From Methanobacteriota archaeon (GTDB lineage: Archaea > Thermoplasmatota > Poseidoniia > Poseidoniales > Thalassarchaeaceae), in assembly GCA_029977385.1 (NCBI GenBank), contig JAPOKZ010000004.1, positions 1 to 43,835 of the forward strand: a stretch of DNA of 43,835 bases. Reading direction: 5' to 3'. Positions 1 to 43,835 of the stretch are shown here, piece by piece. How positions within the stretch are numbered: the first letter of the stretch is position 1; every line of letters starts with the position of its first letter. The notes below the pieces were generated by a model, which was not told the DNA's origin, did no database searches, and saw nothing but the letters and a program-made list of their open reading frames with translations. The translations under genes were made by a program, and so were the position numbers.

Positions 1-1065
1 ACAGTTCTAGAGATGAAGGAGGAGAGAGGGCTAGGAAAGACCCTGGACCTGATCCTACACAGGGGTTCCATCAGGAAGGGCGATGAGATTGTCCTAGTCA
101 GCGACAGAGGAGGAATAAGCACCCATGTGAAAGGGCTATTCTCTCCTAGAGGGATGAGCGAGATGAGAGATGCAGGGGATCGCTGGGACAACACCGAGAC
201 TGCCTATGCTGCAGCAGGTGTCAAGATTAGTGCACCATCATTGGATGGGGTCCTGGTAGGGACTACTCTCAGGGTTGTGAATTCGGATGAGGAGCGGAGC
301 GCTGCCATTGCAGCAGCCGACGAAGAGGCGAACCTCTCTATTGAGCTGGACGAAGAGGGAGTATGTATCAAATCCGATACAGTGGGTGGTCTTGAGGCCC
401 TTGCAAAAGAGCTGAGAGAAGTGGGCGTTCCCATCCGAGAGGCTTCGATAGGGAAAGTAAGCAGAAGGGACGTACGAAGTGCGGAGGCATCCTCGGATCC
501 TCTTCATAGAATAATCATGGCATTCAGCACTGAAATTCTAGAGGAAGCAGAAGAGGAGATTGGATCCTCCGAAGCAGGAGTCAAGCACATAGGCTCGGAT
601 ATCATCTACCGTATCCTAGAGGAGAGAGAGGAATGGGTGGAAGCCAGGAAGAACGAGCTTGAAGAGGAGAGCAGAGAAATCGTGGTTTACCCCGGACGAA
701 TCATGCTCCTACCAGACCACACTTTCAGAGTCTCGAAACCTGCTGTTGTGGGAGTAAGGGTTCTGGCTGGGAGGGTCCACATAGGTCAAGGACTGCTGAA
801 GGACGGAAATCGAGTAGGCAGGATAAAGTCAATTAGATCTGGGCAAGAAAGCCTCAAGGAGGCTAGGCAGGGTGCTGAAGTTGCAATCTCAGTCGATGGT
901 GTTACTGTCGGTAGACAGATCGAGGAAGGGGATGTCCTACTAGTGGATATTCCGGAATCGCATGCCAGGAAGCTTAGGAAACTGGAGATGACGCCTATGG
1001 AGGAGGAGGTCTACGAGGAGTTATTGGCCATACACAGGAAGAATGACCACTTCTGGGGAAGATAA
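1..1065 (+). CDS. infB: Translation initiation factor aIF5B/IF-2, C-terminal part (5'-truncated by the window edge)
   Basis: Frame is open from base 1 (TVLEMKEERGLG). Domain II-IV motifs: IKSDTVGGLEAL, IIYRILEE, PAVVGVRVLAG, GAEVAISVDGVTVGRQIEEGD. Confidence 0.95.
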   Translation, partial: TVLEMKEERGLGKTLDLILHRGSIRKGDEIVLVSDRGGISTHVKGLFSPRGMSEMRDAGDRWDNTETAYAAAGVKISAPSLDGVLVGTTLRVVNSDEERSAAIAAADEEANLSIELDEEGVCIKSDTVGGLEALAKELREVGVPIREASIGKVSRRDVRSAEASSDPLHRIIMAFSTEILEEAEEEIGSSEAGVKHIGSDIIYRILEEREEWVEARKNELEEESREIVVYPGRIMLLPDHTFRVSKPAVVGVRVLAGRVHIGQGLLKDGNRVGRIKSIRSGQESLKEARQGAEVAISVDGVTVGRQIEEGDVLLVDIPESHARKLRKLEMTPMEEEVYEELLAIHRKNDHFWGR

Positions 1066-1142
1066 GGCCAGAGCCTCGATTGTTCAAGGGCACCTAACAC
1101 TCAAGTAGTCATGGAATCGGCATTGGTCTCAGAGGGTTCAGT

Positions 1143-2129
1143 GTGACGATTGCTCAAGGTGGTGGATCTAGCTCTAAAGACCTGATTAGATCTGTCTCAG
1201 GGCATGCTAACAACCTGATGAGCGAGGTAGCCAAGGTCATCATAGGAAAGCCCGAGAACATCAGAAAGGTAGCCATTGGGATCCTAGCAAATGGAAACAT
1301 CCTGATCGAGGACAATCCAGGTCTGGCCAAGACCTTGATGTCAAACACATTCGCGGAGGCACTCGGATGCAAGTTCAAGAGAGTACAGTTCACTCCTGAC
1401 CTTCTTCCTGCTGATATTATCGGGACGTACATGTACGACCAGAAGACTGGTGAGTTCAGACCAAGGTTCGGACCTCTGTTCACCAACATACTCCTAGCAG
1501 ACGAGATAAACAGAGCCCCTCCAAAGACGCAGGCCGCATTGCTAGAGGCAATGGAGGAGAAGCAAGTAACCATTGAAGGAATCACTCACAAACTACCGGC
1601 CCCATTCGTGACAATGGCTACCCAAAACCCGATAGAACAGGAAGGGACATATCCGCTTCCTGAGGCTCAAATGGATAGGTTTCTCATGAAAATGAGCATG
1701 GGATACCCTTCAATGGATGAAGAGAAGGCAATCCTACAGAGGAGGAAGCTACGTGGGAAGGACAACTATGATGTGGAGCAGATAGTTGAGCCTAGGAAGG
1801 TGGTAGCGATGCAGAAGGCCCTTGAGACGGTCCATATCGATCCAGCAATCCTTGGTTACATCGTTCAAGTAGTTCAGAGGACAAGGGCAGACCCGAGAAT
1901 AGAGGCTGGAGCATCCCCCAGGGCTAGCCAAGGTCTGTTCAAGGCTTCAAGAGCGTCAGCAGCTATCGATGGAAGGGACTACGTCATTCCTGACGATGTC
2001 AAGGGAGTGGCTCTTGACGTGGTCAGTCACAGAATCGTCCTAAAGCCAGAGTCGAAGATCCGCGGTGTAACTGGAAGGAGGGTCGTGAACAAGATTCTCA
2101 GCGAAGTGAACGTCCCTGTCATCCAATAA
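1143..2129 (+). CDS. MoxR-family AAA+ ATPase
   Basis: Walker A PGLAKT, RVQFTPDLLPAD, Walker B LLADEINRAPPKTQAALLEAMEE, ATQNPIEQEGTYPLPEAQMDRF, GASPRAS. Start codon uncertain. Confidence 0.95.
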   Translation: MTIAQGGGSSSKDLIRSVSGHANNLMSEVAKVIIGKPENIRKVAIGILANGNILIEDNPGLAKTLMSNTFAEALGCKFKRVQFTPDLLPADIIGTYMYDQKTGEFRPRFGPLFTNILLADEINRAPPKTQAALLEAMEEKQVTIEGITHKLPAPFVTMATQNPIEQEGTYPLPEAQMDRFLMKMSMGYPSMDEEKAILQRRKLRGKDNYDVEQIVEPRKVVAMQKALETVHIDPAILGYIVQVVQRTRADPRIEAGASPRASQGLFKASRASAAIDGRDYVIPDDVKGVALDVVSHRIVLKPESKIRGVTGRRVVNKILSEVNVPVIQ

Positions 2130-2168
2130 TCGGGCAATCCCAATTAACCGGGCTGCATACACAGATGC

Positions 2169-3071
2169 GTGGCTATTGTGATTGCTTGTGTCAACCACAA
2201 GGGAGGATGTGCTAGGACGACCACGGCGGTGAATCTTGCATCGGCCCTTTCTCTAGGGAGCGAGGAGTACGGGATTAGTAGCAGGAGGGTTCTGCTGGTA
2301 GACATGGATCCGAAGGGGAACGTGGCAACGACATTCGGAGTTGACAAAAGAACAGTCGGACCTACGATGAACGAGCTTTTTTCGAGGGGTGTTGATAACT
2401 CTGCACTAAAACTAGAGGACTGCACTCTTGGACCAGAATTTCTGACTAGGTCGATGAAGACATCATGGAGAAAGAGTAATCCGGAGAAGGTCAAGGGTCC
2501 GCCTAATCATATCGTAGTACGAAACTTATGGGTTCTTCCAGCTGACTTGGACCTATCTGGAATAGAAGTAGACCTAGCGACAAGAGTCGGTAGAGAGAAC
2601 AGACTCAAGCTGGCTCTGAGTGAAGCCATGGATAGTTTCGATGTTATCATTATCGATACTCCGGCATCACTAGGACTACTGACTGTGAATGCTCTGTGCG
2701 CCGCGGAGTGGGTCCTAATCCCAATCCAAGCAGAGTTCTATGCTCTGGAAGGAATGGGGCAGTTGATTTCCACGGTTAGAGATGTACAGAAATCGGTTAA
2801 CCCTAGTCTTGGATTGCTGGGCATACTGATGACGATGGTCCAGACTAGAAGCAAACTATGCGAGACAGTAACCGAGCACGCTAGGAAACACTTCGGGGAT
2901 AGAGTGTTTGATTCTCAGATACCGAGATCCGTATCTATCGCGGAGTCTCCTCTGGAAGGGGCTCCCATTGTAATAGCACAGAAGCCGAACAAGACAAACT
3001 CTGCAAGTAGAGCTTACTGGGAGTTCGCAAAGGAGGCAGACAGCAGAATCAATGCAATTTCTGATAGTTGA
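2169..3071 (+). CDS. ParA/Soj-family ATPase with atypical Walker A (KGGCARTT)
   Basis: NHKGGCARTTTAVNLA, VLLVDMDPKGN, IIIDTPASLGLLTVNAL, IPIQAEFYALEG, IPRSVSIAESP. Confidence 0.9.
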   Translation: MAIVIACVNHKGGCARTTTAVNLASALSLGSEEYGISSRRVLLVDMDPKGNVATTFGVDKRTVGPTMNELFSRGVDNSALKLEDCTLGPEFLTRSMKTSWRKSNPEKVKGPPNHIVVRNLWVLPADLDLSGIEVDLATRVGRENRLKLALSEAMDSFDVIIIDTPASLGLLTVNALCAAEWVLIPIQAEFYALEGMGQLISTVRDVQKSVNPSLGLLGILMTMVQTRSKLCETVTEHARKHFGDRVFDSQIPRSVSIAESPLEGAPIVIAQKPNKTNSASRAYWEFAKEADSRINAISDS

Positions 3072-3073
3072 AA

Positions 3074-4168
3074 CTAGGACTCATGGTGCTCCATGGCACT
3101 ATGCCTTGCATCGAGAAGTACTGCATCCATCTTCACACGAATCTCAGACTCTAGAGTCTTGATAATCTCGGAAACTTCTTTCTTCGAAAGTTCTCCTCTC
3201 TTCGCCAGCTGTTTTTCAAGATTAGAAAGCATCTCTGACTCGCGCTCCTTCACGAAATCTGCCACTCTCTGCTCCATCTCAACCTCGCTCTCAAGCGCCA
3301 GTTCTTGTCTTCTGAGGGCCAGTGCAGCCTCCATACTATTCCTCTCTGCCCTGAATCTCCGATCGAGATCGGAAAGAGCGGCCCTCTCCGCCTCTTCCTG
3401 TAGTGACTTGATTCTCACTTCGATATCAGACTGCATTTCCTTCTCAAGTGACTGTCGCTCATTCTCAAGCTGCTTCTCCAACTTTGACTCATGTTTTCTT
3501 CTCTTCTTGGCGATGTTGTCTCTCATCTTGATTTCCTGCTCTAAACGGAATGCCTCAGCCTTCCTGTGGACCTCTGACTCCATTGCCTCCCTGAGATCCA
3601 TCTCAACCCTTCTCTCCATCCTCTCAATTCCTTGGTTTGCCTCTAGCTCGAGCCTTTCTCCAAGGAAAGCCTTCCTGCGAGAGAACTCCACTTCCATCTC
3701 TTCCCTCAGACGATCCCTGACTCTCGATGTATGAGCCTCTATCCTACGGTCCCTCTCCAAATCCAACTGGTCTCTGAGTCTGTTTTCCTCTCTTCTGAGC
3801 TTATGTAGCATCTCCTCACGTAGCAGCCTTTCCTCTCTCTCTAGAGACTCCTTTTCCAGTCTCTCTAGTTCATCTTCCAATTCGTCTCTGAGATCGGCCT
3901 CTATCTGCTGAAGTTGCTCTTCGAATAGTATCTCATTCGCCTTCCTCATTGCACCCTGCATTCCAGAAACCCTATCTGTCATCTCAGAGATTCGCATTCT
4001 TCTCTCTCTTCTTATTGCGGAGCGAAGAGTAGACTCCTCATCGAGTCTCTCTCGGGCCCTCGCAGCTGCCCCCATGGCAGTGGAGGAAAGTGCATGCTCT
4101 GCTCTGAGGGCATCGAGCTCGTCAGGACCCTCATGCTCAACAGAATCATCCGGCTTGCTCTCACTCAC
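3074..4168 (-). CDS. E/R-rich long coiled-coil protein of unknown function
   Basis: Highly charged, Pro-free helical sequence over about 330 aa. GTG at 4168 is preferred because ATGAAA lies 30 nt upstream; the ORF extends to 4213. Confidence 0.75.
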   Translation of the reverse strand: MSESKPDDSVEHEGPDELDALRAEHALSSTAMGAAARARERLDEESTLRSAIRRERRMRISEMTDRVSGMQGAMRKANEILFEEQLQQIEADLRDELEDELERLEKESLEREERLLREEMLHKLRREENRLRDQLDLERDRRIEAHTSRVRDRLREEMEVEFSRRKAFLGERLELEANQGIERMERRVEMDLREAMESEVHRKAEAFRLEQEIKMRDNIAKKRRKHESKLEKQLENERQSLEKEMQSDIEVRIKSLQEEAERAALSDLDRRFRAERNSMEAALALRRQELALESEVEMEQRVADFVKERESEMLSNLEKQLAKRGELSKKEVSEIIKTLESEIRVKMDAVLLDARHSAMEHHES

Positions 4169-4270
4169 GCACCCATCCCCATTTCGACGCCCTTTCATGG
4201 GTATTTGAGACAAGAGGGTGGAAAGTAGCTAGAAATGCTGGTTTCTCTAGGCGTAATATATTCACGATAC

Positions 4271-4660
4271 CTAGAATGTGACAAAGAAGGGGTTCTGACA
4301 ACCAGGGCATGTTAGCTCCCTCTTCCCAGGTCTTGGCCTGATTCTTAGATTGGCTTCGCAAGAAGGACATTCGACCTCGACCTTGACTATCTTCCTAGTC
4401 AAAGTGAATATGCCAGAACAAGCCCCACAAGTCAAGTCTACGGGTCTTTTGTCCGTACCAGCCTCAACAGCCGTCATACAATGCGGGCATTGTACCTTCT
4501 CTTCCTTCAGAGCTGCAACTGTAGGTGCGTGAGAGACTCGGCATAGCGCTCCACACAGAAGGCATTCTATCTCTCCCAATCCCTGAGGAAGCATCCCTTC
4601 ACACTGAGGGCAGTTGACCAATGGAGGGGCAACTCTAGACTCGACCTCGGGAGGTGCCAT
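4271..4660 (-). CDS. Triple zinc-ribbon protein
   Basis: Six CxxC motifs (CPQC/CLLC, CPHC/CGAC, CPSC/CPGC) forming three repeated ribbons. Confidence 0.85.
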   Translation of the reverse strand: MAPPEVESRVAPPLVNCPQCEGMLPQGLGEIECLLCGALCRVSHAPTVAALKEEKVQCPHCMTAVEAGTDKRPVDLTCGACSGIFTLTRKIVKVEVECPSCEANLRIRPRPGKRELTCPGCQNPFFVTF

Positions 4661-4685
4661 GATATCGGGAAATACGTCCAGTTAA

Positions 4686-7385
4686 TCAAGCGGTCGCCGA
4701 ATTGTCCTCTGGGTCCTTGTTGGAAATTATGGCCCAAATTTCCTTGGCATCTTGAAGAATATCTCTTCCCAAATCCGTCAAAGTAGAAAGTCTCCTAGTT
4801 TCAGAACCAGATACCCACATCCCATTCAGGATAATCATCAGTGCACTTGCTTCATGGAGAGCAATTCCGGCTGCTAGATTTATCCTGTATCCCAGTAACA
4901 CACTAATTACCAACATAGAGGTCACCAATACGGAAATTGCGATATTTGCGTATACAACTCTCCTTGTCCTCTTTGCTAGTGCGATCATCCGAGAGAGAGC
5001 CCTTGGGTCTTCTCCAGGAATTAAGACATCGGCTGCATCGAGATTGACTTGATCACCGCTACCGACTGCAACGCCGATATCCGCTGCTGCAAGGGCACCG
5101 GCATCATTGAATCCGTCTCCTGCCATCAATGTACGATTCTCACTAGATTTGGTAGTAACGTATACTGCCTTCTCTTCTGGGTCAACCCCTCCCCTGCACA
5201 TTTCTGGATCGATGCCGATTGATTTTGCAAATGCCTCTACACTTGTTTGCTCGTCTCCGCTCAATATCTCAACTCTGACTCCATGGGAGTTCAGTTCACT
5301 TATCGCCTCACCAACTCCGAATCTAGCATCGTCATGAGAGAAGCCCATGAGTGCTATTGCTGAACCGTCAACTGAGAGTAAGCTGGACCCCATGCCAGAT
5401 TCTCTTGATTGCTGCAGTGCCAGAACTAATGAGTCTGGGATAGTGACTCCCTTAGAAGCAACCCAATCTGCCCTACCCAGAATCACCATTTTTCCGTCTA
5501 ATTGCCCCGAGACACCGGCTTCACCGTCATTTATTGACTCAATCCTGATGGGAGGGAGGTTCCTTTTCTCGACTTCCTGTAGAATGGTCCGTGCATAGGG
5601 ATGGTTGGAGCGCACCTCTAATCCAGCAGCGATCCCAAGGACCCTCTCCTCAGTCTCTCGATCTGCCACAATTATGCTAGATATTGTTGGATTTCCAGTT
5701 GTGAGTGTCCCGGTCTTATCTAACAGAGCCAGTTGCACATCAGCTGCAGATTCTAGAATATCTCCACCTCTAGCGATTAATCCAAACGAGGATGCTGAGG
5801 TTAGAGCTACTGCATGTGGAACTGGTGAGGCCAGAAGAAGAGAGCATGGGCACGATACTACCCATAGTAAAAGAGTAGTGAGAATAGCTTGCTCTACCGA
5901 TCCAGGGTGAGCGAGAAATCCGATTATCGGTGCTGCAAATACCACGAGTGGTGTCCAGAATAGTGTGAAACTCTCGATGGTACTTTGAGTTCGGGTTGGT
6001 TGGTCCTTGTAGTGCCTGACAAGATCGATTAAGCTGGAAAGTCGAGTACCCTGACCTATTGCCTCTGACTTGATCACAATAGGTCCGCGAGTCAATGTCA
6101 GGCCCGCTTCAACTCTGTCTCCTTCCTTTACAGGGACTGGAATTGGCTCTCCGGTAAGTGGAGCTCTGTCGATGGCGCCACTGCCTTCGATAATTTGTCC
6201 ATCAACTGGAATCTTTTCTCCTGATCTGACCTCTACTGATTCCCCTATCTCCAAAGCCTCTACCGGAATGAGTTCTTCAACGGAACAATTGGAAGGAGTA
6301 GGTTCCTGATTTGCAATCTGAATAACCATCATCCTCCGTTCCCCACTACTAATCCCAGGGGATTTTTGTTTGGCTATTCTTGCCATTCTAGGGAGTCTAT
6401 CCAATCCTCCCTGCATAGACTCTCTTGCCTTGATGAGCGCTCTGTTTTCTAGATGAGAAGCGAATGCAACTAGGGCCACAACAAGGAGAGCCTCGATAAA
6501 TTCGCCGAGTGCCACGGCACCTATGATGGCTAGAGAGATCAAAACCTGGAAACCAACGACCCTGTTTTTTAGGCTGGCAATTGCCTCTTGGAAAATATTC
6601 TGCCCGACGAAAACCACTCCTCCAAGAGCCAGTATCGAAGGAACTATGACTGGAACTGCAGAGCTCATCTCAAGTAATGAGACAAGAATGATCAGTGGAA
6701 TCGACAGAATGGAAGAAAGGAGTTGGAGTTGGTCCTTCCTGAATCCAGACTCTCTTGAAGGTTCGAGTCTATGGTCTGAGCCCAGGATCTCTCGGAGTTT
6801 TTGATCCGATGCTTGACGAAGATCGGAATCGAGTATCCAGACCTTCTGAATCTCTATCCTGCCCTTCTCCATTCTTACGTCCAGAACTCCTGGAACATTC
6901 AGAAGCCATTCTCTGAGTCCCTTTGATTCCACTTGAAGTCTTGAAGAGAGAGATGAAGACGATATTCCAACAACTCTCAGCCAGCCAATATCAGGGTCGT
7001 GACCCAAACTGGATAGGACTGAGGATACACGTGAAACGCTTCCATTGGAAATATCTTGAGATACCTCTACGGTACCATCTGCCACAGAAATTCTGCATGA
7101 TTTCACACCGGGAAGTCGGTGTACAGCTCTTGTTGCTTTCATCGCACAGTCGGGACAGTCCATCCCCATAATGCCCCAGTCAAAGGTATGTGTGCCGTCC
7201 AAGGATATCTCAAATCCATCCTCAATGGAATTATCTTGATCTTCAATCACATTATTATTCTCGATTCTTGGCTTGGAGAGTCTCGGAAATCCGATCTTTG
7301 GCAGAGAGATTCTGTCCCTACCTGATTTCAGGGTTTCTTCCTCTTCTTCATCAAGAAAGAGATAGTCCTCGGAGTCTTCAGGCAT
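4686..7385 (-). CDS. Heavy-metal translocating P1B-type ATPase
   Basis: HMA motif GMDCPDC, actuator LTGE, membrane SCPC, phosphorylation site DKTGT, SNHP, GDGFND, last-helix HEAS. Start MPEDSED at 7385 is preferred over 7442. Confidence 0.95.
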   Translation of the reverse strand: MPEDSEDYLFLDEEEEETLKSGRDRISLPKIGFPRLSKPRIENNNVIEDQDNSIEDGFEISLDGTHTFDWGIMGMDCPDCAMKATRAVHRLPGVKSCRISVADGTVEVSQDISNGSVSRVSSVLSSLGHDPDIGWLRVVGISSSSLSSRLQVESKGLREWLLNVPGVLDVRMEKGRIEIQKVWILDSDLRQASDQKLREILGSDHRLEPSRESGFRKDQLQLLSSILSIPLIILVSLLEMSSAVPVIVPSILALGGVVFVGQNIFQEAIASLKNRVVGFQVLISLAIIGAVALGEFIEALLVVALVAFASHLENRALIKARESMQGGLDRLPRMARIAKQKSPGISSGERRMMVIQIANQEPTPSNCSVEELIPVEALEIGESVEVRSGEKIPVDGQIIEGSGAIDRAPLTGEPIPVPVKEGDRVEAGLTLTRGPIVIKSEAIGQGTRLSSLIDLVRHYKDQPTRTQSTIESFTLFWTPLVVFAAPIIGFLAHPGSVEQAILTTLLLWVVSCPCSLLLASPVPHAVALTSASSFGLIARGGDILESAADVQLALLDKTGTLTTGNPTISSIIVADRETEERVLGIAAGLEVRSNHPYARTILQEVEKRNLPPIRIESINDGEAGVSGQLDGKMVILGRADWVASKGVTIPDSLVLALQQSRESGMGSSLLSVDGSAIALMGFSHDDARFGVGEAISELNSHGVRVEILSGDEQTSVEAFAKSIGIDPEMCRGGVDPEEKAVYVTTKSSENRTLMAGDGFNDAGALAAADIGVAVGSGDQVNLDAADVLIPGEDPRALSRMIALAKRTRRVVYANIAISVLVTSMLVISVLLGYRINLAAGIALHEASALMIILNGMWVSGSETRRLSTLTDLGRDILQDAKEIWAIISNKDPEDNSATA

Positions 7386-7466
7386 GATTAATCCACGGTT
7401 GTGTGTGGCTTGAAGATGATGTTTTCTTGTCGGTGGTATCATGAACAGGAATGAGTCCCATCGTTC

Positions 7467-8180
7467 ATGATCGAAATCCCAGACTCTGAAAATTGGGATA
7501 TGTTAGTTTTTGATGTAGACGGAACACTGCTGGACAGGGAAGGTTTCCATGAAGATCTTGTCAATCTAGTTAGAAGGGTGGACAGAGAGGTAATGCCTGT
7601 TTCACTGGCTTCAGGAAGGACCCTGCCGAATGTTACTCCAATTTTGCAAGCCATAGGTGCCTCTGGCTTCATAGTAGCTGAGAACGGTGGCATGGTATGG
7701 GACAGTAGCGAAGGTCATGAGATCCGGGTACTGTCCGATGGGAGGAGAGCGAAGGAAGCAGCAGAGTGGCTGGCAACAAAAATCGATGGTTTAGATCCAA
7801 GGGGAATAGAGTCAAACAGATGGAGAGAGACTGAATGGTGCCTCAGTGAGACCGGTTCCTTTGAATTGATGAGGGACCTACTTGCAGATAGCAAATGGTC
7901 TGACTTAGAGGTCGTCTCTACTGGTTTCGCTGTACACATTGCAAGTCCGGGACTGAACAAATCAAATGGATTGAGATTGGCCCTGGAACAGAGGGGAGTG
8001 GATCCCTCAAGAGTGATCGCATGTGGTGATGCTCCTAACGACTTGCCGATGTTTGATCTGGTTGGTCTCTCGGTCGCGGTTAATGATGAGTTCCCAGAGG
8101 TTTCCATGTCTGCTGACTACACTACTGACTCAAGAGGGAAGGCTGGCTCAGTAGAGCTTCTGAGGGCTCTACTAAATTGA
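7467..8180 (+). CDS. HAD-superfamily IIB hydrolase (archaeal phosphoglycolate phosphatase-like)
   Basis: DVDGTL, LASGR, AENGG, NKSNG, GDAPND. Confidence 0.88.
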   Translation: MIEIPDSENWDMLVFDVDGTLLDREGFHEDLVNLVRRVDREVMPVSLASGRTLPNVTPILQAIGASGFIVAENGGMVWDSSEGHEIRVLSDGRRAKEAAEWLATKIDGLDPRGIESNRWRETEWCLSETGSFELMRDLLADSKWSDLEVVSTGFAVHIASPGLNKSNGLRLALEQRGVDPSRVIACGDAPNDLPMFDLVGLSVAVNDEFPEVSMSADYTTDSRGKAGSVELLRALLN

Positions 8181-8188
8181 TTCTTGAT

Positions 8189-8273
8189 TGGTGCAGGCGG
8201 CAGGATTCGAACCTGCGAAGCGCTATGCAGAGGATCTTGAGCCCTCCCCCTTTGACCACTCGGGTACACCTGC
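8189..8273 (-). tRNA. tRNA-Leu (anticodon CAA), CCA encoded
   Basis: Reverse complement GCAGGTG...GAGTGGTCAAAGG GAGGG-CTCAAGA-TCCTC, variable arm, GCAGG-TTCGAAT-CCTGC, CGCCTGC A CCA. Confidence 0.96.
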
Positions 8274-8382
8274 ACCTTCGCGAGTGGAGACATGGATTTT
8301 ATTCTCCCGCATGATGGTACTTGTCAATTCACACGGAATTGTTGATGTATCTCCTTCGTGGGATGCTGGGTAGTTGGTGTTG

Positions 8383-9249
8383 ATGGCAGTCGGTTCTGTA
8401 CCTCGTAGACTATCGAAGGGAGAGTTAGAATCTGTCCACAAATCTCTAATCGAGGTCACTAGAAAGCAGAGGAGCAGCGACACTCCTGTAGATGTGGCTA
8501 TGCCGGACGGGATTGGTTTCTGGGACGCAATCGGTCAGTTATTGCAGAACATGGAAACCGAGCTTTCTGAGACTGTGAGAGAAGAAGGCATGACTGCTAA
8601 GGCTCAACTTCTTTCTAGAAGGCTAGGGGTTGCAAGGACATGTGTCAGAGATCTGACGAGAATCCGACTTGCTTCCTTTACTCGTCATGCTATCACCTCA
8701 AATCTACTAAACTCCGGGAGCAAGGACTCCAGGGAAAGTGTCGGTTTGCCTTTGCTTGATTGGAACAAGCATGACCCTTCTGAGAGAGTTTTCTACAATG
8801 GACTCAAGGATCTGGCTGAGATGTACAAGGCCTCTACTTCTTGGTCTAACATGCTAGGTTACTCTGAATCGGTGGGTGTGGTGAGTGATGTCAGCGAGAC
8901 ACTCAGGGACTTCTCTAATGAAGAAAAACTAGAATCGACTGCGAATAGAGTTTCCACAACGGAGGAAGAATGGGAAGAGCCAGACATCGACGAAGAGGAT
9001 CGGATTCGTGAGATGGACGATTACCCTGAACACGCTTCCTCCTCTTCCGAGTCTCGTTCTCTAGACGAGCAGCCCAGCGAAGAAGTGGAGGACCTTCTAA
9101 GAATAAGAGTACTGAAGGATGTAGAGGACCCTATTCTGATGGCAGATGGCTCTGAGGTCGTACTCACAGAGGGGGACATCGAGACCTGTCCATCATTGAT
9201 TGCTGAAATTCTAATTGCGGCTGGACTCGCTGAAGCGGCTCCGATATAG
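8383..9249 (+). CDS. DNA replication GINS-family subunit (Gins51-like A-B arrangement with acidic linker)
   Basis: Helical N-domain, D/E-rich linker, and a C-terminal B-domain pattern RIRVLKDVEDPILMADGSEVVLTEGDI...IAEILIAAGLAE. Confidence 0.7.
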   Translation: MAVGSVPRRLSKGELESVHKSLIEVTRKQRSSDTPVDVAMPDGIGFWDAIGQLLQNMETELSETVREEGMTAKAQLLSRRLGVARTCVRDLTRIRLASFTRHAITSNLLNSGSKDSRESVGLPLLDWNKHDPSERVFYNGLKDLAEMYKASTSWSNMLGYSESVGVVSDVSETLRDFSNEEKLESTANRVSTTEEEWEEPDIDEEDRIREMDDYPEHASSSSESRSLDEQPSEEVEDLLRIRVLKDVEDPILMADGSEVVLTEGDIETCPSLIAEILIAAGLAEAAPI

Positions 9250-9298
9250 TAGGGCAATTACTAACTCTCTCCGGTATCGGCATGGTTTCAGAGATAAT

Positions 9299-10645
9299 AT
9301 GTCAAGGGGAGTAACTGAAGCACAGATTGGAGAATATAGGAAGTCATTCGATTCGGATCCATCGGCCGCTATCGCTCAGAATGCTGTCAGCAACGCCGAT
9401 CTGTCAACCTTGGCTCTTCGGAGAGATCTAGTTCAGAACATGGACTTCTCATTCAGTACAAAGCTGGATGATTGGAGTGCCACAAACCAGAGGAGGAGTG
9501 GTCGATGTTGGCTCTTCGCTACTCTGAACCTATTCAGGGTGGGTGCAATGAAGAAGATGAATGTGAAGAGTTTCGAATTCAGCCAGGCCCATATCCACTT
9601 CTGGGACAAGCTCGAAAGATCCAATCACTTCCTTGAGGCGATACTAGAGACTTCTGACAGACCGGTCGATGACCGAACTATTCACTTTCTACTTAGTGAT
9701 CCAATTGGAGATGGCGGACAGTGGAACATGGCCATGAATCTAATCAGGAAGCACGGACTTGTGCCAATGTCGGCATATCCAGAATCTCACAGCAGTAGCA
9801 GCACCAGATCTATGAATACGGTTCTGAAAGACATCTTGCGAACTACGGCTAGTGAGATTAGGGGTATTCTTGATGGTGGAGGTTCCGAAGATAACGCTAG
9901 AAAGCACAAAGAGGAGAGGATGAAGGAAATTTGGAGAGTTCTTTGCATTCACCTTGGAACCCCTCCAGAGGAGTTCGACTGGCAGTGGAGAGACAAGGAC
10001 AATGAATTCCATAGGAAGGGGACAATGACTCCTCTGGAGTTCGTAGAGGAGTATGTGGAAGTCGATTGGGAGAATTACGTATGTATCGTTAACGATCCCA
10101 GAAACGAGTACTTTAGAACGTACACAGTAGATTTCCTACAGAACGTGTCAGGAGGACCGCCCGTCGTTTATCTCAACGTTCCATCAGATGATATGAAGGA
10201 AATAACACAGAGACTCCTGGAGGATGGAACTCCAGTTTGGATGGGATGTGACGTTGGAAAGAGCATGGCTCGCAAGAGGGGGCTATGGGATGCTGATCTG
10301 TATGACCTGCAAGGATTGTATGGAATTCAATTTGGGATGGATAAGGCAGACCGTTTGAGGTTTGGACAGACAATGATGACCCATGCGATGCTATTCACTG
10401 GAGTTGATGTGGTGGATGGAAAGCCTAGAAGATGGAGGGTTGAGAACTCCTGGGGTACTGAAGATAGTGGAGAGAAGGGTTTCTACACGATGAACGACAA
10501 CTGGTATGACGAGCACATGTTCGAGATAGCCGCACCCAAGGAATTCCTCACTGATGAGATGAAGAGAGGATTGGATAGTGATCCAACTGTTCTCCCTGCT
10601 TGGGACCCAATGGGTTCTCTGGCTAGGGACGAAGGATTACTCTAG
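9299..10645 (+). CDS. pepC: Aminopeptidase C / bleomycin hydrolase (peptidase C1B)
   Basis: TNQRRSGRCWLFA (catalytic Cys), MTHAM (His), WRVENSWG (Asn), C-terminal LPAWDPMGSLA. Confidence 0.95.
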   Translation: MSRGVTEAQIGEYRKSFDSDPSAAIAQNAVSNADLSTLALRRDLVQNMDFSFSTKLDDWSATNQRRSGRCWLFATLNLFRVGAMKKMNVKSFEFSQAHIHFWDKLERSNHFLEAILETSDRPVDDRTIHFLLSDPIGDGGQWNMAMNLIRKHGLVPMSAYPESHSSSSTRSMNTVLKDILRTTASEIRGILDGGGSEDNARKHKEERMKEIWRVLCIHLGTPPEEFDWQWRDKDNEFHRKGTMTPLEFVEEYVEVDWENYVCIVNDPRNEYFRTYTVDFLQNVSGGPPVVYLNVPSDDMKEITQRLLEDGTPVWMGCDVGKSMARKRGLWDADLYDLQGLYGIQFGMDKADRLRFGQTMMTHAMLFTGVDVVDGKPRRWRVENSWGTEDSGEKGFYTMNDNWYDEHMFEIAAPKEFLTDEMKRGLDSDPTVLPAWDPMGSLARDEGLL

Positions 10646-10647
10646 CA

Positions 10648-10977
10648 TCAATCTAGATTCCTTAGAGACAGTTCAATGGTTACCGAGTCTGGAATTGGAA
10701 TTCTCAGGACCTTTCTCAGGGATTTCTCGTCCTTCGCAGTGTTGGTCACTAGTTCAAGGAGCCTCTTATGGACTCTCATCTCCCAGTGGTCCCAGGTCTC
10801 AGATCCCTCTCCATCCGGGCTTTTTCTGCACGGAACGACAAGTCTTCGTGTAGGCAGAGGAATTGGTCCCCTGAGATTTACTCCTGTTTCATCGGAGATT
10901 GCTTTAATCTGCTGGCAGACCAAGTCTACGTCCTGATGGTTGTCGCCGGTCAACTTGATCGTCGTGACAACCGGCAT
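10648..10977 (-). CDS. rpsJ: 30S ribosomal protein uS10
   Basis: GPIPLPT, RKSPDGEGSETWDHWEMRVHKRL (archaeal type). GGTGA SD precedes ATG 10977. Confidence 0.96.
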   Translation of the reverse strand: MPVVTTIKLTGDNHQDVDLVCQQIKAISDETGVNLRGPIPLPTRRLVVPCRKSPDGEGSETWDHWEMRVHKRLLELVTNTAKDEKSLRKVLRIPIPDSVTIELSLRNLD

Positions 10978-10996
10978 TAGTTTCACCAAGGCCGAA

Positions 10997-12280
10997 TTAC
11001 TTCTTCTCAATCTTCATGCAGACGCCTGCGGCCACGGTCTTACCCATGTCTCGAATTGCGAACCTGGATAGTTCGGGGAAAGCGTCCATCTGCTCTATTG
11101 CCATCGGCTTAGTTGGCGCGAAGCGAACTAGAGCGGCATCCCCTGTCTTCAGGAACGCAGGATTGGCCTCCTTGGTTTTCGAGTTCTCAAGAAGCTCTAC
11201 GAATCTGACAGCTACCTGAGCGGTGTGTGCGTGAAATACTGGGGTGTATCCTGCACCAATCGCCTTTGGTATGTCCATGAGCTGAATCTGGCCTACGAAG
11301 GTCTCATCGTGCCTGACGAACATAGGCTCGCTGTCAGCGTAACCCGCGACGTCTCCTCTGCGAATATCGTTAGCAGCTAGACCTCGTACGTTGAAACCGA
11401 CGTTGTCACCTGGCTCTGCCTTTGCATGGCTTGTGTGATGCATCTCGATATCCTTGACCTCTGCAGACTTCTGGCTGGGGTTGAATACGACTGTCTTTCC
11501 TCTCTCAAGGACTCCAGTCTCGACCTTACCGACTGGAACGGTTCCGATTCCGCTGATCTTGTATACGTCCTGGATAGGGAGTCTGAGTGGCCTGTCAGTT
11601 GGCTTTGGAGGCATCTCCACTGCATCGATAGCCTCGAACAGAGTTGGTCCGTTGTACCAAGGAGTGTTGTCGCTCTTGTTGAAGACGTTATCCCCGGCAA
11701 GTGCGCTGCATGGCACGAATGGGATATTTGTAGGGTTGAATCCTGCCATCTTCAGAAGATTGGAAACTTCCTCGACTGCGCTCTTGTACTTGTCCTCTGA
11801 CCAATCCACACCACTGATGTCCATCTTGTTGATGTTGACGATGAGTTCCTTGACTCCAAGCACCTTTGCCAAGAAGGCGTGCTCCTTGGTCTGAGCGTTT
11901 ACACCGTCGTTTGCGGCAACATTCAGAACCGCGGCATCTGCTTGGCTGGTTCCAGTGATCATGTTCTTGACGAAGTCACGGTGACCCGGTGCGTCAATGA
12001 CTGTGAAGTAGTACTTTGGAGTGAAGAATTCCTTGTGAGCGACGTCGATAGTAATCCCCCTCTCCCTTTCCTCCTTCAATCCGTCCATAACGTAGGCAAA
12101 ACCGAAACCGGCCTTTCCTCGCTCTGAAGCTTCCTGCTCGAACTTCTCAATCACGTGTGCCTCTATGTGGCCGCTATCCAGCAACAGTCTTCCGACTGTT
12201 GTCGACTTTCCGTGGTCGACGTGACCTACGAAAACGATATTCAGATGCGGTTTGCTCTTGTCTTCCCATTGTGAACCCAT
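10997..12280 (-). CDS. tuf: Translation elongation factor EF-1alpha
   Basis: [59 protein letters not shown] upstream. Confidence 0.98.
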
Positions 12281-12399
12281 TGTTTACACCTCTAAGGTAG
12301 GCCCGCCGACCGAAGAGGTGTATATGAACCGTTCCCCAGTGTTTTCGGTATGCTAGTCTTCAGATTGCTACTATCGGAGTTTCCGTATAATTAGGAAAA

Positions 12400-13593
12400 C
12401 TACCGGTACTGGAGTTCGATCACAAACTCATTAACATTGGTGTTGTGAGTCTCTGCATTCTCTAGGTCCACCGTCCAGTCCCCTGGTAGAAAGCCCCGTA
12501 CGGTAGAGCCCCCTATTACCATCCATACACAGAACTCATCGCTTCCACAGTCTCCGGCATCCCTGTTGTCATTATCAATTCCTGAGGTGTTCGAAACTGG
12601 CTCATCTGTACTGTTGTACATGTACAAATCTAGACGATTATCCGTGGTTTGACCCGGCAGCCCCCCTCCAGGTTGATCTTCATCCTCCTTCGGATAGGAA
12701 AGTTTGGCTCTCATGTATCTTATCCTGTCCTTAGACTCCTGATCGTAGTTGACGGGGTACTCCCAAGTCATTATTACAGGATTTGGTGAGGCTCTGTCAA
12801 TCACGAAGTCCTGCCAAACTCCTCTGTAATTAACGTAAACCATTGACTTGACTGTATCCTCGAAACCGTTGTTGTCCACGACTGTCAACATTACTTCCCA
12901 TGCTCCTGCCGGTCTGGATTCCCACGTGTATGTCTCACCTGTTGCGTCTACGTCATTATCCGTTATTCCGTCGTTATCAGAGTCCGTATAGGTGTCTAGG
13001 TCCCATTTCCATTCGACCAGATATTCTTCAGAGTAACAACTGGAGTCATCCGGATCGCAACCTGCCCATGATTCTGAGCCATCCAAGGTTACGGTTGTTG
13101 AGACCTCTACTTCGCGATCATTGACATCGTTATCATCCTCGCATACCCAAACAATAACCATATTTCCACTAGCAGATGACTCCTCGCCCTCGCAATCATC
13201 ATCTTTACTGGAAGTAATCGCTGCATTGGGCTCTCTTGCAGACGAGTCTACCACAGAAATCGTCTTGCTGGTTGATGCCTCGTGCGTACCGTCTCCTACG
13301 GCTAGTTTTACGACGAAAGTCCCTGGTTGTGCATACGTATGGCTGGTGGTCAAGCCGGTTCCAGTGTTCCCGTCTCCAAAGTCCCATTCGAAGGTTAGGC
13401 CGTCTCCGTCTGGATCCGAGGACCCTGCGGCGCTGAATGTTACCGAATCGCCGGCCTTCACGGTTCCGCTCGGGTCTACTGACATGGTCGCAGTTGGCGG
13501 GCTGTTGCTTCCTATTAGGTCCGTACATCCTGCCAGCATTGGAGTTAGAAATACCATCACCATCAGGCATGCTAGGTCTCTGGTCCTTGCCAT
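12400..13593 (-). CDS. PKD-domain surface lipoprotein
   Basis: Signal peptide with lipobox LAGC, PKD motif SSDPDGDGLTFEWDFGDG...SHTYAQPG, a second PKD-like domain, and DSDNDG acidic loops. Confidence 0.85.
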   Translation of the reverse strand: MARTRDLACLMVMVFLTPMLAGCTDLIGSNSPPTATMSVDPSGTVKAGDSVTFSAAGSSDPDGDGLTFEWDFGDGNTGTGLTTSHTYAQPGTFVVKLAVGDGTHEASTSKTISVVDSSAREPNAAITSSKDDDCEGEESSASGNMVIVWVCEDDNDVNDREVEVSTTVTLDGSESWAGCDPDDSSCYSEEYLVEWKWDLDTYTDSDNDGITDNDVDATGETYTWESRPAGAWEVMLTVVDNNGFEDTVKSMVYVNYRGVWQDFVIDRASPNPVIMTWEYPVNYDQESKDRIRYMRAKLSYPKEDEDQPGGGLPGQTTDNRLDLYMYNSTDEPVSNTSGIDNDNRDAGDCGSDEFCVWMVIGGSTVRGFLPGDWTVDLENAETHNTNVNEFVIELQYR

Positions 13594-13647
13594 TCTGGTG
13601 TCTGGGCCACAGTGAGGTGAAATCAATCCTACGGCTCCTTGGATATT

Positions 13648-16287
13648 CTAGAAATCGAATAAGTTACTCTGTCTATTACCCTTGAGCAGGTTCTTTTCGT
13701 CCCATCCAAAGGCCTCAGTGACTCGTCCTAGTGACTTGGCGAGTCGCTCAGCGTAGTATTTCCTATCATACTCGGGTGGATCCCCTCCTATCTCATCTAC
13801 CAACCATGCCCTTACCCCTAGCTTCTTCTCACCCTCATCAGGCTCAGTTACGATGTATCCTACCTTCATTCCAGGAGTGAACTGTAGACCTTCAGCAATC
13901 CTCTGCTTGGCCGCTCTGACGTAAGGAAGTCCATCCTCATTTTTGTATACACTGAAGTCCCATTCCTCCTTCTTGCTGTTCCACTTCCCTTTGCAGGACC
14001 TACTGATTACAAGTTGAGATGTTTCTACTTCTCCGGCCTTTACTCTATCAATTACAGACTTGGTCATGTCGACAGCACCAATTTCGTTTCCATCCAGTAT
14101 CATCTCGAACATCTGTGTCATCGTATCAGAGAGGAGTTGGAAGGAGTCGGTGCGTCTTACCTCATACCCTCTAATCAGCATCTCCTCTCTGGGCCATACG
14201 ACTCTACCTACGTAGCGCTTCTTCGCTCCGTGGCTGAAGAAGGAGGAGAGCGCGGTTTCGAACTCGAGTTCGGCTCCCTCTCTGGTAAATCGTTCGGCTA
14301 GTGACTTTCCAAACTCGAGGGTCGAGCTCCTTGCTTTCTCCCAACCCTCAAGCTCCACGCCTCCCAGTGGTTTGTTCATGGGGGCCTCTTCCACTGGTGC
14401 GATTACGAAAATTGAGTCGGTGTCGGAATACACCACATCATCTCCATCTTCCTCTACTTTGGATATTATCTCCTTGATGTTATGTCGTGCCCACTCCGTG
14501 ATACTCGCACCGAGGCTCGGATGAGTGAATCTGTAGAAGTTCGATGCGAAGACTCCGTAGAAAGAGTTCATCAAGATCTTTACAGCGTACTGTAACTGAT
14601 CTTGAAGGAAGGCCTCGGCTTCATCACCTTCTTCGTTCGCCTTCTCGAGGGCGGCCTTGTGCCTGTCCCTACTATCCATCAGACCCTGGAGGAGTTGTGG
14701 GACTAGGCCTAGCCTTTCATCCTTGGAGATGTATCTTGTGTTTGTGACTGGCGATACGCTATGAGAATATTCTTCGCTCCCATCACGAACCAAGGTGGTA
14801 GAGCATATGTTGTTAGATATCATTATCGAGGGATACATCGATTTGAAGTCAAGAACTACTACCCAAGGCTTGACTCCCGGATCAACCTCATGCACATAAC
14901 CTCCGGCTATCTTATCCTGCTTCCTTGGGCCTTGGTTAGTATTCGGAACTGCAACACCACTCCTATCCGCTAGCCGAATGACTAGTGAGTCTATCCAACG
15001 GCTAGTTGTACTGGTCGCTGCAATATCTACAGTAGTCAGAGAAACCGATGCTAGAGCCTCCTTCCTAGCTATTGATTTCATCTTCTCCAGAATGTCTAGG
15101 GGCAGCACTGTGTCACGCACACAGTATTCCAGTACCTCATCCGGTCTGGAGGCCCATTCTTCGTCCATCTTGCTGGCATCGATATCCATCTTCTGCATCT
15201 CCTCATCATCGGGCCACAGGAGTTGCGATACATACCTCAGGGACTCTCGCTGAGGCCTTAGGGTCTGTCTTGCCTGCCACCATGCATCGAGAGGAATTCT
15301 GCCCTTTATCGTCCAGGTTCTGTTCTGCTCCCTGTTTGGAAAAATTCTACCTGGCTTCCTCCATCCACGCTTGGTCTCTGCCTCATTTATTGGGACTCTG
15401 CCCCATCCTAGAAGAGTCGCCCGGTCCATCTCAGATTCCGTATCGATATACTCGGACCTCTCCTCCATCCTAGGAAGATCGAAGTTATCGATATTGTAGC
15501 CAGTTATGAAGTCGGGATCCTCTGTTCTGACCACTTCTGTGAGTCGCTCCAATATTTCGGTCTCGGCACCAGTTATCGGGTATTCCTTCCTTTCTCCGTA
15601 TCTGTCCACCACAGCTGCGGCGCATAATATCGTGTTGTCCGCGATACTCGTCTCGAGGTCGAAAGACATGGTGACGAAGGGTGCTGGGAACGGCTCGGTC
15701 CTGCTCAAGCCACTGAGGTCACAAGATATCACCATGTCGAGAGGGTATATTCCCGAGCCTCCAACTTCTTTTATCCTCTTCTCGGCAGTCTCCCGATTGG
15801 TATTCTCGGGAGTCTTTGCTTCCTCGGGAGCCCGATCGCCTGCCCAGAGTACTTCTCCACTCATCGCAATGTGAGGTCCTAGATCTAGATCTAGAAGGAG
15901 CCTCTGAAAAAATAGGATATCCGCACTGGTCACTCTCCATCCTTGCTCGGACAGTGCCTTCCTCACCCCTCTGACCTTAGTGGTGTCTCTGACGTAGACT
16001 CGATAGTGAGGCCTAACGACTCCGTCTTGGGATAGTTTCATTCCACTTGACTCGGGCTCTCCCTGAACGTCCCTCACGGAAGAGACGTTTCCCAGAGACT
16101 CGGGTTCAACTCTGCTGCCATCTGATTTTGGATCAGATATCTCGACATAAGGTCGGAGGCCATTTACTAGGAGCATAGACGAGTGTCCTGATCTAGACCT
16201 ACACCACAGTTCGATTACCGTCTTTGGCTCTTCTGGCCATGCTCTATTATCTCCCGAAACGATGCAGACTTCATCCTCCCACTGCAT
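13648..16287 (-). CDS. polB: Family B DNA polymerase
   Basis: Exo I DLETS, Exo II YNIDNFD, Exo III YCVRD; polymerase motifs DFKSMYPS, KILMNSFYG, YSDTDS; C-terminal PIP box QSNLFDF. GGTGA SD before ATG 16287. Confidence 0.96.
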   Translation of the reverse strand: MQWEDEVCIVSGDNRAWPEEPKTVIELWCRSRSGHSSMLLVNGLRPYVEISDPKSDGSRVEPESLGNVSSVRDVQGEPESSGMKLSQDGVVRPHYRVYVRDTTKVRGVRKALSEQGWRVTSADILFFQRLLLDLDLGPHIAMSGEVLWAGDRAPEEAKTPENTNRETAEKRIKEVGGSGIYPLDMVISCDLSGLSRTEPFPAPFVTMSFDLETSIADNTILCAAAVVDRYGERKEYPITGAETEILERLTEVVRTEDPDFITGYNIDNFDLPRMEERSEYIDTESEMDRATLLGWGRVPINEAETKRGWRKPGRIFPNREQNRTWTIKGRIPLDAWWQARQTLRPQRESLRYVSQLLWPDDEEMQKMDIDASKMDEEWASRPDEVLEYCVRDTVLPLDILEKMKSIARKEALASVSLTTVDIAATSTTSRWIDSLVIRLADRSGVAVPNTNQGPRKQDKIAGGYVHEVDPGVKPWVVVLDFKSMYPSIMISNNICSTTLVRDGSEEYSHSVSPVTNTRYISKDERLGLVPQLLQGLMDSRDRHKAALEKANEEGDEAEAFLQDQLQYAVKILMNSFYGVFASNFYRFTHPSLGASITEWARHNIKEIISKVEEDGDDVVYSDTDSIFVIAPVEEAPMNKPLGGVELEGWEKARSSTLEFGKSLAERFTREGAELEFETALSSFFSHGAKKRYVGRVVWPREEMLIRGYEVRRTDSFQLLSDTMTQMFEMILDGNEIGAVDMTKSVIDRVKAGEVETSQLVISRSCKGKWNSKKEEWDFSVYKNEDGLPYVRAAKQRIAEGLQFTPGMKVGYIVTEPDEGEKKLGVRAWLVDEIGGDPPEYDRKYYAERLAKSLGRVTEAFGWDEKNLLKGNRQSNLFDF

Positions 16288-16425
16288 GACTTCACCCGCA
16301 TTCCGCACTCAGACCGACTGCCTTACCCTACGTAATCGTGAGGGGCCATAACCATGCCGGGGGGGTCTCCAGCGGAACCGTTGAAAGCCGAGGCGGTCCC
16401 CTGCACAATAATCGGGGTGCGCGCG

Positions 16426-17454
16426 ATGACTGAAGACGGTTTTCCAGAGATAGACTGGGACTCACTCACTTTCAGTTTCACGAAAACTGATCGAATGTAC
16501 ATAGCCACCTGTAAGCAAGGCGATGAGTGGGGACCAGGGAAGATGCAGGACTTCCAGAACCTAAGCCTGTCTCCTGCTGCTGGAGTAATCAACTACGGCC
16601 AGGGATTGTTCGAGGGTATGAAGGCACAGTACGCGGCAGACGGTAGCATAGTTCTCTTCCGACCTCTGGACAACGCGAGGAGGTCACAGGACGGCGCACG
16701 AAGGCTCGGGATGACTCCCGTTCCAGAGGATATGTTCCTCGATGCGATAATGCAGACAGTGAAGGAAAACTCCAGATGGGTGCCCCCTATGGGCAAGGGC
16801 GCACTTTACGTCAGACCACTGCTTTTCGGAAGCGGTGCGATACTGGGGGTTGCGCCCGCTCCGGAGTACACATTCCTAGTCTACGTCTCGCCGGTCGGAC
16901 CATACTTCAAGGGCGGAATTACCCCAACCTCGCTAAGAGTCTCGGACGAGTTCCACAGGGCTGCTCCAGGGGGTTCGGGAGGAGTGAAGGCGATAGGCAA
17001 TTACGCTCCTGGGATGGTTCCGTCTCAGATGGCAAAGAGAGAGGGCTACTCGGAGATTATTTACCTCGACGCAGTCAACCACAGGTACATCGAGGAAGTA
17101 GGGGCTGCTAACTTCTTCTGCGTGAAGGATGGGATCATCTCGACACCGGAGCTCACAGGTACGATTCTGCCCGGGGTCACGAGATCGTCGGTGATGGAGC
17201 TGGCTGAGTCAAAGGGCTACGAGGTCAGGGAGGAGAAGATAGACGTTGAGTATGCCATGGAAGCTGACGAGTGCTTCTGCGTTGGGACTGCAGCGGTCAT
17301 CTCATCGATAGGAACGATAGAGCATGGAGACAGAGTGGTCGAGTACTGCGGAGGAGAAGTAGGGCCAATCGCGATGGAGCTCTACCAATCGCTGACCGAG
17401 ATACAGCAGAGACGGGCTCCCGACGAGTTCGGCTGGACTGTGACAGTGGAATAG
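16426..17454 (+). CDS. ilvE: Branched-chain amino acid aminotransferase
   Basis: NYGQGLFEGMKA, LYVRP, KAIGNY (PLP lysine), EEVGAANFF, ILPGVTR, GTAAVI. Confidence 0.95.
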   Translation: MTEDGFPEIDWDSLTFSFTKTDRMYIATCKQGDEWGPGKMQDFQNLSLSPAAGVINYGQGLFEGMKAQYAADGSIVLFRPLDNARRSQDGARRLGMTPVPEDMFLDAIMQTVKENSRWVPPMGKGALYVRPLLFGSGAILGVAPAPEYTFLVYVSPVGPYFKGGITPTSLRVSDEFHRAAPGGSGGVKAIGNYAPGMVPSQMAKREGYSEIIYLDAVNHRYIEEVGAANFFCVKDGIISTPELTGTILPGVTRSSVMELAESKGYEVREEKIDVEYAMEADECFCVGTAAVISSIGTIEHGDRVVEYCGGEVGPIAMELYQSLTEIQQRRAPDEFGWTVTVE

Positions 17455-17458
17455 GTCA

Positions 17459-17860
17459 CTAAGTCTTCAATACCATTCCCCTTGAGCGAGGGAGCGAGGG
17501 CTCGAACCCCCACCTCTCGTAGAATCCGTCCACATCTGCCATGAGATTGATGTATGATCTGGGAGGAGCCTCTTCAAGCAGATATCTCATAATTGAATCC
17601 ATGATCATAGTCCCCCCGCCATTTTTCTGAAAACTCTCAATCACCATCATATCACAAATCACGAAAATAGTACCGCCATCACCGACCACTCTTCCCATTC
17701 CGACGATTTCATCTGATTCCTCCAACTTGAGGATGACTGAGAATAGTTCCTGCCCAAGTCCCTTGGTAGCCCCTCTAACAGATCTGGGTCTCATCCCTGC
17801 TCCAGCCCTGAGTCTGAGGAAGGTCTCAACGTCTGGAGCTGCCTCTTCGATCTTGAACAA
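17459..17860 (-). CDS. GNAT-family N-acetyltransferase
   Basis: VGMGRVVGDG, acetyl-CoA loop FQKNGGGT, FYERWGF. TTG start. Confidence 0.88.
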   Translation of the reverse strand: MFKIEEAAPDVETFLRLRAGAGMRPRSVRGATKGLGQELFSVILKLEESDEIVGMGRVVGDGGTIFVICDMMVIESFQKNGGGTMIMDSIMRYLLEEAPPRSYINLMADVDGFYERWGFEPSLPRSRGMVLKT

Positions 17861-17864
17861 GACT

Positions 17865-18305
17865 TCACTTCCGGCCGAACTTCTTCTTCCTCTGTGTGCT
17901 CTTTCTGTGCTTGAACGACTTCCTCTGGGCTCTTCTCCTTCTATCTCCCTTAGCTGGACCTCTGGATGTTTCCTTGCCCTGCTCCTTAGCCTCCTTGGAT
18001 CTCCTGTTGAGTGCTGAACCTATTGCCTTCATGGCTCCTTCCTTACTAGAAGTCCCAGTTACTTCGAAGACGTGACTTGGGGGCATAACCAACCTACCTT
18101 CCTTGGCATGAGGCCTAGATGGATGGCTTGCCTCTGGCTCCTGTCTCATCTTCCTTATTCCTGCACTGCGAGCAGCCCAAACTACCGATTCCAGAGTAGG
18201 TTTCGAGATACTTGCCTGCTTGGAGACCCGCCTCCCATTCGAACGACTGAGCCTAGCGTCGAAGTAACCAGTCCACAGGGTCATCTCGTCCCGCTTTGCC
18301 GCCAT
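17865..18305 (-). CDS. srp19: Signal recognition particle protein SRP19 with a basic C-terminal tail
   Basis: LWTGYFDARLSRSNGRRVSK...KPTLE...HPS...EGRL. Located next to eS8. Confidence 0.88.
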   Translation of the reverse strand: MAAKRDEMTLWTGYFDARLSRSNGRRVSKQASISKPTLESVVWAARSAGIRKMRQEPEASHPSRPHAKEGRLVMPPSHVFEVTGTSSKEGAMKAIGSALNRRSKEAKEQGKETSRGPAKGDRRRRAQRKSFKHRKSTQRKKKFGRK

Positions 18306-18353
18306 ACTAACACGCTACCCCTGAGTGACGTGTGACTTGAGGGCTTCGTGCGC

Positions 18354-18746
18354 TCATTCTTCAACGAGGACGCCGCTGACTACTCCATGCATACCCGGCC
18401 TGCTAGTTACTCTGACTAGGCCCTGATCCGTTTCCAGAACCGCACCCTTAGTCACGATGTTCCTTCTGATGTAGTTTGGATCCGCATCGTTACCAACTAC
18501 GTTCTTGACAGTGGCCCTTACGGTCTTACCATCCTTCGTGTTGACGTTGACCTGATTGACTGAGAGGGTTCGAACAGTCTGTGATCCAGCCCTCTTTCGA
18601 TAGTTCTTGCGAGCGTCGGACTCACCCACGTATGCTAGTTGCTCCTCGCTAGCGACCTCCGTCCTCCTCTTGCCCCTGTATCTATTCGGACGCTTCAAGC
18701 GTCCACCTGTAGGCTTTCTGCGAGAAATGCCATGCCACTTCGCCAT
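18354..18746 (-). CDS. rps8e: 30S ribosomal protein eS8
   Basis: SRRKPTGGR, NYIRRNIVTKGAVLET, RVTSRPGMHGVVSGVL. Confidence 0.96.
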   Translation of the reverse strand: MAKWHGISRRKPTGGRLKRPNRYRGKRRTEVASEEQLAYVGESDARKNYRKRAGSQTVRTLSVNQVNVNTKDGKTVRATVKNVVGNDADPNYIRRNIVTKGAVLETDQGLVRVTSRPGMHGVVSGVLVEE

Positions 18747-18798
18747 GCGTCCCGCCGACCTACCAGCCTTATTTCAAACGATTGGAGTCGTAATTGGC

Positions 18799-19422
18799 TC
18801 AATTCCATAGCTCGCCGAGGTCAGTAGCGGCTGACTCTATGGCATTAATCAGCTCCGAATAATCTCTTGCAACAGGGAATTGTGGAAACTCGTCAATCAC
18901 ATTTTCAGGGGGGTTAAACAGAATACCGGCGCTGGAAGAGGATAGCATGGAAGTATCATTGTATGAGTCTCCTGCCGATATGACATGGTAGTTCATCTCG
19001 ATTAACGACTCGACTGTCTTTCTCTTGTGGTCATCGCACCTAATGTTCCAGTCCTCGATCCTACCGGTTTCGTCTATCGACAGAGTATGACATAGGAGCG
19101 TGGGATTCCCCAACTTTTCCATCATCGGCTTAGCGAACTGAGAGAAAGTATCTGACAGGATAAGTGTAGGCCATCGGGACTCTAGGGATTCGAGGAACTC
19201 TATTGCACCCCCCATTGGCTCCATAGATCCAATTGTTGATGTTATGTCATCTATCTTGATGTCATTTTGATCAAGGATTCCGAGTCTGTAGCTCATCAGA
19301 CGATCGTAGTCTGGCTCGTCCCTGGTTGTCCTAGTTAGTGCGCTTATTCCTGTCCTCTCGGCTACATTAATCCAAATCTCTGGGATAAGTACTCCCTCGA
19401 GGTCCAGGCAGATGGCAAGCAT
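18799..19422 (-). CDS. thrH: Bifunctional phosphoserine phosphatase/homoserine phosphotransferase ThrH
   Basis: CLDLEGVLIPEIWINVAE, TTRDEPDYD, ILSDTF, AGDSYNDTSML, EFPQFP. Confidence 0.93.
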   Translation of the reverse strand: MLAICLDLEGVLIPEIWINVAERTGISALTRTTRDEPDYDRLMSYRLGILDQNDIKIDDITSTIGSMEPMGGAIEFLESLESRWPTLILSDTFSQFAKPMMEKLGNPTLLCHTLSIDETGRIEDWNIRCDDHKRKTVESLIEMNYHVISAGDSYNDTSMLSSSSAGILFNPPENVIDEFPQFPVARDYSELINAIESAATDLGELWN

Positions 19423-19496
19423 CGAACTGCGCTGCGGGCGCTGCGCTTCAACTGTGCGCTCGACATGTTCTTGCGGCTACCTGTGCTCGGCTATTC

Positions 19497-19997
19497 ATGG
19501 TCGACAAGAGGCTTAGGAGGAGAACTCCGGTCAGACTCAAGCAGATTCGTGGGGTTGCCGAGGAGATTGGGAATTGGCTGGAAGGAGAAGTAGACCTTAC
19601 AGGATTCCTAGAACAGGCCCACTATCAGGAGACAGATCTGATCCTGGTGGATAGGACCCCCCTGGCCATGCGAATTGAGATACGAGGGAAGATGGGGTGG
19701 TTTCCCACACTGAGAGGAATTTCTGCATGGAACGTCGAGAGATCTTGGGTCGCGGTAGACGGGGGAGCTATTCCATTTCTCAGGAACGGAGCGGACTGCA
19801 TGGGAGCGGGCATCCACATAGCGGACCCATCCCTAGGAGAGGGAGACTTCGTTTGGATAAGGGATCAAGAGACTGGAGAGCCGATAGCAACTGGAACGGC
19901 AATTGTGGATGGAGAGGAGATGATGTCGATGACCAAGGGGAAGGCGATTTCGACTATCCATTGGGTTGGCGATGACCTCTGGAATCTTGAAGTCTGA
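19497..19997 (+). CDS. PUA-domain RNA-binding protein (MCT-1-like)
   Basis: FPTLRG, VAVDGGAIPFLRNGADCMGAGI, KGKAISTIHWVGDDLW. Confidence 0.88.
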   Translation: MVDKRLRRRTPVRLKQIRGVAEEIGNWLEGEVDLTGFLEQAHYQETDLILVDRTPLAMRIEIRGKMGWFPTLRGISAWNVERSWVAVDGGAIPFLRNGADCMGAGIHIADPSLGEGDFVWIRDQETGEPIATGTAIVDGEEMMSMTKGKAISTIHWVGDDLWNLEV

Positions 19998-20036
19998 GTG
20001 GTCAGCATTCATTTGCAATGAGATATACGGCAAAAC

Positions 20037-20594
20037 ATGCGAAGGATGTGGGCGCTTCTACTGGTCTGTCTGGTATCTTTGCCGGTCAGCGCGTCGCAAG
20101 GAGGCGTCAATGAGTCGATTTCTCTCGAAGGTACCAGCATCAAGGCGTTGAATTACGACGATGTAATGGGAACCAGAATCGGCACTTCTGATGGCGAATT
20201 TAGTTTGAATCTGGTGATGGATGATGGGGCTAACGTCTCTGAAATAAGATGGATCACCCAAGTTTGCATCAACTCTGGGGTTTGCTACCCCCCTCAAGAG
20301 AGTCGGATGGAACTAGTTGGTGATGGATCATTCGAATCTCATATTGATACTGAGCCCGGTTACTCATACATCAACTGGAAATTCATATTCGAGATGGAGA
20401 ACGGTTCTGAGTCCCATGTACCAGATGTTGGCTTCGGTTGGAGAGTCTGGTCCGACTGCTGGTTCGACAATGGCACGTGGGGGGGATCCGAGACATACTG
20501 CCGAGAGGAGGGCGATAGTGCCCTTCCGGGTTTCACTATTTCGTTGCTCATTGCATCGACTACTATGGCAGCCTTGATGGCAAGACGGGAATGA
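20037..20594 (+). CDS. Small secreted protein with PGF-CTERM-like archaeosortase anchor
   Basis: Signal peptide MRRMWALLLVCLVSLPVSA. C-terminal LPGF followed by a hydrophobic helix and RR. Confidence 0.75.
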   Translation: MRRMWALLLVCLVSLPVSASQGGVNESISLEGTSIKALNYDDVMGTRIGTSDGEFSLNLVMDDGANVSEIRWITQVCINSGVCYPPQESRMELVGDGSFESHIDTEPGYSYINWKFIFEMENGSESHVPDVGFGWRVWSDCWFDNGTWGGSETYCREEGDSALPGFTISLLIASTTMAALMARRE

Positions 20595-21280
20595 GTGGGC
20601 TCATGAGTTACAGCGATGTTGAGCCGGGATTCATCCCGCTTGAATACTCGGAGGTGGAAGAGGCAGAGATGCTTCGAATTGCGAAATCTTACTATGACCA
20701 AATGAACTCAAGGAGGACCACGCGTCACTTCTCCAACAAGAAAGTACCTAGAGAGTTGGTAGAATTAGCAATCAGGACTGCCAGCACAGCTCCCTCAGGG
20801 GCGCATCTCCAACCCTGGACTTTCGTGGCGATTTCAAACAGCGAGCTGAAGTCAAGGATAAGAGAGGCGGCAGAAGAAGAAGAGAGAAGATTCTACCAAG
20901 ACAGAATTCCGGAAGAGTGGGAGGAGGTCCTATCGCCTCTGGGAACAGACCACGTGAAGAGGCACATCACAGACGCACCTTGGGTTGTTGTACTATTCAG
21001 ACAATCAAAGAGGAAAAGAGGAGAGGGTATGGCTCCCACATACTACTCTCAAGAGTCCTGTGGGATCGCTGCTGGGATGTTCATCTCAGCAGTTCACAAT
21101 ATGGGCTTAGCGACCCTCCCCCACACTCCTTCCCCAATGGGTTTCCTTAGGGAAATCCTAGGACGCCCAGAGCATGAGCACGCAATGCTGCTGCTTCCAG
21201 TTGGTTATCCAGCAGAGGATGCAAGGGTACCAAATCTGGAAAGGAAGAGGCTCGAAGAGGTGTCCGAGTTCTGGGATTGA
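20591..21280 (+). CDS. Nitroreductase-fold FMN protein, iodotyrosine deiodinase (IYD)-like
   Basis: RRTTRHFS, TAPSGAHLQPWTFV, lid IREAAEEEERRFY...LGTDHVK, HTPSPMGFLREILGRP, LLLPVGYPA...VPNLERK. Confidence 0.85.
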   Translation: MSGLMSYSDVEPGFIPLEYSEVEEAEMLRIAKSYYDQMNSRRTTRHFSNKKVPRELVELAIRTASTAPSGAHLQPWTFVAISNSELKSRIREAAEEEERRFYQDRIPEEWEEVLSPLGTDHVKRHITDAPWVVVLFRQSKRKRGEGMAPTYYSQESCGIAAGMFISAVHNMGLATLPHTPSPMGFLREILGRPEHEHAMLLLPVGYPAEDARVPNLERKRLEEVSEFWD

Positions 21281-21309
21281 TTAAGTATCTCAGATTTTCA
21301 GGATGTTCC

Positions 21310-22542
21310 ATGAAGAGCAACAGAAGGAATGCCTTAGCGATTCTGCTAGCCCTACTAATGACCGCCTCTGTCCTATCCGGTTGCTCCGGAACTGACGAGG
21401 AATTGGATGACGAGCCCAAGGAATTGGAAGACTGGAGCGTTTTCCTAGTCCAGAGTTCTTCGGATCTTCCAACTTGCGATATCGTAACCGACGGAAGGCT
21501 CTACTATGTATCTTCAGAGTCAGGATTCCATGCATGCTCGAACGGTGCATGGCAGTCCATCGAACTAACTGGGCCCCCTGGGCCTCAGGGACCAGCTGGG
21601 GCTGACGGAGCAGACGGATCGATAGGGCCAGCAGGACCTGCAGGTGCTGACGGAGCAGATGGATCGATAGGTCCGTCTGGGCCTCCTGGGGCTGACGGGG
21701 CTGACGGGGATGATGGTACCTCTTTCACAATTATTGGAACCGTGGAGGAAACCACCGACCTGGGAGAGATATACATCGGAGAATCAGGAGACGCGTTCCT
21801 AGTTAACTCGACCGTTCACATCCATGTCTGGAGTGGGTCCGAATGGATAGATCTGGGGAACATCTCGGGACCACAGGGCCCGTCTGGGGAATCTGGTCCA
21901 GAGGGACCTATCGGTACAGAGGGTCCTCCCGGTGCTGATGGACTCTATGCACTCATCGACAGCACTGCATTGTCGACAGGAAGCGCAAACTGCCCAATGG
22001 GCGGAAATGCTGTGAGAATAGGGATGGATGATAACGGTGACGGGAATCTTGATCCTCTCGAGGTAGACCAGACCTTGTACGTCTGCAATGGAGTAAACGG
22101 TGTAGACGGAAATGACGGGACCGATGGCGCAGATGGGACCGATGGCGCAGATGGGACCGATGGCGCAGATGGCGCAGATGGCGCAGATGGTTCAATGCCC
22201 GTGGTGATGGAGATGACGGTCACCGTTTCGAGCATGGATTTCTACATTGATTCTATTCAACAGGCGGATGTAACACTATACAGGGGGTTCACCTACACCT
22301 TTGACCAATCTGCTTCTAGTAACTCCGCACACCCATTCAGACTGTCTACCACTAGTGATGGGACTCATGGAGGAGGAACCCAGTACACTGACGGGGTGAC
22401 GTATACGGGGACTCAGGGGTCGAGCGGCCTAATGACCTTCACAGTTCCATTGGATGCACCTGACACTCTGTACTACTACTGCCAGAACCACGGAAGCATG
22501 GGCGGAGAAATAACAATTCAGTCCCTAGGAAGCGTTTCCTGA
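21310..22542 (+). CDS. Collagen-like surface lipoprotein with C-terminal cupredoxin-like domain
   Basis: RR plus hydrophobic stretch and lipobox LSGC, three G-X-Y runs, a CPMGG...DDNGDGNLD...VCNG module, and C-terminal HPF...YYYCQNHGSM. Confidence 0.85.
   Translation: MKSNRRNALAILLALLMTASVLSGCSGTDEELDDEPKELEDWSVFLVQSSSDLPTCDIVTDGRLYYVSSESGFHACSNGAWQSIELTGPPGPQGPAGADGADGSIGPAGPAGADGADGSIGPSGPPGADGADGDDGTSFTIIGTVEETTDLGEIYIGESGDAFLVNSTVHIHVWSGSEWIDLGNISGPQGPSGESGPEGPIGTEGPPGADGLYALIDSTALSTGSANCPMGGNAVRIGMDDNGDGNLDPLEVDQTLYVCNGVNGVDGNDGTDGADGTDGADGTDGADGADGADGSMPVVMEMTVTVSSMDFYIDSIQQADVTLYRGFTYTFDQSASSNSAHPFRLSTTSDGTHGGGTQYTDGVTYTGTQGSSGLMTFTVPLDAPDTLYYYCQNHGSMGGEITIQSLGSVS
21598..21687 (+). 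repeat. Two imperfect 45-bp tandem units in the collagen region
   Basis: Units start at 21598 and 21643, both encoding GADGADGSIGPxGPx. Confidence 0.85.
22117..22188 (+). repeat. Perfect coding tandem repeat (GGGACCGATGGCGCAGAT)x3 + (GGCGCAGAT)x2
   Basis: Read directly from the sequence; encodes GTDGAD x3 and GAD x2. Confidence 0.92.
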
Positions 22543-23490
22543 TTCGCTATTCTCTTCTGGTGGGAAGACGAAGACAAGTGCGATTCCAGACCCCACGACC
22601 AATGCACCCCCCAGCCAATCTGCGAGGGAAAGCGATTCACCGAATAGGAAGAAGCCGTAGAAAGTTGCAACGAGTACCGTAAGGTAGGAAAATGCACTAA
22701 CCCATGCAGCATTGGCCTTATGGTATGCCATGGTGATTCCTAATTGTCCCCCTCCGGCACCGATTCCGATACCAACTAGAGCTGCAATAGTGTTTGAGTC
22801 AATCTCGGAGATATTTGGTACGGACTGGACTATGCTTCCAGCAACAGAGAAGGCTGCGAACCAGAATATGACGGTAGCTGGAGAGTCGGTCTTTCTGAGT
22901 TCCCTGACGTACATGTATGCCAATGCCGCGAAGAATCCTGAACCTAGAGCAAGAAGAGCGTTAGGATCTACAGTTCCTACCTCTGGAGAGACAATTAGAA
23001 CAATTCCAGCGAAAGCGGTCAGTACCAGCGTTGTCACCGACGGGGAAACCCTCTCGGCCAATATCCTCCCAGAAAGTAGAGCAACGAATAGAGGACCAGT
23101 GTACTGGAGAGTTACAGCCTGACCAATTGGAATCCTTCCAAGTGCGGTGAAGTAGAGAATCATGGCAATTAGCCCTACTACGCACCTAAGCAACATGGTC
23201 CTGCGATCGTTTACCTTCAGACTAATTCCCTTAGAAGCGGCGAAGGCTGCAACTGCAAAGGCGATAACGGCTGATCTGACCATGATTATCATCCAAACAT
23301 CAGTGTGGTCGCTAGTCCATTTGACTAATGCATTCATGGTCCCAAAGCAGATGCTTCCAAAGATCATCCAGATGACCGCTGCCTTGGGGGAGTCGGGCAT
23401 CCTTTCCTCGGTTACGAAAGACGACAGGTCCGGACCTTCAGTTTTGTAGAAAATCTCATCTAGACCCCTACCAAGACCACTTTTAGACAT
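22525..23490 (-). CDS. EamA/DMT-family membrane transporter with N-terminal ParB-like LGRGL peptide
   Basis: About 10 hydrophobic helices with DMT motifs (LLRCVVG, ALGRIPIGQAVTLQYTGPLFVALL, LAERV, AYHKANAAWVSAFSY, FLFGE). In-frame N-terminus MSKSGLGRGLDEIF begins 3 nt after the parA stop. Confidence 0.9.
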   Translation of the reverse strand: MSKSGLGRGLDEIFYKTEGPDLSSFVTEERMPDSPKAAVIWMIFGSICFGTMNALVKWTSDHTDVWMIIMVRSAVIAFAVAAFAASKGISLKVNDRRTMLLRCVVGLIAMILYFTALGRIPIGQAVTLQYTGPLFVALLSGRILAERVSPSVTTLVLTAFAGIVLIVSPEVGTVDPNALLALGSGFFAALAYMYVRELRKTDSPATVIFWFAAFSVAGSIVQSVPNISEIDSNTIAALVGIGIGAGGGQLGITMAYHKANAAWVSAFSYLTVLVATFYGFFLFGESLSLADWLGGALVVGSGIALVFVFPPEENSESGNAS

Positions 23491-23493
23491 AAT

Positions 23494-24444
23494 TCAGAGA
23501 CTCCATCTGTGTTGAAGCTCTGTTGCAATATCCTGGTAATCTTTACCGCCAGGGCTAGAAGGATCGTGTAGATGGATAGGAATCCCGTGACTCGGTGCCT
23601 CGGCGAGTCTTACGTTCCTCCTGATCGCTGGCCTGACGACTAAGTCAGGGAAGTTTTCCAAGACCTCTCCTGCAACCTGCTTGTTCAGAAGTGTCTGGGA
23701 GTGCATCGTCAACAGTACTCCATCCACTCCTAATCTCTCGTTGAGTAGGCTCCTTACTTCTCTGATGGTCCCTGATAGCAAAGCTAGTCCCTCAAGAGCG
23801 AAGTATTCCGTCTGGACAGGGACTAGAATTCCATCAGAGGCCACTAGTGCGTTGATTGTTACCAGACCTAGTGAAGGAGGGGTGTCGATTAGAACCAGAT
23901 CGTAATGTGCTAGAAGTGGTTGAAGTGCCTCCTTCATTCTCTTCTCCCTTCCAAGCTGTCTCATCATCTCCTGCTCTAGTCCGATAAGGCTCCTGTCTCC
24001 GACTATGATGTGTAGGTTCTCTACGGCAGTTGCATGCCTGGAGTCTACTGCTGTCTCTGGACTAAGGATTAGGTCCCTTGTGGTATTCTTGACTTTGCTC
24101 TTATCCACTCCTAGACCTGTGGCACAGTTCCCCTGTGAATCTGAGTCAATAACCAGGACTCTGAACCCTCTAAGCGCAATCTGAGCTGCGACGTTGATTA
24201 CTGTGGTAGTTTTGCCCACCCCTCCCTTCTGATTAATCACGGTAACTACTCTGCCCCTCCCTGGGGGAGTGGGCAGGGAAGTTGGGAGTTCCATCGCGCT
24301 TTTAGTCCGCGAAAAACTGACTTCCTCGATTGAGTCAAGAGGTTCGGCTAGAGTTTCGTCCTCTTCTTCCATGAATTCGACATCGATAATTAGTGGAGCC
24401 TTGCCGACTTCTGGAAGACTTTGGTCACCATCCTTCGAAGCCAT
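23494..24444 (-). CDS. parA: ParA/Soj-family ATPase with acidic N-terminal extension
   Basis: INQKGGVGKTTT, IDSDSQGN, IDTPPSLGLVTINAL, VPVQTEYFALEGL, IRRNVRLAEAPSHGIP. Confidence 0.93.
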   Translation of the reverse strand: MASKDGDQSLPEVGKAPLIIDVEFMEEEDETLAEPLDSIEEVSFSRTKSAMELPTSLPTPPGRGRVVTVINQKGGVGKTTTVINVAAQIALRGFRVLVIDSDSQGNCATGLGVDKSKVKNTTRDLILSPETAVDSRHATAVENLHIIVGDRSLIGLEQEMMRQLGREKRMKEALQPLLAHYDLVLIDTPPSLGLVTINALVASDGILVPVQTEYFALEGLALLSGTIREVRSLLNERLGVDGVLLTMHSQTLLNKQVAGEVLENFPDLVVRPAIRRNVRLAEAPSHGIPIHLHDPSSPGGKDYQDIATELQHRWSL

Positions 24445-24513
24445 CTAGAGCAACGGCAGTCAATGATGTGTTGAATATGACGCTTGACAGAAGGTCAGTG
24501 ATGGTGATTTTTC

Positions 24514-26604
24514 TCACTCGCTAGGTCTGTCGATGAGCCACCAAATTACCATCTCTCCAGTCTCCGAGTCCATGGCCAAATCAACTGACATTTCTCGTCC
24601 GGCTTCTTCCCATTCCCTAACTGCGTTCATTGTTACCTTTCCATCTCCCAAGTCACCTGGAAGGAGGCTCAGGACCTCATTATCCTCTGTGACGGATAGC
24701 CTGTAACCAACCTCAGCTTGGAGGTTCCAAGATTCTCCGGACTGGATGTATGGAGACAGGGCAGGATACCTCTCGGGTTCCAGAATCCTTGATTCCAGTA
24801 AAGAGAGAGTCTGAGTACTAGGGATAGAGTCTCTATTCCAAGTCACCTCTCCCCTATCATTAGAGCCCGTTGAAATCATCTCACAGCCTTCAGATGATCT
24901 CCGAAGTACCAGCCAACCAGAGTCATCGTCATCGTCAACCCAAGACATGTTCCATTCCGGTTCAGAAGTAGGCCTCGACCAAGAGGCCCTCCAGATATAT
25001 CCTCCAGATTCTACAGCCAAGGTTGCCTGAGTATCCGGATATCTAGATTTGAGGCAAGCTACTGCCTCCTCCATATCGAACTGTCTAATTTCTGTTTCGT
25101 CCCACATGGAGTCAACCCAGTTCCTCTTTGTTGATGTGCCTGGCCTATCCTCACCATCTGCGGGACTCCCTGGATAGTTCCTTTCCCAATCGATTTCACT
25201 ACTTCCGATAGTAGAAGAAATTCTGGAGAATGTCATGCTAATACTGAGAGTTCCTTCGGGCAGGAGTTCATCCGATAGGGTGCTAACTAGGAAGTCGCAA
25301 TCGTTTGTCTGGAGTTCCTTGTCCAGCCTTATGTCAGCAACCTGCTTGACAGGCCAAGGACTCCCATCCTTCAGGTGCAGTAGAATTGTAGCATGCCCAT
25401 AGCACCTTCCAATTTCCTCATGATCAAGATAAACAGGATACACTAGACCATGAGTATCATCCCTGAACTCCTTCTTCACTTCCCATTTCCAATCGGAATT
25501 CCAGCCTAGATCTGGATCGGAAGAACTCGCTCCCTCCTTGATCACGGCCTCTCCAAAGAATTCGTGTAGCTCAATTGGGGTTAGTGGAAAGGAAAGGGTG
25601 GGTAAGAGAGCACCCAAACCTCCGATTCCCTCAGAGTCGTAGGTTACCGTCCTAGCATTCGTTGTTACCGAATCCACGTCGCTGAACGAGATTGAGGTAT
25701 CGGTCCTCTTCACCTCTGTCTTCTCCAGTTCCACCCAGCTGGTTGACTCCATACTCAGGTCATTTCCGGACATTACCCAACGAATATTCCCACAGTCTGT
25801 GTTCGCATCGTCCCTCCAAGTTCTTCCCTCGAAATCAACGTCTAGATCGAGTCTTATTCCCTTCTCTGCAGACAAGAAACCTGTTCTTCCTAGGCTATCT
25901 GTAGTTTCTACTGCTCCCGAATTAGGTCCTTCGGTTACTGATACCAAACCAGTACCACCCATATCCATCGACACCTCCCCACATGCCGGTTCAAGAATCC
26001 CACCACTAGAGTCCCTCACCACAGAGAGCATCTCCTCCCCGTCTATGCTTATTCTCGAGTCGATTACCTGGAAGTCCATCCTATCTCCATACCTCAACTT
26101 CGCTACCTCGAAACCCGAACTACGTTGTAGGAAAACGGTAGTTGCTGCCCCCACGAGGATGACCACAACTATGATCGCTGCTAGGGCCTTCCATTTGTCT
26201 CCCAATGAAGAAATAGAAGGCATAGAGATGACCAAAGAAGGCTGATCGTCCTCTGCCACTATTACCGATTCAGCATCCCCGGATATCTCAGATTCCGTTG
26301 TTAAGACCTCGGCCTCGACAACCTCGGCTTCCACGATGTTATCGATTTTAGATAGGACCTGATTCACCTTTACTCGTGTATCATCTGGTTCTTCATCCAT
26401 GACTAGAGCGTCCTCTTGCTCCCAATCGTCTTCTTCGGAAATTTCTACAGGCTCCTCAATCACCCCTGCATCCTCAAGTATTCTATCTACCAATTCCGAT
26501 TTCTTTCCCGAGACAAGTAGTCCCCGCTTCTTGCACATTTCCCTAAGCTTCGCAACCGTGTTCGAGGTAAGCGACTCTCTGTCAATTGAATCGTCTTCGG
26601 GCAT
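24514..26604 (-). CDS. SAP-domain single-pass membrane protein
   Basis: N-terminal SAP motif LTSNTVAKLREMCKKRGLLVSGKKSELVDRI, acidic linker, one TM helix (ALAAIIVVVILVGAATTVFL), then about 535 aa of acidic, Trp/Cys-containing sequence. Confidence 0.82.
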   Translation of the reverse strand: MPEDDSIDRESLTSNTVAKLREMCKKRGLLVSGKKSELVDRILEDAGVIEEPVEISEEDDWEQEDALVMDEEPDDTRVKVNQVLSKIDNIVEAEVVEAEVLTTESEISGDAESVIVAEDDQPSLVISMPSISSLGDKWKALAAIIVVVILVGAATTVFLQRSSGFEVAKLRYGDRMDFQVIDSRISIDGEEMLSVVRDSSGGILEPACGEVSMDMGGTGLVSVTEGPNSGAVETTDSLGRTGFLSAEKGIRLDLDVDFEGRTWRDDANTDCGNIRWVMSGNDLSMESTSWVELEKTEVKRTDTSISFSDVDSVTTNARTVTYDSEGIGGLGALLPTLSFPLTPIELHEFFGEAVIKEGASSSDPDLGWNSDWKWEVKKEFRDDTHGLVYPVYLDHEEIGRCYGHATILLHLKDGSPWPVKQVADIRLDKELQTNDCDFLVSTLSDELLPEGTLSISMTFSRISSTIGSSEIDWERNYPGSPADGEDRPGTSTKRNWVDSMWDETEIRQFDMEEAVACLKSRYPDTQATLAVESGGYIWRASWSRPTSEPEWNMSWVDDDDDSGWLVLRRSSEGCEMISTGSNDRGEVTWNRDSIPSTQTLSLLESRILEPERYPALSPYIQSGESWNLQAEVGYRLSVTEDNEVLSLLPGDLGDGKVTMNAVREWEEAGREMSVDLAMDSETGEMVIWWLIDRPSE

Positions 26605-26735
26605 GCTCTGTGACTCAGTCCCACCCTGAGGCTTTCAATCTCTCCGACTTCATGAGCCCTCCAACGCACACTCGGCATAGAGTAACGAATTCCCGAGGGA
26701 AAGGGTTGAAGACGGTCTTTTGGGCGGCGCAGAAC

Positions 26736-27686
26736 ATGGAGCCAAGGCTAGTACTACTCTCCAGAGGTCCAGAGCTGTACAGTACCAGAAGGCTGGCTAC
26801 AGAGGCAGAGAGAGCAGGATGGATGGTTGACATCATCGATCCTCTTGCGCTAACCATCGTCGTAGATGAGGACGGCGGAAGAGTGTTCCACAAGGGATGG
26901 CCCGTAGAGTGCGAGGCCATCTTGCCTAGAATCGGCTATTCCATCACCCGCAGAGGAGTTGCGATAGTCAGGCAGTTCGAACAAACCGGAGTGATAGTAC
27001 TCAACTCGAGTCAGGGAATTCTGAGAAGTAGGGACAAGCTGGTGGCTTGCCAGATGATGGCTGAGGCTCGCGTTCCGGTTCCTATTACGGCGCACGTTGG
27101 AGCATGGGAGGACACTGATCGCGCTGTTAGGAGGGTCGGAGGAGCTCCGTGTGTCGTCAAGTCAACAGAGGGGACCCATGGCTCAGGCGTTTTTCTGGTA
27201 AACTCTTCGCCGCAGGCCAGACAACTGGTGTTCCAGATGCTTGAGAGAGGAATGAGGCCTCTGGTACAGGAGTATGTCAAGGAGTCACACGGTAGTGACG
27301 TTAGAGCACTAGTTGTTGGCGGAGAGGTTGTTGCATCGATGCGACGCAAGGCACATGGGAGCGAGTTCCGCTCGAACTTCCACCTAGGGGGGTCAGTTAC
27401 AGGAGTAGATTTGACGGAAGAGCAGAGGAGAATTGCTACACTTTCTGCAGAGACTCTGGGGCTCGAGGTGGCAGGAGTAGATATGCTCGAGTCGGACAGA
27501 GGGCCATTGGTGCTGGAAGTAAACTCCAGCCCGGGACTAGAGGGGATCGAGAGTGCAACCAAGGTAAACGTAGCAGAGAAGGTGGCAAATCACCTTCACG
27601 GGCTCTATTCCAAGAGAATAGAGAGTTCAGGAGATTCTCAGTTCCCCATCGGTTCCAGCGGAAACGAGTCCGAGCACGCTCTGTGA
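26736..27686 (+). CDS. rimK: RimK-family ATP-grasp alpha-L-glutamate ligase
   Basis: LLSRGPELYSTRRL, ILPRIG, SRDKL, GTHGSGV, VQEYV, FRSNFHLGG, GVDMLES, LEVNSSPGLEGIE. Confidence 0.9.
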   Translation: MEPRLVLLSRGPELYSTRRLATEAERAGWMVDIIDPLALTIVVDEDGGRVFHKGWPVECEAILPRIGYSITRRGVAIVRQFEQTGVIVLNSSQGILRSRDKLVACQMMAEARVPVPITAHVGAWEDTDRAVRRVGGAPCVVKSTEGTHGSGVFLVNSSPQARQLVFQMLERGMRPLVQEYVKESHGSDVRALVVGGEVVASMRRKAHGSEFRSNFHLGGSVTGVDLTEEQRRIATLSAETLGLEVAGVDMLESDRGPLVLEVNSSPGLEGIESATKVNVAEKVANHLHGLYSKRIESSGDSQFPIGSSGNESEHAL

Positions 27687-27763
27687 GGCTCTCGGCGATT
27701 TTTCGCAACTACCCCAATACGTTCCGCCCTACGGTAGGATAGAGAAGCATTCAAGTCACAATA

Positions 27764-27822
27764 CGCCTCCATGCCGACGTCCTACGGGACAGGGATGCAC
27801 ATGCCGTTCGCGGCTGGAGGCG
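27764..27822 (+). ncRNA. Candidate structured RNA element (three-way junction, two UNCG loops)
   Basis: CGCCTCCA/TGGAGGCG closing stem enclosing GTCC-TACG-GGAC and GCCG-TTCG-CGGC hairpins. Confidence 0.4.
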
Positions 27823-27880
27823 AGAAGGGTTGAACAAAGAAGGGAGAAACAGAGAGACGGTATTCGCACCAAGAGGGAGA

Positions 27881-28948
27881 TTGGGCCAGAGGTTCGATTC
27901 TGATGATGTCGGTCTTTCTGACACGCTGCCTTCGAGATTGTACAGGATTTCAGAGCTTCAATGGCACGAATGCTGGTTACAACAGCTCCGCTCGGAAAAA
28001 AAGAGTGCGCACACCATTAGAGCATACGACGTGGCAGCTAGAGCGTTTTCAACCACCTCTCTTCCGGGAGAAGGGGCTCTGGCATGGGGGGATTCTTCCA
28101 GAATTCCAGTGAGAGATTTCCATCTCTTTGCCGATCCAAACAATGGAAGAATGGATGCTTGGATGAATGGACTCGGGGAGCTTAAGCCAGCTACCATTAA
28201 TGCAAAGATTGCTGCCCTAACCCACCTTTTGAAATGGCTCGGTCACATCGTCCCGGACTGGATACAAAGGCCATCTAGAAGTCGGTCTCTTCCGAAGACT
28301 CTGGGCAAAAGAGAGTTGGATAGACTCAGAAGGGCAATCAGCGATTCCGAAGACCCGTTAGCAATGCCCGTATCCACTCTGATGCTAGATACTGGGCTAA
28401 GGGTCTCGGAGCTTTGCGCTCTCGATATTGACGACATAGACAAGGAAGACCTATCGGCGTTGGTGATAGGTGGTAAGGGAGAGAAAGATAGAACCGTACT
28501 ATTCACGAAAAAATCGGTTGAAGTCCTGGAATCATGGGAGCCTATCAGAGAGAGTAGGATCAGGGGGAGCGAAGACTTCGGTCTTAGGGCTATGTTCGTT
28601 TCTAGCAGAGGGCGCAGAATCAACCCTCGCTCGATACAGAAGATGATGGACAGACTAGCTGATGCCGCAGACATCCCGAAGAGCAGGCTTAGCCCCCATA
28701 CACTGAGGCATACTTTCGCTACTGGCCTACTAGAGAGGGGTGCGGACCTGGTCACCATCCAGAGACTTCTAGGACATTCGAGCATAGCAACCACCAGGGT
28801 ATACCTGGAGATAGGAGATCAGACCCTCAGAGAGATTTACCACAGGGCGCAGAGGAGCCCTCCTCCTAGACTGGAATCTGAAACGAATGAGGATGAAGTT
28901 CAGGAGATGGTGGAGAAGTCGGCAGGAAGTATTCCAACGGAGCTCTAG
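27881..28948 (+). CDS. xerA: Tyrosine recombinase XerA-like
   Basis: Full catalytic set: TGLRVSE, GKG, HTLRH, LLGH, TTRVY. Start uncertain (TTG 27881 after GAGGGAG; ORF extends to 27830). Confidence 0.88.
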   Translation: MGQRFDSDDVGLSDTLPSRLYRISELQWHECWLQQLRSEKKSAHTIRAYDVAARAFSTTSLPGEGALAWGDSSRIPVRDFHLFADPNNGRMDAWMNGLGELKPATINAKIAALTHLLKWLGHIVPDWIQRPSRSRSLPKTLGKRELDRLRRAISDSEDPLAMPVSTLMLDTGLRVSELCALDIDDIDKEDLSALVIGGKGEKDRTVLFTKKSVEVLESWEPIRESRIRGSEDFGLRAMFVSSRGRRINPRSIQKMMDRLADAADIPKSRLSPHTLRHTFATGLLERGADLVTIQRLLGHSSIATTRVYLEIGDQTLREIYHRAQRSPPPRLESETNEDEVQEMVEKSAGSIPTEL

Positions 28949-30033
28949 TCAGAGAAGTTTACCTTCCAACCATACTCATCCAAGTGGAACCAGTTCACAA
29001 TGAACTCCTCTTCCTTGTAGGAGAACCAAGCTCTTGTGGGCACAACGCTAGTGTATCGATCATGCTGGACCCTCTTGATCGTATCAGATATTTCCGAGTC
29101 CAGATACGTGAAGCCCTCCCACAGCCTTCCCTTCTTGATTAGGAATTTCTCTTCCTTTGGTTGTTCTTTGAAGTGCATCCCCCTCCAGAGGAAATAAGGC
29201 CAACCATCGCGATCGTCCAATTCTGATATCTTACCGTAAGAGCCCCTCATAGAAGGCCTACTGTCCAGAAGATGGCTGACTACGGGAATCTCGGATCCAT
29301 CTCTTCCCATTCTGATGATTATGTATGCACATGTGTGATACGGCGCCCTTGGGAAGCCATCCTTGGGAAGCATCAGTGGCCTAACGGCACTGAAATCGAT
29401 CTCCTGGAATTCTTCTGTGAGCCTTACAGAGCCTCCAATACCTCCATCCCCCCCATTATGTAGCACGTCTATCTCTCCAAACTCACTGATCCAACCCTGA
29501 TCTGCCTTGACCTCGAGTCTCGCCTCGCTAAGTGGCCAGTCCCAGAACGTCATCGACCTCTCTTTTCGCACAGCAGAGCTAACTCCAGAGAGGTTTGAGC
29601 TAACTTTTCCCTCGAAAGATTTAGGCATTCCAGAGTGGATTCTTGCAATTATTGGAGTTCCTGCGTTTCTCACCTCTACTTGTGCTTCCAGCTGTAGTGG
29701 AGCCTGAAGCCTCTCACTGTCAAATCCAAAAATAATTGAGAACTTGTTTGGCTTTGAGAAAATCTCCTCGCTGGTAATCCTGAGAGCATCGTATCTCTGG
29801 CCCCTTCTTTTGGAGACTATCTCGACGTTCACTAAAGGTTCCTCACCCCCGTCAAGTCCCAAGACCTGCGCAGTACAAGTCAAGTCAGGAAACCTACCAG
29901 AGAGGAAGATTGGTTCGAAGAAGAAGTCTGCAACGTAGGGGTCAATTTCAATTGAGTTCTCCCCTACATCCACGACACACCGTATTCTCCCTAGGTTCTG
30001 CCCAGAATAATCAGGCACAGAAGAATTAGTCAT
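28945..30033 (-). CDS. Hypothetical protein (362 aa)
   Basis: Long ORF with ATG start and a TTCAA box 29 nt upstream. No recognised motif. Confidence 0.7.
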   Translation of the reverse strand: MTNSSVPDYSGQNLGRIRCVVDVGENSIEIDPYVADFFFEPIFLSGRFPDLTCTAQVLGLDGGEEPLVNVEIVSKRRGQRYDALRITSEEIFSKPNKFSIIFGFDSERLQAPLQLEAQVEVRNAGTPIIARIHSGMPKSFEGKVSSNLSGVSSAVRKERSMTFWDWPLSEARLEVKADQGWISEFGEIDVLHNGGDGGIGGSVRLTEEFQEIDFSAVRPLMLPKDGFPRAPYHTCAYIIIRMGRDGSEIPVVSHLLDSRPSMRGSYGKISELDDRDGWPYFLWRGMHFKEQPKEEKFLIKKGRLWEGFTYLDSEISDTIKRVQHDRYTSVVPTRAWFSYKEEEFIVNWFHLDEYGWKVNFSD

Positions 30034-30064
30034 CGATCCGGGGTTGGGATGTGAGTCTTGAATC

Positions 30065-30259
30065 TCACCTTTTTGCAGGGTTCTTCTTGTTACTGCGCTT
30101 CGAGACTGACCCGGGCCCCTTCCACTTCCTACTGGCCCCTTCCTGATATCCCGGGTGCCCCTCTATTGGGCAATGCTTCCCTGACCTGCATCTGCTGCAG
30201 TTATCTGGAGGAGGTCGCTCAACCACCTTCTGTAGCTTCCCATACTTCCGGCGGGGCAT
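30065..30259 (-). CDS. Small basic Cys/His (zinc-finger-like) protein
   Basis: 64 aa, K/R-rich, CSRC...HC...H. Fills the gap between flanking genes. Confidence 0.6.
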   Translation of the reverse strand: MPRRKYGKLQKVVERPPPDNCSRCRSGKHCPIEGHPGYQEGASRKWKGPGSVSKRSNKKNPAKR

Positions 30260-30337
30260 AATTAGTCACTGGAATGGGAGGGACTTAGCGATTACCGTAC
30301 ACGTAACTTTGAACCACTCTCGCTATTTCTGGTTTGC

Positions 30338-31090
30338 ATGGGAGAGCGAGCGGACACTAACAAGGGGCCAGTGGGAGTCAATCCCCAACGTTCAGTACTA
30401 TTCGCACAGGTGAGTGGCTCCGATCCAAGAATGGCTTTCGACGAGGAGGGGACCATGCACCAGTTCGGAACAATGGGCTCATTTGGGAAGGTGTATCTGG
30501 GAGATGTAGCCAGAGCAGCTCTGAGATCACTAGGTACGCATGACCCTCCAGTATTCACCGAGATGCCAAGAGTTGATGAGCAAAGATGGAGGTTAGAATG
30601 CGAGACGGAAGAAATCAGGATGGTCATTTCAAGTTGGCACTACTGGGGATTCGGGCTGTTTGCCAAATGCTTCCTGAACGAGATAGTAATCGAAGGACCT
30701 CTGCAAACCAGAGCCAGATGCGTTATGGACATCGTGGCATCTTTGGGACGTAACCCTTGGGAGCCTGTCCGAGTAAGAGCATTCGAGAGAGCCACATCCG
30801 GAGCGATTTCGGAGCATACCTCAAGTTGGGAGGGTCTAATCTCCGTAGCAAGGGAGAGTATGAGCGACGATATCTCCAGACTGCAGGACTCAATTCACAA
30901 AATGAGAGGGATTGACGAGTCTGGAGATGAGATGCTAGACTCTGCAGATGGGGCTCTTGACAGGGCCAGAGAGGCACTTGCAGACAAGAACGCGCCTGCA
31001 GTAGATAGGGCTCTGAGTAGGGCCTCCAGCGCCATAGTGAGAGCAGATCCGAATTCGGAACTGGGAGCGATGGAGAGGGAACTCCTGTAG
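30338..31090 (+). CDS. Hypothetical protein (250 aa)
   Basis: Long ORF with TTGAA 29 nt upstream of the ATG and a helical C-terminus. Confidence 0.75.
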   Translation: MGERADTNKGPVGVNPQRSVLFAQVSGSDPRMAFDEEGTMHQFGTMGSFGKVYLGDVARAALRSLGTHDPPVFTEMPRVDEQRWRLECETEEIRMVISSWHYWGFGLFAKCFLNEIVIEGPLQTRARCVMDIVASLGRNPWEPVRVRAFERATSGAISEHTSSWEGLISVARESMSDDISRLQDSIHKMRGIDESGDEMLDSADGALDRAREALADKNAPAVDRALSRASSAIVRADPNSELGAMERELL

Positions 31091-31092
31091 AA

Positions 31093-31299
31093 TTAGAATC
31101 CCAGAGTTTCCCACATCCACTTCCAGACGTTGTTGTCAGGGCTAGGCTCGTTAGCAAGGTAGACTACGATGCTGAACACCACACAGACAAGGTAAACAGA
31201 GCCCTTGGAAATCTGTATTGCATCCTCTGACTCCTCGTCAAAGTAGCGAATCAGCCCAGCAGCCTGCTGAATGCCGCTGCCCTTCTTCTCCTTAGCCAT
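31093..31299 (-). CDS. secG: Preprotein translocase subunit Sec61beta
   Basis: GIQQAAGLIRYFDEE followed by a single TM helix. Confidence 0.88.
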   Translation of the reverse strand: MAKEKKGSGIQQAAGLIRYFDEESEDAIQISKGSVYLVCVVFSIVVYLANEPSPDNNVWKWMWETLGF

Positions 31300-31348
31300 C
31301 GAAGCACCGCACCCACAGTCCCTATTTCAAGGCCACTAGAGTGAAATT

Positions 31349-31729
31349 CTACGGTTCTAGGGTCTCAATTAGGACGCAGCCACCGTCCAGTTCCACAATC
31401 ATAGATGCCGCTCCCATTGCAGTTTCTAGCCCTTCAGTCATCAGAATCTCTCTCCTTAGCCCCGCATCTGACTGGAATACTAGTCTGTGGCTAAGCTTAT
31501 CCAGGACGTCCCTGTCAACAACCTGCCAGGTCCATTCTTTCTGGTCCACTGTCATCAGTGCCTCGATGGGTTTCAATGGGCCCGTTGCCTTTCCGAAATC
31601 TCTCGCTCTCTTGACCAAGTCTCCCAACTTCATCTTGGTCCCTATCTCATCTGTCTTTGTTGGTTCTGAGGACTCGTTTGAGATCCTCCTTCTGTATCCG
31701 AATCGTGTCATGTGCATCCCTTGCAGCAA
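31349..31729 (-). CDS. Hypothetical protein
   Basis: 126 aa ORF with protein-like composition, preferred over the overlapping + strand ORF. Start may be at 31711. Confidence 0.6.
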   Translation of the reverse strand: MLQGMHMTRFGYRRRISNESSEPTKTDEIGTKMKLGDLVKRARDFGKATGPLKPIEALMTVDQKEWTWQVVDRDVLDKLSHRLVFQSDAGLRREILMTEGLETAMGAASMIVELDGGCVLIETLEP

Positions 31730-31867
31730 ATGCCGCAGCGGTCGAGCGTATCGAGGGAGGTTTAACCGTTGTCGGTATTCGTAATGACAAATATCCCATT
31801 ATTCCAGTCGATTAGAAATCCCAGAGTCCGACGTGCACTTGATGGATGATGATAATCGCGCATTGCC

Positions 31868-33508
31868 ATGGCAAGCAGGGAGTCGGACTGGAGGTTGGAA
31901 GCAGAGAACAGCATCCTCCTGAAAGCAGTGTCCCATTGGAGAGAGGAACCGGAGAGATGGTTCCAAGGTTCCTACGATAGATTGTCAGAGACCGTCAGAG
32001 TCAATCCTAAGACCGAAGAGAAGGACTGGATCGAGGATTGGCTTTCTGGAATAGGTGCGATTAGAATCCCGTGGTTTTCAGGTCCTGGCAGTGCGTGGGA
32101 GATGCCTTTCGAAAGGGGTGCAGCCGGAGGGGAGGTGAAGAGTATCATGACTGCTCTACATGAAACTGGAAGGATCACTCGGCAAGAGGCAGTTTCGATG
32201 CTCCCAGTGCTGGCTCTTGACCCTCTTCCGGGTCAAGTCGTTCTTGACCTATGCGCTTCTCCTGGCTCGAAGACTACTCAGATATGTGAGCATCTTGGTG
32301 ACTCTGGTGCCGTGATAGCAAACGAAGTAATCAGTGGAAGGGTGAATACCCTGGTAACTAACGTCCAGAGGCATGCATCCAGGACAGCGCTTGTCGTCCA
32401 GCATGACGGGAGGCACATCCCTATGGTCCCAGGTTCTGGGTTCGATGGAGTTCTAGTCGATGTGCCATGCACTGGATCAGGAACCACCAGGAAGAACCCT
32501 GATGTCTGGGGTAAATGGCGACCATCATCCGGCCGTTCACTCCACTCTTTGCAGTACGATCTACTCAGTAGAGCTATTGCAGTAACCAAGCCCGGCGGAA
32601 GAGTCGTCTACTCGACGTGCTCTCTGGACCCAATTGAGAACGAAGCAGTTGTGGCGAGAGTGGTAGCTGGAGGGAAGGTTAGAGTGATCCCCTGCGGAGA
32701 GGCTCTTTCTGAGGTTCCCTGCGTACCGGGGATGGCAAAATGGCCATTACTGAACGATAGAGGGGATTTGGATGAAGAATCCATATCCGAAGAGTACCTA
32801 CTACCGACGAAAGAAGAGTCGGTATCTTCACAGTTGAATGACTGTCTAAGAGTCTGGAACGACGAGATTGGCGGTGGCGGTTTCTTCTTGGCCGTTCTGG
32901 AGAGAATCCAGGAAGAAGATGGTAGCATGATTTTCGACCCAGTACCATCTCAGAAAATATTTGATGATCCTGAGTCTTTCCCTCAGCCGATAGATGAGAA
33001 GCGAGAAAAGGAGCTCAAAGAAGTGTGGGGTTCCGTCCCCTCAAGTATGTGGTCGAGAGGGAAGAGCCTGCTCTGGTCTTCGGACGAAATAAGAAAGATC
33101 TGGGATAATGAAAGAACCAGAAAGAGTGGTAGGGAGTTGATTCCAGGAGGAAGGTGGAGGCCGCTCAAGGTGATTCACTTGGGCCTGATTGCAGCCAGGC
33201 TGAGGAAAGGTAGCTTAGACAGGACAGTATCGAGAGCAGCCAGGAGACTGAGAAAGGAAATCTCAGGTCCGTTCGTTAATGTGGATGAACATGTAATTGA
33301 CGACATTCTCAGAGGTAAAGAACCCCTTAGGTCGGACATAAGTTCACTACAGGATACAGATCGAGGGAGCCGTATACTCGTTGGGCCCAGTGGTTACTGC
33401 CTGGCAGTATGGGTGGGTAGCAGAGTCACCCCCATGGTGAGTCAGTCTGAGAAAATAGTCATGAGGAGCGTTAGAGACTTGTCATTTGAGCCTAAAGAAG
33501 AAGAATAA
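31868..33508 (+). CDS. RsmB/NOP2/NSUN-family RNA m5C methyltransferase
   Basis: QEAVSMLP, DLCASPGSKT, DVPCTGSG, YSTCS; both catalytic cysteines are present. Confidence 0.93.
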   Translation: MASRESDWRLEAENSILLKAVSHWREEPERWFQGSYDRLSETVRVNPKTEEKDWIEDWLSGIGAIRIPWFSGPGSAWEMPFERGAAGGEVKSIMTALHETGRITRQEAVSMLPVLALDPLPGQVVLDLCASPGSKTTQICEHLGDSGAVIANEVISGRVNTLVTNVQRHASRTALVVQHDGRHIPMVPGSGFDGVLVDVPCTGSGTTRKNPDVWGKWRPSSGRSLHSLQYDLLSRAIAVTKPGGRVVYSTCSLDPIENEAVVARVVAGGKVRVIPCGEALSEVPCVPGMAKWPLLNDRGDLDEESISEEYLLPTKEESVSSQLNDCLRVWNDEIGGGGFFLAVLERIQEEDGSMIFDPVPSQKIFDDPESFPQPIDEKREKELKEVWGSVPSSMWSRGKSLLWSSDEIRKIWDNERTRKSGRELIPGGRWRPLKVIHLGLIAARLRKGSLDRTVSRAARRLRKEISGPFVNVDEHVIDDILRGKEPLRSDISSLQDTDRGSRILVGPSGYCLAVWVGSRVTPMVSQSEKIVMRSVRDLSFEPKEEE

Positions 33509-33557
33509 ATCATAATTTCTAGTCAAACGTTCATTTCTTAGTGAGTCAAGATAGAAT

Positions 33558-33585
33558 ATGTTCATGAGCCGTGTAATCTGAACAT
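33558..33585. promoter_or_regulatory. Inverted repeat ATGTTCA-N14-TGAACAT upstream of the Lrp gene (candidate operator)
   Basis: Perfect 7-bp arms in an AT-rich intergenic region, overlapping the probable promoter. Confidence 0.4.
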
Positions 33586-33602
33586 GATGCCTCGGTGAAG
33601 GC

Positions 33603-34046
33603 ATGGACGACGTGGACAAGAAGATACTCGGAGTTCTGGAGGCAGACGCTAGGACCTCACTCAGGAAGATCGCAGAGGAGGTGGGGGTTGCTCTGGGAAC
33701 GGTGAGCAACAGAGTGAGAAGACTGGAGAGTCTTGGAGTCATCAGGGGGTACACAGTTCTGCTAGACCCGGACAAGGCTGGTTGGGGCCTGAGCGTGGTA
33801 ATAGGGTTGAGAATTGAGAAGGGTCGACTGATAGAGATACAGGAGAAAATAGCGAAGGATAACAGGGTCTACGGCGTCTATGATGTGACTGGCGACTACG
33901 ACTCAATGGTCCTAGCTAGAGGTAAAGACAGGGATGACTTGGACGACCTAATCAAGAACGTTCTGAGCATGTCGGGAATCGAGCGTTCTGTCACTCACCT
34001 TGTCCTAAATTCAGTGAAGGAGATGCCCCCCTCCGTCCCAGAGTGA
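33603..34046 (+). CDS. Lrp/AsnC-family transcriptional regulator
   Basis: DDVDKKILGVLEADARTSLRKIAEEVG...RVRRLESLGVIRGY and VYDVTGDYD. Confidence 0.95.
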   Translation: MDDVDKKILGVLEADARTSLRKIAEEVGVALGTVSNRVRRLESLGVIRGYTVLLDPDKAGWGLSVVIGLRIEKGRLIEIQEKIAKDNRVYGVYDVTGDYDSMVLARGKDRDDLDDLIKNVLSMSGIERSVTHLVLNSVKEMPPSVPE

Positions 34047-34053
34047 CAGATTA

Positions 34054-34575
34054 TTAGATCTCCAAGACGATCCGTTGAATCAATGGAATCAGAGATGGGG
34101 CGTGAGCAAGCAGTGACTCGACAGTCCTCCCCTCCGGTTTCATCGCCCTCATCAGGACGTCTCGGAGATTCTCATCGACTGGGCAATCCATAGACATTAG
34201 ACGCTCCCTGATCGATGACTGTATCCTACCTCCGGTCCTATCCCAGTCCATCAGCAGAATCACTGAAGGGGAGCCATCAAGAGTTGGTTCCGAGCAGTAT
34301 TCAGAATGCAGGTAGGCGATTAGCCTTGACCTGTCCCAACCCCTGTTCACCTTCTCAATGGGGCCAGTGAATCCGAGAGCCCTGAGAGTGTCTTCGTCCC
34401 TTGTTCCCTCGACTACCACTGGGATTCCAGCACCCCCCAGACTGACCTCCCTGTTCCTGACAATACAACTTGCTAGTGCTTTGGCTGCCTTTTCGAAACG
34501 AGTAATTCGATCTGAGCTTCCTGCGAAATTGTCTCTCTTTCCCCCCCAATCTGGCAATGAAATATCTTCAGTCAT
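34054..34575 (-). CDS. Stand-alone TOPRIM-domain protein
   Basis: VVVEGTRD and LLMDWDRTG (conserved Glu and DxD). Confidence 0.85.
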   Translation of the reverse strand: MTEDISLPDWGGKRDNFAGSSDRITRFEKAAKALASCIVRNREVSLGGAGIPVVVEGTRDEDTLRALGFTGPIEKVNRGWDRSRLIAYLHSEYCSEPTLDGSPSVILLMDWDRTGGRIQSSIRERLMSMDCPVDENLRDVLMRAMKPEGRTVESLLAHAPSLIPLIQRIVLEI

Positions 34576-34716
34576 TTCGAAACCCCTGAAAGGTGCTGGG
34601 AGGAAAATCTCATGCCTTCTCTTCTAGTAGTTTTGACTAAATGATACGGTCCGCGGCAGAAGACCTACCCGCGACCCTTATCAGGTGATTTTCACCCGAA
34701 AGAGACAGAGATAGCC

Positions 34717-35439
34717 ATGTCAGTGATGACTCCAATCTTCGCAGGCCTGTGGGATCACTATATTTTCTGGTCCTTAATTGTCGGAGGATTTGCTTTCGGG
34801 TGGCTTTACCACCACTCCTTCTGGTTCACTTCAAAGGACGGAGAAAAGCTCCCAAACGTTGACGAGATAAAAATCGGGGTTTTCCCGAGGCACAATGACG
34901 ATATGCGGCTAGAAGTAGCTTGGACGGTCCTCCCGTTCATTCTAATCGTCTGGCTGACCTACTACTCATGGGGCCCACTGGATGCAATGTGGACGTCCGC
35001 AGATGGAGGTATTCACGGACATGAGTGCGAGGAAGGACAATTCTCGAATAACACCATGGACAGTTCCGGTATAATTTCCTCAGAGTGCTACCATGTGATA
35101 GAAATCACGGGTCAACAGTGGTTCTGGAGCTTTGATTGCCTAGAGCTTGGTACAAGCATCTGCGACACAGGAACTGAAACAATGGAGGTATACGGAAGTG
35201 TTCCCGTGCTAAGTCTGAAGAAGGGCGAGACGTACTTAGCAACCATGACTTCGATAGACGTGACGCACGCACCTTGGTTCCAACATCTTGGGACCAAGGA
35301 AGACACATTGCCTGGCCAACAGACCACTCTTTGGCTCCCAATCCCAGACTCGATGACCGATGAATCCATGGTCCTGTGCGCAGAATACTGTGGAGACGCT
35401 CACTCGGTCATGGCGGCCAAGCTGATTGCTCACAACTAA
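34717..35439 (+). CDS. coxB: Heme-copper oxidase subunit II (CuA)
   Basis: LEVAWTVLP, GQQWFWSF, DVTH, CAEYCGDAHSVM. Confidence 0.93.
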   Translation: MSVMTPIFAGLWDHYIFWSLIVGGFAFGWLYHHSFWFTSKDGEKLPNVDEIKIGVFPRHNDDMRLEVAWTVLPFILIVWLTYYSWGPLDAMWTSADGGIHGHECEEGQFSNNTMDSSGIISSECYHVIEITGQQWFWSFDCLELGTSICDTGTETMEVYGSVPVLSLKKGETYLATMTSIDVTHAPWFQHLGTKEDTLPGQQTTLWLPIPDSMTDESMVLCAEYCGDAHSVMAAKLIAHN

Positions 35440-35451
35440 GGTGGAGTCAAA

Positions 35452-37785
35452 ATGAGAAGCAGAACAAAAGGTGCAATCGCTGCCCTAGTAGTCATTTCTG
35501 CGATGCTCGCCCTTCCTTCTGCTCAATCTCTTCCCGGTGGGATCTCTGGAGTTCAGCAATCTGGATGCAACTGCCATGGTGCCGTCCCATCTGATTCCGT
35601 TGTCGCCTCCATAGAGGGTCTACCAGAGAGTTACAACTACTCCGAGACTTACGACATTACGGTCTCCTTCCAAGGTGGGCCCAGTCAAGAAGGGAATGTG
35701 AACCAAGGTGGGTTCCACCTTTGGGCTAGCCAAGGTTCCTTGGCAGTGAACGACGCTACTGCCCAGTTATACAACGAGAACGAGGTTGGGCACACAGAAG
35801 CAGGAAATGACCAGGTCGCCTGGACGCTCACTTGGACTGCGCCTGCTACGGACACGAATGTGGATTTCATCCTGCATGTGAACTCAGTTAACGGGAACGC
35901 TGACGGAGCTGGAGGGGGCACTTCAGGAGATATGTGGAGTAAACTCACCATCACGCTCGGAGGGCCAGTTGAGGTATTGGAGGCTGCGGATCCTTTCGTA
36001 GTCCTAGGAGTTCTCATCATCGTCTCTGCGACCCTACTAGCATTCACACTAGTGTTCGTTTTCTACAGGAAGGACCCAGAGGCCTTCGATTGGGATAACT
36101 TCGCACCATGGCTAGCAGACTGGCTGACCAGCACAGATCACAAGAAGATAGGCACACTGTACTTCGTAGCCGGGCTCTTCTTCCTTGGAGTAGGTGGAAT
36201 AATGGCGATGATCATCAGAATCCAGCTAGCCGTACCAGGGAACGACTTCCTGACACAGGAGCAGTACAACCAGTTCTTCACACTCCATGGCACCACGATG
36301 ATTTTCCTAGCCGCAATGCCGATGATTAACGGGTTTGCAAACTGGATGATCCCCCTCCAACTGGGTGCAGCAGATCTAGCCCTTCCAAGGATCAACGCGA
36401 TGTCTTTCTGGTTGCAGCCATTCGCGGCTCTACTTATTTTCACGGGGGTTTTCTCGGGCCACGGTGCAGACACTGGGTGGACGGGATACGCCCCTTACGT
36501 AGTAAGCGAAGGAGCGCATTACGGGACGACCATGTGGGCAGCCGGACAGATAATGCTGGTTGCTTCCTCGACGCTGACTGGCATCAACTTCCTCACGACC
36601 ATGGCAGTCATGAGAGCGCCTGGGATGGGATGGATGCAGATGCCACTCTTCAGCTGGTCTGTACTAGTAGCCAACGTGATGCTGTTCCTATCAATCCCCG
36701 CATTCGGAGTGGGGCTGATACAAGTTTACCTGGACAGGGTGATTGGTACTGCATTCTACGACATAGCAGCTGGGGGGGATCCGTTGCTGTGGAGTCACCT
36801 GTTCTGGTACTTCGGTCACCCTGAGGTTTACGTTGTGATAGTTCCGTCGTTCGGCATCATCTCCGAGGTCATCGCAACCAGCTCGAGAAGATCGGTGTTC
36901 GGCTACCGTTCCATGGTATACGCTCTAGCTGGAATTGGAGTAGTAGCATTCATCGTTTACGGCCACCACATGTTCACAAGCGGCATGAGTCCGACGCTAA
37001 GGTTCGTGACGATGCTCACAACGATGCTTGTGGCCGTTCCTACGGGAATCAAGATATTCAACTGGCTAATGACGATGCACGGAGGGTCACTTGTCTACAG
37101 GACCCATACTCTCTGGGCGCTTGGATTCCTGGTAACTTTCACACTGGGAGGGATTTCAGGGATGTTCTTCCCATCGATAGCAATGGACACTCACCTGCAC
37201 GAGTCGTACTTCGTGGTCGCTCACTTCCACTACGTCCTAGTTGGAGGCACCGTCTTCGGGTTCTTCGCCGGAATCTACTACTGGTGGCCTAAGGCTACAG
37301 GAAAGATGCTCAGCGAGAAGCTTGGAGTGCTGCACTTCCTAACAGCATTCGTCTCTTACAACGCCCTCTTCTGGCCAATGCACAGGCTGGGAGTATGGGG
37401 GATGACTCGAAGGCACCATACGTACTTCGTGACCACCGAGGAGGCCCTTGGATCCCTTCCAATGGAGGCTGCTGGATGGAACATGTTCATCACAGTCTCC
37501 GGGTTCATCTTCTTCTTCTCCAACTTCATCATGGTGTTCAACATGATTTCTTCGTCCATCAGGGGCGAGGATGCACCAGATGATCCATGGGGAGGGTGGT
37601 CGTTCGAGTGGATGACGAGCTCGCCTCCTCCGAACCACACACTATACAAGCTCGATGACGGGTCTTGGGGCCTCCCAACCCTGAAGGATGCGAACGAGCA
37701 CATTGCAAACGAACCCGGATGGCTCTCCAGCTGGTTCCAGAGGCTGATGGTCGAAGACGAAGATACAGAGGGGGCTTCGCATTGA
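35452..37785 (+). CDS. coxA: Heme-copper oxidase subunit I (A1 type) with extra N-terminal extracellular CxCH domain
   Basis: STDHKKIG, HGTTM, WYFGHPEVY, GHHMF, PTGIK, VAHFHY, MTRR. Preceded by a signal peptide, a domain of about 150 aa and an extra TM helix. Confidence 0.95.
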   Translation: MRSRTKGAIAALVVISAMLALPSAQSLPGGISGVQQSGCNCHGAVPSDSVVASIEGLPESYNYSETYDITVSFQGGPSQEGNVNQGGFHLWASQGSLAVNDATAQLYNENEVGHTEAGNDQVAWTLTWTAPATDTNVDFILHVNSVNGNADGAGGGTSGDMWSKLTITLGGPVEVLEAADPFVVLGVLIIVSATLLAFTLVFVFYRKDPEAFDWDNFAPWLADWLTSTDHKKIGTLYFVAGLFFLGVGGIMAMIIRIQLAVPGNDFLTQEQYNQFFTLHGTTMIFLAAMPMINGFANWMIPLQLGAADLALPRINAMSFWLQPFAALLIFTGVFSGHGADTGWTGYAPYVVSEGAHYGTTMWAAGQIMLVASSTLTGINFLTTMAVMRAPGMGWMQMPLFSWSVLVANVMLFLSIPAFGVGLIQVYLDRVIGTAFYDIAAGGDPLLWSHLFWYFGHPEVYVVIVPSFGIISEVIATSSRRSVFGYRSMVYALAGIGVVAFIVYGHHMFTSGMSPTLRFVTMLTTMLVAVPTGIKIFNWLMTMHGGSLVYRTHTLWALGFLVTFTLGGISGMFFPSIAMDTHLHESYFVVAHFHYVLVGGTVFGFFAGIYYWWPKATGKMLSEKLGVLHFLTAFVSYNALFWPMHRLGVWGMTRRHHTYFVTTEEALGSLPMEAAGWNMFITVSGFIFFFSNFIMVFNMISSSIRGEDAPDDPWGGWSFEWMTSSPPPNHTLYKLDDGSWGLPTLKDANEHIANEPGWLSSWFQRLMVEDEDTEGASH

Positions 37786-38903
37786 GCGGAGAAGACCACC
37801 ACCCCAGCGCATGGGGCCCGCATGACTGGAACCATGGGGCACCTCACAACTCGTGGTCCCCATTCATACTCAGCATGGGTGTGGCCATCTTCCTCTTCTC
37901 CCTAGGAGCTGCGTACGAGTGGGGAGAGTTCCAGGGCTGGGGTAACGTCCCACTGATCTTCGTGGGGCTGGGGGTTATCTCGTTCAGCCTGCTGATCTGG
38001 TGGAGGCAGGATATGAGCTTCGGAATGCATGGCGAGGTCTTCGAGCCGAAGTCCACGGGAACCCCCTTCCAGAACATAGACATCAGGAAGGTCGCGATGT
38101 GGATGTTCCTAATGTCGGAGATGATGGTCTTCACCTCCCTGTTCAGTACGTACATGAGGTACAGGCTCGGGATTCCTAACTGCAAGACAGTCTTCCACTC
38201 CGGTGAATGGGTCGAAGGAACAGCCGTGACCTGCTTCGAGCCGGCAGGTCACCTAATCGCATCGAGCTGGTTCCACATAGCCCCGGGAGCGATAAACACG
38301 TTCGCGCTAATCATCTCCTCATTCACTATAGTGCAGGCACTCCGCTACGCCAAGAAGAAGGACATCGACGAAGACGTCAGGAGAAGGAAGGTGACTCGAT
38401 ACCTAGGTACCACCTGGTTCCTAGCAATACTCTTCCTCACGCTGAAGATGATAGAGTGGTTCCTGGGCTTCCCCCTGCCAGAGTTCCTACACGAGTTCAA
38501 CCACGGTGATTCGGAAATCAAGTCTCTTTACGCTGAGGGGTATCTCATCAACGCAGACAGCTACGAGCACAAGGCCTTCGACACCGATTACATAGAGAAG
38601 CACCCCGAGGACTACTCAATCCCAGAGGAGAGTGCCCTCTACGCAATGATGGAGGCTGGCACCCATCCCGGAGGCAAAATGATGGCTAACATCCAAGTGA
38701 GCGCCACCACGTTCTACGTGACCACCGGGACACACGGGGCTCACGTCCTGGGTGGGATCATCGGCCTAACCTACATGACTCTGAAGGCAGCAAAGGGAGG
38801 ATATACCCCTGACAACGCGGTCTCGATAGAGTACTTCGGGCTGTATTGGCACTTCGTGGACCTGGTCTGGGTCCTGGTCTTCCCGTTCTTCTATCTATAC
38901 TGA
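37782..38903 (+). CDS. coxC: Heme-copper oxidase subunit III
   Basis: SWSP, MWMFLMSEMMVF, NTFALIISS, FYVTTGTHGAHV, LYWHFVDLVW. The TTG start overlaps the coxA stop (TTGA). Confidence 0.92.
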   Translation: MSGEDHHPSAWGPHDWNHGAPHNSWSPFILSMGVAIFLFSLGAAYEWGEFQGWGNVPLIFVGLGVISFSLLIWWRQDMSFGMHGEVFEPKSTGTPFQNIDIRKVAMWMFLMSEMMVFTSLFSTYMRYRLGIPNCKTVFHSGEWVEGTAVTCFEPAGHLIASSWFHIAPGAINTFALIISSFTIVQALRYAKKKDIDEDVRRRKVTRYLGTTWFLAILFLTLKMIEWFLGFPLPEFLHEFNHGDSEIKSLYAEGYLINADSYEHKAFDTDYIEKHPEDYSIPEESALYAMMEAGTHPGGKMMANIQVSATTFYVTTGTHGAHVLGGIIGLTYMTLKAAKGGYTPDNAVSIEYFGLYWHFVDLVWVLVFPFFYLY

Positions 38904-38915
38904 GGTGAAAAATAA

Positions 38916-39278
38916 ATGGCGCACTACAAGATTCTGGGGCAGGACCCCTACTGGATGAACTTCTACGGACTGATGATACTGACTCTCATCGAGGTACTCG
39001 CGGTCGGGGCCGACCTGGACTCGTTTGCAGAGTCGATGGGAACCGAGGAGAAGGTAATCACCCTGTGGATACTCACCATCATCGCCATCCCGAAGTTCAT
39101 CATGATCGCTGCCATCTTCATGCACCTGTACGGGGACGAGGACTCGGGGATACTGACGATGACAGCTCTCTTCCCCGCCTTCTTCATCATCATAATGGTC
39201 CTATTCGTTGGCCTCACCCACCCTGATGCGGCTTCGAGCCTGCCTGCATGGTGCAGACCCGGAACCTATGGCCTGTGA
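38916..39278 (+). CDS. coxD: Heme-copper oxidase subunit IV-like membrane protein
   Basis: LMILTLIEV, IAIPKFIMIAAIFMHL, three TM helices, GAGGTGA SD, last gene of the cox operon. Confidence 0.85.
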   Translation: MAHYKILGQDPYWMNFYGLMILTLIEVLAVGADLDSFAESMGTEEKVITLWILTIIAIPKFIMIAAIFMHLYGDEDSGILTMTALFPAFFIIIMVLFVGLTHPDAASSLPAWCRPGTYGL

Positions 39279-39319
39279 TGCTCAAGGTTCATCCGTGTGA
39301 TACAACACGAAGGCCTGCT

Positions 39320-39405
39320 GCAGACGTCGCATAGCCTGGTATTGCGCCGGATTTGAAATCCGGTGTCCTAGTGACTCGGGAGTTCAAATCTCTCCGTCTG
39401 CGCCA
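39320..39405 (+). tRNA. tRNA-Ser (anticodon UGA), CCA encoded
   Basis: GCAGACG...AGCCTGGTA...CCGGA-TTTGAAA-TCCGG, long variable arm, GGGAG-TTCAAAT-CTCTC, CGTCTGC G CCA. Confidence 0.95.
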
Positions 39406-40437
39406 CTAAAGGTTCGGTGGACTTTGGCCGCCCCTGACGTTCAGCTGGCCCTCGTGGAACTCGAAGCTAACGGGTGTGGTCATGGAAATCTCCCCGTCCA
39501 GACTGATGAAAAGCGGGGGATCGTGCCCCTTCTCGTCCGTCGGATTCCCCTCCGAGTCCAGGGCCTTGATCTCGAACCTCCTGCATGGATCCATGGTTAT
39601 CTTTCCCCACTTACCGACGTGCCTTCCCTTCTCCAGTGGCCCCATGATCCTCAGCATCTGCAACTTGGACAGTCCGAAGCCGAGAAGGATCGAGGCACTG
39701 TCTCCGAAGGGTTGCATACCCGGTGCAACCCGGTACCCCCCTCCAAAGGTCTCGGCCTGCATCATCGCGAAAAGCCCGGTGAGGTCGACCGTCGTCCCTG
39801 GCTGGTCGTCGACCTTTATCCAAGCCATCTGGCTCTTCCATGACAGTATGGCCTTGATCGCTAGGAATGTGTACTTCTTCTGCCCACTGATCCAAGAGAA
39901 GTGCCCCTCGTCCTTCATGCGGTTAATCGAAGAGGTCACACCCCCGTCGCATTCCAGGAACGACCATCTCACCAGATTACCCTCCTTCGAGGGTTCGCCA
40001 GTCACAGGAAAGTGCTTGGGAGAGGGGATTCCTGGGTAGTCAGGGGCCCTGAGACCCTCAACTCTGATTCCTCCAACGGTGTAGTCAATACCGTTCCTAA
40101 GTATTTCTATGGCACCCTGAAGGTCCTTGAGTGGAATCCCTATTGCCCTGGCAAAGTCATCCCCATTGCCCATCGGGATAATACCGAGCCTCTTCGGTGA
40201 TCCTCTGATGCCATTTGCCACCTCATGCACCGTTCCGTCCCCTCCGATGGCAACAATGAGATCGTAATCGCTGTCCCTGAGGTCGCTTGCGATCTCTATG
40301 GCATGTCCAGTACCCTTAGTCATGAAGACGTCATGATCCAACCCAGAAGCCCCGAGAGCCTCCTCTATCTTGTGAAAGTTCTTCCCGAGTTTTCCGTCCC
40401 TAGCGTTCGGGTTGGCGATGCATGCAACTCGTGGCAC
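39406..40437 (-). CDS. Diacylglycerol/lipid kinase family protein (YegS/BmrU-like)
   Basis: IANPNA, GGDGTVHEVANG, IPMGNGDDFARAIG, FGGG, LDGE. GTG 40437 is the preferred start. Confidence 0.9.
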   Translation of the reverse strand: MPRVACIANPNARDGKLGKNFHKIEEALGASGLDHDVFMTKGTGHAIEIASDLRDSDYDLIVAIGGDGTVHEVANGIRGSPKRLGIIPMGNGDDFARAIGIPLKDLQGAIEILRNGIDYTVGGIRVEGLRAPDYPGIPSPKHFPVTGEPSKEGNLVRWSFLECDGGVTSSINRMKDEGHFSWISGQKKYTFLAIKAILSWKSQMAWIKVDDQPGTTVDLTGLFAMMQAETFGGGYRVAPGMQPFGDSASILLGFGLSKLQMLRIMGPLEKGRHVGKWGKITMDPCRRFEIKALDSEGNPTDEKGHDPPLFISLDGEISMTTPVSFEFHEGQLNVRGGQSPPNL

Positions 40438-40516
40438 GATGTCTCCAGCGACTGCATCGGACTTCAATACTGCCGAAGCGAGAAATCATGAGTGTGTTCT
40501 AGGACGGGGTGATAGA

Positions 40517-41581
40517 ATGACCGAGGCGGAGCAGCACATGAGGAGAGCCATCGAGCTCGCTGAGAGGGGTCGTCACAGGGTTATGCCAAACCCCCTAGTG
40601 GGGTGCGTCCTAGTCAAGGAAGGAGAAGTCGTGGCAGAAGGATGGCACGATCACCTGGGGGGTTTGCACGCAGAACAAATGGCAATCGCGGATGCCGAGG
40701 CTAAAGGCATCTCAACAAGAGGGACCACTGCCTATGTCACGCTCGAGCCCTGCAATCACTTCGGGAGGACCCCTCCTTGCACAGAGTCGCTCCTCTGGGC
40801 AGGAGTGGAGAAAATCGTAATCGGTGCCATGGATCCGAATCCGACCGTACGTGGAGGGGGATGCGACAACCTGGACAATAACGGGGTAGAAGTGACTCAC
40901 GGCCTCCTTCGAGAGGAGTGCGAGAGCCAAATGTCGGAGTTCATACACTGGTGCAGGGAGAGGCGCCCTCTGGTGACGCTCAAGGCATCTACAGATCCGG
41001 ATGGCAGGATTGATGGAGACCCGAGTCAGCCTGCCAGGAGGTTCAGCTCTGCAGAGTCAATGTCGAAAGCACATCAGATGAGAGCCGATTCCATGGCTAT
41101 CCTTGTCGGAGTCGGGACGGTAGTCAGAGACAATCCAGCACTTACAGTCAGGGGTCCGATAATTTCCCCGAGGGAGCCTCCAACTAGAGTCGTGCTTGAT
41201 CCGAACAACAGGATACCGGGCAAATCTGGAGTAATGGTAGACGGCCAAGCTCCGACACTGTTGGTTCAGTCATCAAAGTTTGATGATTCCGCGGATGAGG
41301 ATCATGTCAGACGGGTAGTTATTCCTGGCCCTAAGATGGAGATCATCGCGATACTCGAGATGCTTGGGGACATGGGGATACAGGCCCTTCTTGTCGAAGG
41401 GGGAGTGGAGACTTGGAAGGTTTTCCTCGAGTCAGGTTTAGTTGACAGAGTGCGGACTTGTAGGTCTCAAACTAGTCTGGAGGAAGGCGGAAAGAAATTT
41501 GATGCCGACATGACGAGGTTTGGGATGACAAAGGTCACAGAGGAAGAGTTCGGCGGCGATGTAGTGAGCTGGTGGGAATAG
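40517..41581 (+). CDS. ribD: Bifunctional riboflavin deaminase/reductase RibD
   Basis: PNPLVGCV, HAE, TLEPCNHFGRTPPC, AILVGVGTVVRDNPALT, LLVEGG. GGGGTGA SD before ATG 40517. Confidence 0.95.
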   Translation: MTEAEQHMRRAIELAERGRHRVMPNPLVGCVLVKEGEVVAEGWHDHLGGLHAEQMAIADAEAKGISTRGTTAYVTLEPCNHFGRTPPCTESLLWAGVEKIVIGAMDPNPTVRGGGCDNLDNNGVEVTHGLLREECESQMSEFIHWCRERRPLVTLKASTDPDGRIDGDPSQPARRFSSAESMSKAHQMRADSMAILVGVGTVVRDNPALTVRGPIISPREPPTRVVLDPNNRIPGKSGVMVDGQAPTLLVQSSKFDDSADEDHVRRVVIPGPKMEIIAILEMLGDMGIQALLVEGGVETWKVFLESGLVDRVRTCRSQTSLEEGGKKFDADMTRFGMTKVTEEEFGGDVVSWWE

Positions 41582-41631
41582 AAATAGCGTAAAAAAACGC
41601 TCAAACAGACGATATCAAGCAGGGTCTACGA

Positions 41632-41640
41632 TTAAATATA
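41632..41640 (+). promoter_or_regulatory. TATA box (TTAAATATA) for the large surface-protein gene
   Basis: Canonical archaeal TATA beginning 32 nt before ATG 41664. Confidence 0.65.
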
Positions 41641-41663
41641 CAAGGTCAGCGCCCAAATGCTAC

Positions 41664-43835
41664 ATGAGCAGTGAAAGCCATAGAACAACTACGAGAACCC
41701 TCAGTATTGCAATGATTATGCTAATATCGGCACTGGCACCAATAGCGGTACCGGTATCGGCTACCCACAATACCTCTGAGCCGTTGGTCCTGGAGATGCA
41801 GGACAGCAGCGGGAACTGGACAGGTGTGCCCCAGTACGTCGACCCAATGGTCGACGGATTCATGGAGGCCGGAACATACGAATTCAGGTTTACAGCCAAC
41901 GACCTCACACTGAATGACAGTTACGAGTTGATGTGGGAGGTAGAGGTCTGTGAGTTCGCGGAAGGTTGCGACGTGCCGATCAGCGAGACCAGAAGCTGGA
42001 CTGCTATGGGGACTTCCAGCACGGAAATGTGGAACATGTCTCTTGGAATCATGGACTGCGATGTCTACATTGTAGCCCAGTTTAGCAACGCCACGAGTGG
42101 CGATTCTATCGAGTACAACTGGAATCTATTCGGCCCATGCGGCAACACGGGTGACATCACTCTAGAGGTAGATATCGATGGCGATGGAGTTGACGATGTC
42201 ATTGAGGGCTTCGACTTCGAGCAGAATCTGAGCCTCTCAGCTGGAGACTATGCCGCCTCCTTCAACGTCTCTAACCTGTCCTCTACCGGATCATACAGCA
42301 TGTCATGGTCTGTTGACTTCGACTCTGAGTACGGCGACTGGGTCGAGGGGGAGGCAAACTGGTCCGGTTCCGACCCGGGTAGCGCTCTCGACTTCGACTT
42401 CGAGGTGTACGCGACCACCTGCCAATTCTGGATCGAGGCCGTCCTGTACGACGAGACTGCCGGTGAGGCCATATCCGCATACGTCGCGATGGCAGGTGGG
42501 CCTTGCGTCCAGCCAATTACGGTGTCAATCTACGATGATGAGTCCGGAGAGTGGCTCGAGATGAGTGGTGTAATGCCTGAGGCAGACTACCCGGACTGCT
42601 TCTGGTCCGACGAGGATGTGAGATGGTGGTGCGGCGAGGACACTGATGGTGACGGCACACTCGATTACACTGACACCTGGTGGTATTACTGCGAGCTGTC
42701 CGATTACCATTGGCTCTGCACGGATGCTTTCGGGCAAAGCGAGGATCACGAGTTCACAGAGAACAACACTCTCCTTCAGGCGATCTTCCTAGAAGAGGGG
42801 ACGTACGATGTGCTGGTCAACCTTTCCGCACTGAACACAACCACTCACTACGCTGTCCACCTCGGACACCTCAACCCCGAGTACATGGAGTTCAACTCGA
42901 CGACGGAGAACTACTCCATATCCGCTGAGTTGCCGGTGTCAATCACCGACTGCGACGAGTGGTTCGGAATCTCTGTCTTCGATGACCCGTCCAACTACCC
43001 CTACGAGATGCCGACATTCTCCAAGGGACTAGCATACCATGGACCATGCGAAGATCCCCCCTCGCCGTTCAACCTGACCTACGACGGGATGGACTACGAG
43101 GTGGAGTACCACTACAGCACCTACGACGACTGCACGGACGACGGAGTCGGTTGGGAGTGCGAGGAAGGTTACGACAACGATGGTGATGGTCAGGACGACG
43201 ATTATTCCTACCACTACTACCCCTACCCTCACTGCGAGTTCTCCCAGGACGACATGGTCTGGTACTGTCTCACAGGAACGATAGACCCGGTCCTGGAGGA
43301 GGGCAACCACAGCATGGAGCTGACCGTTCTCGACCTAGTGGCTGGGGATAACTACTCGGTAGATCTCATGATAGACGTCGGATCCCAGAATAACTACTAC
43401 GGTGAAGAGTGGTTCTACGAGTTCAACGCGACAGCGGAGGAGGAGGTTATCGACTTCTACGTCGAGACTGACAACTTCACCTGCGTCGTGGCCATCAGAG
43501 CCGTACTCTCTGAGATTGGTGAGAATGACTACCAAGAGGTGGGGATAGGTTCCTTCACCTTCGGAGCGCCGTGCGAGCAGCCTCCCTCCCCGTTCAACCT
43601 GACATACGATGGGATGGACTACGAGGTGGAGCACCACTACAGCACCTACGACGACTGCACAGACGTCGGCGACGGCTGGGAGTGCGAGGTGGGCTACGAC
43701 TGGGACAACGACGGCGAGGCCGACGATTACCACTACGACTACTTCCCCTACGATCACTGCGAGTTCTCCGAGGACGACATGGTCTGGTACTGCATCACGG
43801 GAATGATGCGCCCGGTCCTGGAGGAGGGCAACCAC
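41664..43835 (+). CDS. Large secreted acidic repeat (glyco)protein, 3'-truncated (at least 724 aa); absent from the ORF track
   Basis: Hand translation finds no stop from ATG 41664 to the window end. Signal peptide MSSESHRTTTRTLSIAMIMLISALAPIAVPVSA, repeated modules ending C...GPC/APC, DxDxDG loops, and many N-x-S/T sequons. Confidence 0.9.
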   Translation, partial: MSSESHRTTTRTLSIAMIMLISALAPIAVPVSATHNTSEPLVLEMQDSSGNWTGVPQYVDPMVDGFMEAGTYEFRFTANDLTLNDSYELMWEVEVCEFAEGCDVPISETRSWTAMGTSSTEMWNMSLGIMDCDVYIVAQFSNATSGDSIEYNWNLFGPCGNTGDITLEVDIDGDGVDDVIEGFDFEQNLSLSAGDYAASFNVSNLSSTGSYSMSWSVDFDSEYGDWVEGEANWSGSDPGSALDFDFEVYATTCQFWIEAVLYDETAGEAISAYVAMAGGPCVQPITVSIYDDESGEWLEMSGVMPEADYPDCFWSDEDVRWWCGEDTDGDGTLDYTDTWWYYCELSDYHWLCTDAFGQSEDHEFTENNTLLQAIFLEEGTYDVLVNLSALNTTTHYAVHLGHLNPEYMEFNSTTENYSISAELPVSITDCDEWFGISVFDDPSNYPYEMPTFSKGLAYHGPCEDPPSPFNLTYDGMDYEVEYHYSTYDDCTDDGVGWECEEGYDNDGDGQDDDYSYHYYPYPHCEFSQDDMVWYCLTGTIDPVLEEGNHSMELTVLDLVAGDNYSVDLMIDVGSQNNYYGEEWFYEFNATAEEEVIDFYVETDNFTCVVAIRAVLSEIGENDYQEVGIGSFTFGAPCEQPPSPFNLTYDGMDYEVEHHYSTYDDCTDVGDGWECEVGYDWDNDGEADDYHYDYFPYDHCEFSEDDMVWYCITGMMRPVLEEGNH
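43047..43835 (+). repeat. Intragenic direct repeat, 525-bp (175 aa) period
   Basis: 43047-43310 aligns without gaps to 43572-43835 (CExPPSPFNLTYDGMDYEVE...PVLEEGNH). Confidence 0.92.

Follow-up and report, generated by a model that had tools for sequence, protein, structure and literature searches.

The SAP-TM/ParA/EamA locus described here is, with a probability that we put at about one half, a ParB-less ParA module of Poseidoniales, in which a portable N-terminal tag of the ParB type, and not the ParB body, marks out the partner of ParA. The window (the whole 43,835-nucleotide stretch of DNA analysed) comes from the small-genome, EamA-bearing clade of this order, where the tag lies on the predicted cytoplasmic N-terminal tail of a conserved EamA/DMT protein. 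An EamA gene that follows ParA and carries a tag of this type points to a membrane-linked ParA system without ParB.

A three-gene locus without ParB

The three ORFs are co-oriented on the minus strand (Table 1) and encode proteins of 696 (SAP-TM), 316 (ParA) and 321 (EamA) amino acids. A gap of 69 nt separates the SAP-TM and ParA genes, and the EamA gene, only 3 nt from the ParA stop, is predicted to be translationally coupled to the ParA gene. The initial annotation had read the trio as a single-pass membrane protein with an N-terminal SAP motif, a Soj-like ParA with an intact KGGVGKT and, in the slot where parB normally sits, a polytopic membrane protein with a ParB-type arm; ORF calling, Pfam searches and a hydropathy scan upheld this description throughout. 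It had also proposed synteny in relatives as a check, and the gene order is kept at all related loci whose contig extends far enough.

The divergent RimK-family gene, whose product scored 225.6 bits against TIGR00768 (cut-off 143.4), adjoins the locus in 68/80 loci, the 12 misses being contig ends. The Xer-type recombinase gene, also present in 68/80 loci, starts 1226 nt from the start of the SAP gene, with the RimK-family gene in between. The initial annotation named it xerA, starting about 1.3 kb from the SAP gene; its product scored below the equivalog cut-off of the XerA_Arch model (NF040815; 176.1 bits, cut-off 220), and likewise below that of the XerC model (182, cut-off 335). As the XerA, RimK and nitroreductase neighbourhood is all syntenic in the EamA clade, conserved gene order within that clade says little about function.

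Table 1. Features of the locus and its neighbours, in window coordinates.
Feature	Position	Strand	Evidence
EamA/DMT-family polytopic membrane protein, 321 aa	22525..23490	-	Pfam EamA (PF00892) 2e-25, two stretches
N-terminal arm (residues 1-36; predicted cytoplasmic), GLGRGLDEI plus GPDLSSF	23383..23490	-	outside EamA domain; conserved with synonymous variation
GLGRGL core with R8, residues 5-10	23461..23478	-	same core at bacterial ParB N-termini
3-nt spacer, ParA stop to EamA start	23491..23493		coordinates; equal spacing in relatives
Soj-type ParA, 316 aa, with ~60-residue acidic N-terminal extension	23494..24444	-	AAA_31 6e-54
Deviant Walker A KGGVGKT, residues 73-79	24208..24228	-	sequence, in NQKGGVGKTT; signature K73 and K78
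SAP-TM gene, 696 aa	24514..26604	-	ORF; Pfam SAP; TM and charge scan
Single transmembrane segment of SAP-TM, residues 141-159	26128..26184	-	hydropathy scan, mean 2.85 over 19 residues
SAP domain, residues 12-44	26473..26571	-	Pfam PF02037, E 8e-10, 38.5 bits (cut-off 23.9)
RimK-family ATP-grasp ligase, divergent neighbour (context only)	26586..27686	+	Pfam RimK 1.8e-49
Xer-type tyrosine recombinase (context)	27830..28948	+	Phage_integrase 1.2e-36

A Pfam scan of 28 window proteins (all non-overlapped ORFs of 180 amino acids or more, apart from one cut by the window end) yielded no ParB, in agreement with the initial annotation. ParB_N exceeded its cut-off in 0/5 close genomes and in 13/201 genomes of the order, always in a stand-alone ORF of 144-293 amino acids and never at the contig and position of ParA. 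A canonical ParB with a ParB_N (CTPase) domain and an HTH, for which a search of relatives had been suggested, was found neither at the locus nor in the relatives searched, and the analysis yielded no site-specific DNA-binding partner for ParA. Region 20000-30500 held no centromere-like repeat array, only coding collagen-like repeats; with no ParB HTH, no parS consensus is expected.

ParA is a Soj-type protein (type Ib partition ATPase) by its deviant Walker A motif, full-length similarity to Soj and retained catalytic Asp. It also matches Pfam CbiA and MipZ, and its best PDB matches were 8RAY ParA (1.5e-58), Thermus Soj 1WCV (4e-51) and H. pylori Soj 6IUB (8e-41); against the NCBIfam ParA_partition model it scored 93.6, under the equivalog cut-off of 180. 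K73, G74, G75, V76, K78 and T79 were invariant in 43 orthologues, as was D102, which corresponds in the alignment to the Asp replaced by Ala in the deposited Soj chains 2BEK and 8JMJ. The available part of PMC6393308 names four lysines as the DNA-binding patch of H. pylori Soj. In our sequence alignment K199, K227 and K230 of this patch map to K255, R276 (invariant in the 43 orthologues) and R279 of ParA, and the fourth lysine aligns with the non-basic S296.

A ParB-type tag on an EamA protein

The EamA protein is assigned to the DMT superfamily, with two EamA repeats and about 10 predicted TM segments. Its Pfam match scored 90 bits (cut-off 28.2; best stretch residues 38-167), a hydropathy scan gave nine or ten hydrophobic segments, and its mean column identity was 77% (34 species); no NCBIfam equivalog model reached its cut-off. 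The protein begins MSKSGLGRGLDEIF. Three bacterial ParBs whose genes immediately follow those of ParA homologues start with KRPRPGLGRGLGALL, KNKPRGLGRGLSALM and KSRGLGRNLSVLL, and have in common with the arm a run of basic residues followed by GLGR[GN]L. Within the arm L6, G7, L10 and P20 were invariant in 54/54 arm-bearing sequences, each with 4-6 different codons, and R8 was kept in 52/54, over species that range down to 63% EamA identity; the GLGRGL and PDLSSF sub-motifs keep a constant spacing of 15-16 residues. Since these residues are invariant despite their varied codons, the arm is not a chance motif, and we take it to be a true N-terminal motif of the ParB type that is under purifying selection. 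In each genome the tag is confined to one protein, the product of the gene coupled to ParA. A strict DNA pattern of the motif matched once per genome, in the post-ParA gene, in 3/5 arm-bearing genomes and in 0/5 arm-less genomes; the arms of the two unmatched arm-bearing genomes are variants. The window's arm has a net charge of -2 over residues 1-36.

In sister Poseidoniales lineages the post-ParA gene encodes a small soluble protein (130-163 amino acids) with a homologous arm, and at 36/39 ParA loci without EamA a small protein bearing K/R-GLGRGL..DLPFL.AYG follows ParA. Comparison of the EamA tail with the small-protein arm by hhalign gave a probability of 82% (E 1.1e-5, 32 columns). In the 201-genome sample ParA and EamA occurred together in 64 genomes, EamA without ParA in none and EamA with the small protein in none. 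EamA and the small protein are mutually exclusive bodies at the same post-ParA position, and EamA's arm was, we infer, inherited from the small soluble protein that EamA replaced. Given this probable ancestry, the earlier idea of ParB's two jobs being shared out over two membrane proteins does not describe how the locus arose. The core L-x-[RK]-[GS]-L was present in 32/36 ParA-linked small proteins, compared to 1/43 from ParA-less genomes. Genomes without ParA thus lack the ParB-like core of the tag. They do keep the distal half of the arm, RGLDHLMEQN..L.FLSAYG, so this half must serve something other than this ParA.

In other Thermoplasmatota, 16/20 ParA loci had an overlapping or adjacent downstream gene with a non-ParB body and the start (A/G)(L/M)G(K/R)(G/S)(L/M/I). 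The partner bodies vary across the phylum, and include TPR and zinc-ribbon proteins and others of no assigned kind. We tentatively suggest that ParB-less ParA systems may extend throughout Thermoplasmatota, the ParB-type tag having moved between TPR, zinc-ribbon and small proteins and the DMT transporter of Thalassarchaeaceae, where the ParA activator would be an integral membrane protein and nucleoid-bound ParA would undergo turnover at the envelope, next to a universal SAP-domain tether between DNA and membrane. If so, chromosome positioning would here be anchored to the membrane, and nature would provide a case in which tag swapping re-assigns a ParA to new cargo.

The SAP-TM protein

The 696-residue protein is by its Pfam score a SAP-domain protein, with putative DNA-binding activity. 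It is predicted to comprise a cytoplasmic SAP domain, an acidic linker, one TM segment and an ectodomain of ~535 amino acids. Nearly every complete homologue, in either clade, shows the SAP motif, the exceptions being L057 and L191; a further homologue, L041, begins inside the motif. The ectodomain has six invariant Cys and belongs to no known family, its Atlas matches being unnamed Thermoplasmatota clusters only. SAP-TM was matched in 201/201 genomes of the order compared to 103/201 for ParA, so it is not ParA-specific, and this occurrence does not support a role as dedicated ParA partner. In eukaryotes, inner-nuclear-membrane HeH/LEM and SAP proteins tether a helix-extension-helix DNA-binding module by a TM segment. 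SAP-TM has no known homology to these beyond the SAP motif, and differs in its large cysteine-rich ectodomain.

Proposed mechanism and alternatives

In the mechanism that we propose, the EamA gene would have replaced the body of the small protein in situ, keeping its first ~30 codons. ParA-ATP dimers would bind the nucleoid non-specifically, and the EamA tail, via R8, would bind the ParA dimer and stimulate ATP hydrolysis as the N-terminus of ParB does, so that ParA would be engaged and turned over at the membrane. Such turnover could anchor the nucleoid to the envelope or pattern it with respect to the envelope; alternatively, it could spread the membrane protein over the nucleoid. SAP-TM, whose gene is constantly found upstream, would be a constitutive DNA-to-membrane link, with or without ParA, and not one half of a ParB.

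What does the arm do where it is found? The arm is conserved in 53/80 EamA proteins and has been lost, about three independent times on the ParA tree, from the other 27/80 species of the EamA clade, with ParA and EamA intact; in two further species, L007 and L025, I or M stands in place of R8. Conservation of ParA is no lower in the arm-less species (mean pairwise identity 0.811, compared to 0.784), nor did any ParA column show convergent change in the clades without an arm, which shows that the arm is not essential to ParA. These losses, the lack of a compensating ParA change and an EamA body far more conserved than the linker residues of the arm are what would be expected if the arm were a decaying, roleless relic, carried along with the ParA-coupled 5' end of the old small-protein gene, and EamA a mere adjoining transporter. 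We consider this unlikely, as neutral relics would not keep an invariant core through 4-6 synonymous codons at such divergence, or both sub-motifs at a fixed spacing, and no genome has the EamA orthologue but lacks ParA (0/64).

ParA-like ATPases also space carboxysomes and chemoreceptor arrays. ParA might likewise position a membrane cargo, either EamA or an EamA/SAP-TM envelope complex, with the nucleoid as track and not the chromosome as cargo. The tag would then sit on the putative cargo itself, as with the partners that are cargo components in the available text of PMC10241942, and the diverse partner bodies of the phylum and the failure to find centromere-like repeats (20000-30500) or a site-specific DNA-binding partner fit this. 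Yet ParA is closest to chromosomal Soj proteins and has two constant neighbours, an Xer-type recombinase and a SAP protein of the DNA-binding type. We know of no reason for a DMT transporter to need spacing, and regard cargo positioning as rather improbable, while noting that it shares the tag-ParA step with our main reading and that nothing here separates the two. Still less probable, in our view, is that the arm addresses the cytoplasmic region of SAP-TM or a second ParA-like ATPase (window 2169-3071), the ParA gene being an optional insert in an older SAP-TM/small-protein pair. SAP-TM and the small protein are indeed directly adjacent, with no ParA between, in 26/43 ParA-less loci examined, where the distal arm motif is kept; the second ParA-like gene was present in 5/5 large genomes searched, three of them without the first ParA, and SAP-TM is universal in the order. 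However, it is the ParB-like core (basic residues plus L-G-R-G-L) that is missing without this ParA (1/43, compared to 32/36), and every arm-bearing gene is coupled to the stop codon of this ParA, none lying beside the second ParA-like gene.

Comparison with known systems

The locus is a real and apparently undescribed variant of the ParA-plus-tagged-partner scheme, whose cellular role we infer; like the initial annotation, which knew of no such system, we found no description of a ParB-less, tag-on-transporter ParA system in the literature searched. It resembles bacterial ParABS (Soj/Spo0J) in its Soj-type, deviant-Walker-A ParA and in a coupled downstream gene that starts with basic residues and GLGRGL; in bacterial ParB, according to the text available of PMC6393308, the N-terminus mediates ParA interaction and ATPase stimulation. 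Unlike in ParABS, the partner is a 10-TM EamA transporter with no ParB_N/CTPase, HTH or dimerisation domain, parS-like repeats are absent from 20000-30500, and an extra SAP-TM gene lies upstream.

The accessible portion of PMC10241942 (Pulianmackal et al. 2023) describes partners that bind ParA/MinD ATPases via a charged, disordered N-terminus or 'luggage tag', which is positively charged; some of these partners are physical components of the cargo. Our locus would, by analogy, bind as McdAB, MinDE, FlhG and ParC do there, an N-terminal peptide addressing the ATPase and the remaining part of the protein defining the cargo, and the occurrence of one tag on different bodies fits this logic. In contrast to these systems, the locus is archaeal, with a tag of ParB sequence type on proteins other than ParB, an integral membrane transporter as body and, in the window, a net acidic arm.

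Among archaeal systems, SegAB of Sulfolobales likewise has a ParA-type ATPase followed by a small partner, SegB, whose N-terminal region contacts the ATPase (PMC12139799, in the part available). Our ParA, unlike that of SegAB, is closest to bacterial Soj, and the SegB C-terminal signature motif given there was absent, by eye, from a 24-sequence small-protein alignment and from EamA. According to the same portion of PMC12139799, SegB occurs in Thermoproteota and in a few Euryarchaeota; Thermoplasmatota are not mentioned there. The pNOB8 AspA-ParB-ParA system is also an archaeal three-gene cassette, in which different proteins bind DNA and contact ParA (PMC6393308, in the text available). Its components are, however, all soluble and plasmid-borne, and the pNOB8 ParB possesses a ParB-like N-domain and reaches ParA via a linker, whereas our locus has no ParB domain and its three products include two membrane proteins.

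The three genes and their products

The three genes lie close together on the minus strand, with a gap of 69 nt between SAP-TM and ParA and only 3 nt between the ParA stop and the EamA start. Pfam assigned a SAP domain to residues 12–44 of SAP-TM (E = 8e-10, above cut-off), AAA_31 (E = 6e-54), CbiA and MipZ to ParA, and an EamA domain, in two stretches, to the EamA protein (E = 2e-25). Hydropathy scans gave one transmembrane segment for SAP-TM (141–159), preceded by a linker of 83 residues, 26 of them acidic, and 9 or 10 segments for the EamA protein, which begins MSKSGLGRGLDEIF, outside the EamA domain. Together with the open reading frames and the deviant Walker A motif of ParA (NQKGGVGKTT), these features show that the set described in the initial annotation, a SAP-bearing membrane protein, a Soj-like ParA and a polytopic membrane protein with a ParB-type N-terminal arm, is real. 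Contigs from RNA libraries of two studies covered parts of all three genes, and one crossed the SAP-TM/ParA junction. Such contigs prove neither transcription nor a shared transcript, and DNA carry-over is possible.

Coordinates of features in the window
Feature	Position	Strand	Product	Type
SAP-TM gene	26604..24514	-	696 aa	ORF
ParA gene	24444..23494	-	316 aa	ORF
EamA gene	23490..22525	-	321 aa	ORF
Collagen-repeat + DUF7151 gene	21277-22542		421 aa	
Gene adjoining the Xer-type recombinase	28945-30033		362 aa	
MoxR-type AAA gene	1143-2129			
Second ParA-like ATPase gene	2169-3071			
E/R/K-rich protein gene	3074-4213		379 aa	

The best solved relatives of ParA were a bacterial ParA (8RAY, 1.5e-58), Thermus Soj (4e-51) and Helicobacter Soj (8e-41). 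Of the four lysines with which Helicobacter Soj contacts DNA, three line up with basic residues in the window ParA, and the catalytic Asp is retained. At its N-terminus ParA carries an acidic extension of some 60 residues (1–60) whose net charge is -11. Its motif, LPEV..APLI.DVEF, is kept both in the window's lineage (the EamA clade) and in the sister clade, where a small soluble protein takes the EamA position; the ParAs of other Thermoplasmatota have no such extension.

The SAP-TM ectodomain, which matched only unnamed Thermoplasmatota clusters in the Atlas, contains six invariant cysteines. These fit a topology with the C-terminal domain outward and the SAP domain inward.

The arm and its likeness to ParB

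We compared the EamA N-terminus with three bacterial records in which a ParA 42–44% identical to the window ParA is followed by an annotated ParB. The N-termini of these ParBs are KRPRPGLGRGLGALL, KNKPRGLGRGLSALM and KSRGLGRNLSVLL, and the core of the arm is the same in the archaeal EamA protein as in all three. According to one study, the N-terminus of bacterial ParB interacts with ParA and promotes its ATPase (PMC6393308). More generally, another describes partners of ParA/MinD ATPases as binding through a charged, disordered N-terminus, the remainder of the partner being cargo (PMC10241942).

In 54 arm-bearing sequences, L6, G7, L10 and P20 are invariant despite having 4–6 codons each, which indicates that the arm peptide is under purifying selection. 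The arginine R8 is kept in 52 of the 54, and a second block, PDLSSF, follows at a fixed spacing of 15–16 residues. The window's own arm is net acidic. As a query, the 36-aa arm found no plasmid match, and its sole match in the PDB was MCM-related at E = 0.41, a level expected by chance. A strict DNA pattern for the arm gave one match per genome, at the gene after ParA, in 3 of 5 arm-bearing genomes, and no match in 5 arm-less genomes.

Gene order and arm loss in the EamA clade

A pattern scan, with one genome per species and neighbours found by tblastn, gave 80 EamA-clade loci, 79 of them titled Poseidoniales, Thalassarchaeaceae or marine group II. The gene order first seen in the window is conserved in these relatives: ParA directly precedes EamA in 79/80 (the remaining locus begins at the EamA gene) and SAP-TM precedes ParA in 78/80, both exceptions being contig ends. 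In 68 loci the next genes are RimK and the Xer-type recombinase, and the 12 exceptions are again contig ends.

The arm was present in 53 of the 80 EamA proteins, with the arginine substituted in two (GLGISL, GLGMGL). The other 27 have short, unrelated N-termini, and within about 8 kb of these loci we found no ORF with an arm-like start. A ParA tree of 117 rows splits the EamA and sister clades by a branch with 99% SH-aLRT support, and on this tree arm loss in the EamA clade amounts to three changes, at least two of them set apart by well-supported branches. Species without the arm conserve ParA to the same degree, and the ParA alignment columns showed no convergent change in the arm-less clades.

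Some peculiarities of these loci were also recorded. One contig titled as an Acidiferrobacter MAG (L018) carries a complete Poseidoniales block at 79–81% identity and was probably misbinned in the public record. In three species' assemblies (L059, G128, G172) EamA has an internal stop codon, which could be sequencing error or pseudogenisation. The collagen-repeat/DUF7151 gene, convergent with EamA and overlapping its 3' end by 18 nt, occurs in nearer relatives only. The gene adjoining the Xer-type recombinase, whose product matched no Pfam or NCBIfam family, occurs in 26/80 related loci, among the closer relatives by EamA identity.

A small soluble protein in the sister clade

A sample of the order comprising 201 genomes gave EamA matches in 65 (64 orthologues and one 28% match), and the EamA orthologue never occurred without ParA. 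All 39 ParA loci without EamA were taken as the sister-clade set. In 36 of these the order is SAP-TM, ParA and a soluble protein of 130–163 aa, two of the three exceptions being contig ends, and in 15/39 the nitroreductase gene that comes after EamA in the window's clade is likewise found further downstream. The small protein starts with a K/R-rich stretch and then GLGRGL(D/G)(D/E)L..Q(H/N)D.DLPFL.AYG. It matched no Pfam or NCBIfam family, and the best hit of a PDB profile search (E = 0.029) was not significant. The family is narrow, with 91 matches at E ≤ 1e-3 in 1.84 billion representative proteins. In one representative protein (P0200, 1162 aa), five separate stretches match the part of the profile that covers the arm, so that it may contain arm-like peptides in repeated form. 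We rejected the small protein as a SegB, since the SegB signature motif is absent.

Profile comparison aligned EamA residues 1–32 with the arm of the small protein (82% probability, E = 1.1e-5). The two proteins occurred together in 0/201 genomes, and the small-protein profile had no match in eight EamA-clade genomes while scoring 1.5e-47 and 4.6e-51 in two control genomes. On the simplest reading of these sequences, an EamA gene would have replaced the body of the small-protein gene in place, with the first ~30 codons retained.

Genomes without ParA

The small protein was matched by profile in 125 of the 201 genomes, and in 87 of these the ParA search returned nothing, one of the 87 (G007) having a run of Ns inside ParA. 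The ParA-less set comprised 43 small-protein genes. At 26 of these loci the gene comes immediately after SAP-TM, without an intervening ParA, and its product starts with a short acidic stretch and then RGLDHLMEQN..EL.FLSAYGG. At the other 17 the gene lies apart from SAP-TM and its product reads ..K(S/Q)RDLDHLMEQN... The core L-x-[RK]-[GS]-L was present in 32/36 ParA-linked but only 1/43 ParA-less small proteins, counts that refer to sequences and not to independent events, the ParA-less genomes probably representing few lineages. Thus the ParB-like, proximal half of the arm varies together with ParA, the behaviour that a ParA tag should show. The distal half persists in the absence of ParA and so serves something else, possibly involving SAP-TM, its constant neighbour.

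SAP-TM itself was matched in all 201 genomes, whereas a ParA orthologue was found in 103. This independence from ParA speaks against the earlier suggestion that SAP-TM carries out one half of ParB's work.

ParB search and other Thermoplasmatota

The window was originally noted to have no parB, and its relatives have no canonical ParB either: ParB_N scored above cut-off in 0/5 close genomes and in 13/201 genomes of the order, always in stand-alone ORFs of 144–293 aa, none linked to ParA. The small ParB_N proteins with a 'DGHHR' motif, which stand alone, were rejected as candidates for the missing ParB, being unlinked to ParA and found in ParA-less genomes as well. Such ParB_N/sulfiredoxin-like DGHHR proteins are scattered through Poseidoniales; the two that were read have 139 aa (L082, 1489-1908) and 174 aa (L081, 1333-1857). 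Between 20000 and 30500 in the window we found no repeat array except collagen-like coding repeats.

In a sample of 401 genomes of the phylum, all ParA matches above 57% identity were in genomes already within the order sample; the Soj-like ParAs of other Thermoplasmatota show 36–47% identity. In 16 of 20 such loci taken, the gene downstream of ParA overlaps or adjoins it and has a product starting MSKAALGKGMKDLI, MAKKAMGRGLKALI, MKKGKLALGRGLKELL, KKKGLGKSLNELI or similar, with bodies of 100–487 aa. Three (L253, L254, L255) have no separate partner, ParA being fused to a C-terminal extension of 370–680 residues, and one has neither an arm-bearing downstream gene nor a fusion. None of nine partner-region proteins scanned against Pfam contained a ParB domain. 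Given these partners, the carriage of a ParB-type tag by proteins other than ParB looks like a trait of the whole phylum, with the transporter as the most unusual body. One locus (L240) has two tandem arm-bearing genes after ParA, of 239 aa and then 763 aa; the second product has strong TPR repeats, and others among the scanned proteins gave weak C-terminal TPR or zinc-ribbon matches.

Proposed mechanism and significance

We propose that ParA-ATP dimers would coat the nucleoid, a step consistent with the matched Soj lysines and the retained catalytic Asp. The cytoplasmic tail of the EamA protein would present the ParB-type peptide, which would bind the ParA dimer and trigger hydrolysis via R8. 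With its tag held in the membrane, the EamA protein would confine ParA turnover to the envelope, coupling the nucleoid surface to the membrane beside SAP-TM, which would act as a constitutive DNA–membrane tether. We put the probability of the tag–ParA step at about 0.5, and that of the cellular role lower. The output could be chromosome positioning or, instead, the spacing of the membrane protein.

The plainer idea of a 'membrane ParB' sits poorly with the repeated loss of the arm while ParA stays, equally conserved and without convergent change. The net acidic arm of the window and a SAP-TM that does not depend on ParA also count against it. A tagged membrane partner that acts on ParA, as proposed here, is a variant of the known scheme of ParA plus an N-terminally tagged partner. 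A full-text literature search found no description of the SAP-TM/ParA/tagged-EamA arrangement, and the retrieved portion of a SegB survey makes no mention of Thermoplasmatota (PMC12139799).

Marine group II archaea, which are uncultured, rank with the most abundant plankton. How Euryarchaeota-type archaea segregate their chromosomes is, to our knowledge, largely unexplained. The locus offers a concrete, testable handle, a Soj-type ParA with a partner recognisable only by a tag of ~30 residues, and is accompanied by unusually clean evolutionary controls: the tag on a soluble protein, on a membrane transporter, or lost, and the absence of its ParB-like core from genomes that lack ParA. Should the tag bind ParA, the locus would be an instance from nature of the 'luggage tag' principle, which was put forward for the engineering of ParA/MinD systems, and it would show that the ParA-contact peptide of ParB can function outside ParB. 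Should it fail to bind, some other reason must be found for the strong conservation of such a ParB-like peptide on a transporter.

A second ParA-like ATPase

The window also encodes a second ParA-like ATPase (AAA_31, 6e-43), directly after a MoxR-type AAA gene and convergent with a gene for an E/R/K-rich, coiled-coil-looking protein of no family. A search of five large genomes, three of them without the first ParA, gave in every case a ParA paralogue 38–41% identical to the first ParA, which may correspond to this second ATPase.

Follow-up and report, generated by a model that had tools for sequence, protein, structure and literature searches.

The locus

The window, a stretch of 43,835 nucleotides from a Marine Group IIb (MGIIb, Thalassarchaeaceae) archaeon, carries on its minus strand a gene for a SAP-TM protein (24514–26604, 696 aa) upstream of a parA gene (23494–24444), and behind parA a 321-aa open reading frame (22525–23490) in which a cytoplasmic tail precedes a 10-TM EamA/DMT transporter. 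The SAP-TM protein combines an N-terminal SAP (DNA-binding-type) domain (PF02037, E 8e-10) with one transmembrane helix and a large C-terminal domain; its gene lies directly upstream of parA at 118 of 125 loci, lineages with a soluble partner gene behind parA included, and is probably a member of the same module as parA and the EamA gene. The parA product, ParA1 (316 aa), belongs to the deviant-Walker-A ATPases of the Soj type and has an acidic N-terminal extension of about 64 aa (Pfam AAA_31, E 6.2e-54). It possesses the deviant Walker A motif NQKGGVGKTT and LVLIDTPPSLGL, with both the signature lysine and the Walker B motif in place, and its best solved relatives are bacterial ParA/Soj proteins (8ray_B, 202 bits, 1.5e-58; Thermus Soj 1wcv, 177 bits, 4e-51).

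The parA stop codon TGA (23496–23494) and the start codon ATG of the EamA gene (23490–23488) are separated by the three nucleotides ATT (23491–23493), all read directly from the minus strand. This tight junction is also kept in relatives, and at 76 of 77 archaeal loci parA immediately precedes the EamA gene. The reading frame starts with MSKSGLGRGLDEIF, has MSKSGLGRGLDEIFYKTEGPDLSSFVTEERMPDSPK as the N-terminus of its product and continues open, with no stop, into the transporter, its codons 1–30 occupying 23401–23490. Sequence and open reading frame list thus agree with the original prediction of a frame that begins 3 nt past the parA stop and enters the transporter without interruption. The tail codons are covered by RNA-library contigs from two studies (X1, 23286–23465; X2, 23315–23465), and a further contig (X3, 23477–23683) spans the parA/EamA junction with just 14 nt on the EamA side; these contigs may be DNA-derived, neither a transcription start nor the strand can be read from them, and they are not evidence of expression. 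A promoter and terminator scan stayed at chance level with bacterial-type models, which are not applicable to archaea.

The transporter and its tail

Residues 37–321 of the fusion protein are transporter throughout, according to both Pfam and the AF2 model. EamA (PF00892) is recognized in two stretches, the best of which covers residues 38–167 (E 2.1e-25, 90 bits versus a cut-off of 28.2), and the model contains 10 long helices. A Foldseek search with this model retrieved 33 matches at E <= 1e-3, the named folds among them having TM-scores of 0.64–0.79, such as SLC35B1 (0.72/0.78), YddG (5i20; 0.64/0.70) and LicB. With PF00892 repeats and the 10-TM DMT fold, the transporter belongs to the EamA/DMT superfamily. 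No substrate subfamily was assigned by the NCBIfam equivalogs, as the scores stay far below the respective cut-offs for TIGR00950 (66 versus 230), YddG (26 versus 300) and RhtA (24 versus 354).

The N-terminal tail comprises codons 1–36 (23383–23490, minus strand, as are all features below). It is predicted to be disordered, with a pLDDT below 50 over residues 1–33, and predicted to be cytoplasmic, the loops rich in lysine and arginine all facing the same side of the membrane as the N-terminus. Conservation, dN/dS and a spacing as in ParB single out a ParA-binding-type motif at G5–F14 (GLGRGLDEIF, 23449–23478), and conservation and dN/dS a second motif at G19–V26 (GPDLSSFV, 23413–23436). The juxtamembrane DSP[RK] motif at residues 33–36 (23383–23394) is part of the transporter itself, as the tail-less relatives that keep it start with M..DSPR.

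Selection on the tail

Among the 120 closest listed of 823 database matches, 115 homologs carry the first motif within their first 20 residues, and in 108 of these it reads exactly GLGRGL, while the genes of the other five were called from a later Met. An EamA protein with tail is encoded at 82 of the 125 ParA1-bearing loci after correction of one misframed locus (L021), whereby the loci are not equivalent to 125 distinct genomes, as two collections overlap. Of 73 fusion genes with a complete coding sequence, 59 are distinct and formed the set for the analysis of selection. Despite four to six synonymous codons each, L6, G7, L10 and P20 are invariant in all 59, and R8 (57/59), D21 (52/59) and L22 (57/59) are kept nearly as strictly. 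No stop and no frameshift interrupts the tail codons of any of the 59 genes, even though synonymous change is near saturation (dS about 1). In 29 independent pairs, dN/dS amounts to 0.052 for GLGRGL and 0.062 for both GPDLSSFV and DSP[RK], as compared with 0.2–0.5 for the linkers, 0.155 for the whole tail and 0.077 for the TM body.

Purifying selection thus acts on the tail at the level of the protein, with the same strength as on the transporter body. Both a leader that is not translated and a constraint on RNA only are excluded by this, and, judged from the sequences, the GLGRGL of the fusion reading frame is not a chance match. The conservation of LGRGL under purifying selection, for which the original prediction had proposed a test, is thereby borne out. 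Searched exhaustively against 1.84 billion representatives, a profile of the tail produced 34 matches, nine of which are single N-terminal stretches, all in EamA proteins of the fusion family; of the other 25, two were inspected and both are internal repeats. Against PDB chains the same profile gave nothing meaningful and no ParB chain at E <= 10.

An in-frame methionine, Met31 (ATG, 23398–23400), is immediately preceded by GAGGAAAGG as codons 28–30, and it might be argued that the tail is an artefact of gene calling, with the true start at Met31 and the upstream codons serving as an untranslated leader or translational-coupling spacer. The presence of GAGGAAAGG ahead of Met31 in the window and of Met31 itself in 104 of 116 scored close homologs would fit such an arrangement. 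However, a Met at this position in just 31 of the 59 distinct fusion genes is not a conserved start, the codons upstream of it are selected at the level of amino acids (motif dN/dS 0.05–0.06) and uninterrupted in every gene of the set, and the tail-less lineages arose by in-frame deletions that leave the start beside the parA stop, so that we consider an artefact highly improbable. The proposal that initiation at Met31 creates a second isoform, a plain transporter, likewise finds no support across the family in these counts.

Origin of the tail

At 15 divergent ParA1 loci, the gene downstream of parA encodes a soluble protein of 130–165 aa which starts with ..KKGLGRGLxxLxxQxxTDLPFLxAYG. A comparison of this soluble partner (A1) with the fusion family by hhalign aligns columns 1–34 with columns 1–31 (E 2.2e-5, probability 76%), with GPDLSSFV opposite the DLPFL motif of the partner, and over these 31 columns the N-terminal module of the partner, RGL..L..[DE]L.F, is present in the fusion tail, while its C-terminal alpha/beta domain (LPLVPSDL..WG..RRL..EH) is absent from the fusion protein. 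Soluble partner and fusion therefore share the slot behind parA and a homologous N-terminal module, GLGRGL..DL.F, but the body is a soluble alpha/beta sandwich in the one and a membrane transporter in the other. In 75 of 121 Poseidoniales genomes the partner profile finds a match, but in none of the 33 with an EamA-type parA locus, i.e. the two are mutually exclusive, and an EamA ortholog was found in none of five partner-type genomes. ParA trees rooted with a paralog contain one EamA clade of 86 rows, below which the lineages with a soluble partner branch off (FastTree support 93; IQ-TREE SH-aLRT 91). The earliest-branching EamA clade (4 rows) is without tail, which makes a single fusion followed by losses parsimonious, though not proven.

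The partner is a new family. Pfam recognized no family at E <= 1 and no ParB_N domain in five soluble partners, and a word-index search with the partner profile retrieved 242 matches, all unnamed or 'hypothetical'. Its C-terminal domain is predicted to be an alpha/beta sandwich, for the model of which Foldseek found nothing at E <= 1e-3 (best, the T4 MotA C-terminal domain, 4.9e-3) and VIA-align a best Z of 7.8, a value that unrelated folds typically reach as well; the likeness of the body to YdhG/frataxin-like proteins, YjbR and the T4 MotA C-terminal domain is middling, with all Z <= 7.8. The lack of any Pfam family and of ParB_N, together with the alpha/beta-sandwich C-terminus, rules out that the replaced partner was a ParB. 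Nor is the fusion protein a ParB, as it has no ParB/Srx (ParB_N) CTPase domain, EamA being all that Pfam shows; the HTH parS-binding and the C-terminal dimerisation domains are equally absent from it. Searches for ParB_N and for a second ParA, ParA2, extended to the genomes of relatives, where ParB_N (PF02195) was above cut-off in none of five. Across 121 Poseidoniales genomes, nine contain weak ParB_N passes in 140–290-aa reading frames that score at most 31 bits, as compared with 118–136 bits for bacterial ParBs, and six loci with such passes have no ParA1 match.

Homology of the tail to the head of the gene behind parA in sister lineages indicates a remnant of the replaced partner, and purifying selection as strong as on the transporter argues that this remnant is not a decaying scar. 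The original prediction had offered either a functional activator or anchor for ParA or a scar left by the deletion of parB; what the sequence comparisons support is a mixture of both, namely that the tail is what remains of the head of a ParA partner that was replaced, kept by selection, whereas the identification of that partner with ParB and the notion of decay did not hold.

ParA1 and the tail

The fusion tail has the hydrophobic residues around a central arginine that define the N-terminal ParA-binding motif of ParB, L6-G-R8-G-L10-x-x-I13. In the ParA-binding motif mapped by experiment in Myxococcus xanthus ParB, none of the residues L11, R13, L15, L18 and I19 is dispensable (PMC12462528), and L11/R13/L15/L18 have the identical spacing; GLGRGL itself is found at the N-termini of two bacterial ParBs encoded next to parA. 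On the side of the ATPase, ParA1 keeps the SLGL loop, which in M. xanthus ParA contacts ParB. Position 194 in this loop is Leu in all 61 tail-bearing ParA1 proteins and Ile in 12 of 23 tail-less ones, an association that comprises just 2–4 independent contrasts, too few for significance, and the position varies in soluble-partner lineages too. None of the ParA1 columns that are at least 93% conserved in the presence of the tail has changed in three or more of six tail-less clades. A complex prediction with two copies of ParA1 residues 60–316, two ATP and tail residues 1–36, based on own alignments, scored 0.23 and 0.06, with the mark set at 0.32, and counts neither for nor against binding.

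At least four lineages, which also lack the soluble partner, have lost the tail through in-frame deletions. As dN/dS of ParA1 is 0.066 in tail-less lineages and 0.062 elsewhere, i.e. equally constrained, ParA1 is independent of the tail. Genomes without ParA1 add a second observation: in all 27 checked, the partner conserves R[GD]LDHLMEQN.TEL.FLSAYGG, so that most of the module must have a reader other than ParA1. The first Leu of the motif is retained in one of these 27, and the full L-G-R-G-L in 11 of 13 soluble partners encoded beside ParA1 versus 1 of 27 in genomes without it. Moreover, a second Soj-like paralog, ParA2, with KGGCGKT, DTPASLGLLTVNAL and an SLGL loop of its own, is encoded in nearly all of the 121 genomes with no adjacent partner gene. 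Tail deletions, retention of the module without ParA1 and the existence of a Soj-like paralog argue against an essential or exclusive link between tail and ParA1.

These same observations leave room for two other explanations of the conserved tail. The piece of the old partner might be conserved for a reason unrelated to ParA, for example as an autoregulatory or cytoplasmic docking segment of the transporter or as a binding site for another protein, as would fit its dispensability with unaltered constraint on ParA1, the persistence of most of the module in ParA1-less genomes and the conservation of GPDLSSFV to the same degree as GLGRGL with no counterpart in the bacterial ParB peptides compared. 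Yet the spacing of the first motif agrees at every residue with that of the mapped ParA-binding motif, the fusion is located directly behind a Soj-type parA at all but one of 77 loci, the source protein held the canonical partner position, and the full L-G-R-G-L is a feature of partners beside ParA1; we regard this explanation as rather unlikely. Alternatively, the tail is functional with ParA2 as the cognate ATPase, which is unlinked, nearly ubiquitous and without an adjoining partner gene; the partner module conserved in genomes without ParA1 and a ParA1 constraint independent of the tail can be read in this way. On the other hand, it is ParA1 to which the gene is strictly adjacent with near-abutting ends, with which the first Leu of the motif is kept or lost and whose L194 co-varies, weakly, with the tail, and ParA2 as the cognate ATPase therefore appears unlikely to us.

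Interpretation and significance

On balance, it is likely that the EamA/DMT transporter of this MGIIb archaeon carries the ParA-interaction module of an older partner, L-G-R-G-L-x-x-hydrophobic followed by a linker and P-D-L-S-S-F, at its cytoplasmic N-terminus. The ancestral gene order in Poseidoniales would have been SAP-TM gene, parA and a gene for the small soluble partner. An EamA gene acquired by one MGIIb lineage would then have taken the place of the partner's body, in frame, with about 30 partner codons left in front; the tail does lie in frame with the transporter body and where the ancestral partner started. By analogy with bacterial ParB peptides we infer that the tail binds ParA, docking where the two subunits of the nucleoid-bound ParA ATP-sandwich dimer meet, in a pocket to which one subunit would contribute the SLGL loop close to Walker B and the other the region of helices H4, H6 and H7, and that docking would stimulate ATP hydrolysis. 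ParA may then tether or distribute the transporter along the nucleoid as cargo or, alternatively, the transporter may be a membrane-fixed activator or sink for ParA. A link of metabolite transport to ParA cycling, as put forward in the original prediction, is a conjecture.

A retained and selected tail on a transporter points to a coupling of ParA to the cell membrane, a coupling which is accessory rather than essential as the tail was deleted in several lineages. More speculatively, and in our estimate improbable though worth stating, the centromere-binding-type partner of a bacterial-style ParA would have been replaced by a membrane anchor in this MGIIb clade, and the tail-bearing transporter, together with the SAP-TM protein and its cytoplasmic SAP domain on a TM helix, would make ParA a nucleoid-to-membrane coupler, with nucleoid-bound ParA-ATP captured and switched off at the membrane and chromosome or membrane proteins distributed without ParB/parS. 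If true, a ParA system of an abundant, uncultured ocean archaeon would work without ParB and take the membrane as its reference, and a 'luggage tag' would have moved naturally to a new cargo.

ParA/MinD ATPases position very different cargos, and it is the carrier of a short N-terminal activating peptide that defines the cargo. The locus is a natural experiment on this rule, as in a widespread and globally abundant lineage of marine archaea gene replacement moved the peptide from a soluble partner to a polytopic transporter and selection then held it through extensive divergence. Should the peptide still engage ParA, a membrane protein can be cargo or activator of ParA, the case for engineering portable 'luggage tags' is strengthened, and an entry point is provided into the chromosome and cell organisation of the Poseidoniales, which, to our knowledge, have no canonical ParB and are not yet culturable. 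The repeated natural tail deletions are ready-made controls. The analysis also reveals a module of three genes, for SAP-TM protein, ParA and partner, that is as yet uncharacterised, along with a new small protein family.

Comparison with known systems

Our search of the openly accessible article literature found no paper that deals with ParA of Poseidoniales or with an EamA/DMT protein that interacts with ParA, and no report of a polytopic transporter carrying a ParA-activating peptide. Sulfolobus SegAB likewise consists of an archaeal ParA-type ATPase and a small downstream partner, but ParA1 is far closer to bacterial Soj (202 and 177 bits) than to Sulfolobus SegA (52 bits). With bacterial ParB/Spo0J, the tail has in common the position at the extreme N-terminus, the disorder, the L-G-R/K-G-L-x-x-hydrophobic motif and the location of the gene behind a Soj-type parA; GPDLSSFV is a second conserved motif that the two bacterial ParB peptides compared do not have and, unlike in ParB/Spo0J, the carrier is a 10-TM EamA/DMT transporter in an archaeon. 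Adaptors other than ParB are known as well: McdB, PomX, ParG and Haloferax HpaB activate ParA/MinD ATPases by means of a charged N-terminal peptide (PMC10241942, PMC13722703). The fusion protein shares with such partners a gene located immediately behind that of the ATPase, at a spacing of 3 nt, and a disordered, charged N-terminus. While the carriers of the peptide in these systems are soluble DNA-, carboxysome- or scaffold-binding proteins, the carrier in the MGIIb archaeon is a polytopic transporter.

A GLGRGL-bearing transporter gene behind parA

In the window, parA (23494-24444, minus strand, 316 aa) ends with TGA and is followed, after the spacer ATT, by the ATG at 23490 of a 321-aa ORF (22525-23490, minus strand), which starts MSKSGLGRGLDEIFYKTEGPDLSSFVTEERMPDSPK and continues without a stop into the transporter part. 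The sole Pfam family in the product is EamA (PF00892), matched in two stretches from residue 38 onward at E 2.1e-25, and the original prediction of a GLGRGL-bearing ORF right behind parA and in frame with an EamA transporter is borne out in every detail. The AF2 model of this fusion protein consists of ten long helices and resembles the DMT structures SLC35B1, YddG and LicB (TM-scores 0.64-0.79), while residues 1-33 form a low-confidence N-terminus (pLDDT <50). Because, by hydropathy and the count of K+R, all basic loops share the membrane side with the N-terminus, the tail is expected on the cytoplasmic side. A convergent gene (21277-22542, plus strand) overlaps the 3' end of the EamA gene by 18 nt; its 421-aa product has collagen-like G-x-x repeats and contains a DUF7151 domain.

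The nearest relatives in the databases, both proteins and genome loci, belong to Marine Group II archaea (Poseidoniales, Thalassarchaeaceae, MGIIb). Among the best 120 of 823 homologs (77-97% identity over the aligned part), 115 carry the motif within the first 20 residues, 108 of them as exact GLGRGL, and the other five have the start called at a later Met. A ParA ortholog is found directly upstream in 76 of the 77 archaeal loci (out of 80), the 77th having no upstream DNA. One sublineage has Met in place of R8 (GLGMGL; database locus L025:4998-5957 (+), proteins P0110, P0114 and P0115), and its upstream codons are hidden in databases because gene callers take this Met as the start. When 1.84 billion representative proteins were searched exhaustively with an HMM of the tail (38 positions), 34 matched at E <= 1e-3; the nine single-stretch N-terminal matches all belong to the fusion family, as EamA proteins or fragments, including a divergent 327-aa member, and the two multi-stretch matches read among the remaining 25 lie in internal repeats of PDVSGF type in unrelated proteins. 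Searches of the main text of openly accessible articles turned up no paper dealing with ParA in Poseidoniales or with DMT proteins linked to ParA.

Selection on the tail

The 73 complete fusion coding sequences comprise 59 distinct ones, in all of which L6, G7, L10 and P20 are invariant, with R8 kept in 57 and D21 in 52, while all six codons are used for each conserved Leu and all four for each conserved Gly or Pro. In 29 phylogenetically independent pairs (Nei-Gojobori; 66-93% protein identity, dS about 1), dN/dS amounts to 0.052 for GLGRGL, 0.062 for GPDLSSFV and 0.062 for DSP[RK], to 0.20 and 0.52 for the two linkers and to 0.077 for the transporter body. The purifying selection on LGRGL that the original prediction had proposed to look for among orthologs is thus present and, with values near that of the transporter body, amino-acid-level constraint on GLGRGL and GPDLSSFV is as strong as on the membrane domain. 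This constraint rules out that the tail is an untranslated leader. Met31, from which a second, tail-less isoform had been envisaged, does occur at 23400 with GAGGAAAGG preceding it as described, but, as position 31 is Met in only 31 of the 59 distinct sequences, the family as a whole does not conserve such an isoform.

Origin of the tail from a soluble partner

In the 15 most divergent loci of ParA1, the Soj-type product of the window's parA and its orthologs, the gene downstream encodes not EamA but a soluble protein of 130-165 aa, which begins ..KKGLGRGLGDLLAQHDTDLPFLGAYG.. and combines a GLGRGL..DLPFL..YG head with the body LPLVPSDL..WG..RRL..EH (alignment A1; L119:3517-3987 (-) and 12 other loci). 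This partner matches no Pfam family, and its relatives are labelled only 'hypothetical'. Its predicted structure shows 50 disordered N-terminal residues and then a confident alpha/beta sandwich, the structural neighbours of which are middling (YdhG/frataxin-like, YjbR and the C-terminal DNA-binding domain of T4 MotA; Z <=7.8, Foldseek E 4.9e-3 or weaker). Profile-profile alignment matches columns 1-34 of the partner with 1-31 of the fusion family (E 2.2e-5, probability 76%), pairing RGL..L with RGL..I and DLPFL with PDLSSF.

ParA trees rooted with the Soj-like paralog ParA2 have the soluble-partner lineages branching first and all 86 EamA-linked rows as one group (FastTree 93, IQ-TREE SH-aLRT 91). 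The partner and EamA arrangements are mutually exclusive: of 121 Poseidoniales genomes, 75 match the partner profile, none of them among the 33 with a parA locus classed as EamA-type, and all five partner-type genomes searched yielded no EamA ortholog at E <= 1e-5. Near the partner slot, synteny is shared in a membrane-anchored protein (20037-20594) and a PUA-domain gene, with S8e and SRP19 genes in relatives. In the simplest history, an incoming EamA gene would have replaced the partner body in frame, so that about 30 codons of the partner stayed ahead of it. The tail is what remains of the head of a replaced ParA partner, conserved and predicted to be disordered and cytoplasmic; of the suggestion that it is a scar of a replaced parB, the origin by replacement holds, whereas decay is contradicted by tail motifs constrained like the membrane domain.

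ParA1, ParA2 and the neighbourhood

The parA product carries AAA_31/CbiA/ParA-type domains (E 6e-54), and its nearest solved relatives are bacterial ParA/Soj proteins (8ray_B 202 bits, Thermus Soj 177, H. pylori Soj 144), with Sulfolobus SegA scoring only 52 bits. Bacterial Soj lacks the acidic N-terminal extension of about 64 aa in ParA1 (residues 1-64; 24253-24444, minus strand), which just ahead of Walker A contains the conserved motifs LPEV..APLIIDVEF.E.E and P.ELP.SLPTP.GRARV. About half of the 121 Poseidoniales genomes possess strong ParA1 orthologs (53-96% identity) and nearly all possess ParA2, a roughly 40%-identical paralog located about 22-74 kb from ParA1 where both are on one contig (8 genomes checked). 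ParA2 has its own SLGL loop; in the single locus read (L171:3753-4643 (+); KGGCGKT, DTPASLGLLTVNAL) it has no adjoining partner gene and the gene 3' of it is convergent. In one genome (G007:C11:1882-2661 (-)), the ParA1 match is in two pieces (residues 4-123 and 209-316) beside an intact soluble partner, a possible sign of decay or rearrangement of this ParA1.

The next gene upstream of parA in the window (24514-26604, minus strand) encodes a 696-aa protein that combines an N-terminal SAP domain (E 8e-10) and an acidic linker with a single TM helix and a large C-terminal domain. Of the 125 ParA1 loci, 118 have this SAP-TM gene directly upstream and six of the other seven lack upstream DNA; as soluble-partner lineages also carry it there, independently of the third gene, the conserved core is SAP-TM and ParA1 with a variable third gene. 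The SAP-TM protein may be a membrane-anchored DNA binder acting with ParA; that the core belongs to a system relating DNA to the membrane is speculation. The neighbourhood further includes a RimK-type ATP-grasp ligase (26586-27686, plus strand), a tyrosine recombinase of the Phage_integrase family, possibly Xer-like (27830-28948, plus strand), and a family-B DNA polymerase (13648-16308, minus strand).

Does the tail engage a ParA ATPase?

In the ParA-binding peptide of M. xanthus ParB, L11, L15, L18 and I19 are each required and R13 contributes; the peptide docks onto one ParA subunit at its Walker-B-proximal loop (L150-G151-L152) and onto the other at H4/H6/H7 (PMC12462528). The fusion tail presents L6, R8, L10, I13 and F14 at spacing identical to the peptide as mapped there, with I, V, M or L at position 13 in 58 of the 59 distinct sequences; two bacterial ParBs beside their own parA genes start MAAKKRGLGRGLDALL and MSEDEPRKKGLGRGLSALL. 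The loop counterpart in ParA1 is D187-T-P-P-S-L192-G-L194. Its residue 194 (23863-23865, minus strand), where SLGL has its second Leu, is Leu in all 61 tail-bearing ParA1 sequences, and 12 of the 23 tail-less ones, from several clades, have Ile, a hint of co-variation between ParA1 and tail which rests on 2-4 independent pairs, too few for testing; the position is variable in soluble-partner lineages too. Engagement of a ParA ATPase by the tail, which has a complete bacterial-type ParA-binding motif, is the best-supported mechanism and would on balance be probable, with ParA1 as the likelier target and ParA2 as a possible one.

Other findings speak against an essential or exclusive link between tail and ParA1. 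The tail has been lost through in-frame deletions that differ from one another, measure roughly 55-95 nt and leave the start codon beside the parA stop; the best trees require at least four changes of tail state, two to three of them forced by well-supported branches, and the earliest-branching EamA clade (four rows) is tail-less. These repeated losses show that a tail-ParA interaction is not essential. Tail-less lineages have no soluble partner either, their ParA1 is equally constrained (dN/dS 0.066 versus 0.062 elsewhere), and no strongly conserved ParA1 column was found altered in at least three of the six tail-less clades. Furthermore, in genomes with only ParA2, which are larger and probably belong to MGIIa, the soluble partner keeps R[GD]LDHLMEQN.TEL.FLSAYGG in 27 of 27 cases examined, located in the same neighbourhood with a shortened head (L144:2939-3448 (+) and 26 more, L145-L170); no parA adjoins it in L144, the one locus read with flanks. 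The motif loses no more than its first Leu there (present in 1 of 27, versus 11 of 13 partners beside ParA1), and most of the module is therefore read by something other than ParA1, with ParA2 as a candidate.

With respect to known systems, partners of ParA/MinD generally have a charged disordered N-terminus that serves as an ATPase-specific tag, while the remainder binds cargo (PMC10241942); HpaB of Haloferax is an archaeal example (PMC13722703). The tail-bearing locus, relevant to ParA/MinD positioning and archaeal cell biology, presents a variant of such N-terminal tag systems, in which the carrier is a membrane transporter.

Follow-up and report, generated by a model that had tools for sequence, protein, structure and literature searches.

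A predicted single-pass membrane protein with a SAP domain, conserved across marine group II archaea, is a candidate link between envelope and nucleoid

We analysed a window (the whole stretch of DNA studied, 43,835 nucleotides) from a marine group II (MGII, Poseidoniales) archaeon. It contains a gene for a protein that carries a SAP domain and a transmembrane (TM) helix, in the following neighbourhood.

22525..23490, (-) strand: EamA transporter, the gene following the ParA gene (Pfam EamA, 2e-25, from residue 38)
23380-23490, (-) strand: ParB-like 'GLGRGLDEIF' peptide, the first ~37 residues of the EamA gene, conserved in 28 orthologues
23494..24444, (-) strand: ParA-type ATPase of 316 aa, downstream of the SAP gene (Pfam AAA_31, 6e-54; also CbiA and MipZ)
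24514..26604, (-) strand: open reading frame of 696 aa; SAP domain, acidic linker, TM helix and ectodomain
26736..27686, (+) strand: RimK-family alpha-L-glutamate ligase, divergent and upstream (Pfam RimK, 2e-49; start codon inferred)
27830..28948, (+) strand: Xer-type tyrosine recombinase beyond the RimK gene (Pfam Phage_integrase, 1e-36)

The open reading frame 24514..26604 is a genuine conserved gene of MGII archaea and encodes a single-pass membrane protein. Relatives down to 24% identity are full-length and keep the same layout, which therefore is more than chance. Among the positions invariant in an alignment of 35 sequences are L20, G33 and R41 of the SAP domain and all six cysteines of the ectodomain. 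RNA-library contigs from two studies match portions of the gene with at least 99% identity; because such libraries may contain DNA, this cover is weak evidence. At E≤0.1, Pfam matched SAP and SAP_new25 alone on the 696-aa protein and no further domain, and NCBIfam holds no family for it. Foldseek with the model of the whole protein gave TM-scores of at most 0.31 against the PDB and at most 0.18 against viral models. The parts of the protein, all encoded within the open reading frame, are these.

26473..26571, (-) strand: SAP domain, residues 12-44 (Pfam PF02037, E 8e-10)
26191..26460, (-) strand: acidic linker, predicted disordered and cytoplasmic, residues 49-138 (composition, pLDDT)
26302..26334, (-) strand: acidic-hydrophobic motif VEAEVVEAEVL within the linker, residues 91-101 (conservation in relatives)
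26122..26190, (-) strand: single TM helix, residues ~139-161 (hydropathy, AF2 helix)
25165..26121, (-) strand: membrane-proximal ectodomain, an antiparallel beta-barrel, residues 162-480 (AF2, fold searches), with Cys 208, 271, 401 and 436
24517..25164, (-) strand: distal ectodomain, two helix-plus-sheet modules, residues 481-696 (AF2 secondary structure), with Cys 517 and 574

A sequence-only reading of this gene had proposed a SAP motif at about residues 11-45, a D/E-rich linker of about 90 aa, one TM helix at about 26128-26193 and, beyond it, some 535 aa with scattered Cys and many Trp; all four were borne out. PF02037 matched residues 12-44 with 38.5 bits, above its cut-off of 23.9. The linker has 28 D/E versus 4 K/R in 90 aa, and AF2 pLDDT falls below 50 at residues 51-75 and 86-131. 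The helix was found in the same place by AF2 (residues 138-159) and as the lone strong hydrophobic stretch, where the Kyte-Doolittle 19-residue mean peaks at 2.85 from residue 141, the runner-up stretch reaching 1.26. The 535 aa of residues 162-696 contain 6 Cys and 20 Trp.

The SAP domain is a putative nucleic-acid-binding domain. In the PDB its closest sequence matches were the SAP domains of Ku70 (1jjr, 3e-4) and Tho1 (4uzw, 6e-4), and the family profile found the Tho1 domain at 1e-6. AF2 placed two helices at residues 17-26 and 35-45 with pLDDT above 90, together with the extended turn and conserved glycine of SAP domains, here the invariant G33. VIA aligned the domain with the N-terminal domain of Rho (1a62; Z 5.9, rmsd 2.5, 44 residues aligned). 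Specificity for DNA or RNA is not readable from the sequence.

The linker is 72-256 aa long in 35 relatives, with 22-49% D/E; that acidity is kept while length varies fits a spacer. The pattern h-E/D-A-E-h-h-E/D-A-E/D-h-h of its short motif is discernible in most of the 35 rows, and conservation reaches 90% or more at A93 and E94.

Several observations suggest that the protein is of type II, with the SAP domain inside the cell and the large domain outside, in agreement with the N-in orientation proposed earlier. It has no N-terminal signal sequence, the net charge of its first 140 aa is -24, and the six invariant Cys are all found on the C-terminal side of the TM helix. Counts of K/R totalled over 35 members of the family are 85 for the 15 residues that precede the helix and 40 for those that follow it, a bias that gives weak support because the sequences are related. 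In paralogous SAP carriers, a Peptidase_M28 domain or Cys-rich Ephrin_rec_like repeats occupy the side of the membrane opposite to SAP. DNA uptake, one of the roles suggested for the protein, is unlikely, since SAP would lie in the cytoplasm and one helix does not form a channel.

The barrel modelled by itself gave a pLDDT of 90.4 and a pTM of 0.88. The AlphaFold and Foldseek comparison proposed earlier for the C-terminal part yielded this confident model and a match to 6ntr_A (probability 0.99, E 4.8e-4), at twilight strength. With VIA, for which a best Z of 7-8 is typical of models without a true relative, the barrel matched CymA (Z 11.2), LolA (8t5j; Z 9.3, rmsd 3.3, 148 of 154 residues aligned), the DUF1849 protein 6ntr (Z 9.2-10.1), and LolB, RseB/MucB and lipovitellin (Z 7-9). 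Likeness to open barrels thus stands at Z 8-10 over 148-195 aligned residues, and porins score alike. In the distal part, VIA on the whole model aligned residues 504-691 with a putative lipoprotein (4exr_A; Z 8.3, rmsd 3.6, 140 of 152 aligned) and residues 504-588 with an amine oxidase N-domain (Z 6.3). Pfam, NCBIfam and PDB profile searches gave no match outside SAP, nor any membership of the LolA, LolB or RseB sequence families. The model shows two small alpha/beta modules after an open beta-barrel that is, at twilight strength, LolA/RseB/DUF1849-like. Such barrels hold lipids or other hydrophobic ligands in known proteins; lipid binding is a lead only here, because the fold scores are in a range common without a true relative. 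As a further lead only, the ESM Atlas gave DUF3108 at 0.77 for the ectodomain.

The ectodomain might itself be the seat of function, binding or shuttling lipids or other hydrophobic molecules at the surface or serving as envelope structure, with SAP a generic, lineage-specific appendage for placement or turnover. The conservation of all 535 aa would suit this, as would the invariant C208, C271, C401, C436, C517 and C574 (35 sequences), which are predicted to form disulfides (by sequence order, 208-271, 401-436 and 517-574), the many invariant Trp, the ESM Atlas lead and the barrel matches to LolA, LolB, LppX-type and lipovitellin/ApoB lipid-binding barrels (Z 8-9). We give this possibility little credence, as the similarities from the fold searches have twilight strength and extend to membrane porins with the same shape, and the best-conserved region is SAP: mean pairwise identity is 0.41 there, 0.32 in the barrel and 0.34 in the C-terminal half. 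Compared in this way, every region of the protein is constrained.

The same barrel bears on another possibility, a one-component regulator like ToxR or CadC, in which the barrel would sense a hydrophobic or envelope signal and alter DNA binding by SAP and transcription, the acidic motif perhaps being autoinhibitory. The order of parts is that of ToxR (DNA-binding domain, linker, one TM helix, Cys-containing external domain), the barrel resembles the sensors RseB/MucB (VIA Z 7.6 and 6.7, Foldseek ranks 5-10), and a conserved short motif suggests that the linker is more than a spacer. However, the Pfam search at E≤0.1 found no winged-helix or other transcription-factor domain beside SAP, and SAP is not known to act as a sequence-specific regulator. 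We regard signalling of this kind, which had also been suggested before, as possible but distinctly unlikely.

We next asked how widely the gene occurs; genome-wide statements on the protein are drawn from relatives of the window's source genome. At E≤1e-3 there were 216 homologues, and among the 120 listed all but two shorter ones have SAP. The protein was present in 146 of 151 MGII/Poseidoniales genomes (E≤1e-100). In a sample of the phylum, 63 of 301 genomes matched at E≤1e-15, all 63 already within the order sample, and it was not found in the 238 other genomes. It is thus a near-universal, single-copy core gene specific to MGII/Poseidoniales, a status that would be unusual for an accessory sensor and argues further against a ToxR-like role. 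Linkage to a replication origin was considered and dropped: some 0.3-0.65 Mb separate the gene from the Cdc6 genes in two single-contig genomes.

The neighbourhood is partly conserved. The RimK gene (NCBIfam rimK_fam, 226 bits against a cut-off of 143) flanks the SAP gene at every one of 20 loci picked across the order, and an Xer gene lies within 6 kb in 15 of them; the XerC and XerA_Arch matches of the Xer gene in NCBIfam are below their cut-offs. ParA adjoins the SAP gene in all 26 close loci, and in all 8 of the 20 across the order that bear it, in each case immediately downstream on the same strand. The gap between the two is 69 bases without a T-run. One RNA-library contig spans their junction, though a two-gene contig does not prove one transcript.

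This arrangement raises the possibility of a ParA-driven segregation or positioning machine, in which the SAP protein would join ParA and the product of the gene with the ParB-like peptide as a third component that binds DNA and is fixed in the membrane. In favour are the constant position of the SAP gene directly upstream of ParA, the short gap and the contig across it, and the lack of a ParB_N (PF02195) match above cut-off in three genomes of the order. As described in one study (PMC12462528), ParB-type partners bind ParA through an N-terminal aliphatic/basic motif. The N-terminus of a bacterial ParB reads, for comparison, ...ARLGKGLDALLG. Such a motif is absent from the SAP protein, which also has no ParB_N match, and is carried instead by the EamA gene two genes downstream. 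The peptide of that gene aligns with the N-termini of small soluble proteins whose genes come after ParA in other lineages. A phmmer search of the PDB with it gave a chance MCM match only, tblastn against plasmids gave none, and a literature search for the letters of the motif returned nothing related. The predicted complex of a ParA dimer, ATP/Mg and the N-terminal 40 aa of the EamA protein scored 0.22 where the mark is 0.32, a value that counts neither for nor against binding. Twelve of the 20 loci lack ParA and its partner, and in four larger genomes of the order a search found no ParA orthologue. Because ParA has its own partner and these four genomes keep the SAP protein, the segregation context is not universal, and we consider such a machine very unlikely.

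We also compared the use of SAP across genomes. In a sample of 201, each of the 36 genomes of the order had 3-9 SAP matches, whereas 38 of the 165 others had any, mostly one; 14 control genomes had none. In the order, SAP occurs on several single-pass surface proteins besides the one described here, by prediction always facing the cytoplasm. One 2.06-Mb single-contig genome has nine SAP carriers, of which 4-5 are membrane proteins of this orientation. The four soluble carriers of genome G006 are the ribosomal proteins eL32 and eS1/S3Ae, an FKBP_C isomerase and Pus10, and the fusions to eL32 and eS1 recur in genomes G001 and G002; the SAP domains on eL32 and eS1 have HeH matches below the cut-off. 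SAP tails are also found on a peptidase and a giant repeat protein. From this census, the protein described here is one member of a lineage-wide SAP-tailed set. A tail shared by ribosomal proteins, the peptidase and the giant repeat protein argues for generic targeting and against a ToxR-like sensor.

Since SAP recurs both as a cytoplasmic tail and on ribosomal or RNA-linked proteins, RNA or the ribosome is an alternative target. SAP would then bind structured RNA or the ribosome, and this protein, together with the remaining SAP-tailed surface proteins, would hold ribosomes or mRNA at the membrane. The soluble carriers and the recurrence of the eL32 and eS1 fusions point this way, as do weak sequence matches of the domain to SAP-like portions of solved ribosomes (uL30, E 0.095; mS159, 0.41). 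However, it is hard to see why proteins that are themselves components of the ribosome should need a tag for binding it, and the top sequence matches are DNA-binding SAP domains. Eukaryotic SAP is thought to recruit RNA-processing factors to DNA, which would explain the soluble carriers too. We therefore hold a tether to RNA or ribosomes to be unlikely, though it has a real chance of being correct.

The protein probably links the envelope to the chromosome or to RNA. We infer its target and cellular role from the above, and the reading we favour is a tether between membrane and nucleoid, to which we assign a probability of roughly 40%; nucleoid anchoring, among the roles first suggested, is plausible. 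The ectodomain, predicted to be disulfide-bonded, would fix the protein in the envelope or report on it from outside. The acidic tether of ~90 residues, which may span ~30 nm if extended, would hold SAP off the membrane, and SAP would act as a hook for double-stranded nucleic acid, the likeliest being DNA of the nucleoid, largely irrespective of sequence. The SAP-tailed set (two ribosomal proteins, the FKBP isomerase, Pus10 and several surface proteins), of which this protein is the universal member, could bring translation machinery together with membrane anchors at the nucleoid.

The tether to the nucleoid is consistent with Ku70 and Tho1 being, by sequence, the closest solved SAP relatives, with the neighbouring chromosome-maintenance genes (conserved Xer and, in part of the order, ParA), and with an order-wide core gene in a lineage where SAP is expanded. 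Against it, the soluble carriers are all linked to translation or RNA, and an RNA or ribosome target fits them at least as naturally; a strongly conserved 535-aa ectodomain exceeds the needs of a passive anchor; ParA has a partner with its own ParB-like peptide and is absent from four genomes that keep the SAP protein; and in two single-contig genomes the gene does not lie near either Cdc6 gene. A bolder version, which we think unlikely to hold, is that SAP on acidic tethers is a general nucleoid-targeting tag of MGII archaea, collecting both ribosomal subunits, a folding catalyst, a tRNA-modifying enzyme and several surface proteins at the chromosome, with the membrane protein as universal trans-envelope anchor.

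MGII ranks among the most abundant archaea at the ocean surface and is still uncultured, so its cell biology is known from genomes only. How the chromosome or the translation machinery is attached to the envelope is an open question for archaea generally, and the protein is a concrete candidate for such attachment. SAP tails on eL32, eS1, FKBP, Pus10 and surface proteins represent a lineage-specific use of a domain usually deemed eukaryotic, and the set offers several small soluble constructs for in vitro tests of the target. Our literature search found no paper joining SAP domains with MGII archaea or with these fusions, and a published account of Poseidoniales-specific families leaves SAP unmentioned in the text passages and two supplementary files available.

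Compared with known systems, residues ~7-50 match by sequence the SAP domains of Ku70, Tho1, SARNP/Hcc-1, MKL1 and DEK, and the model here has their two-helix core; those domains belong to soluble eukaryotic nuclear proteins, whereas this one is archaeal and membrane-tethered. LolA/LolB, RseB/MucB and DUF1849 open barrels resemble the predicted barrel of residues 162-480 in size and topology, with no sequence match, and outer-membrane porins of similar shape score equally. The barrel also differs from these in having about twice the length of LolA, two predicted disulfides and a TM-helix anchor.

ToxR and CadC are bacterial membrane-bound one-component regulators with an N-terminal OmpR-type winged-helix DNA-binding domain. 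They share with our protein the single-pass N-in layout (predicted here), a cytoplasmic domain of DNA-binding type and a Cys-containing extracytoplasmic domain. However, SAP takes the place of the OmpR-type winged helix, for which Pfam gave no match at E≤0.1, the linker is much longer and acidic, and the external domain is unrelated by sequence.

The inner-nuclear-membrane proteins Heh1/Heh2, MAN1 and LEM2, with which the sequence-only reading had compared the protein, have two TM helices and a C-terminal MSC/winged-helix domain. The comparison stands as an analogy of design: an N-terminal domain of helix-extension-helix type, a long disordered linker, a membrane anchor and the remainder on the far side. 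It does not extend to the parts, as the protein has one TM helix, no MSC/winged-helix domain, and a Pfam match to SAP but none to HeH or LEM at E≤0.1. Descent shared with these tethers can be argued for the small SAP/HeH fold only. The host here is an archaeon without a nucleus, and the far side is the cell exterior, bearing a large beta-barrel. If the bolder version were true, MGII archaea would have in the SAP tag a prokaryotic equivalent both of the anchoring of chromatin to the nuclear envelope and of the handling of RNA during transcription.

We analysed the SAP protein part by part, and aligned it with 35 diverse members of its family (24-72% identity to the window's protein). Its parts are as follows.

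24514-26604, minus strand, open reading frame of the SAP protein, 696 residues
Residues 12-44, SAP domain (Pfam, E 8e-10; 38.5 bits, cut-off 23.9)
Residues 49-138, acidic linker with 28 D/E and 4 K/R, predicted to be disordered (pLDDT <50)
Residues 138-159 (modelled helix), TM helix; strong hydrophobic stretch, 19-residue hydropathy mean 2.85 from residue 141

The sequence-only reading had described a SAP motif, a D/E-rich linker, one TM helix and a C-terminal part with Cys and Trp; all of them were found where it had placed them, with the Pfam SAP HMM matching above its cut-off. The TM helix is the single strong hydrophobic stretch (the second best has a 19-residue mean of 1.26), and is followed by 535 residues with 6 Cys and 20 Trp. 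Across the alignment, L20, G33 and R41 of SAP are invariant, as are C208, C271, C401, C436, C517 and C574, and several Trp, Gly and Pro of the C-terminal part. Mean pairwise identity was 0.41 for SAP, 0.27 for the linker, 0.28 for the TM helix, and 0.32 and 0.34 for residues 162-480 and 481-696 of the ectodomain. The linker ranges from 72 to 256 residues, yet its acidity holds (22-49%). It carries a short acidic-hydrophobic motif, VEAEVVEAEVL (residues 91-101), in which A93 and E94 are at least 90% conserved.

Four indicators agree on an N-in orientation, and we infer, as proposed from sequence before, that SAP lies on the cytoplasmic side. An N-terminal signal sequence is absent, and the 140-residue N-terminal part has a net charge of -24; K and R summed over 35 related sequences number 85 in the 15 residues before the TM helix versus 40 after it; the six invariant Cys all lie C-terminal of the helix; and paralogous SAP carriers have, across the membrane from SAP, either Peptidase_M28 or Cys-rich Ephrin_rec_like repeats, which would be expected to face the exterior.

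An AlphaFold2 model of the whole protein (68-sequence alignment) had a mean pLDDT of 81 and a pTM of 0.70, with the ectodomain mostly >90. Residues 162-480 modelled alone (pLDDT 90.4, pTM 0.88) form a large antiparallel beta-barrel with a few helices. In a VIA-align search against 48,161 chains, where the top match commonly reaches Z 7-8 even without a true relative, this region matched CymA (Z 11.2), autotransporter barrels (Z about 10), LolA (8t5j, Z 9.3, rmsd 3.3, 148/154 aligned; 8cgm, Z 8.9), DUF1849 (6ntr, Z 9.2), lipovitellin (Z 9.2), LolB (Z 8.2-8.3), RseB (Z 7.6) and MucB (Z 6.7). The whole model gave 6ntr on top (Z 10.1). In Foldseek, the four best matches were the 6ntr chains (probability up to 0.99, E 2.8e-4 to 9.6e-4), with MucB/RseB and LolA3 next at low probabilities. 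The porin matches probably reflect shape, because the barrel domain is highly acidic and soluble-looking. Given the Z expected without a true relative, we describe residues 162-480 as a predicted LolA/RseB/DUF1849-like open barrel by shape, not as a family member; searches of Pfam, NCBIfam and PDB profiles found SAP alone and no sequence match for the ectodomain. The proposed structural check of the C-terminal domain gave a confidently modelled barrel, with a likeness in shape. Towards the C-terminus of the whole model, VIA-align matched residues 504-691 to a putative lipoprotein (4exr, Z 8.3, rmsd 3.6, 140/152 aligned) and residues 504-588 to copper amine oxidase N-domains (Z 6.3); an ESM Atlas search hit the family's own clusters and pointed weakly to DUF3108 (0.77). 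A ToxR-like sensor would be in keeping with the RseB-like shape and with the conserved motif in the linker, but the protein lacks any transcription-factor domain, and we consider this role improbable. A function centred on the ectodomain is rated lower still.

We searched for the family in the order of the sampled genome G001 (MGII/Poseidoniales) and beyond. The window itself is ordinary chromosomal DNA (aIF5B, EF-1alpha, family-B DNA polymerase, cytochrome oxidase subunits, two tRNAs). Homologues numbered 216 at E<=1e-3 in a clustered collection; in a representative library 177 proteins matched at E<=1e-3, of which 39 reached E<=1e-30. Full-length members have 680-870 residues, and the rest were fragments and SAP-only matches. 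A 35-sequence profile matched in all 151 sampled genomes of the order, at E<=1e-100 in 146; among the other five, G004 gave 1.8e-70, and G010, G063, G081 and G085 about 1e-11 to 1e-13, as a match to SAP alone would give. At E<=1e-15 the family was listed once per genome in 63 of 301 genomes of a phylum sample, all 63 already in the order sample, and was not found in the 238 others; these are samples of incomplete assemblies, and absence means not found in those searched. From these matches and their absence elsewhere in the phylum sample, the family is a near-universal gene of the order, without detectable relatives beyond it among the genomes searched. Records with close relatives are titled marine group II euryarchaeote, Candidatus Poseidoniales or Thalassarchaeaceae, and name the proteins 'hypothetical protein' or 'SAP domain-containing protein'.

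The finding that most alters the interpretation of the protein is a census of SAP domains. Three relatives' genomes had four SAP matches each. In a sample of 201 phylum genomes and 14 controls, all 36 from the order had 3-9 matches, as against 38 of 165 others, mostly with one each (G178 had five, G308 four), and none of the controls. The single-contig genome G006 had nine:

1, N-terminal SAP, acidic linker and eL32
2, FKBP_C isomerase with C-terminal SAP
3, eS1/S3Ae with acidic linker and C-terminal SAP
4, Pus10 (tRNA pseudouridine synthase) with SAP insertion
5, the window's SAP protein family
6, N-terminal SAP, TM helix and Peptidase_M28
7, N-terminal SAP, acidic linker, TM helix and repeat ectodomain
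8, small protein with N-terminal SAP, Cys-rich zinc-ribbon-like stretch (from translation) and two TM helices
9, like 8, with a weak Pfam zinc-ribbon match and SAP below cut-off

G001 and another genome, G002, encode a giant Ephrin_rec_like repeat protein (open frames of 1082-2498 aa) with a TM helix, acidic linker and cytoplasmic SAP. The ribosomal and RNA-linked fusions lie at L093, L094, L095 and L098 (G006) and L089 and L090 (G002); the other SAP-tailed membrane proteins at L097:820-2745:-, L099:658-2397:-, L096:596-1477:-, L100:950-1528:+ and L086:3304-5073:-. Among the carriers in these three genomes, a 'SAP hook on an acidic line' recurs on two ribosomal proteins and on a number of membrane anchors; two further proteins linked to RNA or translation also carry SAP. 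Every soluble carrier is translation-linked, which makes RNA or the ribosome as the target of SAP a serious, if rather unlikely, rival; such a tag, however, would add nothing new to proteins already in ribosomes.

We compared the gene's surroundings in 26 close-relative loci and in 20 order-wide loci, the latter on long contigs and picked across the score range of the order-wide profile search. In the close relatives, ParA lies downstream on the same strand in 26/26; an EamA transporter gene follows it in 25, the remaining locus ending before; RimK is divergently upstream in 22, the other four starting inside the gene; and Xer is present in 21. Order-wide, RimK adjoins the SAP gene in 20/20 and Xer lies within 6 kb in 15/20, with ParA in just 8 and EamA in 3. 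An orthologue of this downstream ParA is missing from four larger genomes of the order, whose best match (38-40% identity) corresponds to a paralogue also found in G001; the SAP protein therefore does not depend on this neighbour. The SAP gene-ParA gap is 69 bases, without a T-run. Parts of the SAP gene are covered at >=99% identity by contigs from the RNA libraries of two studies, one contig spanning the ParA junction, although libraries of this kind may contain DNA and a contig over both genes is no proof of a common transcript.

Several other features of the locus were noted. The neighbour at 26736-27686 (plus strand) is a RimK-family alpha-L-glutamate ligase, and beyond it, at 27830-28948 (plus strand), lies the Xer-type recombinase. 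Glu is the last residue of both the eS1-SAP and the FKBP-SAP fusion. A second ParA/MinD-type ATPase (AAA_31, 6e-43), apparently a paralogue common to all checked genomes of the order, directly follows a MoxR-type AAA ATPase (1143-2129 and 2169-3071, plus strand). Convergent with the EamA gene, 21277-22542 (plus strand) encodes a 421-aa protein, probably surface lipoprotein-like, with collagen triple-helix repeats, DUF7151 and, at its N-terminus, a hydrophobic stretch before a Cys. Next to Xer, 28945-30033 (minus strand) encodes a 362-aa protein without Pfam match, conserved in this place in 20/26 close loci (66-95% identity). In some lineages of the order, RimK and the SAP gene are separated by a further gene (L065:4800-5906:+, L071:8247-9512:-), whose product of 369-422 aa has no convincing Pfam match. 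The contig L025, titled Acidiferrobacter sp., carries the whole archaeal locus, from the 362-aa protein through Xer, RimK, the SAP protein and ParA to EamA, at 66-81% identity; the rest of its assembly (G390) has bacterial parAB, and the contig is probably mis-binned.

ParA itself most likely has its own activator, as suggested by a peptide encoded after it:

22525-23490, minus strand, EamA transporter gene after ParA
23380-23490, minus strand, ParB-like N-peptide of the EamA protein (GLGRGLDEIF...PDLSSFV)
L071:4481-4957:-, soluble peptide-bearing protein after ParA; others at L072, L068, L058 and L076

The EamA protein begins with MSKSGLGRGLDEIF...PDLSSFV, ahead of its first membrane helix and conserved in 28 orthologues. 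In lineages without EamA, ParA is followed by a gene for a soluble protein (140-197 aa, without Pfam or NCBIfam match) that has the same N-terminal peptide, KKGLGRGLGDLLAQHDTDLPFL. The ParB of the bacterial parA-parB pair in the genome behind L025 starts ...ARLGKGLDALLG. According to PMC12462528, a short peptide with the ParB N-terminal ParA-binding motif suffices to stimulate ParA ATPase in vitro, and Lys replaces Arg at the motif's central position in about half of chromosomal ParBs. No ParB_N domain scored above cut-off in three genomes of the order. Fused to a transporter, a peptide of ParA-activating type would make the transporter or membrane a partner of nucleoid-bound ParA. A ParA with its own activator makes the SAP protein less likely as a ParB equivalent, and with four larger genomes lacking this ParA, we hold a role in a ParA machine to be quite unlikely.

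The SAP protein is most likely a tether that would connect the envelope, through SAP, to a cytoplasmic nucleic-acid body. Our best reading, with a probability of about 0.4, is a membrane-to-nucleoid tether whose SAP would grip nucleoid DNA. We favour DNA because, among solved SAPs, those of Ku70 and Tho1 are nearest in sequence, because Xer lies nearby, as does ParA in some members of the order, and because a DNA tag, but not an RNA or ribosome tag, would add something new to ribosome-built proteins. In eukaryotes, SAP probably brings RNA-handling proteins to chromatin, which would fit the soluble carriers. Of the roles first suggested, nucleoid anchoring is thus preferred over one-component sensing.

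We found no published description of the SAP protein or of the other SAP fusions: a literature search returned no paper linking 'SAP domain' to this lineage or these fusions, and a paper on Poseidoniales-specific protein families (PMC9258230) does not mention SAP in its text passages and two of its supplementary files, though other supplements could list the family. By sequence, the protein belongs to the SAP domain family alone. Unlike ToxR-like regulators, it has no winged helix. The proposed analogy with HeH/LEM proteins of the nuclear envelope stands for the design, and fails for the features of that family: the SAP protein has one TM helix, no MSC domain and no HeH profile match, but would be like the membrane-anchored HeH/SAP tethers of the nuclear envelope in its way of working.

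Follow-up and report, generated by a model that had tools for sequence, protein, structure and literature searches.

The locus studied here raises the question as to what an additional domain, predicted to lie outside the cell and placed ahead of the catalytic subunit (CoxI) of an oxidase, contributes to this enzyme in an archaeon. In the initial annotation of the window (the whole stretch of 43,835 nucleotides analyzed), the domain was thought to be a non-canonical heme- or metal-binding module built into the oxidase and serving either electron entry or assembly. The evidence presented below favors heme over a metal and electron entry over assembly: the 180 N-terminal residues are best explained as an undescribed kind of c-type cytochrome domain, secreted and tethered to the membrane, which probably carries its heme at a CX1CH site and delivers electrons to CuA.

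Architecture of the Fusion Protein

The fusion ORF (35452..37785, forward strand) encodes 777 amino acids followed by a stop codon and, based on its translation and the profile matches, is composed of a signal peptide, a domain resembling cytochrome f and Reeler domains, an extra transmembrane (TM) helix, and CoxI. A sequence resembling a ribosome binding site, GGTGGAG (35440..35446, forward strand), was read straight after the coxII stop codon, 5 nucleotides ahead of the ATG at 35452, and probably supports this start codon. The Sec-type signal peptide MRSRTKGAIAALVVISAMLALPSAQS (residues 1–26; 35452..35529, forward strand), recognized from a hydropathy segment at residues 5–27, includes no twin arginine, and the A-x-S pattern suggests that it is cleaved after AQS, which would give a mature N-terminus reading LPGG. 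Since the export appears to be Sec-dependent and involves no twin arginine, the attachment of a cofactor would take place on the outside of the cell, which is also where heme c is attached.

The choice-of-anchor V domain (NF041895; residues 22–164; 35515..35943, forward strand), which was identified by its NCBIfam match (E 6e-26) and is an all-beta sandwich of about 150 residues in the AlphaFold model, carries two conserved sites. Cys39-Asn-Cys41-His42 (35566..35577, forward strand) is proposed to be a CX1CH heme c attachment site including the proximal ligand, and His114 (35791..35793, forward strand) is a candidate for the distal heme ligand. Cys39 and Cys41 are the only cysteines in the 777-residue protein. 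The chain then crosses the membrane from the outside to the inside via an extra TM helix detected by hydropathy (F182–Y205; 35995..36066, forward strand), which is followed by YRKD; F204, Y205, P209, and other residues of this helix and the linker are invariant in an alignment of 23 fusion proteins. The CoxI core (residues 232–685; 36145..37506, forward strand) matches PF00115 (COX1) with an E of 1.1e-136 over profile positions 1–435 of 436, and matches TIGR02891 (CtaD_CoxA) with 620.5 bits, under the equivalog cut-off of 670.75. H279, H456, Y460, H505, H506, H591, and H593 are invariant in all 23 aligned fusion proteins; these are presumably the six His ligands of heme a, heme a3, and CuB and the cross-linked Tyr, located in the motifs GHPEVY, HHMF, and HFHYV. 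CoxI normally starts on the cytoplasmic side, and the topology is consistent with this: owing to the signal peptide, the domain comes to lie outside, and the chain then returns to the cytoplasmic side by way of the extra helix.

The features on which the initial annotation was based were looked up one after the other in the translation. The signal peptide ahead of the usual CoxI start, WLTSTDHK, and WLTSTDHK itself are both present, as are the extra TM helix and the GCNCHG sequence, which occupies residues 38–43 exactly at nucleotides 35563–35580. The beta motifs were all retrieved (GGFHL at residues 86–90, EVGHT at 111–115, WTLTWTAP at 124–131, NSVNGN at 144–149, and GDMW at 159–162), but the His of GGFHL, His89, is not conserved, its position being occupied mostly by Asn, Arg, or Ala across the family (109-sequence alignment). 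Two other ways of reading the N-terminal part were rejected. The protein is not a lipoprotein, as Cys39 lies 12 residues beyond the predicted cleavage site and not in a lipobox. Nor is CoxI translated separately from an internal start, since no in-frame ATG, GTG, or TTG occurs in the stretch encoding residues 209–228 (36076–36135), and the only in-frame GTG nearby is that of Val201, within the extra helix.

The neighboring genes are those of an oxidase operon on the forward strand. The coxII gene (34717..35439; Pfam COX2, E 3.3e-6) encodes 240 residues including the CuA motif CAEYCGDAHSVM and carries no cytochrome c domain. Downstream, a coxIII-like gene (37665..38903; Pfam COX3, E 8.8e-11 over residues 345–411), the start of which is uncertain, its longest ORF overlapping the end of coxI, is followed by coxIV, encoding the prokaryotic subunit IV (38916..39278; Pfam COX4_pro, E 4.8e-10).

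Distribution of the Fusion

The same architecture was found in 113 protein clusters showing 44–97% identity in the N-terminal part, which answers the initial annotation's query as to how widely the fusion is distributed. The fusion is carried by 65 loci in separate genome assemblies, including single-cell genomes, and a coxII gene with the CuA motif lies directly upstream in all 32 of the related loci examined among these 65. The search for related loci was seeded with a single protein and reached only relatives from Marine Group II, a group of archaea that ranks with the most abundant heterotrophs of the surface ocean; the host organisms are uncultured.

All the sampled words of the stretch were present in 14 sequencing runs from eight studies, but 13 of these 14 runs were flagged as possible sources of this very DNA, and they therefore give no independent support for the fusion. 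Contigs from RNA libraries, in which DNA carry-over is possible, span both the junction between coxII and the ORF (35300–35566) and that between the domain and CoxI (35804–36300). The possibility of an assembly artefact, raised in the initial annotation, is answered by the 65 separate assemblies and by these junction-bridging contigs: the fusion is confirmed to be real. Its recurrence in 113 clusters, with CxCH in all 114 sequences, is more than a matter of chance.

Conservation and Spacing of the CxCH Motif

The CxCH motif is kept in all 114 fusion sequences. In the family alignment (109 sequences), Cys41 and His42 are present in every sequence and Cys39 in 108, so that the Cys/His conservation expected in the initial annotation was borne out; the "later His" mentioned there, His114, is found in 104 sequences and is replaced by Gln in four and by Phe in one, and it is invariant in the 23 aligned fusion proteins. 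The family as a whole is dominated by CxCH and not by CxxCH: the best 150 family representatives include 138 sequences with CxCH, two with CxxCH, two with Cx4CH, one with Cx6CH, one with Cx8CH, and one with xxCH only, the other five being four fragments lacking the N-terminus and P0256, the N-terminus of which is divergent or incomplete. Among 84 further members, 80 show CxCH and one Cx4CH, and large paralogs with RCC1 repeats carry CGGGGCH. In heme c motifs, the Cys-His pair is fixed, the spacing preceding it varies, and the first Cys is seldom lost; judging from these alignments, the motif appears to behave in the same way as a heme c site.

The Ccm system of Escherichia coli has been shown to accept CXnCH sites with n ranging from 2 to 6; we know of no success obtained with this system at n = 1. 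Full-text searches of the literature other than subscription journals yielded no report of heme attachment to CxCH, and the matches to CXCH or CX1CH were either Rieske box II or irrelevant. A Rieske-type 2Fe-2S site was considered since, according to the part of PMC4122944 consulted, CxCH is the Rieske box II, and was rejected because box I is absent from the domain, which contains just two Cys, and because a Tat signal is lacking. The box of the neighboring Rieske gene in the operon of a paralog (see below) reads CICH.

Family and Fold of the Domain

The domain matches NF041895 with 91.3 bits (cut-off 42) over profile positions 7–146 of 150. No function is attached to this family, for which 693 representative clusters were retrieved with an E of 1e-3 or lower, the database names being "choice-of-anchor V domain-containing protein" or "hypothetical." The fusion protein's own domain has no Pfam match at E up to 0.1, including PF02014 and the cytochrome f families, and a PDB sequence search with the domain alone returned chance matches with E of 0.12 and above. 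The resemblance to Reeler domains suggested in the initial annotation emerged at the family level, where 31 of the 109 sequences have a match with Pfam Reeler (PF02014) at an E of 1 or lower, the best being 3.1e-7, and the family profile matches the Reeler domain of F-spondin with an E of 0.03; this domain was also the top Foldseek match (E 5.6e-6). In terms of sequence, the domain is a divergent, remote relative of Reeler, although not a member by the Pfam cut-off. As regards cytochrome f, Apocytochr_F_N and Apocytochr_F_C are absent from the 25 most frequent Pfam hits of the 109 members at E up to 1, and no cytochrome f chain was found in the PDB sequence searches, whether with the domain alone or with the family profile.

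Models were built independently for the N-terminal domain of the CoxI fusion (AlphaFold, pLDDT 89.9) and for a stand-alone paralog of 274 residues (pLDDT 86.4) and were compared with 48,161 chains, among which cytochrome f accounted for the top two matches of both models. With VIA-align, the CoxI domain model gave a Z of 10.3 with 2jxm_B (rmsd 3.2, 137 residues aligned) and of 10.0 with 4ogq_C (rmsd 3.6, 143 residues aligned), and the paralog model gave 10.5 and 9.9, values which on an immunoglobulin-like sandwich (Z of about 10) lie only about 1.5 to 2.4 units above those of unrelated sandwiches. The cytochrome f alignments cover 137–146 residues, start at residue 1 of cytochrome f, and are the only top matches spanning the CxCH segment, whereas the Reeler domain (Z 8.5) was aligned over 106 residues versus 137–143. 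The copper protein YcnI was also among the fold matches (Z 7.3). Based on these predicted models, the best fold match of the domain is the large domain of cytochrome f together with its N-terminal heme segment.

Cytochrome c Maturation Genes and Cytochromes

The genome-level tests were performed on five related Marine Group II genomes carrying the fusion, one of which (G005) is 97% identical in the domain. The search for maturation genes proposed in the initial annotation was successful in all five, where both CcmF-like and CcmC-like genes (PF01578) and CcmE were detected. In G003, the only genome examined for a CcmA-like ABC ATPase, the CcmC-like gene adjoins the gene for such an ATPase. The one CcmE copy translated, that of G002, carries a CxxxY motif (GCPSKY), and CxxxY is the motif of archaeal CcmE according to the section consulted of PMC9084895. 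Pfam Cytochrom_C and Cytochrome_CBB3 have no match in any of the five genomes. In the 1.486-Mb MAG G004, which is nearly whole and possibly incomplete, CxxCH occurs in only four of 1407 ORFs, which encode a TlpA-like/CcdA-like thiol-reduction fusion, a 4Fe-4S/NrfD protein, and two products of 67–76 residues without hydrophobic N-termini, so that this one MAG contains no credible CxxCH cytochrome; it encodes four secreted choice-of-anchor V proteins bearing CxCH. A Ccm system without other clients appears to be present in these relatives.

The domain and CcmE occur together in 67 of 251 sampled genomes of the phylum, counted regardless of kinship; of the others, 23 have the domain without CcmE, 12 have CcmE without the domain, and 149 lack both. 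CcmF/CcmC-family genes were present in all 15 of the strong "domain only" genomes.

Paralogs and their Redox Context

The 274-residue paralog, which carries CTCH and a C-terminal TM anchor, is encoded by the first gene of an operon that continues with genes for a 150-residue membrane protein, a Rieske protein, cytochrome b, and a CCG/4Fe-4S protein. The first three genes were found in six of six genomes, and for G002 and G189 the operon was confirmed to extend to cytochrome b and the CCG protein. The stand-alone paralog occupies the position of cytochrome c1/f in this Rieske/cytochrome b operon. According to the part of Tully (2019; PMC6336850) consulted, Marine Group II archaea lack a canonical cytochrome bc1, and their "complex III" is described without a cytochrome c1. 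Searches of the literature other than subscription journals yielded no mention of the choice-of-anchor V domain, nor of a protein resembling cytochrome f in this group of archaea. The domain is also fused to a second CoxI and, in P0140, to a plastocyanin-type copper domain, and in many paralogs it forms the N-terminal part of a giant surface protein containing PKD, RCC1, or TSP3 repeats, a setting that is as compatible with an adhesin-like role as with a redox role.

Proposed Mechanism and Alternative Explanations

That the domain binds heme and contacts CuA, which residues are the ligands, and how the electrons travel are all inferred from the data above, and the process may be as follows. 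The archaeal Ccm system (CcmABC, CcmE, and CcmF) would attach heme covalently to Cys39 and Cys41 of the CX1CH site, and His42 would be the proximal ligand of the iron. There are two candidates for the distal ligand, His114 and the N-terminal amino group freed by the cleavage of the signal peptide, the latter being the ligand in cytochrome f. The domain would lie next to the CuA domain of subunit II, on the outside of the oxidase, as a built-in electron-entry cytochrome, and its donor would probably be the 274-residue cytochrome-f-like subunit of the Rieske/cytochrome b complex, either directly or via another anchored paralog.

It seems unlikely that the site is redox-active or metal-binding but free of heme, in which case copper, iron, or zinc would be coordinated by Cys39, Cys41, His42, and His114, or the CxC would be a redox-active disulfide, and the domain would be a copper-type electron carrier or a module for CuA/CuB copper delivery or assembly. 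Other archaea replace cytochrome c by copper proteins such as sulfocyanin and halocyanin, and two Cys plus two conserved His make a plausible metal site; the plastocyanin-type domain fused to one family member, the copper P-type ATPase with an HMA domain encoded in the window (4686–7442), and the fold match with YcnI all point the same way, and CxCH is likewise the Rieske box II (PMC4122944, in the part consulted). Nevertheless, a metal site leaves unexplained why CcmA/C/E/F and a CcdA-type thiol-reduction protein are maintained in small genomes without any canonical CxxCH client, and variation of the Cys-Cys spacing among 1, 2, 4, 6, and 8 ahead of a fixed Cys-His is incompatible with a chelating site. 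Adjacent Cys and His seldom bind the same metal ion, and an iron-sulfur cluster would need Tat export, which is at odds with a signal peptide devoid of a twin arginine.

If heme c is indeed bound, it might have a function other than electron entry to CuA: the domain might be a sensor, carry a protective heme (that of a peroxidase, for example), serve as a docking or structural element in a supercomplex, or be supplied with electrons by a donor that has nothing to do with the Rieske/cytochrome b complex. The domain also heads large surface proteins with no obvious respiratory role, and no result places it beside CuA, but we regard this explanation as improbable, given that every member of the oxidase clade has the domain fused to the catalytic subunit, that the coxII of the operon is devoid of any cytochrome c domain, that in the Rieske/cytochrome b operon the place of c1/f is taken by a paralog, and that a class I cytochrome c carrier was found in none of the five genomes. 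Least probable of all is that the domain contains no cofactor and is a Reeler-like module with a structural or adhesive function, which may space or stabilize the oxidase under the S-layer, with CxCH as a structural disulfide beside a conserved His. To our knowledge, Reeler domains do not bind heme; the kinship with Reeler in 31 of the 109 sequences, the many fold matches with cohesin, pilin, or macroglobulin sandwiches, and the paralogs within adhesin-like giant proteins are in line with this explanation. However, although the overall identity across archaeal and bacterial members is about 30%, the Cys-His pair is absolutely conserved, far beyond what would be expected of a structural disulfide, and CxC disulfides are strained and uncommon; a structural module accounts neither for the respiratory gene contexts nor for the orphan Ccm system.

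Implications

If the electron-entry cytochrome proposed here is correct, a cytochrome-f-like CxCH protein fills the place of the missing c1 in the "complex III" of Marine Group II, as described in the part consulted of PMC6336850, and the CoxI fusion explains the route by which electrons reach the oxidase. The known substrate range of Ccm would be widened. The motif sought in scans for cytochromes c is CxxCH; if the CxCH site is functional, such scans miss a whole family, amounting to the 693 representative clusters mentioned above. Cytochrome f, an orphan fold of oxygenic photosynthesis, would gain its first candidate relatives, and its origin would become testable. More tentatively, and with rather less likelihood than the reading of the fusion itself, the choice-of-anchor V/Reeler-like domains might be widespread, overlooked CX1CH c-type cytochromes on which the respiratory chain of Marine Group II runs (as the c1/f equivalent, the oxidase-fused domain, and anchored carriers), and cytochrome f might be a descendant or a sister of this Reeler-like cytochrome lineage.

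Comparison with Known Systems

Reeler (PF02014), known from F-spondin and reelin, is the only relative detectable by sequence, although the fusion protein's own domain has no PF02014 match. The archaeal domain is a member of NF041895, a family defined merely by its link to varied C-terminal anchors. In the structural models, the closest resemblance is to cytochrome f (PetA) of the b6f complex, the mainly beta-sheet large domain of which is the best match; in both proteins, removal of the signal peptide leaves the motif close to the mature N-terminus. The 274-residue paralog further shares with cytochrome f the layout of an outside domain with one C-terminal TM helix, encoded together with a Rieske protein and a b6-type cytochrome b. 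Cytochrome f, however, has CxxCH and an inserted small domain, whereas the archaeal domain has CxCH without the small domain, and no sequence match was found between the two. The sixth ligand of cytochrome f is the N-terminal amine; the archaeal domain has the conserved His114, whereas cytochrome f needs no such residue. Unlike cytochrome f, the archaeal domain is fused to CoxI in a non-photosynthetic organism.

The caa3 oxidases have their own outer-face c-type cytochrome as the point of electron entry to CuA, as is inferred here for the archaeal fusion, but theirs is a class I cytochrome c at the C-terminus of subunit II, whereas the archaeal domain is a beta sandwich with CxCH attached to the N-terminus of subunit I via an extra TM helix. 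In qNOR, NorB bears a NorC-like N-terminal extension, which has the cytochrome c fold and has lost its heme. The archaeal fusion resembles qNOR in that a heme-copper catalytic subunit has an N-terminal outside domain and one or more extra TM helices ahead of the 12-helix core, and differs from it in that the domain is Reeler-like or cytochrome-f-like and its Cys/His motif is strictly kept.

The Oxidase Operon and the Fusion Protein

The window originates from a Marine Group II archaeon (Poseidoniales, Thalassarchaeaceae-like), and the loci closest to it, in single-cell and metagenome assemblies, are 95-98% identical. An A-type oxidase operon consisting of coxII, coxI, a coxIII-like gene, and coxIV occupies positions 34717-39278. 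The coxI gene (35452-37785, forward strand), which begins 13 nt past the coxII stop with GGTGGAG in front, encodes a 777-aa protein that opens with a Sec-type signal peptide (aa 1-26). Next come a domain of ~150 aa, in which GCNCHG lies at aa 38-43 (nt 35563-35580), and a hydrophobic helix (F182-Y205) with YRKD behind it; a short linker then leads into a complete CoxI (aa 232-685; PF00115, E 1e-136). The only two cysteines of the protein are those of GCNCHG, and every string quoted in the initial annotation was found in the translation at the place it had given. In several database records, fusions of this A-type CoxI are entered as "cbb3-type cytochrome c oxidase subunit I."

The window also carries a 918-aa P-type ATPase with a heavy-metal-associated domain (4686-7442, reverse strand), probably a copper exporter, about 28 kb from the oxidase operon, and a Peptidase C1-like gene of the bleomycin-hydrolase type (9215-10645, forward strand; E 1e-164). 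In Tully (2019; PMC6336850), bleomycin hydrolase is among the traits of the IIb clade, in agreement with the window's placement. An archaeal ORF of 421 aa containing collagen triple-helix repeats and DUF7151 (21277-22542, forward strand), a 696-aa protein in which an N-terminal SAP domain is the only recognised part (24514-26604, reverse strand), and a phage-integrase-family recombinase (27830-28948, forward strand) were also identified.

Distribution of the Fusion

The initial annotation had proposed examining the distribution of the fusion and of CxCH versus CxxCH, and the presence of cytochrome c maturation genes. When aa 20-215 were used as the query, 113 protein clusters (427-1360 aa, 44-97% identity) matched the N-terminal part of the fusion, all of them carrying PF00115. 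Counting the query, CxCH is present in 114/114 fusion sequences, as CNCH in 109, CYCH in 2, and CSCH, CTCH, and CGCH in 1 each. An alignment of 23 diverse fusion proteins shows no variation at C39, C41, H42, or H114, nor at ~30 other domain residues; His89 is not conserved. The domain is encoded at 65 loci in GTDB species genomes, the lowest-identity of which (37-43%) may be stand-alone paralogs, and coxII with the CuA motif lies directly upstream in all 32 loci picked for examination among those with a full upstream flank.

All the sampled words of 35300-36300 are present in 14 runs from 8 studies, 13 of which were flagged as possible sources of this DNA. RNA-library contigs from three libraries cover parts of the same interval: one bridges 35300-35566 and another bridges 35804-36300, from the domain through the helix into the start of CoxI, DNA carry-over being possible in both cases. 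The 113 clusters, the 65 loci, and the bridging contigs exclude an assembly artefact as the origin of the fusion. One contig (L017), which carries the fusion at 84% identity, bears the name of a bacterial MAG (Acidiferrobacter sp.) and is probably mis-binned.

Family Membership and Conservation of the CxCH Motif

No Pfam match was obtained within the CxCH domain, which belongs to NCBIfam NF041895, "choice-of-anchor V" (E 6e-26, 91.3 bits vs. a cut-off of 42). A search of 1.84 billion cluster representatives yielded 693 family matches at E up to 1e-3. Most members are secreted proteins of 190-280 aa with a C-terminal anchor (PGF-CTERM-like, TM helix, MYXO-CTERM, or T9SS tail), and databases give them no names other than "choice-of-anchor V domain-containing protein" or "hypothetical." PF02014 (Reeler) is matched by 31/109 family members at E up to 1 (best 3e-7), the family profile matches the F-spondin Reeler domain at E 0.03, and Reeler is present in 13-57% of the members of the nearest Atlas clusters. 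These profile matches indicate that the family is a remote Reeler relative.

In the family alignment (109 sequences, about 30-50% identity), Cys41, His42, and Trp124 are present in all the sequences, Cys39 and Gly38 in 108, Asp160 in 107, and His114 in 104 (4 Gln, 1 Phe); the Cys and His residues singled out in the initial annotation are thus conserved. Among the top 150 family representatives, CxCH occurs in 138 and CxxCH in 2, the others showing Cx4CH (2), Cx6CH (1), Cx8CH (1), or A-T-C-H alone (1), or being fragments without the N-terminus (4), or having a divergent or incomplete N-terminus (the family member P0256). CxCH was also found in 80 of 84 further members, together with one case each of Cx4CH, C-S-R-H, A-T-C-H, and a missing segment, and giant RCC1-repeat paralogs have CGGGGCH. 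Haem c motifs vary in this way, the Cys-His pair being fixed and the first Cys lying at a variable distance or occasionally being absent: the known variants include CXXCH, CX3CH, CX4CH, CX15CH, and the single-Cys euglenozoan cytochromes. Full-text literature searches did not retrieve CxCH as a documented haem site.

Paralogs and Their Gene Contexts

Each of five related genomes carrying the fusion (G001-G005) harbors 2-4 family members. In 6/6 genomes, a paralog of roughly 274 aa, with CTCH and a single C-terminal TM helix, precedes two co-directional genes, for a 150-aa membrane protein and for a Rieske protein with a Tat signal (CPHLCC, CICH). In G002 and a further relative, G189, these are succeeded by genes for a b6-type cytochrome b and for a CCG/4Fe-4S protein of 930 aa, which confirms the full order in those two (L100:8731-14556 and L194:1656-7471, respectively); the same order occurs at loci L087, L089, L090, L092, and L093. 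This Marine Group II "complex III" operon corresponds to an unusual Rieske/cytochrome b complex, in which the 150-aa protein weakly matches DUF7318, cytochrome b consists of the N-terminal half only, and the 930-aa protein has 4Fe-4S and CCG (HdrD-like) domains. Tully (2019; PMC6336850) describes these archaea as having cytochrome b and Rieske without a canonical bc1.

A second CoxI fusion is present in some genomes beside coxIII, a multicopper/plastocyanin-like protein, and CopD, and P0127 and P0131 are more divergent CoxI fusions. The 647-aa protein P0140 joins a choice-of-anchor V domain to two CARDB repeats and ends in a copper domain of the plastocyanin/azurin type; it would be a two-centre redox protein if its first domain binds haem. 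Other members form the N-terminal part of 880-1800-aa surface proteins with PKD, TSP3, or RCC1 repeats, which is at odds with a purely respiratory role of the family as a whole. At L196:5092-10545 and L197:4331-7783, surface proteins of 1150-1817 aa have the family's domain at the N-terminus, with a CGGGGCH (Cx4CH) motif, ahead of RCC1 and ephrin-receptor-like repeats. A CTCH paralog of 340-350 aa, for which three C-terminal TM segments are predicted, is flanked by pntB and tatC in G002 (L099:8593-9615) and has equivalents in G003, G004, and G005; ccmE is found on the same contig, about 16-18 kb away, in 4/4 genomes.

Predicted Fold

The AlphaFold model of the domain, built on the 109-sequence alignment, is all-beta and confidently predicted (pLDDT 89.9, pTM 0.85). 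The F-spondin Reeler domain was ranked first by Foldseek (E 5.6e-6, TM 0.5-0.57), in line with the Reeler-like character noted in the initial annotation, and a cytochrome f chain came at rank 38. In an exhaustive VIA-align comparison with 48,161 chains, the top two places went to cytochrome f (2jxm_B, with 137 aligned residues over model 1-149, Z 10.3, and rmsd 3.2; 4ogq_C, with 143 aligned residues, Z 10.0, and rmsd 3.6), a cohesin and Reeler scoring lower, at Z 8.8 and Z 8.5 (106 residues for Reeler). Alignments that begin at model residue 1 were obtained with cytochrome f only; most of the others begin near residue 21, which the N-terminal segment with CxCH precedes. The model of the 274-aa paralog (pLDDT 86.4) gave the same ranking (cytochrome f Z 10.5 and 9.9, Reeler 8.1), the cytochrome f alignments beginning at chain residue 1 and, in the model, at residue 30-32, close to where the mature N-terminus is predicted. 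Since cytochrome f leads unrelated sandwiches by only about 1.5 to 2.4 Z units, the similarity of the modelled fold is suggestive, short of proof of homology.

Maturation Machinery and Candidate Substrates

A CcmF/NrfE-like gene (roughly 790 aa) and CcmE were identified in 5/5 of the related genomes G001-G005, including G005, whose domain is 97% identical to that of the window. A CcmC-like match (241-267 aa) was found in four of them, G001 showing one PF01578 match only, and in G003 a CcmA-like ABC ATPase adjoins the CcmC-like gene. The one CcmE copy translated, that of G002, has the archaeal CxxxY haem-binding motif at its end, as GCPSKY. According to PMC9084895, CcmABCEF is sufficient for cytochrome c maturation in Methanosarcina.

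Pfam Cytochrom_C and Cytochrome_CBB3 were found in 0/5 of these genomes. In the 1,486,031 bases of G004, one metagenome-assembled genome, only four of the 1407 ORFs called contain CxxCH: a 482-aa thioredoxin-like (AhpC/TSA) and CcdA-like fusion, a candidate thiol-reduction component and no cytochrome; a 477-aa 4Fe-4S/NrfD protein; and two ORFs, of 67 and 76 aa, whose N-termini are not hydrophobic. A six-frame scan gave 74 CxxCH strings, 67 of them off-frame within longer genes, 3 intergenic, and 4 belonging to the four ORFs above. Six ORFs have CxCH: 4 secreted choice-of-anchor V proteins, Rieske (box II), and one doubtful 164-aa ORF. Since the Ccm genes are kept and CxxCH cytochromes were not found, the CxCH proteins appear, from this census of one MAG, to be the only evident candidate substrates of the haem-attachment system of these small genomes. 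The 482-aa fusion (L182:12496-13944, reverse strand, in G004) has CVNCH in its AhpC/TSA domain and a CcdA-like membrane domain, and is likely to be the thiol-reduction arm of cytochrome c maturation in a single polypeptide.

In a sample of 251 genomes of the phylum, NF041895 was found in 90 and CcmE in 79: both in 67, the domain alone in 23, CcmE alone in 12, and neither in 149, which gives an odds ratio of 36 that ignores phylogeny. The CcmE threshold is close to the Marine Group II scores; PF01578 genes are present in 15/15 genomes with a strong domain match and no CcmE match.

A Putative Built-In Electron Entry

The conservation, family, fold, Ccm genes, and gene context support the built-in, non-canonical electron-entry or assembly domain, binding haem or a metal, that the initial annotation proposed; they speak more for haem than for a metal, and more for electron entry than for assembly. 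We infer that the domain is probably a c-type haem domain resembling cytochrome f, with a CX1CH motif, through which electrons enter the oxidase. The Reeler kinship and the adhesin-like paralogs leave room for two less probable explanations, in which the domain holds a metal site in place of haem or is a structural module. Since the Calpha i/i+2 distance (5.4-7 Å) is about that of i/i+3 in the helical CXXCH turn, a two-thioether link to CxCH looks feasible by this rough estimate. Haem binding by the domain would bear on how cytochromes are detected, on the specificity of Ccm, on the bioenergetics of Marine Group II, and on where cytochrome f came from.

If haem is bound, Cys39 and Cys41 would be held reduced by the thiol-reduction protein after Sec export and signal-peptide cleavage, CcmABC would load haem onto CcmE, and CcmF would join it to the CX1CH site. 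The domain, tethered by the extra helix at the outer face beside CuA, might have an anchored paralog or the f-like subunit of the Rieske/cytochrome b complex as its electron donor, and would pass the electrons on to CuA, from there to haem a, and finally to haem a3/CuB. The position of the 274-aa paralog in its operon matches that of cytochrome c1 or f. The iron would be bound by His42, with His114 or the new N-terminal amine as the sixth ligand, and the latter is the ligand used by cytochrome f.
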